DNA from: Laetmonice hystrix
Taxonomy: Eukaryota
NCBI GenBank assembly: GCA_965235115.1
Contig: OZ249436.1
Coordinates: forward strand, 4,900,001 to 4,964,000
Length of the DNA stretch: 64,000 bases
Direction of reading: 5' to 3'
Shown here: one piece after another, positions 1 to 64,000 of the stretch
Layout of the letters: every line of letters starts with the position of its first letter
Position numbering within the stretch: position 1 is the stretch's first letter
Position numbers and translations under genes: made by a program
Notes under the pieces: model-generated
The model's input: only the letters and a program-made list of their open reading frames with translations
The model's database searches: none
What the model was told of the DNA's origin: nothing

Positions 1-291
1 CTTACCGTTTTGCTCACTGTTTTCGTTTTTTTTGGGTGGTTTTCCGCGAGCTTGCTCACCATGAGCATGCCTCATGGAAAAAAGGCAGGAAAACCGTGAG
101 AATGAGTTCATGCTCACCCTTGCTCAGCTCAGCTCACCCTTGCCCACGGTAGAAAAGTAAACAAAAAAAAAACGGGCCCAGAGCTTACTGTGAGCTCTGT
201 ACGCGTTGTCATGGTAATGACCGAGCCCTGTGTGAGCTCTGTCTCCGTTGTCATGGTGATGGAATACCATAGCTGATGTTGGGTAGTGCAG

Positions 292-760
292 GTGAATACG
301 ACTCATGTCGTGAGAAGTGGTCGTGAATACGACTCATGTCGTGAGAAGTGGTTGTGAATATGACTCGTGTCGTGAGAAGTGGTCGTGAATATGACTCGTG
401 TCGTGAGAAGTGGTTGTGAATACGACTCGTGTGGTGAGAAGTGGTCGTGAATACGACTCGTTTGGTGAGAAGTGGTCGTGAATACGACTCGTGTGGCGAG
501 AAGTAGTCGTGAATACGGCTCGTGTCGTGAGAAGTAGTCGTGAATACGACTCGTTTAGTGAGAAGTGGTCGTGAATACGACTCGTGTGGCGAGAAGTGGT
601 CGTGAATATGACTCGTGTCATGAGAAGTGGTCGTGAATACGACTCGTGTGGTGAGAAGTAGTCTTGAATACGACTCGTGTGGCGAGAAGTGGTCGTGAAT
701 ACGACTCGTGTGGTGAGAAGTGGTCGTGAATATGACTCGTGTGGTGAGAAGTGGTCGTGA
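292..760. repeat. 31-bp minisatellite (~15 copies) inside a dispersed repeat element
   Basis: Unit GTGAATACGACTCGTGTGGTGAGAAGTGGTC. The adjacent segment ~890-977 recurs inverted at ~25531-25600, so it belongs to an interspersed family. Confidence 0.9.
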
Positions 761-994
761 CTCGTGAAAAGCAAGAGCGTTCAGGTCGTTATCACCACCA
801 GTCTGAACTCGTTTTCGGACGGTCCAGGTGAAGGTCACAAAGTCGGTGCTTCCAAGAACCTCTGAGTTCACGAGTGGTGTTCACCAGCCGTAATACCGTT
901 CAGGAAGAAATTCAGGAGTCAGGAATCAGGAGTCGGAACTCGTATACGACTCGTGAGCTCGTTACCGAACGCAGCATGACTATCAGCTGTGTAT

Positions 995-3900
995 AGTTGT
1001 CATGATAATGTGGGAGCCCTGTGTGAGATCTGTGCTCGTTATCATGGTAATAAATGACGTCAGAGAGCTCTTACTGATAGCTCTGTGTTCGTTGTCATGG
1101 TAATGAATGACGTCAGAGAGCTATTACTGTTAGCTCTGTGTCCATTGTCATGGTAATGACCTAACCCTGTGTGAGCTTTGTGTTCGTTGTCATGGTAATG
1201 AATGACGTCAGAGATCTCTGTGTTCGTTATCATGGTAATGAATGACGTCAGAGATATTACTGTTAGCTGTGTGCCCATTGTCATGGTAATGACCTAGCCC
1301 TGTGTGAGCTTTGTGTTCGGTGTCATGGTAATGAATGACGTCAGAGATCTCTGTGTTCGTTATCATGGTAATGAATGACGTCAGAGAGATATTACTGTTA
1401 GCTGTGTGCCCATTGTCATGGTAATGACCTAACCCTGTGTGAGCTCTGTGTTCGTTGTCATGGTAATGAATGACGTCAGAGAGCTCTTACTGATAGCTCT
1501 GTGTTCGTTGTCATGGTAATGAATGACGTCAGAGAGCTATTACTGATAGCTCTGTGTTCGTTGTCATGGTAATGAATGACGTCAGAGAGCTCTTACTGAT
1601 AGCTCTGTGTTCGTTGTCATGGTAATGAATGACGTCAGAGAGCTCTTACTGATAGCTCTGTGTTCGTTGTCATGGTAATGAATGACGTCAGAGAGCTATT
1701 ACTGTTAGCTCTGTGTCCATTGTCATGGTAATGACCTAGCCCTGTGTGAGCTTTGTGTTCGGTGTCATGGTAATGAATGACGTCAGAGAGCTCTGTGTTC
1801 GTTATCATGGTAATGAATGACGTCAGAGAGCTCTGTGTTGTTATCATGGTAATGAATGACGTCAGAGAGCTCTGTGTTGTTATCATGGTAATGAATGACG
1901 TCAGAGAGATATTACTGTTAGCTGTGTGCCCATTGTCATGGTAATGACCTAACCCTGTGTGAGTTCTGTGTTCGTTGTCATGGTAATGAATGACGTCAGA
2001 GAGCTCTTACTGATAGCTCTTTGTTCGTTATCATGGTAATGAATGACGTCAGAGAGCTCTTACTGATAGCTCTGTGTTCGTTATCATGGTAATGAATGAC
2101 CTCAGAGAGCTTTGTGTCCATTGTCATGGTAATGACCGAGCCCTGTGTGAGCTCTCTGTTCGTTATCATGGTAATGAATGACGTCAGAGAGATATTACTG
2201 TTAGCTCTGTGTCCGTTGTCATGGTAATGACCTAGCCCTGTGTGAGCTCTCTGTTCGTTATCATGGTAATGAATGACGTCATAGAGCTCTGTGTTCGTTA
2301 TCATGGTAATGAATGACGTCAGAGATATTACTGTTAGCTGTGTGCCCATTGCCATGGTAATGACCTAGCCCTGTGTGAGCTTTGTGTTCGGTGTCATGGT
2401 AATGAATGACGTCAGAGAGCTCTGTGTTCGTTATCATGGTAATGAATGACGTCAGAGAGATTACTGTTAGCTCTGTGTCCATTGTCATGGTAATGACCAA
2501 GCCCTGTGTGAGCTTTGTGTTTGTTGTCATGGTAATGAATGACGTCAGAGAGCTTTGTGTTCGTTATCATGGTAATGAATGACGTCAGAGAGATATTACT
2601 GTTAGCTCTGTGTCCATTGTCATGGTAATGACCGAGCCCTGTGTGAGCTTTGTGTTCGTTGTCATGGTAATGACCTAACCCTGTGTGAGCTCTGTGTTCG
2701 TTGTCATGGTAATGAATGACGTCAGAGAGCTCTTACTGATAGCTCTGTGTTCGTTATCATGGTAATGAATGACGTCAGAGAGCTCTGTGTTCGTTATCAT
2801 GGTAATGAATGACGTCAGAGAGATATTACTGTTAGCTCTGTGTCCATTGTCATGGTAATGACCTAGCCCTGTGTGAGCTTTGTGTTCGTTGTCATGGTAA
2901 TGAATGACGTCAGAGAGGTCGGTGTTCGTTATCATGGTAATGAATGACGTCAGAGAGATATTACTGTTAGCTCTGTGTCCATTGTCATGGTAATGACCGA
3001 GCCCTGTGTGAGCTTTGTGTTCGTTGTCATGGTAATGAATGACGTCAGAGATCTCTGTGTTCGTTATCATGGTAATGAATGACGTCAGAGAGATATTACT
3101 GTTAGCTCTGTGTCCATTGTCATGGTAATGACCTAGCCCTGTGTGAGCTCTGTGTTCGTTATCATGGTAATGAATGACGTCAGAGATATTACTGTTAGCT
3201 CTGTGTCCATTGTTATGGTAATGACCTAGCCCTGTGTGAGCTCTGTGTTCGTTGTCATGGTAATGAATGACGTCAGAGAGATATTACTGTTAGCTCTGTG
3301 TCCATTGTCATGGTAATGACCTAGCCCTGTGTGAGCTCTGTGTTCGTTATCATGGTAATGAATGACGTCAGAGATATTACTGTTAGCTCTGTGTCCATTG
3401 TCATGGTAATGACCTAGCCCTGTGTGAGCTCTGTGTTCGTTATCATGGTAATTAATGACGTCAGAGAGATATTACTGTTAGCTCTGTGTCCATTGTCATG
3501 GTAATGACCGAGCCCTGTGTGAGCTCTGTGTTCGTTGTCATGGTAATGAATGACGTCAGAGAGCTCTTACTGATAGCTCTGTTCGTTATCATGGTAATGA
3601 ATGACGTCAGAGAGATATTACTGTTAGCTCTGTGTCCACTGTCATGGTAATGACCTAACCCTGTGTGAGCTCTCTGTTCGTTGTCATGGTAATGAATGAC
3701 GTCAGAGAGCTCTGTGTTCGTTATCATGGTAATGAATGACGTCAGAGAGCTCTGTGTTCGTTGTCATGGTAATGAATGACGTCAGAGAGCTCTGTGTTCG
3801 TTGTCATGGTAATGAATGACGTCAGAAAGCTCTGTGTTCGTTGTCATGGTAATGAATGACGTCAGAGAGATATTACTGTTAGCTGTGTGCCCATTGTCAT

Positions 3901-4120
3901 GGTAATGACCTAACCCTGTGTGAGCTCTCTGTTCGTTGTCATGGTAATGAATGACGTCAGAGAGCTCTTACTGATAGCTCTGTTCGTTATCATGGTAATG
4001 AATGACGTCAGAGAGATATTACTGTTAGCTCTGTGTCCATTGTCATGGTAATGACCTAGCCCTGTGTGAGCTTTGTGTTCGTTGTCATGGTAATGAATGA
4101 CGTCAGAGAGCTCTTACTTC
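995..4120. repeat. Modular minisatellite in a SNX27 intron
   Basis: Mixed ~40-55 bp units share the core TCATGGTAATGA and usually ATGACGTCAGAG. Related degenerate units occur at ~185-260. Confidence 0.95.
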
Positions 4121-4415
4121 TAGCTCGTTGTGGAGGTAATGGCAGAGGCCTACCTAAGTTCTGTGCCATTATTTAAATGACTCGGCGGTTTTTCCATCAA
4201 AATCAGAACTTTTTCTGTTCCTTGTCTCCTCCATTTGGAATGTCGAGAAAGAAACACTGGTGTGTTTTGGAGGTGGAGTTATTGAATCAATCGTACCAGA
4301 TCCGTTGTACCGGTATTTGACAGACAGAGTGAAGTGGAGCAGGTTGGGTTTGGTCGGCGGAGCTCTGATCGATGAGCAATCTGATTATAAGTAATTATCG
4401 TTCATCGTGTTTCAG

Positions 4416-4520
4416 GAATGTGGGAGCAGTAATGTTGTGGAACTGAAGATTTTATTACCCGACCGTAACATAGCCACCATCAGTATCGTCAGGAACAGTA
4501 CCACTGACCAGGTGTACCAG
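4416..4520 (+). CDS. SNX27: Sorting nexin-27, first exon in window (start of RA/FERM-like F1 lobe)
   Basis: ttcag|GAA...CAG|gtaaag; ECGSSNVVELKILLPDRNIATISIVRNSTTDQVYQ matches recalled SNX27 VELRVALPDG...NSTTDQVYQ. PDZ/PX exons lie upstream of the window. Confidence 0.93.
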
Positions 4521-5353
4521 GTAAAGTCTCTATCATAGCAGGGATTAGAATTTTGGCAAACTGAAAACACGTACAGAATGGAAACGCACATAATTCACAT
4601 ATCTCACATCAAAATGAACAGTCAAAGATAGACACATGTAGCTGACATTGGCAGACGTACTTGTGCTTATAGAAATTCTCAGTCCTCTACAGGCCTGAAA
4701 GGTAGGCTTTCCCAGTGGATAGTTAACTGACTAAATACCTCCAGGACCTTGGTAATTCCACTGAAGCATGGGACAAAGCAGAGTTTGTTAAATAACTTAG
4801 TTGTTACAGAACCGGGGAGAAATAACATCAAATATGTCACCTCACAGAGGGCTTAATCTTAGAAACCTTGGGAAATAATAGCACTCAGCTGTTGTACCAA
4901 GTACTGTTGGCGTAATTAAGATTGAAAAGATAATTATGTCACTCACTCAACGTGTTTGTCTGTGTTCTGTCAGAGAAGTAGTCCTTGACGGTCATTCTCT
5001 GAACGAGTGGGAGAAAGGGTTTTTTTCATTCTTTGAACAGCTGCCACTGATTGAGCTGGTGTAGCGTGGTTTGAATTTGGTTTTATTTCTTCAGAAAGAA
5101 AGTTTTCGGAAAGGTGTCCAAGAGGATTAATCCATTGCTGCAGCTGAACTAAGTTGGGCCAGTCTTTTTAATTTAAATGGAATGCAGTGTTAATCACTTT
5201 GTACAGAAGGTCTAGGGTAAACAGACAAACTATATTTAGGCGGAGAGAGAGAGGCAGGCAGGCAGGAAGGGAGGCAGGCAGGAAGGAAGAAAAAAATTGT
5301 TTTTAATTTTCTGTTATTTGTGACTTTATTTGTGTCGTTTAATCCTCTTTCAG

Positions 5354-5432
5354 GCATTGATGAAGAAACTTGCTCTGTCATCAGATGTGGCAAAACATTT
5401 TGCCCTATTTGAAATCGAAGAGTATAACTTTG
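5354..5432 (+). CDS. SNX27: Sorting nexin-27 exon
   Basis: tttcag|GCA...TTT G|gtgagt; ALMKKLALSSDVAKHFALFEIEEYNF (FALFE motif); phase consistent with both neighbours. Confidence 0.93.
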
Positions 5433-5608
5433 GTGAGTATTACCAAATTAATTGGGCCTTGCTGTAGGCGATTAAAAAGTGAGGTTGAGTTTTCTTATAT
5501 TCTGTTAAAGAAGTAGTAAATAGTAGTTGATAGTAGTTGAGTATTAGGGTTTTTTGGTTTTTTTTGGGAAGCAATGGGCGGCTGGATCTGACAGTTCTAG
5601 TCTCACAT

Positions 5609-6198
5609 TCAAGGTGGCATCGGTAGCTATGAGAGGTGTAAATGCTCATCCTCTCCTACTACTAGTGTCAAGGTAGCATCGGTAGCTATGAGAGGTGTAA
5701 ATGCTCATCCTCTCCTACTACTAGTGTCAAGGTGGCATCGGTAGCTATGAGAGGTGTAAATGCTCATCCTCTCCTACTACTAGTGTCAAGGTAGCATCGG
5801 TAGCTATGAGAGGTGTAAATGCTCATCCTCTCCTACTACTAGTGTCAAGGTAGCATCGGTAGCTATGAGAGGTGTAAATTCTCATCCTCTCCTACTACTA
5901 GTGTCAAGGTAGCATCGGTAGCTATGAGAGGTGTAAATGCTCATCCTCTCCTACTACTAGTGTCAAGGTAGCATCGGTAGCTATGAGAGGTGTAAATGCT
6001 CATCCTCTCCTACTACTAGTGTCAAGGTAGCATCGGTAGCTATGAGAGGTGTAAATGCTCATCCTCTCCTACTACTAGTGTCAAGGTAGCATCGGTAGCT
6101 ATGAGAGGTGTAAATGCTCATCCTCTCCTACTACTAGTGTCAAGGTAGCATCGGTAGCTATGAGAGGTGTAAATGCTCATCCTCTCCTACTACTAGTA
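5609..6198. repeat. 59-bp minisatellite, 10 copies, intronic
   Basis: Unit TCAAGGTAGCATCGGTAGCTATGAGAGGTGTAAATGCTCATCCTCTCCTACTACTAGTG; copies nearly identical. Confidence 0.95.
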
Positions 6199-6269
6199 AT
6201 AGTTTTTTTAGTTTTCACCCTCAGATTTCATAGATATGATACGATGAGAATTTACCGGTTTCCTTTCAG

Positions 6270-6430
6270 CCCGTAAACTCCAACGGAACGAGTTCCCTCA
6301 CAACCTGTACATCCAGAACTACAGTACGGCCACCGCCACATGTATCACACTCCGAAAGTGGGTGTTCTCCGTCAGCCAGGAAAAACAACTGTGTACTAAC
6401 GAGGACGCTCTCTCCTTTATATACTGGCAG
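6270..6430 (+). CDS. SNX27: Sorting nexin-27 exon
   Basis: tttcag|CC CGT...TGG CAG|gtaagt; RKLQRNEFPHNLYIQNYSTATATCITLRKWVF...IYWQ matches recalled SNX27 RKLAPNEFPHKLYIQNY. Confidence 0.96.
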
Positions 6431-7273
6431 GTAAGTACAGTTACCTGTTGTATGGTCACGTGGTCAGCCCCCATGTGACCATACAACACTCAGTGACAGG
6501 GTTTAGGAAGGGGACGCCTACCCTGGGACTTCTAGAGGTGTGTGGACGTGGGCACCTTGTCGTAAAATAGTTCAATAAAGTATCTCTGCTTAAATATGAG
6601 TGATAATATGGTACCCATAAATATTTAATAAGCAGGCAAATTAGCCCTTTATTCTGTCAATAATTGTGTATTGATCAACTTTCTGGGAACCCTGTCATAA
6701 TAACGTAGGATCACCATAGAAATCGAGAAATCATTGAGGTAAACACGTGAATGAAGCATATTGAAGAATGATGATGAACACTGGAGATGTGATTAGTTTT
6801 GTTCCTGGTTCCGAGAGTCATTGCATGCTGGGAATATCAAAGGCAGTTGATAAATGAGGAGGCTTGGCTCGGTTACAGCAGCTACACGTCACCACCATAT
6901 TGTATTGTAATGACGTCAGCACCATATTGTATTGTGATGACGTCAGCACCATGAATATTACAGCAGGACTTACTACGTTAATTAACTTTGATGACATTGG
7001 AGTCGTATCCATGGAAGCAGCATGCTCCATAGCCTTGACGTTTTTTAAACCAATTGAAGATTTAAAATTATTTTACACTGTTTTTTATAGCATTGATCCC
7101 TAAGTATGGACTGCATGTGAGAGAGTTTTTCATACGGTTTGGACAGAAATCTCTCAATTCTAAAAATGTTCAAAAGTTCCATACCACTGTTGAAAGGTGA
7201 GATTATGGGCCAGCGAAGGTCATTTTGTACTGAATGAATGCTGAAATCTGATTGGTTGATGTTTCAATGGCAG

Positions 7274-7363
7274 GCAGTGGATGACGTCAGTCGAGGGCAG
7301 ATCAAGCCTGCCGACAAACTCTATGAACTAAAAACGTTGCAGGAAGCAGGCAAGAAGGCTGAG
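7274..7363 (+). CDS. SNX27: Sorting nexin-27 exon
   Basis: cag|GCA...GAG|gttagt; AVDDVSRGQIKPADKLYELKTLQEAGKKAE. Confidence 0.94.
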
Positions 7364-7608
7364 GTTAGTGTGGAAGTTACAATCTTATCCAGATAACCTG
7401 AAACCTCAGAGATATCTTGTTCAGGCTTTGAACGTGTTCATTTCTCCACGTATCCTAACTGTACCGTACTTCGCCAGATAATTACAAAATGAGTTTTATT
7501 GGTATGAAGCTGTTCAAGCAGTGAAAAATCTTGTGTGTGTGTGTGTGTTCTCATAGATAAATTGACTAAAACCTAGTTTTGATGTTGTGCCGGTTGTTTT
7601 GCCTACAG

Positions 7609-7758
7609 TATCTGAAGCTGGTGAGGAGCCTGGAGGGGTATTCTGAGCTGACGTTTCCACACTGTCCGTGCGACTCGAGGAAAGACGGTCACGTGATTGC
7701 TATAGCTGGTATCCAGTGTTTTAAACTGCAGGCGTGTAAAGAAGACGGAACTCCCGAG
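7609..7758 (+). CDS. SNX27: Sorting nexin-27 exon
   Basis: ctacag|TAT...GAG|gtcagt; YLKLVRSLEGYSELTFPHCPCDSRKDGHVIAIAGIQCFKLQACKEDGTPE (FPHCxCDSR motif). Confidence 0.96.
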
Positions 7759-8434
7759 GTCAGTCTCATACAACTCTCTAATCTCAACAACAGTTATAAA
7801 CAACACTGAATTCTTGAGCTTACTCCTACAGGATTCCCAAGGTCATGAAAAGTCGTGAAAAATAAAATATGGATTTCCAGGCCTGGAAAAATCATGGAAA
7901 ATAAAAGAATGAGGGAAAGTCATGGAATTTAAAACTCCCTTTTTGATGTTTCTGTTAGGACTAAATTGTAAAGTTCCACGACGTACTAGGGGACAATTCT
8001 AGGATTTGAGTGTATTTTTTGTTAATTTTATCCTGAATTGGTCATGAAATTTAGGAAATTTGGTCTTGAAAAGTCGTAAAATTTCAATATAGCAACCTGT
8101 CGAACCCCCCTCCTCGGTTCTATGAAACTAAACAAAAAATAGAAAGGTCGTTCTGAGATGAGAAGGAGTAAAAGTTAGGAAGGCAGCAGTGTTTGTGATC
8201 ACAGACATATTTCAGAGTATCATCCTGTGCAGTGGATTTGTTACCTGAGCACAAAAGTATTTTAGGTGAATGTAAAAGTCTTTTTTAAAATCTCGTTAAC
8301 ATAAAAAGAGATCAAGATATAATTATGATTTTTTTTTGTTTTTTTTTTGTTTTGTAATGTAATTATGGGCATGATGTAATCATGAGCATGGGTAATTAAC
8401 TTATCAACTGGCGTTTGTTTTTTGACTGTTGTAG

Positions 8435-8563
8435 TCCCAAGTAATAGAATTCTCCTGGAGAGACGTTCGACAATGGGAGGCGGACGACAACGGAATGTCT
8501 TTCAACTTTGAATATGTACGAGAAGGAAAAAAACCCAGATGGGTGAAAATATTCTCATCCTAT
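8435..8563 (+). CDS. SNX27: Sorting nexin-27 exon (F3 lobe)
   Basis: gtag|TCC...TAT|gtgagt; SQVIEFSWRDVRQWEADDNGMSFNFEYVREGKKPRWVKIFSSY. Confidence 0.95.
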
Positions 8564-8738
8564 GTGAGTCACTTTATGTCGTCGTGTTTTTCTTTTCATT
8601 CAGTCAAAAAAACTTTTGTAGTTATCATTTTCTAATTTATAACGTAATGTTATGATATAATAATATGATACATTATTTGTTCATGTTCAAGTACTGGATA
8701 ATGATTCATTGGTTGACATAAACTTTGCTTTCTTGCAG

Positions 8739-8798
8739 TTTGTGTATATGTATGACTGTTTCGAGCGAATAAAGACAGAACTTAACTGGGAGAAAGAG
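8739..8798 (+). CDS. SNX27: Sorting nexin-27 exon
   Basis: ttgcag|TTT...GAG|gtagga; FVYMYDCFERIKTELNWEKE matches recalled FNYMHECFERVFCELKW. Confidence 0.94.
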
Positions 8799-8883
8799 GT
8801 AGGATTTAACGATTGAATAAAGAGTTAATAATATTAAACCTCTAGAAAATTGTTGGATTAGAGCTGGCGTCTGTTAATTGTCG

Positions 8884-9878
8884 TTCTCAGAGAGAATACC
8901 CAGTCCTCAATCCATTAAGGTGGATGCCTCTGGGTTTCTCAGAGAGAATACCCAGTCCTCAATCCATTAAGGTGGATACCTCCTGGTTTCTTAGAGAGAA
9001 TACCCAGTCCTCAATCCATTAAGGTGGATACCTCCTGGTTTCTCAGAGAGAATACCCAGTCCTCAATCCATTAAGGTGAATACCTCCTGGTTTCTCAGAG
9101 AGAATACCCAGTCCTCAATCCATTAAGGTGGATACCTCCTGGTTTCTCAGAGAGAATACCCAGTCCTCAATCCATTAAGGTGGATACCTCCTGGTTTCTC
9201 AGAGAGAATACCCAGTCCTCAATCCATTAAGGTGGATACCTCCTGGTTTCTCAGAGAGAATACCCAGTCCTCAATCCATTAAGGTGGATACCTCCTGGTT
9301 TCTCAGAGAGAATACCCAGTCCTCAATCCATTAAGGTGGATACCTCCTGGTTTCTTAGAGAGAATACCCAGTCCTCAATCCATTAAGGTGGATACCTCCT
9401 GGTTTCTCAGAGAGAATACCCAGTCCTCAATCCATTAAGGTGGATACCTCCTGGTTTCTTAGAGAGAATACCCAGTCCTCAATCCATTAAGGTGGATACC
9501 TCCTGGTTTCTCAGAGAGAATACCCAGTCCTCAATCCATTAAGGTGGATACCTCCTGGTTTCTCAGAGAGAATACCCAGTCCTCAATCCATTAAGGTGGA
9601 TACCTCCTGGTTTCTCAGAGAGAATACCCAGTCCTCAATCCATTAAGGTGGATACCTCCTGGTTTCTTAGACAGGATACCCAGTCCTCAATCCATTAAGG
9701 TGGATACCTCCTGGTTTCTCAGAGAGAATACCCAGTCCTCAATCCATTAAGGTGGATCCCTCCTGGTTTCTCAGGGAGAATACCCAGTCCTCAATCCATT
9801 AAGGTGGATACCTCCTGGTTTCTTAGACAGGATACCCAGTCCTCAATCCATTAAGGTGGATACCTCCTAGTTTCTTAG
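8884..9878. repeat. 52-bp minisatellite, ~19 copies, intronic
   Basis: Unit TTCTCAGAGAGAATACCCAGTCCTCAATCCATTAAGGTGGATACCTCCTGGT. Confidence 0.95.
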
Positions 9879-10063
9879 GTTGCACTTTGATTGATTGTGA
9901 GAATTCTTGTTTTACCTTTCCCATATATTTGATTAACTGCTAACATCTAGTAATTAACGAGACATGGAGGTCCAAACATTGATTTTTCAATCACAAGAAA
10001 CAGTGACACTTTTATTTTTTTCCAGATGTATCTCTTTTTAAAATGTGTTCTTGTTATTTCCAG

Positions 10064-10072
10064 GCCGGCTGA
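10064..10072 (+). CDS. SNX27: Probable terminal coding exon of SNX27 (AG-stop)
   Basis: Strong acceptor ttatttccag|GCC GGC TGA in phase 0; too short to confirm by homology. Confidence 0.55.
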   Translation, partial: AG

Positions 10073-10983
10073 AAGTGTGAACGTGTTAAAACTGTTGCTT
10101 AGGTGAGCGCGTTAATTACACTCGACCATAGAAATGCTAATTAAACTACAAGACAGGAATGCTATAAAGTGTTGAATTTCAGTAAAATCTGTTGTATCTA
10201 TATCGGAAAATTAAGATTTAACAAGTACAACCAGTTTTCTGCATTCTAAATGGCAGTTAATTTGGTAATGTTTCAGAGACCACGTATGACTAGAAATGTT
10301 GATGACAAAGCTCCCATCTTGTCCCGTTTACTGTTGGACCCCTGATTCTCGATGCCGACTGCTCGACACGCCGCAAGGCCACCAGTATTTTCATGTGACG
10401 TCACCTTTTTGAATCGAGATCATATTTTTGTATTCAGCACAAAACTCATTCATAATGATATGAACGTTAATGATAATGGTTTTATTATACAATGTATCAA
10501 ATTCAAACAAAGCTAGCATAAGGTATAAATAAAACAGGAGTACTATAATCTAAGATTGACAATCCGGGGGACGCCTGGACTGGGGAAGTATTATTAACGT
10601 AAATAAATGGTCGATATTTAAAGGAGTGTTTTTAAATATCGGCTATTGGTGGTCAAGATCACGCTGGATCTTCTGATTTTAAGGAATATTGGTCAAAGTT
10701 AGCAAGCCTTGAGTCATGTCGGGGTCATCTCATGCTGTTGGTCTCTGGCCACAGACCATGAACAATATAAACCCAAAGATAAACACTGTGGACAATATAA
10801 CAGAAAGGGGGGGGGGATATTATCGAAATATTTGTATTGGGCACCAGTGGCACTTGCAGAAGCACAGTACAATACCTGTATATATTAAAGTATTTAAGGC
10901 AAGCTTCATATTTGCTTTATCTCAGTTCAGTCTATGGTATTTCAGAGACCCGCTGGCACACTGTGGCTAGCTTCTGTAGATAC

Positions 10984-11078
10984 ACACAGTAATATGTATA
11001 CATGGGACTTCAAGGACACAGTCTATGTATACATGGGACTTCAAGGACATAGTCTATGTATACATGGGACTTCAAGGA
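10984..11078. repeat. 31-bp tandem repeat x3
   Basis: ACACAGTCTATGTATACATGGGACTTCAAGG repeated three times. Confidence 0.85.
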
Positions 11079-12772
11079 CGTCGGGTGATGGTCAGATGCT
11101 GGTCAGCTAAAAGGTCAAATATCTTAGGGGTAGACAGGGAGGAGACCAGAAGGTTCGACCCCCTCCCATATCCCGCCCAGATTTTTGGGTGGGCTCTGTA
11201 ATTATCTTTTGTTTTTTTCATGGTTAGAGTATTTCTACACCGACATTGCTCCCTCTCCCCTCCCCTCCCCCCTCAGATGAACAAAGGGACCGCCCCAAGT
11301 GCAACCAAAATTGGATGTCACCAAACCGTTACTATAGCGACCTGAATGATGGCACTTCTTGCTCTGTTACCAATGTTTGTTATCGTAATCATGATAAATG
11401 TTACTAATAATCCTATTATAACGAAGGTATAGCTGGTCGCAGGTATGTGTATTTTGGTGGTGATCATGGTCTCTTATCTTGATTCTAGGACTCGGTTCTG
11501 TGGTAGTCTAACCCTATCGTGTATCAGTTTAAATATGCGATTGTAGACTAAATACATTCAGACTTTGCAATGAAAAACGCGTGAACCGCATCAGGCTCAA
11601 TACACGTTGTGTTAATCAGTGTAACAAGGATGATTCTACGTCTTCTTTACGATGCTGACATTGCGGAGGCTGACTGCACCTATTCCATATGACATGGACA
11701 GTTTATTACTTCAGGTTCCAGCTCTGTAAGAATGTGCGGAGTTTATTCTTTGTTAGTAGTGTATGTTAGCTGTCAACAGATTAAAGTGCAGTGCCCTGGT
11801 GTAGGGAAACTGCCGCCAACCGGCGGAAAACGGAAATGTTCACTGGTTAAATCAAACTAACCAATCATTACGTGTCACGGTGGTGACGTCAGAAAAAGAA
11901 ACCCGAACTCAATAAGTTTCCAGAATGATCTTTGAAACCGTTTCTTGCTAATGTTATCGGAATAGATTTCACACAGAAAAGCAATGTCAGTGAAAAGGCC
12001 TATCAATCATTGTAGATTGCACCTGCCTGGCCGTAGCGTTTTGCTTAGTATTACATATTGTGGCCGGTATTAATATCATTATGGAGTGAATATTGCGTTA
12101 AACTACAAATCAAACCTTGGCTACCACTGTGATAGATTACCTAGGCAGGTCGTAACTGTAAGTCTGCGCATGTGCAAAACGTATGTCATTCACGTTAATA
12201 AAAGGCAGGAAACCTTTGACGAGAGTTTGTCTTGAGTTCCGCGGGGTGGTGGTGGAGGAGGGGGGGGGGGGCGCTTCCATGACCAGAAAGCTGAGGCATG
12301 ATTTTGAGGGGATAGAACGTATGTCAAATCTGGACGTTTGAAGACTTTGTCTCAGGAATGAAGGATGTACTCGGAAGATCCGACGGCACCCATGGATTTA
12401 TTATCATGTTCATCAAATCGTTCAGGAAGACGGGTATGGATTTCTGGCGGAAAAATAACAGCAAAATATCCAATTTTAATGTATTTCACAAAAAATGACA
12501 CCTTAAAAATGATCAAAGTAGAACTACTTTTTTGGCGATTTCTGTTTTTATTTGAGGCATAGTATACGAACATGTGATGCACCAGTTGGCAGTAGGATGT
12601 AGTTAGGTGAATGTAGCAATGGCAATAACTGGAGAAGTCTACCTCTATCAGACTTCAGCAGCAGCTGACAATGGTTTGACGGTAATTCGACGTGACGTCA
12701 TAGAGTGCGCTCAACATTTGACGTTAATTCGACATGACGTCATAGAGTGGCCTCAATGTGAGATTAATTTCG

Positions 12773-13096
12773 TCATGAAGTGGCCTCAATGTCTGACACA
12801 AACTTCCGGCAGGCGGCGCTCACGTCGATCTCATGGAGTGATGTGAGGAGGTGGTCGACCGTGTCCGGAGCTGCTCGCCTCAGGACCACTCCACACTCCG
12901 TGCACCTTCTCACCAACTCCTGGTTGACCTCACAGGGGGTCAGCGTTCGGTCAGTGGTGACGTCATAGACAAGTCGTAGTAAACACCGCAGTATACTGGC
13001 AGCGTGAGCGGCCATACGAGGCCACACTTCAGTGATTACCGTCCGTAACATGACGAGTGCGTTCAGTCGGGACTCCTCCGTCGGTCCGTCATAGAT
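12773..13096 (-). CDS. TTI2: TELO2-interacting protein 2, last coding exon
   Basis: ctgccag|ATC TAT GAC GGA CCG; IYDGPTEESRLNALVMLRTVITEVWPRM...IEATS* matches recalled TTI2 VYDGPEEEARL...TWPR. Minus-strand AATAAA near 12547-12552. Confidence 0.92.
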   Translation of the reverse strand: MYDGPTEESRLNALVMLRTVITEVWPRMAAHAASILRCLLRLVYDVTTDRTLTPCEVNQELVRRCTECGVVLRRAAPDTVDHLLTSLHEIDVSAACRKFVSDIEATS

Positions 13097-13278
13097 CTGG
13101 CAGAAAACAGAAGAATTTGTCGATTTCTTAACTTTTAATTAAACTGCTTGCATTTTTGTCTCTTGAAAAGAAACTTTGGAACTGAAATGTTTCGTACCAT
13201 TACGAGAGGACTTTCTGAGCCGGTTTACATACAAACACACATAGTGGATATTGTCTTGGTGAATGGCACAGCTCATAC

Positions 13279-13444
13279 CTCCAAGTAGTTGTAGATGACT
13301 CTCATTAGGCGTGGCATATTACGGAGCAGGGTTATTCCCATTGCAGTCAGGAGGGGTGGCAGGTGGTGCGAGTAGACACGACGTAGGACCAGTCCATTCT
13401 CCAGCTCCATATCGCGTAGTACCTGCTCCAGTGTGCGGTCATAC
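13279..13444 (-). CDS. TTI2: TTI2 exon
   Basis: ttttccag|G TAT...GAG|gtatga; YDRTLEQVLRDMELENGLVLRRVYSHHLPPLLTAMGITLLRNMPRLMRVIYNYLE. Confidence 0.92.
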
Positions 13445-13766
13445 CTGGAAAAGGTGGCATAGATCTTATTATAGGCCTACAGATCTCTTCATGGAAGCAT
13501 ATAATACGTATTGGAGAAGATGATGGACTAAATATATTACTCTAATTATTATGAGCTGGGACGTAAGGCTTGTTTAAATCTATAATAAAATTAAATCTAG
13601 TTATCTTATGCATCAGGACCCTGGTCACAAAACCTCTGTCTCAGGCTTACAACTCGAGAACACTGAAGCCCCCTTAATGGTGTGTACAAATGACCTGTTC
13701 TTTTATGTACATTCCGACATCCACAGGTGGTTATTATTACAGTTGACGAGATCTCTCCAAGCTGAC

Positions 13767-14071
13767 CTGTTTTCTGACCTAGGTGGCGCCACCTTACGTG
13801 GAGGTGTCTCCACCACGGCCAGTACATTGATGAGGGCGGGGAGCGTTGCGTTCAGTAGTTGAGGGTCGCGGCTGTACAGTTGGTGTTGGAGTGCCTGCAG
13901 TATCACCTCCGCCCTCCCATGACGGACCAACTCTGGTGCTGACACCTCGCGGATAATGTGATCTAAACACGCCACCCCCAGAACCTTGTGTTCCTCCTGG
14001 TGGTCATCGATGAAATTAAGGCTAGGTGGCAGCACTGAGCTCAAGTGATCACTGAGGTTGGGCGACTTTAT
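13767..14071 (-). CDS. TTI2: TTI2 exon
   Basis: ttcacag|ATA AAG...; IKSPNLSDHLSSVLPPSLNFIDDHQEEHKVLGVACLDHII...GRAEVILQALQHQLY. Two phase-2 donors are possible (exon end 13767 or 13779). Confidence 0.9.
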
Positions 14072-14405
14072 CTGTGAACGAGAAATGTGATTCATCATCA
14101 GAAAACGAGAAAATTACTTGGCATCAAATTTATTTTATATGTACGGCATTATAACGAATGACTTCATGAGGGTATGCGGCAGCAAAAAAAGTCACGAGTA
14201 TTCAAAACTTTACATTTATGGTGCCTCATATTCAATTGAACATTGGTTCCTTTCTTGTATTTTAAGCAAATTCACACTTTTTTTATATTTTCTCATATAC
14301 ACATACCTTCCAAAAATGCATACATGTATATTTGTTGCCATTGCTACTTCCTCTTCAAAGGTAGTCAAGAACTTTCAAAAGATATTGGTCAACGGGAAAA
14401 CTTAC

Positions 14406-15191
14406 TTGGAGTAAAAGCCACTTAAATGTGTTTCCAGATGAAGGCCTTTTCTTCCATATGTCTTTCCCTAAGTTTTCTTTCATGACACTGAACACATCCA
14501 TTAACAATCCTCTGTGGACCATGCTGCCCTCAGTAGGAGAACACAAGAGGTGTTGTAGCGTGTCACAATCTGTCGATTCAAGGATTTGTCCGAGCAGGGT
14601 TTCTGCTGTTGTACATGATTCTCCATCAGTCCACGGGCTGTCCACATTCACATGTTCACCAGATAGCAGGACTGCCTTGGTCAGGAGATTCCGCATCACA
14701 CACCGGGTGAGGCGTCTCATCTCTCCGTCTGGAGCCTCAGACATCATGTTTAATTTTTGTAATAGGATAACATAGCATTTCATGGTGGTGGTGGCCCTCT
14801 GAGGCACTCCTTGAAAGTCTGACAGTTTGTAGTCATAATCTTCTGTCCTACTGAACATGCCAACTTCAGTGCATATATACAGGGCCTGAATCAACTTATT
14901 CAACACAATATCACTTGGGTTTTCTGTCAAGATATCGTCATCCTTACTTTGTGTCTGAACTTCATTGTTATGAATTGTTAGCAATGATGGTAAATCAGTA
15001 TTTTCTAATGCTATTTGTAAATTATCAATGAGGCAAATGACATCTTTGCAGCATTGTTCCTCCTTGTCATGTTTAGTTCTTCGTCTACGTTCCACTGTGT
15101 GGGTGTTCAAGGTCAAAGTGTCACACAATTCGTTTAGGTAAGACCCAAGATTTGAAGGCTGATCCAGCCGATCGATCTGGGAGTTCTTCAT
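14406..15191 (-). CDS. TTI2: TTI2 first coding exon
   Basis: Acceptor ttgcag| before 15234, ATG at 15191, 262 open codons ending WKKRPSSGNTFKWLLLQ|gtaagt. The SPWT and WK..P....F.W.L.Q motifs are typical of the TTI2 N-terminal half. Confidence 0.85.
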
Positions 15192-15441
15192 TTTTCTCAA
15201 ATAAAGTTCAATGCCAAAAAATCCGGGAGGCAACCTGCAAACGTTAAGTCAGTTGAGTTAATTGATCATGTGATATAATCTTTTATAAAATAGTGAAATG
15301 TCCTAACTGTCACTGTCACGTCCCCCCCCCTTTCTGGTGATGGGCTATAGTGCTATACTAAAAAGGTCAAAGACAAAGGTCTTGGTCTTGGGGATTAGGC
15401 CTACTTAAATCAGGGGGGGGCGATCAAAAACACCTGGGTTG

Positions 15442-15777
15442 CAGTGGGGGATCCAGGATTTTGATAAGGGGGGGGCGCCTAAAAAAAAAATTTGCCTCGC
15501 TATGCTCGGCATGATTTTATTATGATTATGGCCATTTTGGGCCCCTTTTGGTCTATTTCAATGCTGCATGGCCCAGAGTTCGGCCTATGTTGCTCTAGGA
15601 TGACTGAGGAGGCCCAAATTTTGGGTCGGATGTTACTATCACATACAATATAGGAGGATTTTCTAATTTTGTTGGAATCCTGGTTTCAGGGTCCGAAATG
15701 CATCTTCTTAAAAAAAAGGTTGGGGAAAGGAAAATTTAAGGGGGGCGGGCCCCTTGGGCCCCCTGGATCCCCCAGTG
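15442..15777. mobile_element. Non-autonomous TIR element (GGATCC family) with 5-bp TSD
   Basis: Ends CAGTGGGGGATCCAG / CTGGATCCCCCAGTG, flanked by GGTTG on both sides. Confidence 0.8.
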
Positions 15778-16232
15778 GGTTGCCCTCCCCCTTTGAAATA
15801 TGCAGCTGCACCCCTGCCATGTTGGCAGTCTTGTGTTATGCTTACCGTACTCCTAAATACTACTGTCTGTACTGTAGTGTAGTGTAGGGATACTACTAAG
15901 TACTAGTACGAGGGTAGGCGATCATATCGATACGACTAGTCTACGCGGGACATTAACATTCATAACAACACGATCGGCATATATAATATTGACCCCTGGG
16001 GGTGCATTTCACTAACGAAAGACGTCTTTAGCATAGACGTCTTTGGAAAGACGTCTTTGTGGGGCCAATGTTAAAGAATAGGTGGTCTCAGCGACCATTT
16101 CATTTTCAAAGTCCGTCTTTCGCCGGGCTTGCTTAGAACTGTTGATCTGGAAATGACGTTGCTAAACGGATAAAAAGTGCACGCGGCGGTTGACATATAT
16201 ATTTAAACTTTCAAAGGTTCCCAAAATCACAC

Positions 16233-16449
16233 CTACAGTAGGCCTGGTAAATCACGCAACATCAACAACACCCCCTGCGCCTGAGGTTCTTCTGACTGTT
16301 CCACCTTGCCGGATGGGCGCCGCCATTTTACAGATCACATGATCAAGTCACAGGTCACATGACTATACAAAGTAGAGCGCCACCTACCATAATAACAGTG
16401 TACTATTGGTGTTTCCGCCACAGCCGACTCCACCCACGAAGCCGAGGGT
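16233..16449. promoter_or_regulatory. Bidirectional promoter / 5' leader region shared by TTI2 (-) and the ADH gene (+)
   Basis: Divergent gene orientation; YY1-like CGCCATTTT (16321-16329); two TCACATGA E-box-like sites; CTCF-like GCGCCACCTAC (16377-16387); minus-strand donor ag|gtgtga at 16232 could splice to the TTI2 acceptor at 15234. Confidence 0.6.
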
Positions 16450-16631
16450 ATGGCGTCTGCTTCAAGATTTGTGTTTTTTGGGGCTGGTCGCCAACCTCCG
16501 TTATTTTATGAAGAAGGACGTCCCATACCTGAAATACAGGAGGGAGAAATCCTCGCTCGGATCAGGCTGGCGACGATATGTGGCTCCGACTTGCACACGT
16601 TTGCTGGGGCGAGGAATGAAGCAGTACCGAG
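16450..16631 (+). CDS. Zn-dependent MDR alcohol dehydrogenase (HpnZ/TIGR03366-like), exon 1
   Basis: ATG...CCG AG|gtaatt; MASASRFVFFG...GEILARIRLATICGSDLHTFAG (catalytic Zn Cys in ICGSD). Confidence 0.92.
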
Positions 16632-18200
16632 GTAATTACACGGTCTCGCTCTCAGTTAGACCCCGGGGGACAGGGCCGGAGTCCGCCGGCCACCCACGGA
16701 AGTTACGGGGACGGCTGTAAACACAGGGGGCGTGGCCCTCCACTTTTGACAACTCATGGGCTCTGGCGTAGCTCTAGTCCTGTGGTGTCCCTGTACTCTT
16801 GTAGGCCTAAGGAAGCCATTATAACATGAATCTCAGTCTCCAACTAACTTCTCTGGCTCTGGTGTTTTGGAAAGGCTGCCTCTTTAACTTACCGCGGTAT
16901 GAGTTATGTAACTAGGCTAGGCGGGTGTCACGGATCACTGACAGCGGTGGGGCAATCCGGAGAATAAGCCCCTGGAAACTTTTCATACGAGAAAAACGTT
17001 AGGGTCTATTTTTTAAAAATATTTTTATGAACTTTTGAAGTTTTTTTTAAAGTTTTAGAATTTTTTCCGTACATTTTCCTGAACTTTAAAAAAAAAATTT
17101 GTCTTGAAAACAATTAGAAAATCTTGTAACAAGCTAATATAGGCCTACACTAGGCCTACATGTAAATTTCCTATAGATCTATAGGCCGACATTGTGTATT
17201 TGTTGTTTCTCTCTGAAATGAAGTTTCAGAAAGATTATGGTAAGTCAGAAACAGGGCAAAGATGCTTTATAAATCCTAGGCCTATCTTAAAGGCTCTAAT
17301 AGCCTGCAAGTAGGCCTAGTGCCAGTCAATTTCCACAATCACGGAATCGTGGACCGAATCATGGAATTTCCTATTTGAAACAGAATTTCCAAAACGGAAA
17401 AGGACTTTTTATGCCTACCACTGGTCATTCTCCCATCTGGTCGGCGTAATACGGATTTATTTACACAAATTACAGCCACATCTCCATGTCCAGCCACTCT
17501 CCTTCTTGCCAACCGAATATTCCCCGCCCATACCTCTGGCCAAGACTGACTAGTATTTAAAAAAAGTGGCCTTCTGCGGCACCACCGCTTTCTGTATGCA
17601 CAGACCGTAAAGCATGCTTTTACAACATCAAAATATGGAGACAGAAAAAAAAAATCGGAATTTTCAAAAGTTGTGTGAAAAAAAAACGGATTTTCTCATT
17701 TTCAAAACGAAATTTCCTGGCACCGATCAGGGAATTTCACAGGCTCTATGCAAGTTGTGACAGTATGGTATATCACAATAGGCTAGTGAGGCAAGGGATG
17801 TTAATATTCCTAATGTTAGTGCAGTACACTCTGCATGCATGGTGGGTCATGATCATGAATGCCAGTAGGCCCCTGAGGGTAACATACCTGTTAGTTTTAA
17901 GTGTTACAGTTGTCCACTATTTACCTGAGTGACTAGACCTACTCCTGCTCACAGTCTGGTCTAGGCCTTGTCATGGTAGATTCTAGAACACCGACATGCT
18001 GTGGGGCCTTGTTTTGACATTTTTATGGTGGCCATAATGATACATTATGAAGAGAAATAAGAATTAAGAAAATGAATCAAAGTTTGAGGCGAGTCAACAT
18101 CATACAACGTCGAAGTAGCATGCAGAGAAAATAATTTTATAAAGCTGATGTCCAAGTGCAGCTATTTTTTGTTTTGTTTTGTTTCTTTGTTTCTGTCCAG

Positions 18201-18360
18201 TGTTCTTGGACATGAGGCGGTTGCTGAGGTGGTTGAGACGCGGAGGTCGGATGGAGGTGTAAAGGTTGGGGACAGAATCACATTCTGTGTGGTTGACTCC
18301 TGTTCAGACTGCCATCTCTGTGCTGTAGATGTACCCCAGAAATGTCAACGTTTAAAAAAG
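18201..18360 (+). CDS. Zn-dependent ADH exon 2
   Basis: gtccag|T GTT...AAG|gttagt; VLGHEAVAEVV...GDRI...CSDCHLCAVDVPQKC (GHE motif and structural Zn Cx2Cx2Cx7C). Confidence 0.95.
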
Positions 18361-18575
18361 GTTAGTGTGCACGAAGTCATGAAACAGGTCGGCCAATTAT
18401 AGATTATCTTTCTTCCTGAATTACTCGTTTACTGGATAAAGTAACCTTCCCCCTTTCTAAATATTTTTACACAATAATTTGTAATACATTGATTTGTTTA
18501 TCAAATGATTGGGATATTGTATAAGCCATACAGACTCCCCCCCCCCCCAATATCTGCCCCCCCAATACCCCCACC

Positions 18576-19021
18576 CAGGGGCGGATCCAGCTTTTTCCGT
18601 TAGGGGGGGTTCACGTGTTTCGGGGTAACACAGACGTGACTGTACGAGCGCCGAAGGCGCGAAGTCTGCAAGCGCCGAAGTCGCGAAGCCTTGCTAGGGG
18701 GGTGCGGGGGCATGCCCCCCGGAAAATTTTGAAATTCAAGGTGTAATTTGTTGCAATCCGATGCATTTTGGAGCACAAAATAAGCTATTCAATGACCAAT
18801 GTGAACAAGCGCAAAAGGGCCTCCTCAATTCCAACACCATCTTTGGCTATAGCATGAAATCATGCCGAGCGTAGCGAGGGAAAAAAAAATTTTAGGTGGT
18901 TTTTATCTTGCGACTGAAAGAAAAGATACTTCTAAATTATAATGTTAAATTAAAATGTGTGTATCTGCAAAATTTTAGGGGGGGTTCGAACCCCCTGAAC
19001 CCCCCCCTGGATCCGCCAGTG
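18576..19021. mobile_element. Non-autonomous TIR element (GGATCC family)
   Basis: Ends CAGGGGCGGATCCAG / CTGGATCCGCCAGTG; shares an internal segment with 15442-15777 in opposite orientation. Confidence 0.8.
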
Positions 19022-20457
19022 CCCACGCCCCGTGTGTCCTCAATACAGTATTATTCCTGTCACCTCTGAGCTCCAGCCACAGACAGCCACAGTTCCCAGT
19101 ATTTATACAGTCCAAACTCATGGCGAGAACTCGTATATTGACGGAATCACTGGAGAATTTTACCTGACTGTGGCTACATTCTGTGACATAGCCCGATGCT
19201 ATCTCGCAAACAAGCATTGATAATGAAAACACGCGACTTTTATCTGGAGTGAAAATAGCTGTACCATCGCTTCCTGTGTGTCTGTCATAGCAGTCAGTAA
19301 CCCCCGACCCAGGTATACAGTGGCCCCAGCCTTCTGACAGTCACTTACTGCAAAAAAGGTTGTGAACATTGTGTGTTGCTCTCCTTTTTCTATATTCGCT
19401 GATTCAGATAATTATAGTATGAAGCAGAGAACGTTTTTTCATGGGTGAGTTGTATTGTTTATCTTCAGTAGAACGTCAGGTCCCCTGAAGCCATCTCTTT
19501 TAGTTCCTTTCCTGCACTGTATAACCGTATCGACATGATACTGGTGCTTGCGTGATTAGGAATCAGAGGGTCGTTCTGTCCACGCAGACAGAACTGAGAA
19601 CGTAGTACGGTACGGACGTTAAAGCCTGCAGGAATCCATGTACAATGTATACGTATTGCGTAGTGCAATAAAAACGTGCACTACGCACTAAGCACACATG
19701 GAATCACTCCATGCAACGTGTTTTAATTGATTTTGATGAATACGCATACGCAGTTCAATAAATTAAGCCCAATAGTGCCTACGCATTTCAATAAAGCCCA
19801 AAAGACTCTTTGAGCCCCTTGCTGAACCCAAAGAGTGTTTGCGGCGACGTGGTGTTCCAATAACACTCTATTCTTTAACACTGGTACCGAAAAGACGTCT
19901 TTTGAAAGACTCTTTCCGCAAAGACATCTTTCTTTATTGAAACGCATCTGGCTTTAGGGTGACTAATAAACATGGTCAAACATGATGGAACAGCGTTCGG
20001 TAGTTAACTGTTACCATGTTTGTATTGTCAGTTAGTAATAATAACTACAAGGTATCATCTTTCCCCTCGCCACATATCATGGAAGATACAGTGCATGGTT
20101 GAATACTTCTCAACAACTTCATACAGTTGGTCGGAACATTGTCGAGCTTATATCACAGGTAGGTTGTCGTGCAGGTTCAGCCTCACCTCGTAAACGTCCG
20201 CCAGATAGCGTAACGTAACGTACGTAACAGCACTGTACGCCGACCCGTGTGTATACATGTACATCGTAACCTTCCCCCAGATACCGTAACGACGAGACCA
20301 GCACTGTATACGCCGACCCGTGTGTACATACATGTGTACCTAATAAAAGAAATCGGATAGGAGGAGGATCAATATGGCGACATTTTGTGACAGGTGTGAT
20401 GCAGTGCACGTGTCGTGTCTTCTCATGGTTGTTCCCCCATGGGGGTGTCCCCATGTC

Positions 20458-21397
20458 ATTGGCGGTCGGGCTTGTGGGCACAGGGGATTGGTAGGGGCTG
20501 ATATATTGGCGGTCGGGTTTGTGGGCACAGGGGATTGGTAGGGGCTGATATATTGGTGGTCGGGTTTGGGGGCAAGGGTAGGACAGGGGATTGGTAGGGG
20601 CCGATATATTGGTGGTCGGGTTTGTGGGCAAGGGTAGGACAGGGGATTGGTAGGGGCTGATATATTGGCGGTCGGGTTTGGAGGCAACGGTAGGACAGAG
20701 GATTGGTAGGGGCTGATATATTGGTGGTCGGGTTTGTGGGCAAGGGTAGGACAGAGGATTGGTAGGGGCTGATATATTGGTGGTCGGGTTTGGGGGCAAG
20801 GGTAGGACAGGGGATTGGTGGGGGCTGATATATTGGTGGTCGGGTTTGTGGGCAAGGGTAGGACAGGGGATTGGTAGGGGCTGATATATTGGTGGTCGGG
20901 TTTGTGGGCAAGGGTAGGACAGGGGATTGGTAGGGGCCGATATATTGGTGGTCGGGTTTGTGGGCAAGGGTAGGACAGGGGATTGGTAGGGGCCGATATA
21001 TTGGTGGTCGGGTTTGTGGGCAAGGGTAGGACAAGGGATTGGTAGGGGCTGATATATTGGTGGTCGGGTTTGGGGGCAAGGGTAGGACAGGGGATTGGTA
21101 GGGGCCGATATATTGGTGGTCGGGTTTGTGGGCAAGTGTAGGACAGGGGATTGGTAGGGGCTGATATATTGGTGGTCGGGTTTGGGGGCAAGGGTAGGAC
21201 AGGGGATTGGTAGGGGCCGATATATTGGTGGTCGGGTTTGTGGGCAAGGGTAGGACAAGGGATTGGTAGGGGATGATATATTGGCGGTCGGGTTTGTGGG
21301 CAAGGGTAGGACAGGGGATTGGTAGGGGCTGATATATTGGCGGTCGGGTTTGGGGGCAAGGGTAGGACAGGGGATTGGTAGGGGCTGATATATTGGG
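20458..21397. repeat. 56-bp G-rich minisatellite, ~17 copies, in ADH intron 2
   Basis: Unit GGGGATTGGTAGGGGCTGATATATTGGTGGTCGGGTTTGTGGGCAAGGGTAGGACA. Confidence 0.95.
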
Positions 21398-21465
21398 ATT
21401 GGTAGGATTAGGATGGGACTAGTGAGAGATTCTTAATTCTCGCCCGGGAATTTCGTGAAGATGTT

Positions 21466-22891
21466 ACCATGGTAACTATACCTTTCTCACCGCCACACAC
21501 CACACACGTGGCACGCCCAGTGAAAGGTCCTTTATACGTCACGACCATGGTAACTGTACCTTTCTCACCGCCACACACGTGGCACGCCCAGTGAAAGGTC
21601 CTTTATACGTCACGACCATGGTAACTGTACCTTTCTCACCGCCACACACCACACACGTGGTGCGCCCAGTGAAAGGTCCTTTATACGTCACGACCATGGT
21701 AACTGTACCTTTCTCCCCACCACACACCACACACGTGGCACGCCCAGTGAAAGGTCCGTTATACGTCACGACCATGGTAACTGTACCTTTCTCACCGCCA
21801 CACACCACACACGTGGCACGCCCAGTGAAAGGTCCTTTATACGCCACGACCATGGTAACTGTACCTTTCTCACCGCCACACACCACACACGTGGCACGCC
21901 CAGTGAAAGGTCCTTTATACGTCACGACCATGGTAACTGTACCTTTCTCACCGCCACACACCACACACGTGGCACGCCCAGTGAAAGGTCCGTTATACGT
22001 CACGACCATGGTAACTGTACCTTTCTCACCGCCACACACCACACACGTGGCACGCCCAATGAAAGGTCCTTTATACGTCATGACCATGGTAACTGTACCT
22101 TTCTCACCGCCACACACCACACACGTGGCACGCCCAGTGAAAGGTCCTTTATACGTCATGACCATGGTAACTGTACCTTTCTCACTGCCACACACCACAC
22201 ACGTGGCACGCCCAGTGACAGGTCCTTTATACGTCACGACCATGGTAACTGTACCTTTCTCCCCGCCACACACCACACACGTGGCACGCCCAGTGACAGG
22301 TCCTTTATACGTCATGACCATGGTAACTGTACCTTTCTCACTGCCACACACGTGGCACGCCCAGTGAAAGGTCCTTTATACGTCACGACCATGGTAACTG
22401 TACCTTTCTCACCGCCACACACCACACACGTGGCACGCCCAGTGAAAGGTCCTTTATACGTCACGACCATGGTAACTGTACCTTTCTCACCGCCACATAC
22501 CACACACGTGGCACGCCCAGTGAAAGGTCCTTTATGCGTCACGACCATGGTAACTGTACCTTTCTCACCGCCACATACCACACACGTGGCGCGCCCAGTG
22601 AAAGGTCCTTTATACGTCATGACCATGGTAACTGTACCTTTCTCACCGCCACATACCACACACGTGGCGCGCCCAGTGAAAGGTCCTTTATACGTCACGA
22701 CCATGGTAACTGTACCTACACCACACACGTGGCACGCCCAGTGAAAGGTCCGTTATACGTCATGACCATGGTAACTGTACCTTTCTCACCGCCACACACC
22801 ACACACGTGGCACACCCAGTGAAAGGTCCTTTTATACGTCATGACCATGGTAACTGTACCTTTCTCACCGCCACACACCACACACGTGGCA
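21466..22891. repeat. 78-bp minisatellite, ~18 copies, in ADH intron 2
   Basis: Unit ACCATGGTAACTGTACCTTTCTCACCGCCACACACCACACACGTGGCACGCCCAGTGAAAGGTCCTTTATACGTCACG, with occasional 7-bp-deleted units. Confidence 0.95.
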
Positions 22892-23438
22892 GATTTACTT
22901 GCCTGGCTTTCCCGGCTGGGACTCGGGGGAGGATCCAGGATTTTGGTAAGGGGGAGGGGGGGGGGGTATGGGTGGAATTTGCCAAGGGGGGGGGGGGGGT
23001 CTCAGCATGGTCAATTCAATCGGATCGGATCAGTAGGGGCCTGAGTGTTTTACCTGGCCAAATTTCCACCTGTCACATGACTTGGTGGGCTTGTGTAGGG
23101 ATTAGTACACTGGTTGACACAGACGTACCTCTAGATCAATACCAAGTTGTCGTCTGTCGCTACGATCCTGTGTTCATCAAAACACTGAACCAACCAATCA
23201 TTATACACCGTGTACCTTAGCCCGGGCAGGGTTTCCTGTCGGCCTCACCTCCACCCTGCACTGAGACAGTGTCGCTACAATACGATGGAATCCTCCACAA
23301 AGATATAAACATTATACACATTATACACAACCAATCAGTTTACACGGTGTACATTAGCCCGGGCACGGTTTCCTGTCGGCCTCACCTCGACCCTGCACTG
23401 AGTCAGTGTCGCTACAATACGATTGAATCCTCCACAAA

Positions 23439-23565
23439 GGCCCAGATACACAGACCGATTTACGGCCGATTTAGAGATACGGCCGATTTATCGCCATATA
23501 TTTCCTATGGAGAAAAATCGGCCGTATCTCTTAATCGGCCGTAAATCGGTCTGTGTATCTGGGCC
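23439..23565. mobile_element. Short palindromic MITE
   Basis: ~50-bp inverted arms GGCCCAGATACACAGACCGATTTACGGCCGATT... / ...AATCGGCCGTAAATCGGTCTGTGTATCTGGGCC. Confidence 0.8.
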
Positions 23566-24133
23566 AGGGCAGGTTTACACACATGGTGCACCACTGACCC
23601 GGGTATTACCCGGGGGGAACCCCTGAGTGTGAACCTGGCCTTACTTCCTCTGTCATACCTCCACCCTGTCCCACTGTCACCGTGAGTCAGCAACCTCTCC
23701 CGTCCATATCAGATCGGTGTACTCTCTGGATGGTCATAATACCCCCATCACACTAGAAGGCGATCTAGCTGCGCTCTAGAAAATGGGCCAGATCGCCGTA
23801 GAGCGTGGATAGAGTGCCTTGAGGTCCTTCTGAGCGTCATAGGAGCGAGATAGTGTCTCCCTGGGTCGTCATATGGTCACCATGAGCGCCATTAGCGGCG
23901 ACCAATTTTGAACATGCACAAAATTTACGCCGCAGGGTCGCCGTGGATCTAAAAGCGCAGTTAGATCGAAATGCGATCACCATCAGCGTCCTAGGAGCGC
24001 AGTACCAGATTCCTGAGAGCGCAGGTCGAGCGCCAGTGAACGGGGTAGCATCGGCCTTCCCGTCCCATGGCGCTGGCCCGGCGCTCTTACCACGATGCCA
24101 CCGAGACCTCGGTGACCCTAATGAACCCTTTAA

Positions 24134-24589
24134 GCGGTGTTTCCATTAACGCGGCTGCGGCCCGGCTGCGGTGCGGGCACGGGTACGGCTGATAAGACAC
24201 GTCGTTGTTTTTAAAGGTGCGTCCCGGCTGCGTCTCAATGTTGTTGGTATAAGGTCATAGGCCATACACCTGCCGAATCGATAAGTTTTTCGATAAGTTT
24301 TTCGATATCTTCCTTGCTGACCACGTGAGGTATGGTGCCATCCATTTTTTGAGTGAAGAACATGCACGGGACCACCTAGGACCAAGGGGATCCCTCATGC
24401 GGCTCATCTGCGGCTGTGCTCGAATCGCTCCATGACGCGATCGGGAAGAGCCGCATCCGACGCCCGGACGGGCGCCGGACGGAGATCGCATTAATGGAAA
24501 CACTTACATTAAAAACAACGACGTGCGATATCAGCCGTACCCGTGCCCGGACTGCAGCCGGACCGCAGCCGCGTTAATGGAAACACCGC
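24134..24589. mobile_element. MITE with ~80-bp TIRs, flanked by TTAA
   Basis: TTAA|GCGGTGTTTCCATTAACGCGGCTGCGG...CCGCAGCCGCGTTAATGGAAACACCGC|TTAA. The TSD could be read as TTAA or TA, so the superfamily is left open. Confidence 0.85.
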
Positions 24590-25786
24590 TTAACACGCTC
24601 CGTACGGTGCTGCCGCTGCGCTCATGACGTCAGAGCTGCGTTCTTGCTGCGCAGTGAGCGCAGTATGATCGTATAGGACGTGGTAGCAATGCCATACGAC
24701 GTGGTAGGGACGGCCTAAATTGTCCGAGAATTGCATTTTTCCACGTTGTGGCAGCAGGATGGGAGCGGCATTGCAGTCACACTTGGAGGGGTTTTCTGAT
24801 GTTGACGGCGACCAACGGCGATCTGCGAGGTCGCCGTGGTCGCCGTAAGGTCTTTATCCAGTGTGATGGGGGTCTTAGTGTGCATATTTGGAGTGGAATG
24901 CAGACATGCACTGAAACGCTCAACGTTTCTTTTGTGAGTTGCCGATTTCACGTTATGGTCTATGAGCACGGGAGAGGTCCACCTCAATGTTTTATGTAAC
25001 TTAAATGTTTTATGTAACTCAAATGTTTTATGTAACTTAAATGTTTTATGTACCGAGGTATTGACGTGGTCGTGACAAAGGCTTACTCCAATGTCCTTTT
25101 TCTCCTCCCGTTTTTATTTTATTTTATTTTATCTTTTTTACGTGAGAAATCCGATCTTATTGCGAGTAGCTTGATAAATAACATGGGTTGCATTCACACG
25201 CTGTCGTTAGCTTTTCGTGGCAGAGTACTTTAGCTTGAGATTTTAACGCAAGGCAGGATAACAAAGTTGGTAGAACGCACTCCATGATCCTTTGGCAACA
25301 TCCATTTCGTAACTAATGATTGGACATGGGGTGAAAAGGTTAGATATGAAAAAGAAGGGCTGGCGTAGCTAACAACGGCGTATACTGTCGGAGATGACTC
25401 GACACTTTTTCCGTCACGACTCATGGATGACGTTTCCCCCGTAATCGTCTAGAACGGAGTGCATTAATCCATTCTAACTCCCGTTATAACTCCCGTTATA
25501 ACTCCCGTTATATAACCAAGACAGATTATGTGCTGCGTAACGAGCTCACGAGTCGTATATATAGAGTTCCGACTCGTAAATTTCTTCTGAACGGTATTAC
25601 AGGGTGCCTATAAAACGAAGACCTAAGACCTAAAAACGAAGACCCCCACTTTTTTGGTTATATCATCTTGTAGTGTCACTAAAGCTTGTCAAACTGCATT
25701 ATATTGCTGATAAGGCTAATTAATGTGAAAATAATCAGGGTCTTCGTTTTATAGTTTACCTCCCTTTATGCAGCGTTTGCCAGTCA

Positions 25787-25957
25787 CAGGGGCGAATCCA
25801 GGGGCCCTTTCTTTGAAAAAATGGCTTGCACCCATACAGCGCACAGTCCACCGCTCAGATCCCACGCGCCCCCTTCCACCCCACCCCACCCCCTTCCACC
25901 CCACCCCACCCCCTTCCACCCTACGCCCCCCTTTCCAAAATCATGAATCCGCCCCTG
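25787..25957. mobile_element. Non-autonomous TIR element (GGATCC family) with 5-bp TSD
   Basis: AGTCA|CAGGGGCGAATCCA...TGAATCCGCCCCTG|AGTCA. Confidence 0.82.
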
Positions 25958-26143
25958 AGTCAATCCCCATGGAAACATCGCCAAAAAATAAAGGGCTAAT
26001 AAGAATACCCCTCGGCAGAAACCTAATCCTAATCCAAAATAATGGTCCTCACGCCTCCCAAAAATAAACCCTAATCCTACTTCAAAATAATGGTCCTCAC
26101 GCCTCCCAAAAATAACCATTTTGTCGATTTCTGGTCTCCACAG

Positions 26144-26353
26144 TATGGCCACCTTGCCCTGAGTGACCACGGCTCAGGGTTTAACGGTTGTTACGCCAGT
26201 CACATTGTGTTGAGCCCGGGTACAGCGGTGTTCGCCGTGCCCGACCACGTGACTGACCGAGTGGCTGCTCCCATCAACTGCTCCCTGGCGACCATGGTGA
26301 ACGCAGTCAGCGCCATCCCGAACAACAACAGCTACAGGAGGGCAGTCGTTCAG
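26144..26353 (+). CDS. Zn-dependent ADH exon 3
   Basis: ccacag|TAT...CAG|gtgggt; YGHLALSDHGSGFNGCYASHIVLSPGTAVFAVPDHVTDRVAAPINCSLATMVNAV...RAVVQ. Confidence 0.94.
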
Positions 26354-26816
26354 GTGGGTAAATCAACCACCCCCGGGTGGAGTTAGGCGGGGGACATGGA
26401 GGCTACACAGGGCCTCTACAGAAAGTTTTCACCTCCTGGAGTTAAAGTCACCCCTGAGAAAATGTGAAACACTACAATATATGTACATGATGACATATAC
26501 CCCACCCTAGATATCCTGGGAAGGCCATAGTCATAGATCACCTGGGGGGACGCCGACCATGGCTCCTGTAGACCTACGTGATACTGAAATCTACCTGTAC
26601 AGTAACACACAGCAGTTACTCTAGCTGAGTGTAGCCTACAGTACACCGCTGCGGTCTAGTTACAGTACTGTCGGTGTAGGCGTAAATCAACAAAGGCATA
26701 CATCTCATTCAGTGATACGTCTTTCACAGAAATATTATTTATCTATTAAAACAGCATACCGTTTCCAGCATATATCTTTAAGCGTGGGCACATTATATGA
26801 CATTATCCAAATAAAA

Positions 26817-27030
26817 CATCAAGGTGCATCTTTACCGATGGTGTTGGTCCATCGATCACAAGGATAGTGAGAATTATTAACTTTCTCATCAATGGTCTAA
26901 TTATTGGTCGGTTTGGCGTAGGTCATCAAGGTGCATCTTTACCGATGGTGTTGGTCCATCGATCACAAGGATAGTGAGAATTATTGACTTTCTCATCAAT
27001 GGTTTAATTATTGGCCGGTTTGGCGTAGGT
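26817..27030. repeat. 107-bp direct tandem duplication
   Basis: CATCAAGGTGCATCTTTACCGATGG...GGCGTAGGT occurs twice (starts 26817 and 26924) with few substitutions. Confidence 0.9.
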
Positions 27031-27433
27031 CTGTTCCAGTCATGTCTCCACCTCCCTGACAATATTCTTGAGGTCAGTTCGTAATAAAAGTCACACGACA
27101 GGTTGTCTCCCGCTTCAAATTATATTCTCTTTTGACCTGCGGACATCTGTGGTACTAAATTTTGCTGTCCGTTTTGCCGTCCGTTTTCGAAACAGAAATC
27201 GTAATGATCCAAGCCCGTAGCCAGGGGGGATCGTGGGGATCGGCCGATCCGCCCCGCCAGACCCAAAAGTTCCCTTAAGTTAAGATGCAGGGATGGGTCA
27301 AAAATGCCGTGGCCCTCTGGCGGTAATTGCGTCAACTGTGAGGCACAAAACAGCGCAAAATGTTTCAAATTGCAAGTGTACAACCGCGGTCTCCTGTGAA
27401 ACCTGCCCCTGTAGTTCCCTTTATTGCTGACAG

Positions 27434-27566
27434 GGGGCGGGCATGCTCGGACTGTACGGCTGCGCTTTGCTCAGCAAGCGAGGATTCAGCAAGGTATGGT
27501 GTATGGATACTAACAGAGATCGCCTTCTTCTCGTACCGAGGTTTGGGGGACAACCGCTCAACTTCC
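27434..27566 (+). CDS. Zn-dependent ADH exon 4 (Rossmann fold)
   Basis: gacag|GGG GCG GGC ATG CTC GGA...TTC C|gtaagg; GAGMLGLYGCALLSKRGFSKVWCMDTNRDRL (GxGxxG; Asp suggests NAD preference). Confidence 0.92.
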
Positions 27567-28080
27567 GTAAGGTTCATTGTTTTAAATATTTATCAATGTA
27601 AGAAAAGAAAAGTGTAAAATATTCGTGTGTACAATAGTAGGCATGTAGTTGTTGGAACTTAAAGGAATTGTTAAGTAACTCAATTAGGAATGAACGTTTC
27701 TGAAATGTTTTTGGAACGTTCTGTGTATGAATAAAACCTTGTCATGGCGTTATGTGTAGCCCGGGAGTGGAGCCGTGTCACCCACATTGTTATATAATAA
27801 TCTGGTCACCTGAATTGCTCAACTTGACATGGAGAAACGAAAACAAGATTTGCTCCACACCCTTCGACCCATTCACTGCTATATTGAAGAGGGTGTTCAG
27901 GGGTAAGACCCTCCACCCCCTTGGCGCATTGGCAAAAAATTTTTCTTTTCCCCCATAAAACTTTCTGAATTAATCATGCTGAACCCCACTCCTTTATCAA
28001 ATTTTACCCCCCCCCCCAAAAAAAAAAAAAAAAAAATCTGGATCCACTCCTAAATTATATGTAGTCTAATTATGACCCAG

Positions 28081-28284
28081 GCTCGCACCACCCGCACAGT
28101 GACGGACCAGAGCCCGACTCCATCGATGTCGTCATCGAAGTATGTGGGTCAAACTCCGTCGTCAAAGACGGCGTGTCCTTCCTGAGGCCGGGCGGTATGT
28201 ATATCTTTGTGGGAATGGTTCATCCCGACTCGAGTCTGGACCTGACCGGGGAACAACTCATCAGGAAGTGTCTCACAGTCAAAG
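28081..28284 (+). CDS. Zn-dependent ADH exon 5
   Basis: ...IDVVIEVCGSNSVVKDGVSFLRPGGMYIFVGMVHPDSSLDLTGEQLIRKCLTVK G|gtagga. The acceptor is uncertain: 28081 and 28111 both fit phase 1. Confidence 0.88.
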
Positions 28285-28357
28285 GTAGGAGAACTCATGT
28301 GTCCTGAGGTCATATCACGATCAAATTAACAAGGCTTTGTCCCTCTCGACACATATA

Positions 28358-28648
28358 TCGGGTGGGCCAAAAAAACTGGTGTCACGTCATTCAGATACAG
28401 TAGCACCAACCCTGCCTAAGACATGCGGTACTACGTTAACTGCCCTGATCCGGTATTGTAATGTTTGTAAATGCAGTTTTTAAAAAATGGCATTTTTTTT
28501 TAGACGTTTGGCACTTATTTATCTGTAATTTGTACCACAGGCCCCAAATAACCAGATGATAATATGTGCAAAATATTATGACATTGGGATAGAAATTGTA
28601 GAAGTTATAGTCAAGAAAAGAGTGTCCCCGTTTTTTTGGTCCACCCGA
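28358..28648. mobile_element. Tc1/mariner-like MITE with TA TSD
   Basis: TA|TCGGGTGGGCCAAAAAAAC...GTTTTTTTGGTCCACCCGA|TA. Confidence 0.78.
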
Positions 28649-28833
28649 TATAAACTTGGGGTTGTTCCTCGCCTTTTGTATTAAAAGTAAATGGCATGAA
28701 ACAGTTTTCGTTTTCGTTTTAATTGCGCATTTTCTAGTAAGTTTTAGATCCAGATGCATCATCTTCAGAGGATGAAATACCGAACAATTAAATGTTTCTT
28801 TTTGTTACAGTTTTGTATTGTTCTTCTCTTCAG

Positions 28834-29009
28834 GTATCCATAACTATAGGCCTTGCCACCTGAAGCAGGCCGTAGAGTTCGTATCGAAGACTTGTTCCCA
28901 GTATCCGTATGACTCGTTGTTGAGTCCCGAGAACGCACTGAGAAATCTTCCAGCAGCTGTTGAGCTCGCCCGGAGACATCAGTACCCTAGAGTGGCCATT
29001 CGACCGTAA
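28834..29009 (+). CDS. Zn-dependent ADH exon 6 (terminal)
   Basis: cttcag|GT ATC CAT AAC TAT; GIHNYRPCHLKQAVEFV...LPAAVELARRHQYPRVAIRP*. Spliced CDS totals 1065 nt (354 aa). Confidence 0.93.
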
Positions 29010-32000
29010 CATCGGTACCCCAGAGTGGCCATTCGACCGTAACAGTAATACCCCAGAGTGGCCATTCGACCGTAACATCGGTACCCCAGAGTGATCATTC
29101 GACCGTAACATCAGTACCCCGGAGTGGCCATTCGACCGTAACATCAGTACCCCGGAGTGGCCATTCGACCGTAACATCAGTACCCCAGAGTGGCCATTCG
29201 ACCGTAACATCAGTACCCCAGAGTGATCATTCGACCGTAACATCAGTACCCCAGAGTGGCCTTTCGACCGTAACATCAGTACCCCAGAGTGATCATTCGA
29301 CCGTAACATCAGTACCCCAGAGTGGCCTTTCGACCGTAACATCAGTACCCCAGAGTGATCATTCGACCATAACATCAGTACCCCAGAGTGGCCATTCGAC
29401 TGTAACATCAGTACCCCAGAGTGGCCGTTCGACCGTAACATCAGGACCCCAGAGTGGCCATTCGACCGTAACATCAGTACCCCAGAGTGGCCATTCGACC
29501 GTAACATCAAGACCCCAGAGTGGCCATTCGACCGTAACATCAGTACCCCAGAGTGGCCTTTCGACCGTAACATCAGTACCCCAGAGTGATCATTCGACCA
29601 TAACATCAGTACCCCAGAGTGGCCATTCGACTGTAACATCAGTACCCCAGAGTAATCATTCGACCGTAACATCAGTACCCCAGAGTGGCCATTCGACCGT
29701 AACATCAGTACCCCAGAGTGGCCGTTCGACCATAACATCAAGACCCCAGAGTGGCCATTCGACCGTAACATCAGTACCCCAGAGTGATCATTCGACCGTA
29801 ACATCAGTACCCCAGAGTGGCCTTTCGACCGTAACATCAGTACCCCAGAGTGATCATTCGACCGTAACATCAGTACCCCAGAGTGGCCTTTCGACCGTAA
29901 CATCAGTACCCCAGAGTGATCATTCGACCATAACATCAGTACCCCAGAGTGGCCATTCGACTGTAACATCAGTACCCCAGAGTAATCATTCGACCGTAAC
30001 ATCAGTACCCCAGAGTGGCCATTCGACCGTAACATCAGTACCCCAGAGTGGCCGTTCGACCATAACATCAGTACCCCAGAGTGGCCTTTCGACCGTAACA
30101 TCAGTACCCCAGAGTGATCATTCGACCATAACATCAATACCCTGGAGTGGCCATTCGACTGTAACATCAGTACCCCAGAGTGGCCGTTCGACCGTAACAT
30201 CAGTACCCTAGAGTGGCCATTCGACCGTAACATCAAGACCCCAGAGTGGCCATTCGACCGTAACATCAGTACCCCAGAGTGGCCATTCGACCGTAACATC
30301 AAGACCCCAGAGTGGCCATTCGACCGTAACATCAGTACCCCAGAGTGGCCGTTCGACTGTAACATCAGTACCCCAGAGTGGCCATTCGACCGTAACATCA
30401 GTACCCCAGACTGGCCATTCGACCGTAACATCAGTACCCCAGAGTGGCCGTTCGACCATAACATCAAGACCCCAGAGTGGCCATTTGACCGTAACATCAG
30501 TACCCCAGAGTGGCCATTTGACCGTAACATCAGTACCCCGGAGTGGCCATTTGACCGTAACATCAGTACCCCAGAGTGGCCGTTCGACGGTAACATCAGT
30601 ACCCCAGAGTGGCCATTCGACCATAACATCAGTACCCCAGAGTGGCCATTCAACTGTAACATCAGTACCCCAGAGTGGCCGTTTGACCGTAACATCAGGA
30701 CCCCAGAGTGGCCATTCGACCATAACATCAGTACCCCAGAGTGGCCATTCAACTGTAACATCAGTACCCCAGAGTGGCCGTTTGACCGTAACATCAGTAC
30801 CCCAGAGTGGCCGTTTGACCGTAACATCAAGACCCCAGAGTGGCCATTCGACCGTAACATCAGTACCCTAGAGTGGCCATTTGACCGTAACATCAGTACC
30901 CCAGAGTGGCCATTCGACCATAACATCAAGACCCCAGAGTGGCCATTTGACCGTAACATCAGGACCCCAGAGTGGCCATTTGACCATAACATCAGTACCC
31001 CAGAGTGGCCATTTGACCGTAACATCAGTACCCCAGAGTGGCCATTCGACCGTAACATCAGTACCCCAGAGTGGCCATTCGACCGTAACATCAGTACCCC
31101 AGAGTGGCCATTCGACCGTAACATCAGTACCCCAGAGTGGCCATTCGACCGTAACATCAGTACCCCAGAGTGGCCATTCGACCGTAACATCAGTACCCCA
31201 GAGTGGCCATTCGACCGTAACATCAGTACCCCAGAGTGGCCATTCGACCGTAACATCAATACCCTGGAGTGGCCATTTGATCGTAACATCAAGACCCCAG
31301 AGTGGCCGTTCGACCGTAACATCAGTACCCCAGAGTGGCCGTTCGACCATAACATCAGTACCCCAGAGTGGCCATTCGACCGTAACATCAGTACCCCAGA
31401 GTGGCCATTTGATCGTAACATCAAGACCCCAGAGTGGCCGTTCGACCGTAACATCAGTACCCCAGAGTGGCCATTCGACCGTAACATCAGTACCCCAGAG
31501 TGGCCATTCGACCGTAACATCAGTACCCCAGAGTGGCCATTCGACCGTAACATCAGTACCCCAGAGTGGCCATTCGACCGTAACATCAATACCCTGGAGT
31601 GGCCATTTGATCGTAACATCAAGACCCCAGAGTGGCCATTTGACCGTAACATCAGTACCCTAGAGTGGCCATTCGACCATAACATCAGTACCCCAGAGTG
31701 GCCGTTCGACCGTAGCATCAAAACCCCAGAGTGGCCATTCGACCGTAACATCAGTACCCCAGAGTGGCCATTTGACTGTAACATCAGGACCCCAGAGTGG
31801 CCGTTCGACCGTAACATCAGGACCCCAGAGTGGCCATTTGACCGTAACATCAGGACCCCAGAGTGGCCATTCGACCGTAACATCAGTACCCCAGAGTGGC
31901 CGTTTGACCGTAACATCAGTACCCCGGAGTGGCCATTCGACCGTAACATCAGTACCCCAGAGTGGCCGTTCGACCGTAACATCAGGACCCCAGAGTGGCC

Positions 32001-32358
32001 ATTTGACCGTAACATCAGGACCCCAGAGTGGCCATTCGACCGTAACATCAGTACCCCAGAGTGGCCGTTTGACCGTAACATCAGTACCCCGGAGTGGCCA
32101 TTCGACCGTAACATCAGTACCCCAGAGTGGCCGTTCGACCGTAACATCAGTACCCCGGAGTGGCCATTTGACCGTAACATCAAGACCCCAGAGTGGCCGT
32201 TCGACCGTAACATCAGTACCCCAGAGTGGCCGTTCGACCGTAACATCAGTACCCCAGAGTGGCCGTTCGACCGTAACATTAGTACCCCAGGGTGACCATT
32301 CGACCGTAACATCAAGACCCCGGAGTGGCCGTTCGACCGTAACATCAGTACCCCAGAG
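28977..32358 (+). repeat. 33-bp minisatellite, ~102 copies, derived from the ADH C-terminus and stop codon
   Basis: Unit CATCAGTACCCCAGAGTGGCCATTCGACCGTAA; the first copy is the final 11 codons of the ADH. Confidence 0.97.
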
Positions 32359-34713
32359 ATTTACTTAGTCATTATGGTATCGGGGCCCGCTTATTGAAAG
32401 GGTACGGTCATGATTTAGATGATAAATTATATATTTAGTGTTTACATTTCTGAAGAAAAAGATGGCCTGTGATCGGAGGCCGCAATATTCGTAAAATATT
32501 TTTGCATTCCAGGTATGTGATAAGCCGATAATATTTTTACATTTTACTTGAATGCTTATTAGACGGTAGGTGTAAGAAAAGGACTGTGTTAGTCGTAGTA
32601 TTCAAATATAAATTTGGAGACATTTAGAGTATTACCACTCCAGGATGGTACATACGTAGCTATAAGACAAACAAAATACATTCCAGTGAATCGATAAAGA
32701 AGCATTATATGCAAACCGAACCCAAGGTGTCGTAGCAGTAGTGGAAATAAAGATGCGAAATATTAAGTTCAAAAGCTATATATCCAGAGCATAAATCCCT
32801 TTAGCTTGTGAACACCCCACCACAGCACTGCGGTTTGGTCAAGTCATGAACAGAGTATTTATTCGTCATTCACGTAGGCTTATACATTATGTATATTATT
32901 TGTGATATACGCTGTACTGTATTTTGTATTTAATGTGATATTCTAAGCTGTGGTAGAAGTTGATTTCTGTTGATAAATTCTGGGCACAAATAGAAGGTAT
33001 TAGAAAGCCTGACGACATTGTTGAAACCACGTCTGGGTTAGTGACTCTACGCATTTACGGGATAATCAGGAAATTATTAGCAAGACGAAACGAATCAAAA
33101 ATATGGGCAGGAGCAATATGTGATGAGGGCATTTATTAATGATGGCATTTATGTTGGAATTGTGCATACTGTGGTAATTTTATGAAGAAAAATTGTAGGA
33201 GTTCTGTATTCCTGTAATAATATCTATATTTTATAGGACATAGTTAATTTTATCTTCTCCTATACCAGCATGTGGTTAAATATGGTTAAGGCGTCGAAGT
33301 CGCACTAAAACTTAAAGGTCAAGTTCCACGGATGTCGATCGATTGTTATCTAAGAGGTCATTCGCTGTGTTTTGGTCACAGTGTGGTGGCTCACCAAAGC
33401 TGGAAAGATTCGTAGACTCTTACATTGTGCAGTATCGTAGAGAGCTAGGCAGTGATCCCGCACCAGGCCCACGCTATAGTAGGCTATAGTCACTTTATCG
33501 TTGTTCTGTATGTAAACATTTCCAACTAGTTCCATGAAATTCCATTCCTTGTTCATGTAGACCTATTTATTCATTTGATATACATGTACCAAGTAACTAT
33601 GGTTACTACATGGTTTGTCAGAGAGGCAATGGTATGGCCGACAGATGTTATATACCGACAAATATTCCGCGGGGGGGGGGGGGGGATCACAGGAATCTAC
33701 ACAGATAGTTTGGCGATCTGTCGTACAATTTTTTGTACTCTAGCAAAACGTTATGACCTGGCCATGTTGTTTAATGGCTGACTGGCTGGTTTATACGAAT
33801 TACCGTATACAATGCATCATGGGAACTCCCCGGAACCAAACGGGATTTTGTGATGAACTTATTGGACCAACCCCCACACATAGTGCACTAAGTACATTGA
33901 TTCTAGTACATGTATTCAGTGAAATACATTTATTGTTGAAAGTATTTGTTGTCTTAGTACAATGCAAGATTTGGACCAAGTTATGTGATGGCTAAGTGTG
34001 ACAACCAGTCTACTGCACACTCTGGGCCTCGTCGTCTTACAGGAATTATACGATTATATGATTCGAAATACTTCTCTACAAATGCCCAAGTGGTAGATGT
34101 GATTACTTTCAATGATACCTTTATGTTTATTAGCTATATGTCAAATAAAGATCAGAGTCAAATGTTAAAAGGTGTCCAGTTTATTGTCGCATGAATGTAC
34201 CACATGGCGCTACTGCATCGTATACTGACGCCCAGTGTTCTTGGAGTCCTATATGGTATCATTGAAACCATCATCGACTTTACAGAATCAGGGAACATCG
34301 CCTATATCCTCGCGTCAGGTGGTCCCTCCCCCCAATAAAAATCCATCTAAGCAGGCCCGGATTGATAGGAGGGACGGTATGGGTACACCGTGACCATTTC
34401 CAGAAACCCATTGTGTTGTAGACATTATGGCTATATACATACAGTATATTGATAGATCTATAGTCTTCTCTTCCACGTACATATTCTATAATATATCTTG
34501 TAACATATGAAACATTGAAGCTCTTGTTTCGTTTTTCAAGCTGTTAATAATTCTTTTAAAAACAAGAACACATAATATAATATCAGTCAAAAATGAGACG
34601 ACAAAAACTGATGGCGGGACCCACCGACAGGAGTTTCACACTGGGAGCCCCACCGGGCCCGCCCATGTCTAAAACTGTTCCTCTCTGGGCCCGCACATGT
34701 CTAAACCTGGTCC

Positions 34714-35339
34714 TCACTGGGCAGACCGATGACGGTCCATTGATATCCATCCACAGGTCAGGAGATGTTTAAAGGCCTGTCGGAATTTGGTGACGCGCGC
34801 GGCGTATATAAACGGGTTCACCCCCGAATTGACCGTCACCATGATGATGGTGAAGGTGTAGGCTTGTAGAAGTTTGGGATCGGTGTTGTAGCGGTCGGTT
34901 ACCAGCAGATAGATCAACGTGAAAACCCATGGCAACCAACAGAGCGCGCAGACACCGATGACGATAGCAAGCGTCTGTGCGACTCGGATGCTTTTTTTGA
35001 GACGTTGCGTCGACGTCACTTTCTCCTCACCAACCATCGTAGCGGCGATTTGACGTCGATGGCGAAGTGCAGTTCCGAACAGAACGACATAGTTTAAGGA
35101 TATAATGGAGAGAACTGTTAAAATAAGTATCATTATGAGCATTGAGTACGCCGGGGAAAAAATGATCGGAAGGTGGCACGGCACTCCAGGCTTCCAATCG
35201 TTGACACCAAGAGGAAAAACTGCCAGGAAGAAGGCGAAGCAATGGATGGCTAGTATTGCAAGAACCATACGTCTGTGGCTTACGATGTCTGTGTATCGGA
35301 GCGAATAACGAATTGACAACAGCCTATCGATTGATATAC
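34714..35339 (-). CDS. Class A (rhodopsin-like) GPCR, exon 3 (TM3 end to TM7)
   Basis: tttgcag|GT ATA TCA ATC GAT AGG CTG; ISIDRL, TM6 CWLP, TM7 NSGVNPFIY, helix 8 KFRQAFKHLLTC. Confidence 0.93.
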
Positions 35340-35441
35340 CTGCAAAGAGCGTGAAATGATATCAGATCATATTGCAATAAGATATTTACAAGTCTTGGCC
35401 TATTTAAAGGCGCTCGACCGAGCAAGAACAGAAATTGTCTG

Positions 35442-35593
35442 GGGGCCGTTTCACAAACATTATACGTGCCCATATTTCCTCGTATACGGCGTATTCCTCG
35501 GTAGAGCTACGTTTTTCGTTTTTTTTGGGGGGGGCCTCGTTTTTATTTTAGAGGGTATTCAGCTCTTAAGGATACGACCCCTTAAATGACCCC
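35442..35593. mobile_element. Short PIF/Harbinger-like MITE in GPCR intron
   Basis: CTG|GGGGCCGTTTCA...TTAAATGACCCC|CTG; imperfect TIR with a 3-bp direct repeat. Confidence 0.5.
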
Positions 35594-35722
35594 CTGGGCA
35601 CCACAGGCATTCTTCCTGTTTGTTAACATAATAACTACGATTGAAGCGTTATTGTTGGGTTAGTTGATAAAGATGCATTATCCAGCAGAATTTTCATACG
35701 TGGGACACCTAGGCTTACTTAC

Positions 35723-35900
35723 CTCCAAGTAGCAGTACGGAACATGTTGTGCTGTAAACGATGAAGGCATACTGCAGCATACAGGGCCAAAACTGTTTCA
35801 AGAGTTCTGGGTCGAAAATTGCCACGATTCGAAAGGTGGTCACCGCGCCGTATAAGAAATCGCAACCAGCGAGATTCGCGACGAGGATGTTTGTAACACT
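35723..35900 (-). CDS. Class A GPCR exon 2 (TM2-TM3)
   Basis: tttcag|AGT...GGA G|gtaagt; SVTNILVANLAGCDFLYG...WPCMLQYAFIVYSTTCSVLLLG (LAxxD motif, TM3 Cys). Confidence 0.93.
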
Positions 35901-36600
35901 CTGAAACGGGTTATAAAAAGCTATTCATTATCAGTGTAACAATGTCAGGCCTACTTCAATCACTGGCCATAATATTACATATACACTCTTCAGTAAAGAG
36001 CTGACCTGATGCAATTTTTGCCTGACCTTGGATTGGTTGCATGACCCTTTCCCGTTAAAGTCTCCATTCAAAATGCATTCAACGGTGAAGTGTAACAGGA
36101 AGGTCACTGGTGACTGGTTACAGTGGTACTTTGCACAGCGGTCGTTAGTCTGTCCTGCCTTTAAAATAATCTGCCTTTTAATACAGGACAGATAACCATT
36201 GGTTTGGGGCCACTTGCCTTAGCTTCCATTTGTTAAAATTCGAACGGCAAATACATATTAAACGTAACGAACGAAAAGAATACTATGAAAAGTGTCCGTT
36301 GACACCCGGTGTCGGTCTATTCAGGCCTTTTCAGGTCCAAATGGCTATATTTTTCCAGCAGGAGGTTTGTCAATTAGCAACTAAATTCTGCGATATATTT
36401 TCGCAGATATCGATAGGCATAGATCCGCAAAGGTCAGCATGACATTGCAGTGTTGCACGTTAAAAAAGCCCTTGCAAAAGAGTGTGGCGTGTCCCGGTGT
36501 CCAGGTTTCTCTCGTGCCATTCCTTACATCTCCTAGATGGACTAAATAAATGGAAATATTTGTATATGCAGATGACTGGCTGCCTGTTTTTGAGGCTTAC

Positions 36601-36786
36601 CTGCAGAGATTCGAACCTCCAGAAAGCAACCATAACGAGACCGTTCCCACAAAGGACGACGAACGAGACAGAGAAGTTAAGCAGGAATCCGCTCCATGGA
36701 AACGGTGTCAGTTCTGTCGTGTTGGGACTTATCGTGATCGGACTCTGGGAGCTCTCTGAACCCATCACCGGAGACAAGGTCGTCAT
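36601..36786 (-). CDS. Class A GPCR exon 1 (N-terminus, TM1)
   Basis: ATG at 36786; MTTLSPV...NTT...SFVVLCGNGLVMVAFWRFESLQ|gtaagc (N-glycosylation site, GNxLV motif). Confidence 0.88.
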
Positions 36787-36868
36787 CTTCAAGCTTTCGT
36801 CGTCTGAAGTAAAAGTTGTTTGTAGACCTGATTCACATTTTATATATTTCTAATTGACAGTTCCAGTG

Positions 36869-36911
36869 GCGCCACCTAGCACGGATAACTGTCCCGGACT
36901 GCGCATGCGCA
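36869..36911. promoter_or_regulatory. CTCF-like and NRF1-like motifs upstream of the GPCR
   Basis: GCGCCACCTAGC (36869-36880) and palindrome TGCGCATGCGCA (36900-36911); motif match only. Confidence 0.4.
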
Positions 36912-38577
36912 AACCTAAAATATTGTTATTCTTGAAAACGCGCCCTCTTTTTGGCAAGCAGGTATCCTTTCAAAATTGATGGGCGTACGCCCTTAAAGAC
37001 ACGTAATGTCCTTCTGAACTTCTAACATTTTTCTACTCCAAGCGGTCCTGGACGCGCTTTATATCCGGGCACAGATCTATACCACGAAAACTTCCAATAT
37101 TTCAGGTGTGAAATTTCGTTTCTGTTAGGACAGACTAAGCGTGTCTTCCTCTTTTAAACTTGTTTTTCACCTCGTGAAATAAGGTCCGGTATGAAGTACA
37201 ATGTACTAACAGATCTCGCGTTTGCTCGTGTCGAACAACTGGATCGCGTTTCCCTTCGGCTAACTGCACAAAGTCGTTCACTTTCATTCCCAGAAGGCTA
37301 CCCTTTCAAACGGATGGACGTGCTCTCATAAATTCATCGCCTTTTATCGATTCGTTTGAAATAACACCAGCCTGCAGAAGCCTTTTAGAATCTATAGCAT
37401 AAATTTCTTATCCCTAGTGGGAATAACTTTTGATGTGATTGAGCACTACGTCAAATAGTTCCTTTTCTCCTTGTAGGTCAAACTTCAGCACTTCGACGTC
37501 TTTTTGTTCTACAACCCTGTACGCCTAGTCCAATTCTCCCCATGCAAGCCTGGAGCCCATCTGAAATTTTCGGAGGTTCAAAATGTCCAACCAGTTCCCC
37601 AAATGTTAGACGAGAGACTAAAGGAAAGGAGAACAGACCAGGACTTTGTCAATCAATATTAGCCTATAGCTAATATTTAGGCATTAGTTATTCAAACAGT
37701 TTTGGTTCTGGCTTTCGAGGGATTTTGAAAATGGTTCAGACCTGGCATTATAGGCCGGCTGCGGGTCTGTTCCACTTTATACAACGATTCTGGCTCCAAG
37801 CTTGCTCTTCAGGATGAAAACATAGAGGGTCTACACTACTGCGGGGGGGGGGGGGGGTAAGTTAGGCCCTACATGACTGGAGTCCCTCCTGTTGTCGATG
37901 TGTAAAAATATATCGGCCATGGCGTTCGTTCCACTCCATTGATCTGACCATATTACGACTTGTGTCGTCTGCTCGACTCCACCGCACGACGCCCAGGTCC
38001 CAACTCAGTCCCCTGCCCCTATCGTCTGGTCGAGTAGACTTACATCAATCTGTATAATCCACAAATGTAGTAGGCCCATGAGGAGGACCGAGGCGGCATG
38101 CAGATGAAAGGCTTATTGTGTAATCCACAGGGCCTTTCGCATGCACACAACTCCCAGTGACAGGTGTATGACATTGTATACCTTTGCCCTGGCCAATATA
38201 CAGTGTTGGTCGATCTATAGGTAAAATAATATTGACCAGCCGGCCCGGGTCGGAAGAGCGCCATTAGCCTCATTTACATGCGGAGTCAATCGGCCTTGCT
38301 GCTTTCAGGTGGCAGCTATGTATATAGGGCCTAATGGAGTTATTTGGGCACATGCAGTATTTAGACCATCAACAATCCCATCGTGCACATTCCAAAGATT
38401 GATGGGAAAGCGAAGGAATACGCCCGATTTCCGACGGACGCGATTTGCTCGCGCCGAAAGTAGAGTAGAAAGTAGAGTTGAAGAGATTGCAGCAATTTCC
38501 ACCAGACGCGCCGGCGGCATGATGCGCCGAGTTCTATATTTTTAACGCGCGCGTGGCGTATACAGGGTCCTAATCAT

Positions 38578-39650
38578 GAGTGGCGGTGGCCTAGTGGGCA
38601 TGGATGTCGACACCTTATGCTATGCGAATGGGTGCAGTAATCTTAGGGCCTGGGTTCGATTCCTGTAGAGGACTATACAACTTTTCTCTTTAGGGACATT
38701 GTCAAAGTAATTGGGTTACCCCTGATGCCCGTGCATTTCAAAAGAAAAATACAGTCAGGTGGCGTATATAGGTTTCTAATCACTACAGTCAGTTGGGGTA
38801 TATAGGTTCGTAATCACTACAGTCAGGTGGGGTATATAGGGCCCTAATTACGGGAGTGGCGGTGGCCTAGTGGGCATGGATGTCGACACCTTATGCTATG
38901 CGAATGGGTGCCATAATCTTAGGGCCTGGGTTCGATTCCTGTAGAGGACTATACAACTTTTCTCTTTAGGGACATTGTCAAAGTAATTGGGTTACCCCTG
39001 ATGCCCGTGCATTTCAAAAGAAAAATACAGTCAGGTGGCTATATAGAGACCTAATCACTACAGGCAGGTGGCGTATATAGGTTTCTGATCACTACAAGCA
39101 GGTGGGGTATATAGGTTCGTAATCACTACAGTCAGGTCTTTTATAGGGGAGTGGCGGTGGCCGAGTGGGCATGGGTATCGACACCTTATGCTATGCGAAT
39201 GGGTGCAGTAATCTTGGGGCCGGGGTTCGATTCCTGTAGAGGACTATACAACTTTTCTCTTTAAGGACATTGTCAAGGTAATTGGGTTACCCCTGATGCC
39301 CGCGTGCATTTCAAAAAAGAAAAATACAGTCTACGCCAGTGCCAGGATTACCTTAACAGTCAATGCTTGGTAGAAATCATCTGTAGCTCTATCTAGGAAA
39401 AAATGGATTCCGTCTCATTTCGGAAGATGTGTGTAGGGGGGAGGGTCCATTGTCCTGCTCGACCACCAAAGCTCCTTTTATAGGGGAGTGGCGGTGGCCG
39501 AGTGGTCATGGTTGTCGACACCTTATGCTATGCGAATGGGTGCAGTAATCTTGGGGCCGGGGTTCGAGGACTATACAACTTTTCTCTTTAGGGACAAAGT
39601 AATTGGGTTACCCCTGATGCCCGTGTATTTCAAAAAAGAAAAATACAGTG
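38578..39650 (+). mobile_element. Four tandem copies of a tRNA-derived (SINE-like) Pol III element
   Basis: Copies at 38578-38756, 38852-39032, 39146-39331 and 39483-39650. A box TGGCCTAGTGG (38587-38597) and B box GGTTCGATTCC (38653-38663); no acceptor stem. Copies 1-3 are separated by ~34-bp TACAGTCAGGTGGCGTATATAGG... repeats. Confidence 0.78.
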
Positions 39651-39937
39651 AGGTGGCGTATATATAGGGTCTTTTCTCTTTCCGGACATTCTCAAAGTAA
39701 CTGGATTACGCCTGATGCCCGTTCATTTAAAAAAAAAACAGTCTGACGCCAGTGCCATGCAGGATGACCTTAACAGTGGAATGTTCCGTAGAAATCATGT
39801 GTAGCTCTATCTAGGAAAGCATGGATTCCGTCTCGTCTCGGAAGATGTGTGTCGGGGGAGGGTGTTTTGTCCTGTTCGACCAATAAAGCTTTCTTTTTCG
39901 GGAAGTGGCGGTGGGCGAGTGCGCATGGATGTCGATA

Positions 39938-40339
39938 GGCGGGATTCACAAAACGGGGCAGAGTGGGGCGCAGCGAAGCGACGGTCCGCGCACAACAACG
40001 ATTCGCTTCGTGAGCTTATTCACAGCCAATGCGTCGCCCGCGAAAAAATGCTAATCAGTTCCAATAATACTCCGCCATGCTGTCTGTGAGCTGCAAATGT
40101 GTCTATGCAAATGTAGGCCGAGTCACACTGACGCCAACGGCGAAGAGCGCGCTTTCATTTTTTTCGCTCGGCCAGCCAAACCGAATTTTCGCTGCTCTAG
40201 GTCCGCGCGGCATCGCTTCGCACCGCTTAGTCCCGCTATACCGTCTGTGAACGGTCAATAGGATATGACTTAAAGCCAAAACTGGGAAGAATTTCGCTTC
40301 GCTGCGCCCCGCCCCGCGAGCCGTTTTTGGAATCCCGCC
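39938..40339. mobile_element. PIF/Harbinger-like MITE 1
   Basis: TIR GGCGGGATTCACAAAACGG / CCGTTTTTGGAATCCCGCC, followed by TTA. Confidence 0.82.
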
Positions 40340-40342
40340 TTA

Positions 40343-40539
40343 AGCCGCTTTCACATGAACACGGTTTGCGGCGTGCGGCATGCGGCGTGCGTTTTTGTTA
40401 ATAATGTAGCCAATGTAAATCGCCGCACACCGCAAACCGGGGGCATGTGAACGGTTATATCTATTTTCAGTTGTTCCATTTCTGCAAAAACGCACGCCGC
40501 ACGCCGCACGCCGCAAACCGTGTGCATGTGAAAGCGGCT
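40343..40539. mobile_element. PIF/Harbinger-like MITE 2
   Basis: TTA|AGCCGCTTTCACATGAACACGGTTTGCGGCG...CGCCGCAAACCGTGTGCATGTGAAAGCGGCT|TTA. Confidence 0.88.
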
Positions 40540-40836
40540 TTATGCTATGCGAATGGGTGCAGTAATCTTGGGACCGGGGTTCGATTCCAGTAGAGGACGG
40601 CCTTATACAACTTTTCTCTTTCCGGACATTCTCAAAGTAACTGGGTTACGCCTGATGCCCGTGCATTTAAAAAGAAAAAAAACAGTCAGCTCGGGTATAG
40701 GGCATATAGGGACCTAATCACTACAGGCAGGTCGGGTACATTAGGTCCTATACATAAGGTCCTAATCACTACAGTCAGGTGGCGTATATTAGGACATAGT
40801 CACTACAGGCAGGTGGCGTATAGGCCTATTTAGGGG

Positions 40837-41459
40837 TTAGATCCTGGCCTTTGGTGGTCGCCCGAGTGTCTGGTGTCAGATAACGCCCCGAGGGAATGGT
40901 TATCTGACGCCAGACCCAAGGGTGACCACTAAAGGCCAGGGTCTAATGCCTTTATAAACCAAATTTTATATTAAATGAAGCACTTGACACTACATTTACT
41001 CGCATTTTTTGGCGTTTGTTTGTGCATGCCCGTTCCGCCTTCCCGTGGCCATTCAGTTGTGTTATTCATCGACATTCCATAATGCTTTCGACCCATATGC
41101 AAATGTTCAAACCTCTAATCTTATTGGTGGAGCCGTCTTTATGCCCCGTCCACCTTGTGAGCTGACAGTAGCTGGCAGGTGCGGCGACAAGGCTCGCTTC
41201 GACAATCTGACGTAATGTTGGCAAGATATGTCTATTTTATACAGCCAATCTTCAGTACAGTGGAGACTGAGTTGGAGTTGGTGAACTTTAAACTCATGCA
41301 GACGTCATAGACGGATTGATAACCCTCCCTAGGGAGGTATATGGCAAAATAATCCCTTATGGTGACGTCACAAAGCGTCACATTATGCTCGTTCAGGGCC
41401 CAACGTTGCATGGATCATGAAGTGCGACGGATATACCACGACTAAGCGGTTTATAAAGG
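40837..41459. mobile_element. Repeat element with a terminal 48-bp hairpin and a short internal inverted repeat
   Basis: Hairpin at 40837-40946; CCTTTATAAACC (40949-40960) is inverted at 41448-41459; it interrupts the 34-bp repeats. Confidence 0.55.
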
Positions 41460-41507
41460 GCCAATAATAATGACTACAGACAGGTGGGGTACTTTAGGTC
41501 CTAATCA

Positions 41508-41672
41508 CATGGGCGTCGATACCTTATGCTATGCGAATGGGTGCAGTAATCTTGGGGCCGGGGTTCTATTCCTGTAGAGGACTATGCCCTATACAACTTT
41601 TCTCTTTAGGGACATTGTCAAAGTAATTGGGTTACCCCTGATGCCCGTGCATTTCAAAAGAAAAATACAGTC
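41508..41672 (+). mobile_element. 5'-truncated SINE-like copy
   Basis: Matches the 38578 element from ATGG..GTCGA onward; B box mutated (GGTTCTATTCC). Confidence 0.75.
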
Positions 41673-41899
41673 GGGGAGGGAGGGGTATACAGTGCGTATC
41701 AAAAAAGGTAATCCAGATCCAAGGAGTTAATATGCCCAGGTCAGTAAGTCTGACAAGTTGCAAGTGGTTTACCAATTAAGAGGAGCTCTTCGACTTTTCA
41801 TTGATACCTTTCTTGCATAATTGCTGCCACAAATAACCGAGTACACATTCATTGAAAATGACCTGTCGAAATCACTTTTTTCCAAGTTTGATGAACTGG

Positions 41900-44075
41900 G
41901 TATAAGGCTTGTCAATACATGTAGGGAGCCCTGACTGTAGTGTTTGCTCTAGTATAAGGCCAGTCACTACGTGTGAGGAGCCCTCACTGTAGTGTTTGAT
42001 CGAGTGTGACGCCAGTCAATACATGTAGGGAGCCCTCAATGTAGTGTTTGCTCTAGCCCAAGGGCATTCAATACATGTAGGGAGCCCTCACTGTAGGGCC
42101 TAGTGTTTGCTCGAGTATAACGCCAGTCAATATATGTAGGGAACCCTCACTGTAGTGTTTGCTCTAGCCCAAGGGCATTCAATACATGTAGGGAGCCCTC
42201 ACTGTACTGTTTGCTAGAATATAAGGCCAGTCAATACATGTAGGGAGCCATCACTCTACTCTTTGCTCCAGGCCAACCCAGTCATTACATGGAGGAAGCC
42301 ATCACTGTATTTTTCTTTTGAAATGCACGGGCATCAGGGGTAACCCAATTACTTTGACAATGTCCCTAAAGAGAAAAGTTGTATAGTCCTCTACAGGAAT
42401 CGAACCCCGACCCCAAGATTACTGCACCCATTCGCATAGCATAAGGTGTCGACATCCATGCCCACTAGGCCACCGCCACTCCCCTAAAAAAGGAGCTTTG
42501 GTGGTCGAGCGTGTTTGCTCGACAATAAGGCCAGTCAATACATGTATAGGGAGCCCTCACTGTAGTGTTTGCTCGAGTATAAGGCTAGTCAATACATGGA
42601 GGGATCCCTCACTGTGGTGCTTGCTCCAGCCCAGGGGCGTTCAATATTATGTAGGGAGCCCCCACTGTGTTTGCTCGAGTATAAGGCCAGTCACTACATG
42701 TGGGGAGCCCTCACTGTAGTGTTTGCACCAGTTTAAAGCTAGCCAATACATGTAGAGAGCGCTCACTGTAGTGTTTGCTGAAGTATAAGGCCAGTGAGTA
42801 TATGTAGGGAACCCTCACTGTAGTGTTTGCTGCAGTCCAAGGGCATTCAATACATGTAGGGAGCCCTCACTGTAATGTTTGCTAGAGTATAAGGCCAGTT
42901 AGTACATCTGGTGAGCCCTTGCTATGGTGTTTGCTCGAGTATAATGGCCTGGCCACACCGGGCTTACGCCGGGCTTTCGCCGGGTGCAGTGCGTGCTGCG
43001 CCGAGGAAACGCGGCGTAGAATAGAAACCGGGGTGGACAGCGCTGCGTCGGACGCTGTGATCGGCAATGGAGCGTTGCAACGCTTTTGCGAGCCACGGAA
43101 ACAGTAAAACGCAGCTTGCCGCTCTGGCCAATCAGGAGCGTGGTAGCCACAGCGGAAACAAAGTGGTGTTCGTCAGCCATTCTGCAGCGAACCTGCGGGA
43201 GACGTATCTGACGTCTGGCGGTGTCATTGGGGACATCCACAGCAGCGTGCGCCACCTGGTGTCATTCCTACCGCCTAATCCACGGCGCAAGCTGTGTGCC
43301 TCGCCGCAGTCAGTGTGGACAGTGCAGCGGCGCAGACCCTGGCGTGCGTTGGAATACTATCCCTGACGCAGCGCCGTCCACCATTTGGTGTGGACAGTAC
43401 TGCGCCGTGTTAACCCGACACTGCGTTGTATGCTGCGCAGGGATGCGGCGTGTGTCGACATTTCCCGGCGCGGCGCAGAGTATTTAATCCCCGTGGGAAA
43501 AAAATCTGGAGTCAGCTGGGGGGGGCTTAAGCCCCCAAAGCCCCCCCCCCCCCCCCAACTGGATCCGCCACTGTAGGGGGCGCCCCCACTGTAGTGTTTG
43601 CTCGACAATAAGGCCAGTCAATACATGTAGGGAGCCCTCAATGTAGTGTTTACTCGAGTACAACGCCAGGCAGTACATGTAGGGAGCCCTCACTGTAGTG
43701 TTTGCTCGAGTATAAGGCCAGTCATTACATGTAGGGAGCCCTCACTGTAGTGTTTGCTCCAGTCTAAAGCTAGCCAATATACGTAGAGAGCTCTTACTGT
43801 AGTGTTTGCTCTAGCCCAGGAGGCAATTTCAAGGGTACAGTGAGGGCTCCCTACATGTATTGAATGCCCTTGTAGCCAGTCAATACATGTAGGGAGTCCT
43901 CGCTGTGGTGTTTGCTTCAGTCTAAGCCCATTCAATACATGTAGGGAACCCTCACTGTAGTGTTTGCCCCAGTCTAAGGCCAGCCAGTACATTTAGAGAG
44001 CCGTCGCTGTTGTGTTTGCTGTCTGAGAACAGTCAATACATGTAGACAGCCCTCACTGTAGTGTTTGCTTGAGTA
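41900..44075. repeat. Diverged 52-bp minisatellite with insertions and local inversions
   Basis: Unit GTAGGGAGCCCTCACTGTAGTGTTTGCTCGAGTATAAGGCCAGTCAATACAT. Interrupted by an inverted SINE copy (42305-42484), a GC-rich insertion (~42945-43572) and one inverted unit (~43835-43872). Confidence 0.88.
42305..42484 (-). mobile_element. Inverted SINE-like copy with intact A and B boxes
   Basis: Reverse complement of the 38578 element (GGAATCGAACC and CCACTAGGCCA on the + strand). Confidence 0.8.
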
Positions 44076-47000
44076 CTGGCTACTCTTGTATACAAACAAA
44101 CGGTACAAGGAGGCCAAACAGTACAGGGAGGAATCGCTACAAGGTATATTGGCTGGCCTAGCACCCACGCGAACACTACAGTGAGGCCAAACAGTACACT
44201 GTGGGGCCAAGCAGTGTGGGAGGCCAACCAGTAGAGTGAGAAATCCCTACATCTTACCGGCTGGCCTATAGTAGCCATGCAAACACTATGTACAGTGAGG
44301 TAGTGGAAATGAAAGGTACAGGCGAGGAGCATCTAATGTTAAAATCTGGAGAAGATACTCAAATGGGAAGTGTACACATCACAACCATATATCTGTCGCG
44401 AGCGTACGAGAAATGTAGCAATTTTTCGCTTATCATTCCTTTAACCTGTCCCCCGCCTGAGAGCCACAGGTGCCTGCCAGCCCGGCCAGGTGTACGTGGT
44501 GATTCCACCGTTGGCCGGATGGCGGCAGTGCCGTCAGCCCCGCCGCCGCCGCTGCACCCTGGTGTTTGCTGCCTGCAACATCTCTGTGTAATCCTTCTTT
44601 GTTTGTTCGTTATGTGGGAATGGGATATCTGATATAGAAAAGGCGTACAACGTCATTTGCCATCGTTCACTAAACCTTTACGGCAAACAGTCATTAGGCC
44701 GAACTTACAACGTTGTCGGACGCTTACAGATGGTCTGTAGGGGACACAGATTAGATGGGAGTAGGTGATAGACCAAACGTATGGCCTGCCTCCTGGACAA
44801 TAAAGGCATGGAAACATGAAACATGAGGCGTCCCTATACTACTGGCTACTCTTGTATTCAAGCAGACGGTACAGTAAGGCCAAACAGTACAGGGGGAATC
44901 GCTACAAGGTATACTGGCTGGCCTAGCACCCAAGCGAACACTACAGTGAGGCCGAACAGTTCACTGGGGGGCCAAGCAGTGTGGTAGGCCAACCAGTAGA
45001 GTGAGAAGTCCCTACATCTTACCCGTTGGCCTCTCGTAGCCATGCAAAAACTATACAGTGAGGTAGTATAAATGAAAGGTACAGGCGAGGAGCATCTAAT
45101 GTTAAAATCTGGAGAAGATACTCGAATGTTAAGTGTACACATCACAACCATATATCTGTAGCGAACGTACGAGACCTATACGTTTGACAGTTATACATCT
45201 GGCCTAAGAATAATAATTTTTGGGGGCGTAGTTTCAATTCGACGTATCATTTTTCGCTTATCATTGCTTTAACCTGTCTCTCGCCTAAGAGCCACAGGTG
45301 CCTGCCAGCCCGGCCAGGTGTACGTGGTGATTCCACCGTTGGCCGGAAGGCGGCAGTGCAGTCAGCCTCGCCGCCGCCGCTGCGCTGCACCCTGGTGTTT
45401 TCTGCCTGCACCATCTCTGTGTAATCCTCCTTTGCTTGTTCGTTACTTGGCGATGGGATATCTAATATAGAAAAGGCGTACAACGTCATTTGCCATTGTT
45501 AACTAAACCTTGACGGCAAACAGTCATCAAACCTTGCAACGTTGTTGGACGCTTACAGATGGTCTGTAGGGGACACAGATTAGATTGGAGTAGATGATAG
45601 ACCAAACGTATGGCCTGCCTCCTGGACAATAAAGGCATGGAAACATAAAACATGAGGCGTCCCTATACTACTGGCTACTCTTGTATTCAAGCAGACGGTA
45701 CAGGAAGGCCAAACAGTACAGGGAGGAATCGCTACAAGGTATACTGGCTTGCCTAGCACCCAAGCGAACACTACAGTGAGGCCGAACAGTACACTGTGGG
45801 GCCAAACAGTGTGGTAGGCCAACCAGTAGAGTGAGAAGTCCCTACATCTTACCCGTTGGCCTCTCGTAGCCATGCAAAAACTACAGTGAGGTAGTATAAA
45901 CGAAAGGTACAGGCGAGGAGCATCTAATGTTAAAATCTGGAGAAGATACTCGAATGTTAAGTGTACACATCACAACCATATATCTATAGCGAACGTACGA
46001 GACCTATACGTTTGACAGTTATACATCTGGCCTAAGAATCATAATTTTTGGGGACGTAGTTTCAATTCGACGTATCATTTTTCGCTTATCATTGCTTTAA
46101 CCTGTCTCTCGCCTAAGAGCCACAGGTGCCTGCCAGCCCGGCCAGGTGTACGTGGTGATTCCACCGTTGGCCGGAAGGCGGCAGTGCAGTCAGCCTCGCC
46201 GCCGCCGCTGCGCTGCACCCTGGTGTTTTCTGCCTGCACCATCTCTGTGTAATCCTCCTTTGCTTGTTCGTTACTTGGCGATGGGATATCTAATATAGAA
46301 AAGGCGTACAACGTCATTTGCCATTGTTAACTAAACCTTGACGGCAAACAGTCATCAAACCTTGCAACGTTGTTGGACGCTTACAGATGGTCTGTAGGGG
46401 ACACAGATTAGATTGGAGTAGATGATAGACCAAACGTATGGCCTGCCTCCTGGACAATAAAGGCATGGAAACATAAAACATGAGGCGTCCCTATACTACT
46501 GGCTACTCTTGTATTCAAGCAGACGGTACAGGAAGGCCAAACAGTACAGGGAGGAATCGCTACAAGGTATACTGGCTTGCCTAGCACCCAAGCGAACACT
46601 ACAGTGAGGCCGAACAGTACACTGTGGGGCCAAACAGTGTGGTAGGCCAACCAGTAGAGTGAGAAGTCCCTACATCTTACCCGTTGGCCTCTCGTAGCCA
46701 TGCAAAAACTACAGTGAGGTAGTATAAACGAAAGGTACAGGCGAGGAGCATCTAATGTTAAAATCTGGAGAAGATACTCGAATGTTAAGTGTACACATCA
46801 CAACCATATATCTATAGCGAACGTACGAGACCTATACGTTTGACAGTTATACATCTGGCCTAAGAATCATAATTTTTGGGGACGTAGTTTCAATTCGACG
46901 TATCATTTTTCGCTTATCATTGCTTTAACCTGTCTCTCGCCTAAGAGCCACAGGTGCCTGCCAGCCCGGCCAGGTGTACGTGGTGATTCCACCGTTGGCC

Positions 47001-50000
47001 GGAAGGCGGCAGTGCAGTCAGCCTCGCCGCCGCCGCTGCGCTGCACCCTGGTGTTTTCTGCCTGCACCATCTCTGTGTAGTCCTTCTTTGCTTGTTCGTT
47101 ACTTGGCGATGGGATATCTAATATAGAAAAGGCGTACAACGTCATTTGCCATTGTTAACTAAACCTTGACGACAAACAGTCATCAAACCTTGCAACGTTG
47201 TTGGACGCTTACAGATGGTCTGTAGGGGACACAGATTAGATTGGAGTAGATGATAGACCAAACGTATGGCCTGCCTCCTGGACAATAAAGGCATGAAAAC
47301 ATAAAACATGAGGCGTCCCTATACTACTGGCTACTCTTGTATTCAAGCAGACGGTACAGGAAGGCCAAACAGTACAGGGAGGAATCGCTACAAGGTATAC
47401 TGGCTTGCCTAGCACCCAAGCGAACACTACAGTGAGGCCGAACAGTACACTGTGGGGCCAAACAGTGTGGTAGGCCAACCAGTAGAGTGAGAAGTCCCTA
47501 CATCTTACCCGTTGGCCTCTCGTAGCCATGCAAAAACTATACAGTGAGGTAGTATAAATGAAAGGTACAGGCGAGGAGCATCTAATGTTAAAATCTGGAG
47601 AAGATACTCGAATGTTAAGTGTACACATCACAACCATATATCTGTAGCGAACGTACGAGACCTATACGTTTGACAGTTATACATCTGGCCTAAGAATAAT
47701 AATTTTTGGGGGCGTAGTTTCAATTCGACGTATCATTTTTCGCTTATCATTGCTTTAACCTGTCTCTCGCCTAAGAGCCACAGGTGCCTGCCAGCCCGGC
47801 CAGGTGTACGTGGTGATTCCACCGTTGGCCGGAAGGCGGCAGTGCAGTCAGCCTCGCCGCCGCCGCTGCGCTGCACCCTGGTGTTTTCTGCCTGCACCAT
47901 CTCTGTGTAATCCTCCTTTGCTTGTTCGTTACTTGGCGATGGGATATCTAATATAGAAAAGGCGTACAACGTCATTTGCCATTGTTAACTAAACCTTGAC
48001 GGCAAACAGTCATCAAACCTTGCAACGTTGTTTGACGCTTACAGATGGTCTGTAGGGGACACAGATTAGATTGGAGTAGATGATAGACCAAACGTATGGC
48101 CTGCCTCCTGGACAATAAAGGCATGGAAACATAAAACATGAGGCGTCCCTATACTACTGGCTACTCTTGTATTCAAGCAGACGGTACAGGAAGGCCAAAC
48201 AGTACAGGGAGGAATCGCTACAAGGTATACTGGCTTGCCTAGCACCCAAGCGAACACTACAGTGAGGCCGAACAGTACACTGTGGGGCCAAACAGTGTGG
48301 TAGGCCAACCAGTAGAGTGAGAAGTCCCTACATCTTACCCGTTGGCCTCTCGTAGCCATGCAAAAACTACAGTGAGGTAGTATAAACGAAAGGTACAGGC
48401 GAGGAGCATCTAATGTTAAAATCTGGAGAAGATACTCGAATGTTAAGTGTACACATCACAACCATATATCTATAGCGAACGTACGAGACCTATACGTTTG
48501 ACAGTTATACATCTGGCCTAAGAATCATAATTTTTGGGGACGTAGTTTCAATTCGACGTATCATTTTTCGCTTATCATTGCTTTAACCTGTCTCTCGCCT
48601 AAGAGCCACAGGTGCCTGCCAGCCCGGCCAGGTGTACGTGGTGATTCCACCGTTGGCCGGAAGGCGGCAGTGCAGTCAGCCTCGCCGCCGCCGCTGCGCT
48701 GCACCCTGGTGTTTTCTGCCTGCACCATCTCTGTGTAGTCCTTCTTTGCTTGTTCGTTACTTGGCGATGGGATATCTAATATAGAAAAGGCGTACAACGT
48801 CATTTGCCATTGTTAACTAAACCTTGACGACAAACAGTCATCAAACCTTGCAACGTTGTTGGACGCTTACAGATGGTCTGTAGGGGACACAGATTAGATT
48901 GGAGTAGATGATAGACCAAACGTATGGCCTGCCTCCTGGACAATAAAGGCATGAAAACATAAAACATGAGGCGTCCCTATACTACTGGCTACTCTTGTAT
49001 TCAAGCAGACGGTACAGGAAGGAAAAAACAGTACAGGGAGGAATCGCTACAAGGTATACTGGCTTGCCTAGCACCCAAGCGAACACTACAGTGAGGCCGA
49101 ACAGTACACTGTGGGGCCAAACAGTGTGGTAGGCCAACCAGTAGAGTGAGAAGTCCCTACATCTTACCCGTTGGCCTCTCGTAGCCATGCAAAAACTATA
49201 CAGTGAGGTAGTATAAATGAAAGGTACAGGCGAGGAGCATCTAATGTTAAAATCTGGAGAAGATACTCGAATGTTAAGTGTACACATCACAACCATATAT
49301 CTGTAGCGAACGTACGAGACCTATACGTTTGACAGTTATACATCTGGCCTAAGAATAATAATTTTTGGGGGCGTAGTTTCAATTCGACGTATCATTTTTC
49401 GCTTATCATTGCTTTAACCTGTCTCTCGCCTAAGAGCCACAGGTGCCTGCCAGCCCGGCCAGGTGTACGTGGTGATTCCACCGTTGGCCGGAAGGCGGCA
49501 GTGCAGTCAGCCTCGCCGCCGCCGCTGCGCTGCACCCTGGTGTTTTCTGCCTGCACCATCTCTGTGTAATCCTCCTTTGCTTGTTCGTTACTTGGCGATG
49601 GGATATCTAATATAGAAAAGGCGTACAACGTCATTTGCCATTGTTAACTAAACCTTGACGGCAAACAGTCATCAAACCTTGCAACGTTGTTGGACGCTTA
49701 CAGATGGTCTGTAGGGGACACAGATTAGATTGGAGTAGATGATAGACCAAACGTATGGCCTGCCTCCTGGACAATAAAGGCATGGAAACATAAAACATGA
49801 GGCGTCCCTATACTACTGGCTACTCTTGTATTCAAGCAGACGGTACAGGAAGGCCAAACAGTACAGGGAGGAATCGCTACAAGGTATACTGGCTTGCCTA
49901 GCACCCAAGCGAACACTACAGTGAGGCCGAACAGTACACTGTGGGGCCAAACAGTGTGGTAGGCCAACCAGTAGAGTGAGAAGTCCCTACATCTTACCCG

Positions 50001-53000
50001 TTGGCCTCTCGTAGCCATGCAAAAACTACAGTGAGGTAGTATAAACGAAAGGTACAGGCGAGGAGCATCTAATGTTAAAATCTGGAGAAGATACTCGAAT
50101 GTTAAGTGTACACATCACAACCATATATCTATAGCGAACGTACGAGACCTATACGTTTGACAGTTATACATCTGGCCTAAGAATCATAATTTTTGGGGAC
50201 GTAGTTTCAATTCGACGTATCATTTTTCGCTTATCATTGCTTTAACCTGTCTCTCGCCTAAGAGCCACAGGTGCCTGCCAGCCCGGCCAGGTGTACGTGG
50301 TGATTCCACCGTTGGCCGGAAGGCGGCAGTGCAGTCAGCCTCGCCGCCGCCGCTGCGCTGCACCCTGGTGTTTTCTGCCTGCACCATCTCTGTGTAATCC
50401 TCCTTTGCTTGTTCGTTACTTGGCGATGGGATATCTAATATAGAAAAGGCGTACAACGTCATTTGCCATTGTTAACTAAACCTTGACGGCAAACAGTCAT
50501 CAAACCTTGCAACGTTGTTGGACGCTTACAGATGGTCTGTAGGGGACACAGATTAGATTGGAGTAGATGATAGACCAAACGTATGGCCTGCCTCCTGGAC
50601 AATAAAGGCATGGAAACATAAAACATGAGGCGTCCCTATACTACTGGCTACTCTTGTATTCAAGCAGACGGTACAGGAAGGCCAAACAGTACAGGGAGGA
50701 ATCGCTACAAGGTATACTGGCTTGCCTAGCACCCAAGCGAACACTACAGTGAGGCCGAACAGTACACTGTGGGGCCAAACAGTGTGGTAGGCCAACCAGT
50801 AGAGTGAGAAGTCCCTACATCTTACCCGTTGGCCTCTCGTAGCCATGCAAAAACTACAGTGAGGTAGTATAAACGAAAGGTACAGGCGAGGAGCATCTAA
50901 TGTTAAAATCTGGAGAAGATACTCGAATGTTAAGTGTACACATCACAACCATATATCTATAGCGAACGTACGAGACCTATACGTTTGACAGTTATACATC
51001 TGGCCTAAGAATCATAATTTTTGGGGACGTAGTTTCAATTCGACGTATCATTTTTCGCTTATCATTGCTTTAACCTGTCTCTCGCCTAAGAGCCACAGGT
51101 GCCTGCCAGCCCGGCCAGGTGTACGTGGTGATTCCACCGTTGGCCGGAAGGCGGCAGTGCAGTCAGCCTCGCCGCCGCCGCTGCGCTGCACCCTGGTGTT
51201 TTCTGCCTGCACCATCTCTGTGTAATCCTTCTTTGCTTGTTCGTTACTTGGCGATGGGATATCTAATATAGAAAAGGCGTACAACGTCATTTGCCATTGT
51301 TAACTAAACCTTGACGGCAAACAGTCATCAAACCTTGCAACGTTGTTGGACGCTTACAGATGGTCTGTAGGGGACACAGATTAGATTGGAGTAGATGATA
51401 GACCAAACGTATGGCCTGCCTCCTGGACAATAAAGGCATGGAAACATAAAACATGAGGCGTCCCTATACTACTGGCTACTCTTGTATTCAAGCAGACGGT
51501 ACAGGAAGGCCAAACAGTACAGGGAGGAATCGCTACAAGGTATACTGGCTTGCCTAGCACCCAAGCGAACACTACAGTGAGGCCGAACAGTACACTGTGG
51601 GGCCAAACAGTGTGGTAGGCCAACCAGTAGAGTGAGAAGTCCCTACATCTTACCCGTTGGCCTCTCGTAGCCATGCAAAAATTACAGTGAGGTAGTATAA
51701 ACGAAAGGTACAGGCGAGGAGCATCTAATGTTAAAATCTGGAGAAGATACTCGAATGTTAAGTGTACACATCACAACCATATATCTATAGCGAACGTACG
51801 AGACCTATACGTTTGACAGTTATACATCTGGCCTAAGAATCATAATTTTTGGGGACGTAGTTTCAATTCGACGTATCATTTTTCGCTTATCATTGCTTTA
51901 ACCTGTCTCTCGCCTAAGAGCCACAGGTGCCTGCCAGCCCGGCCAGGTGTACGTGGTGATTCCACCGTTGGCCGGAAGGCGGCAGTGCAGTCAGCCTCGC
52001 CGCCGCCGCTGCGCTGCACCCTGGTGTTTTCTGCCTGCACCATCTCTGTGTAGTCCTTCTTTGCTTGTTCGTTACTTGGCGATGGGATATCTAATATAGA
52101 AAAGGCGTACAACGTCATTTGCCATTGTTAACTAAACCTTGACGACAAACAGTCATCAAACCTTGCAACGTTGTTGGACGCTTACAGATGGTCTGTAGGG
52201 GACACAGATTAGATTGGAGTAGATGATAGACCAAACGTATGGCCTGCCTCCTGGACAATAAAGGCATGAAAACATAAAACATGAGGCGTCCCTATACTAC
52301 TGGCTACTCTTGTATTCAAGCAGACGGTACAGGAAGGCCAAACAGTACAGGGAGGAATCGCTACAAGGTATACTGGCTTGCCTAGCACCCAAGCGAACAC
52401 TACAGTGAGGCCGAACAGTACACTGTGGGGCCAAACAGTGTGGTAGGCCAACCAGTAGAGTGAGAAGTCCCTACATCTTACCCGTTGGCCTCTCGTAGCC
52501 ATGCAAAAACTATACAGTGAGGTAGTATAAATGAAAGGTACAGGCGAGGAGCATCTAATGTTAAAATCTGGAGAAGATACTCGAATGTTAAGTGTACACA
52601 TCACAACCATATATCTGTAGCAAACGTACGAGACCTATACGTTTGACAGTTATACATCTGGCCTAAGAATAATAATTTTTGGGGGCGTAGTTTCAATTCG
52701 ACGTATCATTTTTCGCTTATCATTGCTTTAACCTGTCTCTCGCCTAAGAGCCACAGGTGCCTGCCAGCCCGGCCAGGTGTACGTGGTGATTCCACCGTTG
52801 GCCGGAAGGCGGCAGTGCAGTCAGCCTCGCCGCCGCCGCTGCGCTGCACCCTGGTGTTTTCTGCCTGCACCATCTCTGTGTAATCCTCCTTTGCTTGTTC
52901 GTTACTTGGCGATGGGATATCTAATATAGAAAAGGCGTACAACGTCATTTGCCATTGTTAACTAAACCTTGACGGCAAACAGTCATCAAACCTTGCAACG

Positions 53001-56000
53001 TTGTTGGACGCTTACAGATGGTCTGTAGGGGACACAGATTAGATTGGAGTAGATGATAGACCAAACGTATGGCCTGCCTCCTGGACAATAAAGGCATGGA
53101 AACATAAAACATGAGGCGTCCCTATACTACTGGCTACTCTTGTATTCAAGCAGACGGTACAGGAAGGCCAAACAGTACAGGGAGGAATCGCTACAAGGTA
53201 TACTGGCTTGCCTAGCACCCAAGCGAACACTACAGTGAGGCCGAACAGTACACTGTGGGGCCAAACAGTGTGGTAGGCCAACCAGTAGAGTGAGAAGTCC
53301 CTACATCTTACCCGTTGGCCTCTCGTAGCCATGCAAAAACTACAGTGAGGTAGTATAAACGAAAGGTACAGGCGAGGAGCATCTAATGTTAAAATCTGGA
53401 GAAGATACTCGAATGTTAAGTGTACACATCACAACCATATATCTATAGCGAACGTACGAGACCTATACGTTTGACAGTTATACATCTGGCCTAAGAATCA
53501 TAATTTTTGGGGACGTAGTTTCAATTCGACGTATCATTTTTCGCTTATCATTGCTTTAACCTGTCTCTCGCCTAAGAGCCACAGGTGCCTGCCAGCCCGG
53601 CCAGGTGTACGTGGTGATTCCACCGTTGGCCGGAAGGCGGCAGTGCAGTCAGCCTCGCCGCCGCCGCTGCGCTGCACCCTGGTGTTTTCTGCCTGCACCA
53701 TCTCTGTGTAATCCTTCTTTGCTTGTTCGTTACTTGGCGATGGGATATCTAATATAGAAAAGGCGTACAACGTCATTTGCCATTGTTAACTAAACCTTGA
53801 CGGCAAACAGTCATCAAACCTTGCAACGTTGTTGGACGCTTACAGATGGTCTGTAGGGGACACAGATTAGATTGGAGTAGATGATAGACCAAACGTATGG
53901 CCTGCCTCCTGGACAATAAAGGCATGGAAACATAAAACATGAGGCGTCCCTATACTACTGGCTACTCTTGTATTCAAGCAGACGGTACAGGAAGGCCAAA
54001 CAGTACAGGGAGGAATCGCTACAAGGTATACTGGCTTGCCTAGCACCCAAGCGAACACTACAGTGAGGCCGAACAGTACACTGTGGGGCCAAACAGTGTG
54101 GTAGGCCAACCAGTAGAGTGAGAAGTCCCTACATCTTACCCGTTGGCCTCTCGTAGCCATGCAAAAACTACAGTGAGGTAGTATAAACGAAAGGTACAGG
54201 CGAGGAGCATCTAATGTTAAAATCTGGAGAAGATACTCGAATGTTAAGTGTACACATCACAACCATATATCTATAGCGAACGTACGAGACCTATACGTTT
54301 GACAGTTATACATCTGGCCTAAGAATCATAATTTTTGGGGACGTAGTTTCAATTCGACGTATCATTTTTCGCTTATCATTGCTTTAACCTGTCTCTCGCC
54401 TAAGAGCCACAGGTGCCTGCCAGCCCGGCCAGGTGTACGTGGTGATTCCACCGTTGGCCGGAAGGCGGCAGTGCAGTCAGCCTCGCCGCCGCCGCTGCGC
54501 TGCACCCTGGTGTTTTCTGCCTGCACCATCTCTGTGTAATCCTCCTTTGCTTGTTCGTTACTTGGCGATGGGATATCTAATATAGAAAAGGCGTACAACG
54601 TCATTTGCCATTGTTAACTAAACCTTGACGGCAAACAGTCATCAAACCTTGCAACGTTGTTGGACGCTTACAGATGGTCTGTAGGGGACACAGATTAGAT
54701 TGGAGTAGATGATAGACCAAACGTATGGCCTGCCTCCTGGACAATAAAGGCATGGAAACATAAAACATGAGGCGTCCCTATACTACTGGCTACTCTTGTA
54801 TTCAAGCAGACGGTACAGGAAGGCCAAACAGTACAGGGAGGAATCGCTACAAGGTATACTGGCTTGCCTAGCACCCAAGCGAACACTACAGTGAGGCCGA
54901 ACAGTACACTGTGGGGCCAAACAGTGTGGTAGGCCAACCAGTAGAGTGAGAAGTCCCTACATCTTACCCGTTGGCCTCTCGTAGCCATGCAAAAACTACA
55001 GTGAGGTAGTATAAACGAAAGGTACAGGCGAGGAGCATCTAATGTTAAAATCTGGAGAAGATACTCGAATGTTAAGTGTACACATCACAACCATATATCT
55101 ATAGCGAACGTACGAGACCTATACGTTTGACAGTTATACATCTGGCCTAAGAATCATAATTTTTGGGGACGTAGTTTCAATTCGACGTATCATTTTTCGC
55201 TTATCATTGCTTTAACCTGTCTCTCGCCTAAGAGCCACAGGTGCCTGCCAGCCCGGCCAGGTGTACGTGGTGATTCCACCGTTGGCCGGAAGGCGGCAGT
55301 GCAGTCAGCCTCGCCGCCGCCGCTGCGCTGCACCCTGGTGTTTTCTGCCTGCACCATCTCTGTGTAATCCTTCTTTGCTTGTTCGTTACTTGGCGATGGG
55401 ATATCTAATATAGAAAAGGCGTACAACGTCATTTGCCATTGTTAACTAAACCTTGACGGCAAACAGTCATCAAACCTTGCAACGTTGTTGGACGCTTACA
55501 GATGGTCTGTAGGGGACACAGATTAGATTGGAGTAGATGATAGACCAAACGTATGGCCTGCCTCCTGGACAATAAAGGCATGGAAACATAAAACATGAGG
55601 CGTCCCTATACTACTGGCTACTCTTGTATTCAAGCAGACGGTACAGGAAGGCCAAACAGTACAGGGAGGAATCGCTACAAGGTATACTGGCTTGCCTAGC
55701 ACCCAAGCGAACACTACAGTGAGGCCGAACAGTACACTGTGGGGCCAAACAGTGTGGTAGGCCAACCAGTAGAGTGAGAAGTCCCTACATCTTACCCGTT
55801 GGCCTCTCGTAGCCATGCAAAAATTACAGTGAGGTAGTATAAACGAAAGGTACAGGCGAGGAGCATCTAATGTTAAAATCTGGAGAAGATACTCGAATGT
55901 TAAGTGTACACATCACAACCATATATCTATAGCGAACGTACGAGACCTATACGTTTGACAGTTATACATCTGGCCTAAGAATCATAATTTTTGGGGACGT

Positions 56001-59000
56001 AGTTTCAATTCGACGTATCATTTTTCGCTTATCATTGCTTTAACCTGTCTCTCGCCTAAGAGCCACAGGTGCCTGCCAGCCCGGCCAGGTGTACGTGGTG
56101 ATTCCACCGTTGGCCGGAAGGCGGCAGTGCAGTCAGCCTCGCCGCCGCCGCTGCGCTGCACCCTGGTGTTTTCTGCCTGCACCATCTCTGTGTAGTCCTT
56201 CTTTGCTTGTTCGTTACTTGGCGATGGGATATCTAATATAGAAAAGGCGTACAACGTCATTTGCCATTGTTAACTAAACCTTGACGACAAACAGTCATCA
56301 AACCTTGCAACGTTGTTGGACGCTTACAGATGGTCTGTAGGGGACACAGATTAGATTGGAGTAGATGATAGACCAAACGTATGGCCTGCCTCCTGGACAA
56401 TAAAGGCATGAAAACATAAAACATGAGGCGTCCCTATACTACTGGCTACTCTTGTATTCAAGCAGACGGTACAGGAAGGCCAAACAGTACAGGGAGGAAT
56501 CGCTACAAGGTATACTGGCTTGCCTAGCACCCAAGCGAACACTACAGTGAGGCCGAACAGTACACTGTGGGGCCAAACAGTGTGGTAGGCCAACCAGTAG
56601 AGTGAGAAGTCCCTACATCTTACCCGTTGGCCTCTCGTAGCCATGCAAAAACTATACAGTGAGGTAGTATAAATGAAAGGTACAGGCGAGGAGCATCTAA
56701 TGTTAAAATCTGGAGAAGATACTCGAATGTTAAGTGTACACATCACAACCATATATCTGTAGCAAACGTACGAGACCTATACGTTTGACAGTTATACATC
56801 TGGCCTAAGAATAATAATTTTTGGGGGCGTAGTTTCAATTCGACGTATCATTTTTCGCTTATCATTGCTTTAACCTGTCTCTCGCCTAAGAGCCACAGGT
56901 GCCTGCCAGCCCGGCCAGGTGTACGTGGTGATTCCACCGTTGGCCGGAAGGCGGCAGTGCAGTCAGCCTCGCCGCCGCCGCTGCGCTGCACCCTGGTGTT
57001 TTCTGCCTGCACCATCTCTGTGTAATCCTCCTTTGCTTGTTCGTTACTTGGCGATGGGATATCTAATATAGAAAAGGCGTACAACGTCATTTGCCATTGT
57101 TAACTAAACCTTGACGGCAAACAGTCATCAAACCTTGCAACGTTGTTGGACGCTTACAGATGGTCTGTAGGGGACACAGATTAGATTGGAGTAGATGATA
57201 GACCAAACGTATGGCCTGCCTCCTGGACAATAAAGGCATGGAAACATAAAACATGAGGCGTCCCTATACTACTGGCTACTCTTGTATTCAAGCAGACGGT
57301 ACAGGAAGGCCAAACAGTACAGGGAGGAATCGCTACAAGGTATACTGGCTTGCCTAGCACCCAAGCGAACACTACAGTGAGGCCGAACAGTACACTGTGG
57401 GGCCAAACAGTGTGGTAGGCCAACCAGTAGAGTGAGAAGTCCCTACATCTTACCCGTTGGCCTCTCGTAGCCATGCAAAAACTACAGTGAGGTAGTATAA
57501 ACGAAAGGTACAGGCGAGGAGCATCTAATGTTAAAATCTGGAGAAGATACTCGAATGTTAAGTGTACACATCACAACCATATATCTATAGCGAACGTACG
57601 AGACCTATACGTTTGACAGTTATACATCTGGCCTAAGAATCATAATTTTTGGGGACGTAGTTTCAATTCGACGTATCATTTTTCGCTTATCATTGCTTTA
57701 ACCTGTCTCTCGCCTAAGAGCCACAGGTGCCTGCCAGCCCGGCCAGGTGTACGTGGTGATTCCACCGTTGGCCGGAAGGCGGCAGTGCAGTCAGCCTCGC
57801 CGCCGCCGCTGCGCTGCACCCTGGTGTTTTCTGCCTGCACCATCTCTGTGTAATCCTTCTTTGCTTGTTCGTTACTTGGCGATGGGATATCTAATATAGA
57901 AAAGGCGTACAACGTCATTTGCCATTGTTAACTAAACCTTGACGGCAAACAGTCATCAAACCTTGCAACGTTGTTGGACGCTTACAGATGGTCTGTAGGG
58001 GACACAGATTAGATTGGAGTAGATGATAGACCAAACGTATGGCCTGCCTCCTGGACAATAAAGGCATGGAAACATAAAACATGAGGCGTCCCTATACTAC
58101 TGGCTACTCTTGTATTCAAGCAGACGGTACAGGAAGGCCAAACAGTACAGGGAGGAATCGCTACAAGGTATACTGGCTTGCCTAGCACCCAAGCGAACAC
58201 TACAGTGAGGCCGAACAGTACACTGTGGGGCCAAACAGTGTGGTAGGCCAACCAGTAGAGTGAGAAGTCCCTACATCTTACCCGTTGGCCTCTCGTAGCC
58301 ATGCAAAAACTACAGTGAGGTAGTATAAACGAAAGGTACAGGCGAGGAGCATCTAATGTTAAAATCTGGAGAAGATACTCGAATGTTAAGTGTACACATC
58401 ACAACCATATATCTATAGCGAACGTACGAGACCTATACGTTTGACAGTTATACATCTGGCCTAAGAATCATAATTTTTGGGGACGTAGTTTCAATTCGAC
58501 GTATCATTTTTCGCTTATCATTGCTTTAACCTGTCTCTCGCCTAAGAGCCACAGGTGCCTGCCAGCCCGGCCAGGTGTACGTGGTGATTCCACCGTTGGC
58601 CGGAAGGCGGCAGTGCAGTCAGCCTCGCCGCCGCCGCTGCGCTGCACCCTGGTGTTTTCTGCCTGCACCATCTCTGTGTAGTCCTTCTTTGCTTGTTCGT
58701 TACTTGGCGATGGGATATCTAATATAGAAAAGGCGTACAACGTCATTTGCCATTGTTAACTAAACCTTGACGACAAACAGTCATCAAACCTTGCAACGTT
58801 GTTGGACGCTTACAGATGGTCTGTAGGGGACACAGATTAGATTGGAGTAGATGATAGACCAAACGTATGGCCTGCCTCCTGGACAATAAAGGCATGAAAA
58901 CATAAAACATGAGGCGTCCCTATACTACTGGCTACTCTTGTATTCAAGCAGACGGTACAGGAAGGCCAAACAGTACAGGGAGGAATCGCTACAAGGTATA

Positions 59001-62000
59001 CTGGCTTGCCTAGCACCCAAGCGAACACTACAGTGAGGCCGAACAGTACACTGTGGGGCCAAACAGTGTGGTAGGCCAACCAGTAGAGTGAGAAGTCCCT
59101 ACATCTTACCCGTTGGCCTCTCGTAGCCATGCAAAAACTATACAGTGAGGTAGTATAAATGAAAGGTACAGGCGAGGAGCATCTAATGTTAAAATCTGGA
59201 GAAGATACTCGAATGTTAAGTGTACACATCACAACCATATATCTGTAGCGAACGTACGAGACCTATACGTTTGACAGTTATACATCTGGCCTAAGAATAA
59301 TAATTTTTGGGGGCGTAGTTTCAATTCGACGTATCATTTTTCGCTTATCATTGCTTTAACCTGTCTCTCGCCTAAGAGCCACAGGTGCCTGCCAGCCCGG
59401 CCAGGTGTACGTGGTGATTCCACCGTTGGCCGGAAGGCGGCAGTGCAGTCAGCCTCGCCGCCGCCGCTGCGCTGCACCCTGGTGTTTTCTGCCTGCACCA
59501 TCTCTGTGTAATCCTCCTTTGCTTGTTCGTTACTTGGCGATGGGATATCTAATATAGAAAAGGCGTACAACGTCATTTGCCATTGTTAACTAAACCTTGA
59601 CGGCAAACAGTCATCAAACCTTGCAACGTTGTTGGACGCTTACAGATGGTCTGTAGGGGACACAGATTAGATTGGAGTAGATGATAGACCAAACGTATGG
59701 CCTGCCTCCTGGACAATAAAGGCATGGAAACATAAAACATGAGGCGTCCCTATACTACTGGCTACTCTTGTATTCAAGCAGACGGTACAGGAAGGCCAAA
59801 CAGTACAGGGAGGAATCGCTACAAGGTATACTGGCTTGCCTAGCACCCAAGCGAACACTACAGTGAGGCCGAACAGTACACTGTGGGGCCAAACAGTGTG
59901 GTAGGCCAACCAGTAGAGTGAGAAGTCCCTACATCTTACCCGTTGGCCTCTCGTAGCCATGCAAAAACTACAGTGAGGTAGTATAAACGAAAGGTACAGG
60001 CGAGGAGCATCTAATGTTAAAATCTGGAGAAGATACTCGAATGTTAAGTGTACACATCACAACCATATATCTATAGCGAACGTACGAGACCTATACGTTT
60101 GACAGTTATACATCTGGCCTAAGAATCATAATTTTTGGGGACGTAGTTTCAATTCGACGTATCATTTTTCGCTTATCATTGCTTTAACCTGTCTCTCGCC
60201 TAAGAGCCACAGGTGCCTGCCAGCCCGGCCAGGTGTACGTGGTGATTCCACCGTTGGCCGGAAGGCGGCAGTGCAGTCAGCCTCGCCGCCGCCGCTGCGC
60301 TGCACCCTGGTGTTTTCTGCCTGCACCATCTCTGTGTAGTCCTTCTTTGCTTGTTCGTTACTTGGCGATGGGATATCTAATATAGAAAAGGCGTACAACG
60401 TCATTTGCCATTGTTAACTAAACCTTGACGACAAACAGTCATCAAACCTTGCAACGTTGTTGGACGCTTACAGATGGTCTGTAGGGGACACAGATTAGAT
60501 TGGAGTAGATGATAGACCAAACGTATGGCCTGCCTCCTGGACAATAAAGGCATGAAAACATAAAACATGAGGCGTCCCTATACTACTGGCTACTCTTGTA
60601 TTCAAGCAGACGGTACAGGAAGGAAAAAACAGTACAGGGAGGAATCGCTACAAGGTATACTGGCTTGCCTAGCACCCAAGCGAACACTACAGTGAGGCCG
60701 AACAGTACACTGTGGGGCCAAACAGTGTGGTAGGCCAACCAGTAGAGTGAGAAGTCCCTACATCTTACCCGTTGGCCTCTCGTAGCCATGCAAAAACTAT
60801 ACAGTGAGGTAGTATAAATGAAAGGTACAGGCGAGGAGCATCTAATGTTAAAATCTGGAGAAGATACTCGAATGTTAAGTGTACACATCACAACCATATA
60901 TCTGTAGCGAACGTACGAGACCTATACGTTTGACAGTTATACATCTGGCCTAAGAATAATAATTTTTGGGGGCGTAGTTTCAATTCGACGTATCATTTTT
61001 CGCTTATCATTGCTTTAACCTGTCTCTCGCCTAAGAGCCACAGGTGCCTGCCAGCCCGGCCAGGTGTACGTGGTGATTCCACCGTTGGCCGGAAGGCGGC
61101 AGTGCAGTCAGCCTCGCCGCCGCCGCTGCGCTGCACCCTGGTGTTTTCTGCCTGCACCATCTCTGTGTAATCCTCCTTTGCTTGTTCGTTACTTGGCGAT
61201 GGGATATCTAATATAGAAAAGGCGTACAACGTCATTTGCCATTGTTAACTAAACCTTGACGGCAAACAGTCATCAAACCTTGCAACGTTGTTGGACGCTT
61301 ACAGATGGTCTGTAGGGGACACAGATTAGATTGGAGTAGATGATAGACCAAACGTATGGCCTGCCTCCTGGACAATAAAGGCATGGAAACATAAAACATG
61401 AGGCGTCCCTATACTACTGGCTACTCTTGTATTCAAGCAGACGGTACAGGAAGGCCAAACAGTACAGGGAGGAATCGCTACAAGGTATACTGGCTTGCCT
61501 AGCACCCAAGCGAACACTACAGTGAGGCCGAACAGTACACTGTGGGGCCAAACAGTGTGGTAGGCCAACCAGTAGAGTGAGAAGTCCCTACATCTTACCC
61601 GTTGGCCTCTCGTAGCCATGCAAAAACTACAGTGAGGTAGTATAAACGAAAGGTACAGGCGAGGAGCATCTAATGTTAAAATCTGGAGAAGATACTCGAA
61701 TGTTAAGTGTACACATCACAACCATATATCTATAGCGAACGTACGAGACCTATACGTTTGACAGTTATACATCTGGCCTAAGAATCATAATTTTTGGGGA
61801 CGTAGTTTCAATTCGACGTATCATTTTTCGCTTATCATTGCTTTAACCTGTCTCTCGCCTAAGAGCCACAGGTGCCTGCCAGCCCGGCCAGGTGTACGTG
61901 GTGATTCCACCGTTGGCCGGAAGGCGGCAGTGCAGTCAGCCTCGCCGCCGCCGCTGCGCTGCACCCTGGTGTTTTCTGCCTGCACCATCTCTGTGTAATC

Positions 62001-64000
62001 CTCCTTTGCTTGTTCGGTACTTGGCGATGGGATATCTAATATAGAAAAGGCGTACAACGTCATTTGCCATTGTTAACTAAACCTTGACGGCAAACAGTCA
62101 TCAAACCTTGCAACGTTGTTGGACGCTTACAGATGGTCTGTAGGGGACACAGATTAGATTGGAGTAGATGATAGACCAAACGTATGGCCTGCCTCCTGGA
62201 CAATAAAGGCATGGAAACATAAAACATGAGGCGTCCCTATACTACTGGCTACTCTTGTATTCAAGCAGACGGTACAGGAAGGCCAAACAGTACAGGGAGG
62301 AATCGCTACAAGGTATACTGGCTTGCCTAGCACCCAAGCGAACACTACAGTGAGGCCGAACAGTACACTGTGGGGCCAAACAGTGTGGTAGGCCAACCAG
62401 TAGAGTGAGAAGTCCCTACATCTTACCCGTTGGCCTCTCGTAGCCATGCAAAAACTACAGTGAGGTAGTATAAACGAAAGGTACAGGCGAGGAGCATCTA
62501 ATGTTAAAATCTGGAGAAGATACTCGAATGTTAAGTGTACACATCACAACCATATATCTATAGCGAACGTACGAGACCTATACGTTTGACAGTTATACAT
62601 CTGGCCTAAGAATCATAATTTTTGGGGACGTAGTTTCAATTCGACGTATCATTTTTCGCTTATCATTGCTTTAACCTGTCTCTCGCCTAAGAGCCACAGG
62701 TGCCTGCCAGCCCGGCCAGGTGTACGTGGTGATTCCACCGTTGGCCGGAAGGCGGCAGTGCAGTCAGCCTCGCCGCCGCCGCTGCGCTGCACCCTGGTGT
62801 TTTCTGCCTGCACCATCTCTGTGTAGTCCTTCTTTGCTTGTTCGTTACTTGGCGATGGGATATCTAATATAGAAAAGGCGTACAACGTCATTTGCCATTG
62901 TTAACTAAACCTTGACGACAAACAGTCATCAAACCTTGCAACGTTGTTGGACGCTTACAGATGGTCTGTAGGGGACACAGATTAGATTGGAGTAGATGAT
63001 AGACCAAACGTATGGCCTGCCTCCTGGACAATAAAGGCATGAAAACATAAAACATGAGGCGTCCCTATACTACTGGCTACTCTTGTATTCAAGCAGACGG
63101 TACAGGAAGGCCAAACAGTACAGGGAGGAATCGCTACAAGGTATACTGGCTTGCCTAGCACCCAAGCGAACACTACAGTGAGGCCGAACAGTACACTGTG
63201 GGGCCAAACAGTGTGGTAGGCCAACCAGTAGAGTGAGAAGTCCCTACATCTTACCCGTTGGCCTCTCGTAGCCATGCAAAAACTATACAGTGAGGTAGTA
63301 TAAATGAAAGGTACAGGCGAGGAGCATCTAATGTTAAAATCTGGAGAAGATACTCGAATGTTAAGTGTACACATCACAACCATATATCTGTAGCGAACGT
63401 ACGAGACCTATACGTTTGACAGTTATACATCTGGCCTAAGAATAATAATTTTTGGGGGCGTAGTTTCAATTCGACGTATCATTTTTCGCTTATCATTGCT
63501 TTAACCTGTCTCTCGCCTAAGAGCCACAGGTGCCTGCCAGCCCGGCCAGGTGTACGTGGTGATTCCACCGTTGGCCGGAAGGCGGCAGTGCAGTCAGCCT
63601 CGCCGCCGCCGCTGCGCTGCACCCTGGTGTTTTCTGCCTGCACCATCTCTGTGTAATCCTCCTTTGCTTGTTCGTTACTTGGCGATGGGATATCTAATAT
63701 AGAAAAGGCGTACAACGTCATTTGCCATTGTTAACTAAACCTTGACGGCAAACAGTCATCAAACCTTGCAACGTTGTTGGACGCTTACAGATGGTCTGTA
63801 GGGGACACAGATTAGATTGGAGTAGATGATAGACCAAACGTATGGCCTGCCTCCTGGACAATAAAGGCATGGAAACATAAAACATGAGGCGTCCCTATAC
63901 TACTGGCTACTCTTGTATTCAAGCAGACGGTACAGGAAGGCCAAACAGTACAGGGAGGAATCGCTACAAGGTATACTGGCTTGCCTAGCACCCAAGCGAA
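44075..64000. repeat. ~828-bp macrosatellite, ~23-24 copies, continuing past the window end
   Basis: The same 80-aa ORF recurs at 45247, 46075, 46903, 47733 ... 63479 with spacings of 828, 830 or 831 bp. The first copy (~44075-44830) is clearly more diverged. Confidence 0.98.

Follow-up and report, generated by a model that had tools for sequence, protein, structure and literature searches.

A six-exon zinc MDR gene of Laetmonice hystrix as a candidate animal 2-hydroxyethylphosphonate dehydrogenase

Results

Structure and genomic setting of the gene

The window, a 64,000-nucleotide stretch of Laetmonice hystrix DNA (contig OZ249436.1), contains a gene predicted from the DNA to encode a 354-amino acid zinc MDR, with six exons on the + strand (16450..29009) and five introns of 1569, 7783, 1080, 514 and 549 nt, all of which have GT..AG ends. 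Exon 1 (16450..16631) carries the ATG, the catalytic zinc ligand C44, S46 and the predicted substrate arginine R55, and exon 2 (18201..18360) supplies H65 and E66, the structural zinc ligands C95, C98, C101 and C109, and the lysines K108 and K114. The predicted substrate histidine H117 and the third catalytic zinc ligand, C160, are located in exon 3 (26144..26353), and exon 4 (27434..27566) contains the GAGMLG Rossmann motif, R214, and D209, which is an acidic residue of the NAD type. Exon 5 (28081..28284) belongs to the cofactor domain, and the coding part of exon 6 (28834..29009) contributes H299, the predicted substrate asparagine N300 and Y301 ahead of the TAA stop. The spliced CDS of 1065 nt has no internal stops, bearing out the earlier note, which described a complete six-exon MDR with all zinc ligands and an NAD-type Rossmann fold; the motifs quoted there are all present, two of them spanning introns. 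Splice choices, including the exon 5 acceptor at 28081, were fixed because the product aligns at full length (residues 1-354) with its closest full-length homologue, P0001 (66% identity, one gap), and with the Lingula homologue P0019 (56%); at the exon 5 acceptor the alignment to homologues has no gaps. Acceptors at 28100 and 28113 were rejected as out of frame, and the acceptor at 28111 as giving a product 10 amino acids shorter than the homologues.

The gene is single copy in a 627-Mb assembly of 35 contigs. It lies on C1, flanked by a gene of the Tti2 family and one for a rhodopsin-type GPCR, and its introns contain repeats. In DNA contigs from three runs of one sample, all six exonic substitutions are synonymous, among them three variants in exon 3 and two in exon 6, and the sole exonic indel, a 3-nt insertion in exon 3, is in frame; synonymous changes make up 24% of those possible, for a naive p of 1.7e-4 that leaves transition bias uncorrected. 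The end of the CDS is also the first copy of a 33-bp minisatellite (28976..32358, + strand; 102.5 copies, 91% matches by TRF), whose unit corresponds to the last ten codons of the gene plus the stop. All 29 genome matches to a 132-nt piece of the array, in a DNA search skipping very common words, fall inside the minisatellite, which has no known role in the enzyme.

Assignment to the TIGR03366 family

When the exons are scanned singly, the best NCBIfam match of all six is TIGR03366 (HpnZ_proposed, putative phosphonate catabolism associated alcohol dehydrogenase), with E values from 6.6e-6 (exon 4) to 2e-13 (exon 3, where it is the sole match) and values of 1.7e-9, 1.9e-11, 4.9e-10 and 6.4e-7 for exons 1, 2, 5 and 6, and together the matches tile positions 1-313 of the 315-position model. 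Pfam recognizes ADH_N (exon 2) and ADH_zinc_N, and an atlas search with the Lingula protein P0019 returned generic zinc-ADH clusters. The exon-by-exon TIGR03366 sum is 224.7 bits, which understates the whole-protein score, and the cutoff of 328.1 bits applies to whole proteins. None of 18 full-length animal homologues reaches that cutoff (187-325 bits), though TIGR03366 is the sole family at E <= 1e-35 for all 18. For P0001 the score is 309.8 bits versus 111 for threonine dehydrogenase, the next family, and the threonine, sorbitol and class I-III alcohol dehydrogenase models lie approximately 200 bits below TIGR03366. On profile evidence the gene is a member of the family represented by TIGR03366, though in a sister subclade and under the cutoff; the kinship claimed by the earlier note therefore stands as to the best family, some 200 bits above threonine dehydrogenase for P0001, and falls short as to the cutoff and the core clade.

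Comparison with PbfG

A comparator with a defined activity is the bacterial enzyme PbfG (PF00107), which interconverts 2-hydroxyethylphosphonate (HEP) and phosphonoacetaldehyde (PAA) (Piazza et al. 2026, PMC13576164). The characterized protein, Cellulosimicrobium protaetiae WP_154797266, oxidizes HEP with a kcat/KM of 88,500 /M/s and reduces PAA with a kcat/KM of 290,000 /M/s, approximately 3-fold higher, and the equilibrium favors HEP; coupled to PhnX it releases phosphate, and it has no appreciable activity with 2-aminoethylphosphonate (AEP), threonine, ethanol, propanol or glycolate (PMC13576164). Threonine dehydrogenases are its nearest characterized enzymes, its gene is associated with phnX or phnY-phnA, and its contact residues derive from an AlphaFold3 model (PMC13576164).

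The PbfG residues C45, S47, R56, H66, H124, C166 and N298 correspond to C44, S46, R55, H65, H117, C160 and N300 of the window protein, matched by spacing rather than by direct alignment (offsets 0, 2, 11, 21, 79, 121, 253 and 0, 2, 11, 21, 73, 116, 256, respectively). The exact PbfG spacing occurs at all seven positions in three of 281 proteins and at six positions in 27 more; in the alignment these residues occupy the same columns as those of the window protein. All seven residues are retained in 254 of 271 family proteins, in 31/31 close bacterial rows, in 23/23 TIGR03366-core rows and in 24/31 animal rows; substrate residues are altered in the other seven animal rows, including the Ridgeia protein, which is nearest in the tree after P0001. 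The window protein also keeps the invariant K108, K114, H299 and Y301, and the substrate-site arginine, histidine and asparagine are missing from two further MDRs encoded in this genome. A family protein of Chondrinema litorale, a species named among Tables S1/S2 of PMC13576164, adjoins a PhnX-like gene and has kept all seven residues. Both PbfG and the window protein are PF00107/PF08240 two-zinc MDRs with a Cys/His/Cys catalytic zinc and a four-cysteine structural zinc, and the nearest bacterial relatives of the window protein come from phyla named in the PbfG study (Planctomycetota, Bacteroidota, Gemmatimonadota and Verrucomicrobiota), where they sit beside phnY-phnA. Residue spacing, taxa and gene context suggest that PbfG belongs to the TIGR03366-type family of the window protein; the main text of PMC13576164 mentions neither eukaryotes nor TIGR03366 nor HpnZ. 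The two differ in that the window gene is eukaryotic, has six exons and is not clustered with partners, in a genome that also has phosphonate-making genes, and in that its protein falls in a subclade separate from the actinobacterial-type core members, which are 32-42% identical to it.

Among solved structures the closest by profile is TM0436 of Thermotoga maritima (PDB 1VJ0; E 3.6e-54), which is also closest by fold (TM 0.90, 28% identity) to the predicted structure of a bacterial relative, P0043 (pLDDT 93.2), a model that informs on fold only. TM0436 shares the cysteine as third zinc ligand but has D, I and V, from the profile alignment, at the positions of the phosphonate-site arginine, histidine and asparagine.

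Distribution and phylogeny

Animal homologues group in a single clade (support 100/94) that extends from sponge to tunicate and in which the window protein nests among annelid and brachiopod proteins. This clade lies in a sister subclade to the TIGR03366 core, with bacterial members that are mostly associated with phnA/phnY and hpnW. The gene is not peculiar to this one animal: among the matches listed, the family is present in about ten invertebrate phyla and at least two protists, Diplonema and Arcella. In the best tree the animals group with 29 mostly bacterial rows with a support of only 82/84, and the AU test does not reject a clade uniting the animals with Diplonema and Arcella (p-AU 0.08), so that tree and AU value would fit either transfer from bacteria or inheritance from earlier eukaryotes; bacterial transfer is unproven because the two protists also carry a homologue. 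Lingula, Liolophura and Ridgeia appear both among the best 120 of 2526 dehydrogenase matches and among the best 120 of 3372 PhnX matches, and bivalves and gastropods are many among those PhnX matches and absent from those dehydrogenase matches. Vertebrates, insects and nematodes do not feature among the best 120 of 2526 dehydrogenase matches. Publicly, the homologues are mostly named threonine or sorbitol dehydrogenase-like, and also L-idonate 5-dehydrogenase or hydroxycamphor dehydrogenase-like, with names differing from one orthologue to another.

Gene context in bacteria and partner genes in the animal

A phosphonate-catabolic gene lies within 7 kb in 59 of 80 loci of close bacterial relatives, loci that are not mutually independent, and in 37 of the 45 with full flanks. 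The neighbors are PhnA (49 loci), PhnY (35), HpnW (20), PhnW (7), PhnZ (4), PbfA (1) and PhnX (1); a core phosphonate gene is absent near 21 of the loci, including that of the best match (L009). No biosynthetic neighbor was identified among those scanned of the 28 clusters found in at least 4 of the 80 loci, with PepM outside the direct search.

The partner genes whose co-occurrence the earlier note had named as a check are all found in the Laetmonice genome: PepM, Ppd and AEP transaminase, each exon-split, a PhnZ-like oxygenase gene, and the PAA hydrolase gene PhnX, which has two exons (215.6 + 60.5 bits versus a cutoff of 220). Genome profile searches gave no match for PhnA or for PhpC (TIGR03405), which does not prove absence; the PhnY search gave generic aldehyde dehydrogenase exons only (best 78 bits), HpnW (TIGR03364) just 32-34-residue FAD-motif matches, and HpnX (TIGR03351) matches of 31-69 bits, one of which is the true PhnX. 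No HpnW/HpnX-type gene is thus recognized, a further difference from the bacterial TIGR03366 setting. The dehydrogenase and its partners are unlinked, PhnX being on a different contig (C18), so gene context offers no direct link in the animal.

Discussion

The best reading of this locus, to which we assign a probability of about one half, is that it encodes an animal HEP dehydrogenase, mainly oxidative and feeding PhnX. As a PbfG-type, two-zinc, NAD(H)-preferring MDR, the enzyme would interconvert HEP and PAA, with the HEP alcohol oxygen placed on the catalytic zinc held by C44, H65 and C160, the phosphonate group gripped by R55, H117, N300 and S46, and the hydride passing from C2 to NAD+. HEP might derive from the diet or be released as phosphonate-bearing polymers turn over, and flux would run from HEP to PAA. 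PhnX, itself encoded by the animal, would then cleave PAA irreversibly to acetaldehyde and phosphate; alternatively, the AEP transaminase encoded on contig C3 could convert PAA to AEP. That the protein retains HEP/PAA chemistry in one direction or the other is quite probable, and the HEP/PAA interconversion guessed in the earlier note is the reaction since demonstrated for PbfG (PMC13576164), which gives that guess outside support.

In the main rival reading the same chemistry would run in reverse, with the enzyme acting as a biosynthetic PAA reductase that takes PAA from PepM and Ppd to HEP head groups of lipids, glycans or metabolites. It would then replace PhpC/FomC (PF00465, TIGR03405), the PAA reductase that performs the same reaction with an unrelated fold. 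Flux toward HEP is conceivable because both the equilibrium and the kcat/KM of PbfG favor reduction and because this genome makes PAA; in addition, pbfG occurs in apparently biosynthetic clusters of two Actinoplanes, and sponges are reported to have HEP-containing metabolites (PMC13576164). However, pbfG is described as almost invariably degradative (PMC13576164), the scanned bacterial neighborhoods revealed no biosynthetic cluster, PhnX would draw PAA away, and a literature search mostly without subscription journals found no report of HEP in annelids, so we consider this direction somewhat doubtful. Taurine is abundant in marine invertebrates, and in an unlikely alternative the animal branch would have drifted to another small anion of similar kind, for instance isethionate/sulfoacetaldehyde from the turnover of taurine or an aminoethylphosphonate carrying a hydroxyl or N-methyl group. 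The variable substrate positions in seven animal rows, the PhnZ-like gene, which hints at further phosphonate substrates, and HpnW in a quarter of the bacterial loci (20/80) are consistent with such drift, as are the trace isethionate activity of PbfG (about 7 /M/s) and its binding of AEP (Ki 0.71 mM) (PMC13576164), but as a PbfG substrate isethionate falls four orders of magnitude short of HEP (PMC13576164), and the window protein has all seven residues and the four further invariant ones intact, in a genome with the full set of phosphonate genes.

Public names (L-threonine 3-dehydrogenase-like, SORD, L-idonate 5-dehydrogenase) would make the protein an ordinary dehydrogenase of threonine, sorbitol or idonate, which is very improbable given the inconsistency of those names among orthologues, the profile scores of P0001 and the other animal homologues, and the failure of PbfG to oxidize threonine (PMC13576164). 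Close bacterial relatives are approximately 50% identical to the window protein, which might raise the suspicion of bacterial contamination; yet five GT-AG introns with repeats, animal flanking genes, a chromosome-scale contig and the nested position in the all-animal clade uphold the earlier note's argument against it, and synonymous-only exonic substitutions argue against a dead copy, leaving both with a negligible probability.

The enzymes of HEP breakdown were published in September 2026 and described as bacterial (PMC13576164); eukaryotic phosphonates were termed "even more cryptic" in a review of 2023 (PMC10574752). In the coral Acropora, PepM, Ppd and AEP transaminase have been described (PMC3640398), and published lists of foreign genes include PhnX both for bdelloid rotifers (PMC3499245) and for corals (PMC4878875); the available portions of these three reports name no HEP dehydrogenase, and the window gene would add an HEP branch to the animal AEP pathway and PhnX. 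No published report of an animal member of the TIGR03366/PbfG family was found in our literature search, mostly without subscription journals.

An intact animal relative of an HEP-oxidizing enzyme together with PhnX in one genome suggests that many invertebrates may handle HEP themselves, and the animal-wide branch with a same-genome PhnX predicts that in invertebrates phosphate can be freed from HEP, or HEP made, without microbes. The assignment would also correct the threonine, sorbitol, idonate and hydroxycamphor dehydrogenase-like labels in about ten invertebrate phyla. More tentatively, the HEP/PAA dehydrogenase and a full phosphonate cycle (PepM, Ppd, AEP transaminase, PhnX and PhnZ) may have been present in the last ancestor shared by sponges, cnidarians and bilaterians and kept in most aquatic invertebrate phyla. 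Marine dissolved organic matter contains HEP as a major phosphonate, hitherto ascribed to microbes, and if the ancestral cycle is real, invertebrates would be unrecognized makers and mineralizers of HEP, with this enzyme switching between making and breaking it.

Structure and surroundings of the dehydrogenase gene

The dehydrogenase gene consists of six plus-strand exons (16450-16631, 18201-18360, 26144-26353, 27434-27566, 28081-28284 and 28834-29009) separated by GT..AG introns, and the spliced CDS of 1065 nt encodes 354 amino acids with zero internal stops. The catalytic (C44/H65/C160) and structural (C95/C98/C101/C109) zinc residues are both in place, which confirms the six-exon, 354-aa MDR with all zinc ligands described in the earlier note, and the cofactor site displays a GAGMLG Rossmann motif and D209. 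The protein aligns end to end with the Logan protein P0001 (66% identity) and with proteins of Lingula (P0019, 56%) and Owenia (P0020, 55%). The gene is single-copy, lying on contig C1 of the 627-Mb, 35-contig assembly; the genome holds two further MDR matches with only 25-26% identity to the window protein, L004 (contig C30, 315794-316657) and L007 (contig C5, 9582761-9583534), which are long ORFs unassigned to a family, score best as threonine dehydrogenase-like but far under the cut-off, and served as outgroup. In contigs from three runs of one sample, all six exonic substitutions (of 21 listed) are synonymous, and of 6 indels listed the only one in an exon preserves the reading frame.

The end of the CDS passes into a 3.4-kb minisatellite (28976-32358) with 102.5 copies of a 33-bp unit; this unit corresponds to the last ten codons of the gene plus the stop, and the matches found for it in the genome all lie in this array. 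Since the C-terminal ending of the window protein resembles that of its homologues, the array is probably derived from the dehydrogenase coding sequence. Intron 2 contains minisatellites with 56-bp and 78-bp units (20527-21396 and 21466-22891), intron 5 contains a dispersed repeat of very high copy (28350-28630, depth in the thousands), and a tandem array of an 828-bp unit, with at least 23 copies of >99% identity, runs from about 44400 to 64000 and extends past the window end.

Family assignment, distribution and origin

When the six exons were scanned singly, TIGR03366 was the best match of each, with the exon matches tiling the model, and for 18/18 animal homologues no other family was matched at E <= 1e-35. 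The TIGR03366 cut-off of 328.1 bits was reached by 0/18 of them (range 187-325), so the likeness to TIGR03366 claimed earlier holds for best family but not for membership: judged by sequence score, the window protein is TIGR03366-like in behavior, yet outside the family as curated.

Among the matches listed, animal homologues come from a sponge (Sycon), cnidarians, a brachiopod, annelids, a chiton, rotifers, an acanthocephalan, a horseshoe crab, a spider, shrimps, echinoderms, hemichordates, amphioxus and a tunicate, and protist homologues from Diplonema and Arcella; public names of the animal proteins include threonine, sorbitol, idonate and hydroxycamphor dehydrogenase-like. A tree was built from 95 rows hand-picked from the match lists (LG+G4 over 351 columns) and rooted on the two distant MDRs found elsewhere in the genome. 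In it the 31 animal-labelled rows, namely 29 named proteins, the window protein and P0001, form one clade with support 100/94, in which Sycon branches first and the window protein groups with annelid proteins, so that the host is probably an annelid. This clade sits within a 69-row subclade (100/99) that includes the two protists and bacteria of the Planctomycetota, Verrucomicrobiota, Bacteroidota, Gemmatimonadota, Latescibacterota and Chloroflexota, and all 23 rows over the TIGR03366 cut-off fall outside it. The node joining the animals to 29 mostly bacterial rows reaches only 82/84, and an alternative clade of animals, Diplonema and Arcella is not rejected (p-AU 0.08). These results support a single origin of the animal dehydrogenase no later than the sponge-bilaterian split.

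Relation to the bacterial 2-hydroxyethylphosphonate (HEP) dehydrogenase

The bacterial HEP dehydrogenase type has been known since September 2026, when Piazza et al. described PbfG as a PF00107 dehydrogenase encoded alongside either phnX or phnY-phnA by members of the Actinomycetota, Planctomycetota, Bacteroidota, Gemmatimonadota and Verrucomicrobiota (PMC13576164). The C. protaetiae enzyme oxidizes HEP with a kcat of 9.9 /s and a KM of 0.10 mM, reduces phosphonoacetaldehyde (PAA) with a kcat/KM of 290,000 /M/s, favors NAD+ threefold over NADP+ and is almost inactive on other alcohols, and coupling PbfG to PhnX yields phosphate (PMC13576164). In its structural model zinc is bound by C45/H66/C166, while S47, R56, H124 and N298 hold HEP (PMC13576164); the main text of that report mentions neither eukaryotes nor HpnZ or TIGR. 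All seven residues have counterparts in the window protein (C44, S46, R55, H65, H117, C160 and N300). The PbfG spacing is reproduced at 7/7 positions in 3 and at six in 27 of 281 proteins, and all seven residues are retained in the aligned columns of 254/271 proteins with lengths of 300-540 aa. The R, H and N of the phosphonate site are missing from both unrelated MDRs encoded elsewhere in this genome and from TM0436 (1VJ0), the closest solved structure. We regard PbfG as part of TIGR03366 broadly defined, on the basis of residue spacing, taxa and gene context.

Substrate-site residues are altered in 7/31 animal rows, that of Ridgeia included, and unaltered in the window protein. Phe replaces the substrate histidine in P0033, P0039 and P0044 (hemichordate proteins and the second Lingula copy), and substrate-site changes also occur in the copies of Antedon, Uloborus, Ridgeia and Penaeus; such copies may possess new specificities.

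The clustering of bacterial relatives with phosphonate catabolism asserted in the earlier note is evident in GTDB: among the best 80 of 566 loci, ranked against the bacterial relative P0043 and many of them close kin, 59 carry at least one phosphonate-catabolic gene nearby when neighbor proteins are used as queries, as do 37/45 of those with full 7-kb flanks. Neighbors were clustered, and 60 proteins of 14 loci were scanned, the types found being PhnA, PhnY, PhnW/AepZ, HpnW, PbfA, a PhnZ-like oxygenase and GlpT-like transporters. Across the best 80 loci the counts are PhnA 49, PhnY 35, HpnW 20, PhnW 7, PhnZ 4, PbfA 1 and PhnX 1, the last perhaps too low as only an animal PhnX exon served as query; the 21/80 loci lacking a core phosphonate gene include some short contigs. 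Dehydrogenase with PhnY and PhnA but without PhnW is the pattern of a route from alcohol through PAA and phosphonoacetate to acetate and phosphate. A DUF5690-family protein, a candidate phosphonate transporter, often adjoins the dehydrogenase (21 of these 80 loci; L018, L020, L051, L068-L071, L074, L077, L078, L082, L113), at times as sole conserved neighbor, and in the environmental protein P0173 a TIGR03366 dehydrogenase and a PhnZ-type oxygenase (TIGR03276) are fused, each scoring over its cut-off.

Partner genes in the same genome

Co-occurrence with phosphonate genes, by which the earlier note proposed to check its reading, is seen in this genome, where exon-by-exon searches found exon-split genes for PepM (contig C6, 35.80 Mb, 5 pieces, L089-L092), phosphonopyruvate decarboxylase (Ppd; C11, 10.58 Mb, 5 pieces, L108-L112), 2-aminoethylphosphonate (AEP) transaminase (C3, 10.87 Mb, 7 pieces, L102-L107) and a two-exon PhnX (C18, 20542448-20543999, L099 and L100; 215.6 + 60.5 bits against a cut-off of 220, exon sums being rough). 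A three-exon PhnZ-like HD-domain oxygenase (C3, 39353947-39358325, L115-L117) has TIGR03276 as best family, its rough exon sum being 168 against a cut-off of 214.6, and may give this animal another way to cleave the C-P bond, by oxidation. On rescanning, the expected family was best for 12/12 pieces; searches of the genome did not find PhnA, PhpC, HpnW or a true PhnY. PhnX is 64-81% identical to its best 120 matches, many of them mollusc, brachiopod, annelid and environmental proteins, with molluscs, Lingula and Ridgeia among the matches listed. As AEP genes have been described in the coral Acropora (PMC3640398) and PhnX has been listed as a foreign gene of rotifers and corals (PMC3499245, PMC4878875), those parts are known and the dehydrogenase is the new piece.

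Predicted function and alternatives

We consider it likely, with a probability of about 0.78, that the window enzyme interconverts HEP and PAA. PAA would then be the central intermediate: Ppd would produce it, the transaminase would interconvert it with AEP, and PhnX would destroy it. We favor the oxidative direction, since the bacterial relatives serve degradation and PhnX acts irreversibly; there is perhaps an even chance that the dehydrogenase oxidizes HEP from the diet or from recycling, with PhnX drawing the reaction forward. The reverse, reduction of PAA to make HEP, fits an equilibrium that favors reduction, an animal that itself makes PAA and a genome lacking a match to the bacterial PAA reductase PhpC; we regard it as less likely than oxidation, yet as a serious rival.

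Drift of the animal enzyme to isethionate or another phosphonate would accord with the changed sites in those 7/31 animal rows, Ridgeia among them, but the window protein's own site residues are unchanged, and we think such drift unlikely here. That the protein is a common dehydrogenase appears very improbable, full-length P0001 scoring 309.8 bits with TIGR03366 vs 110.9 bits with threonine dehydrogenase. Contamination is scarcely credible: this is an intact gene of the host, flanked by a rhodopsin-type GPCR gene of several exons (34717-36849, minus strand) and by pieces of a Tti2-family gene (12776-15248, minus strand) that stands head to head with it at about 1.2 kb or less.

Our search, which most subscription journals lay beyond, found no published report of a eukaryotic family member. 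This animal-wide variant of the bacterial HEP dehydrogenase type appears to be new, and its predicted function is precise and cheap to test.
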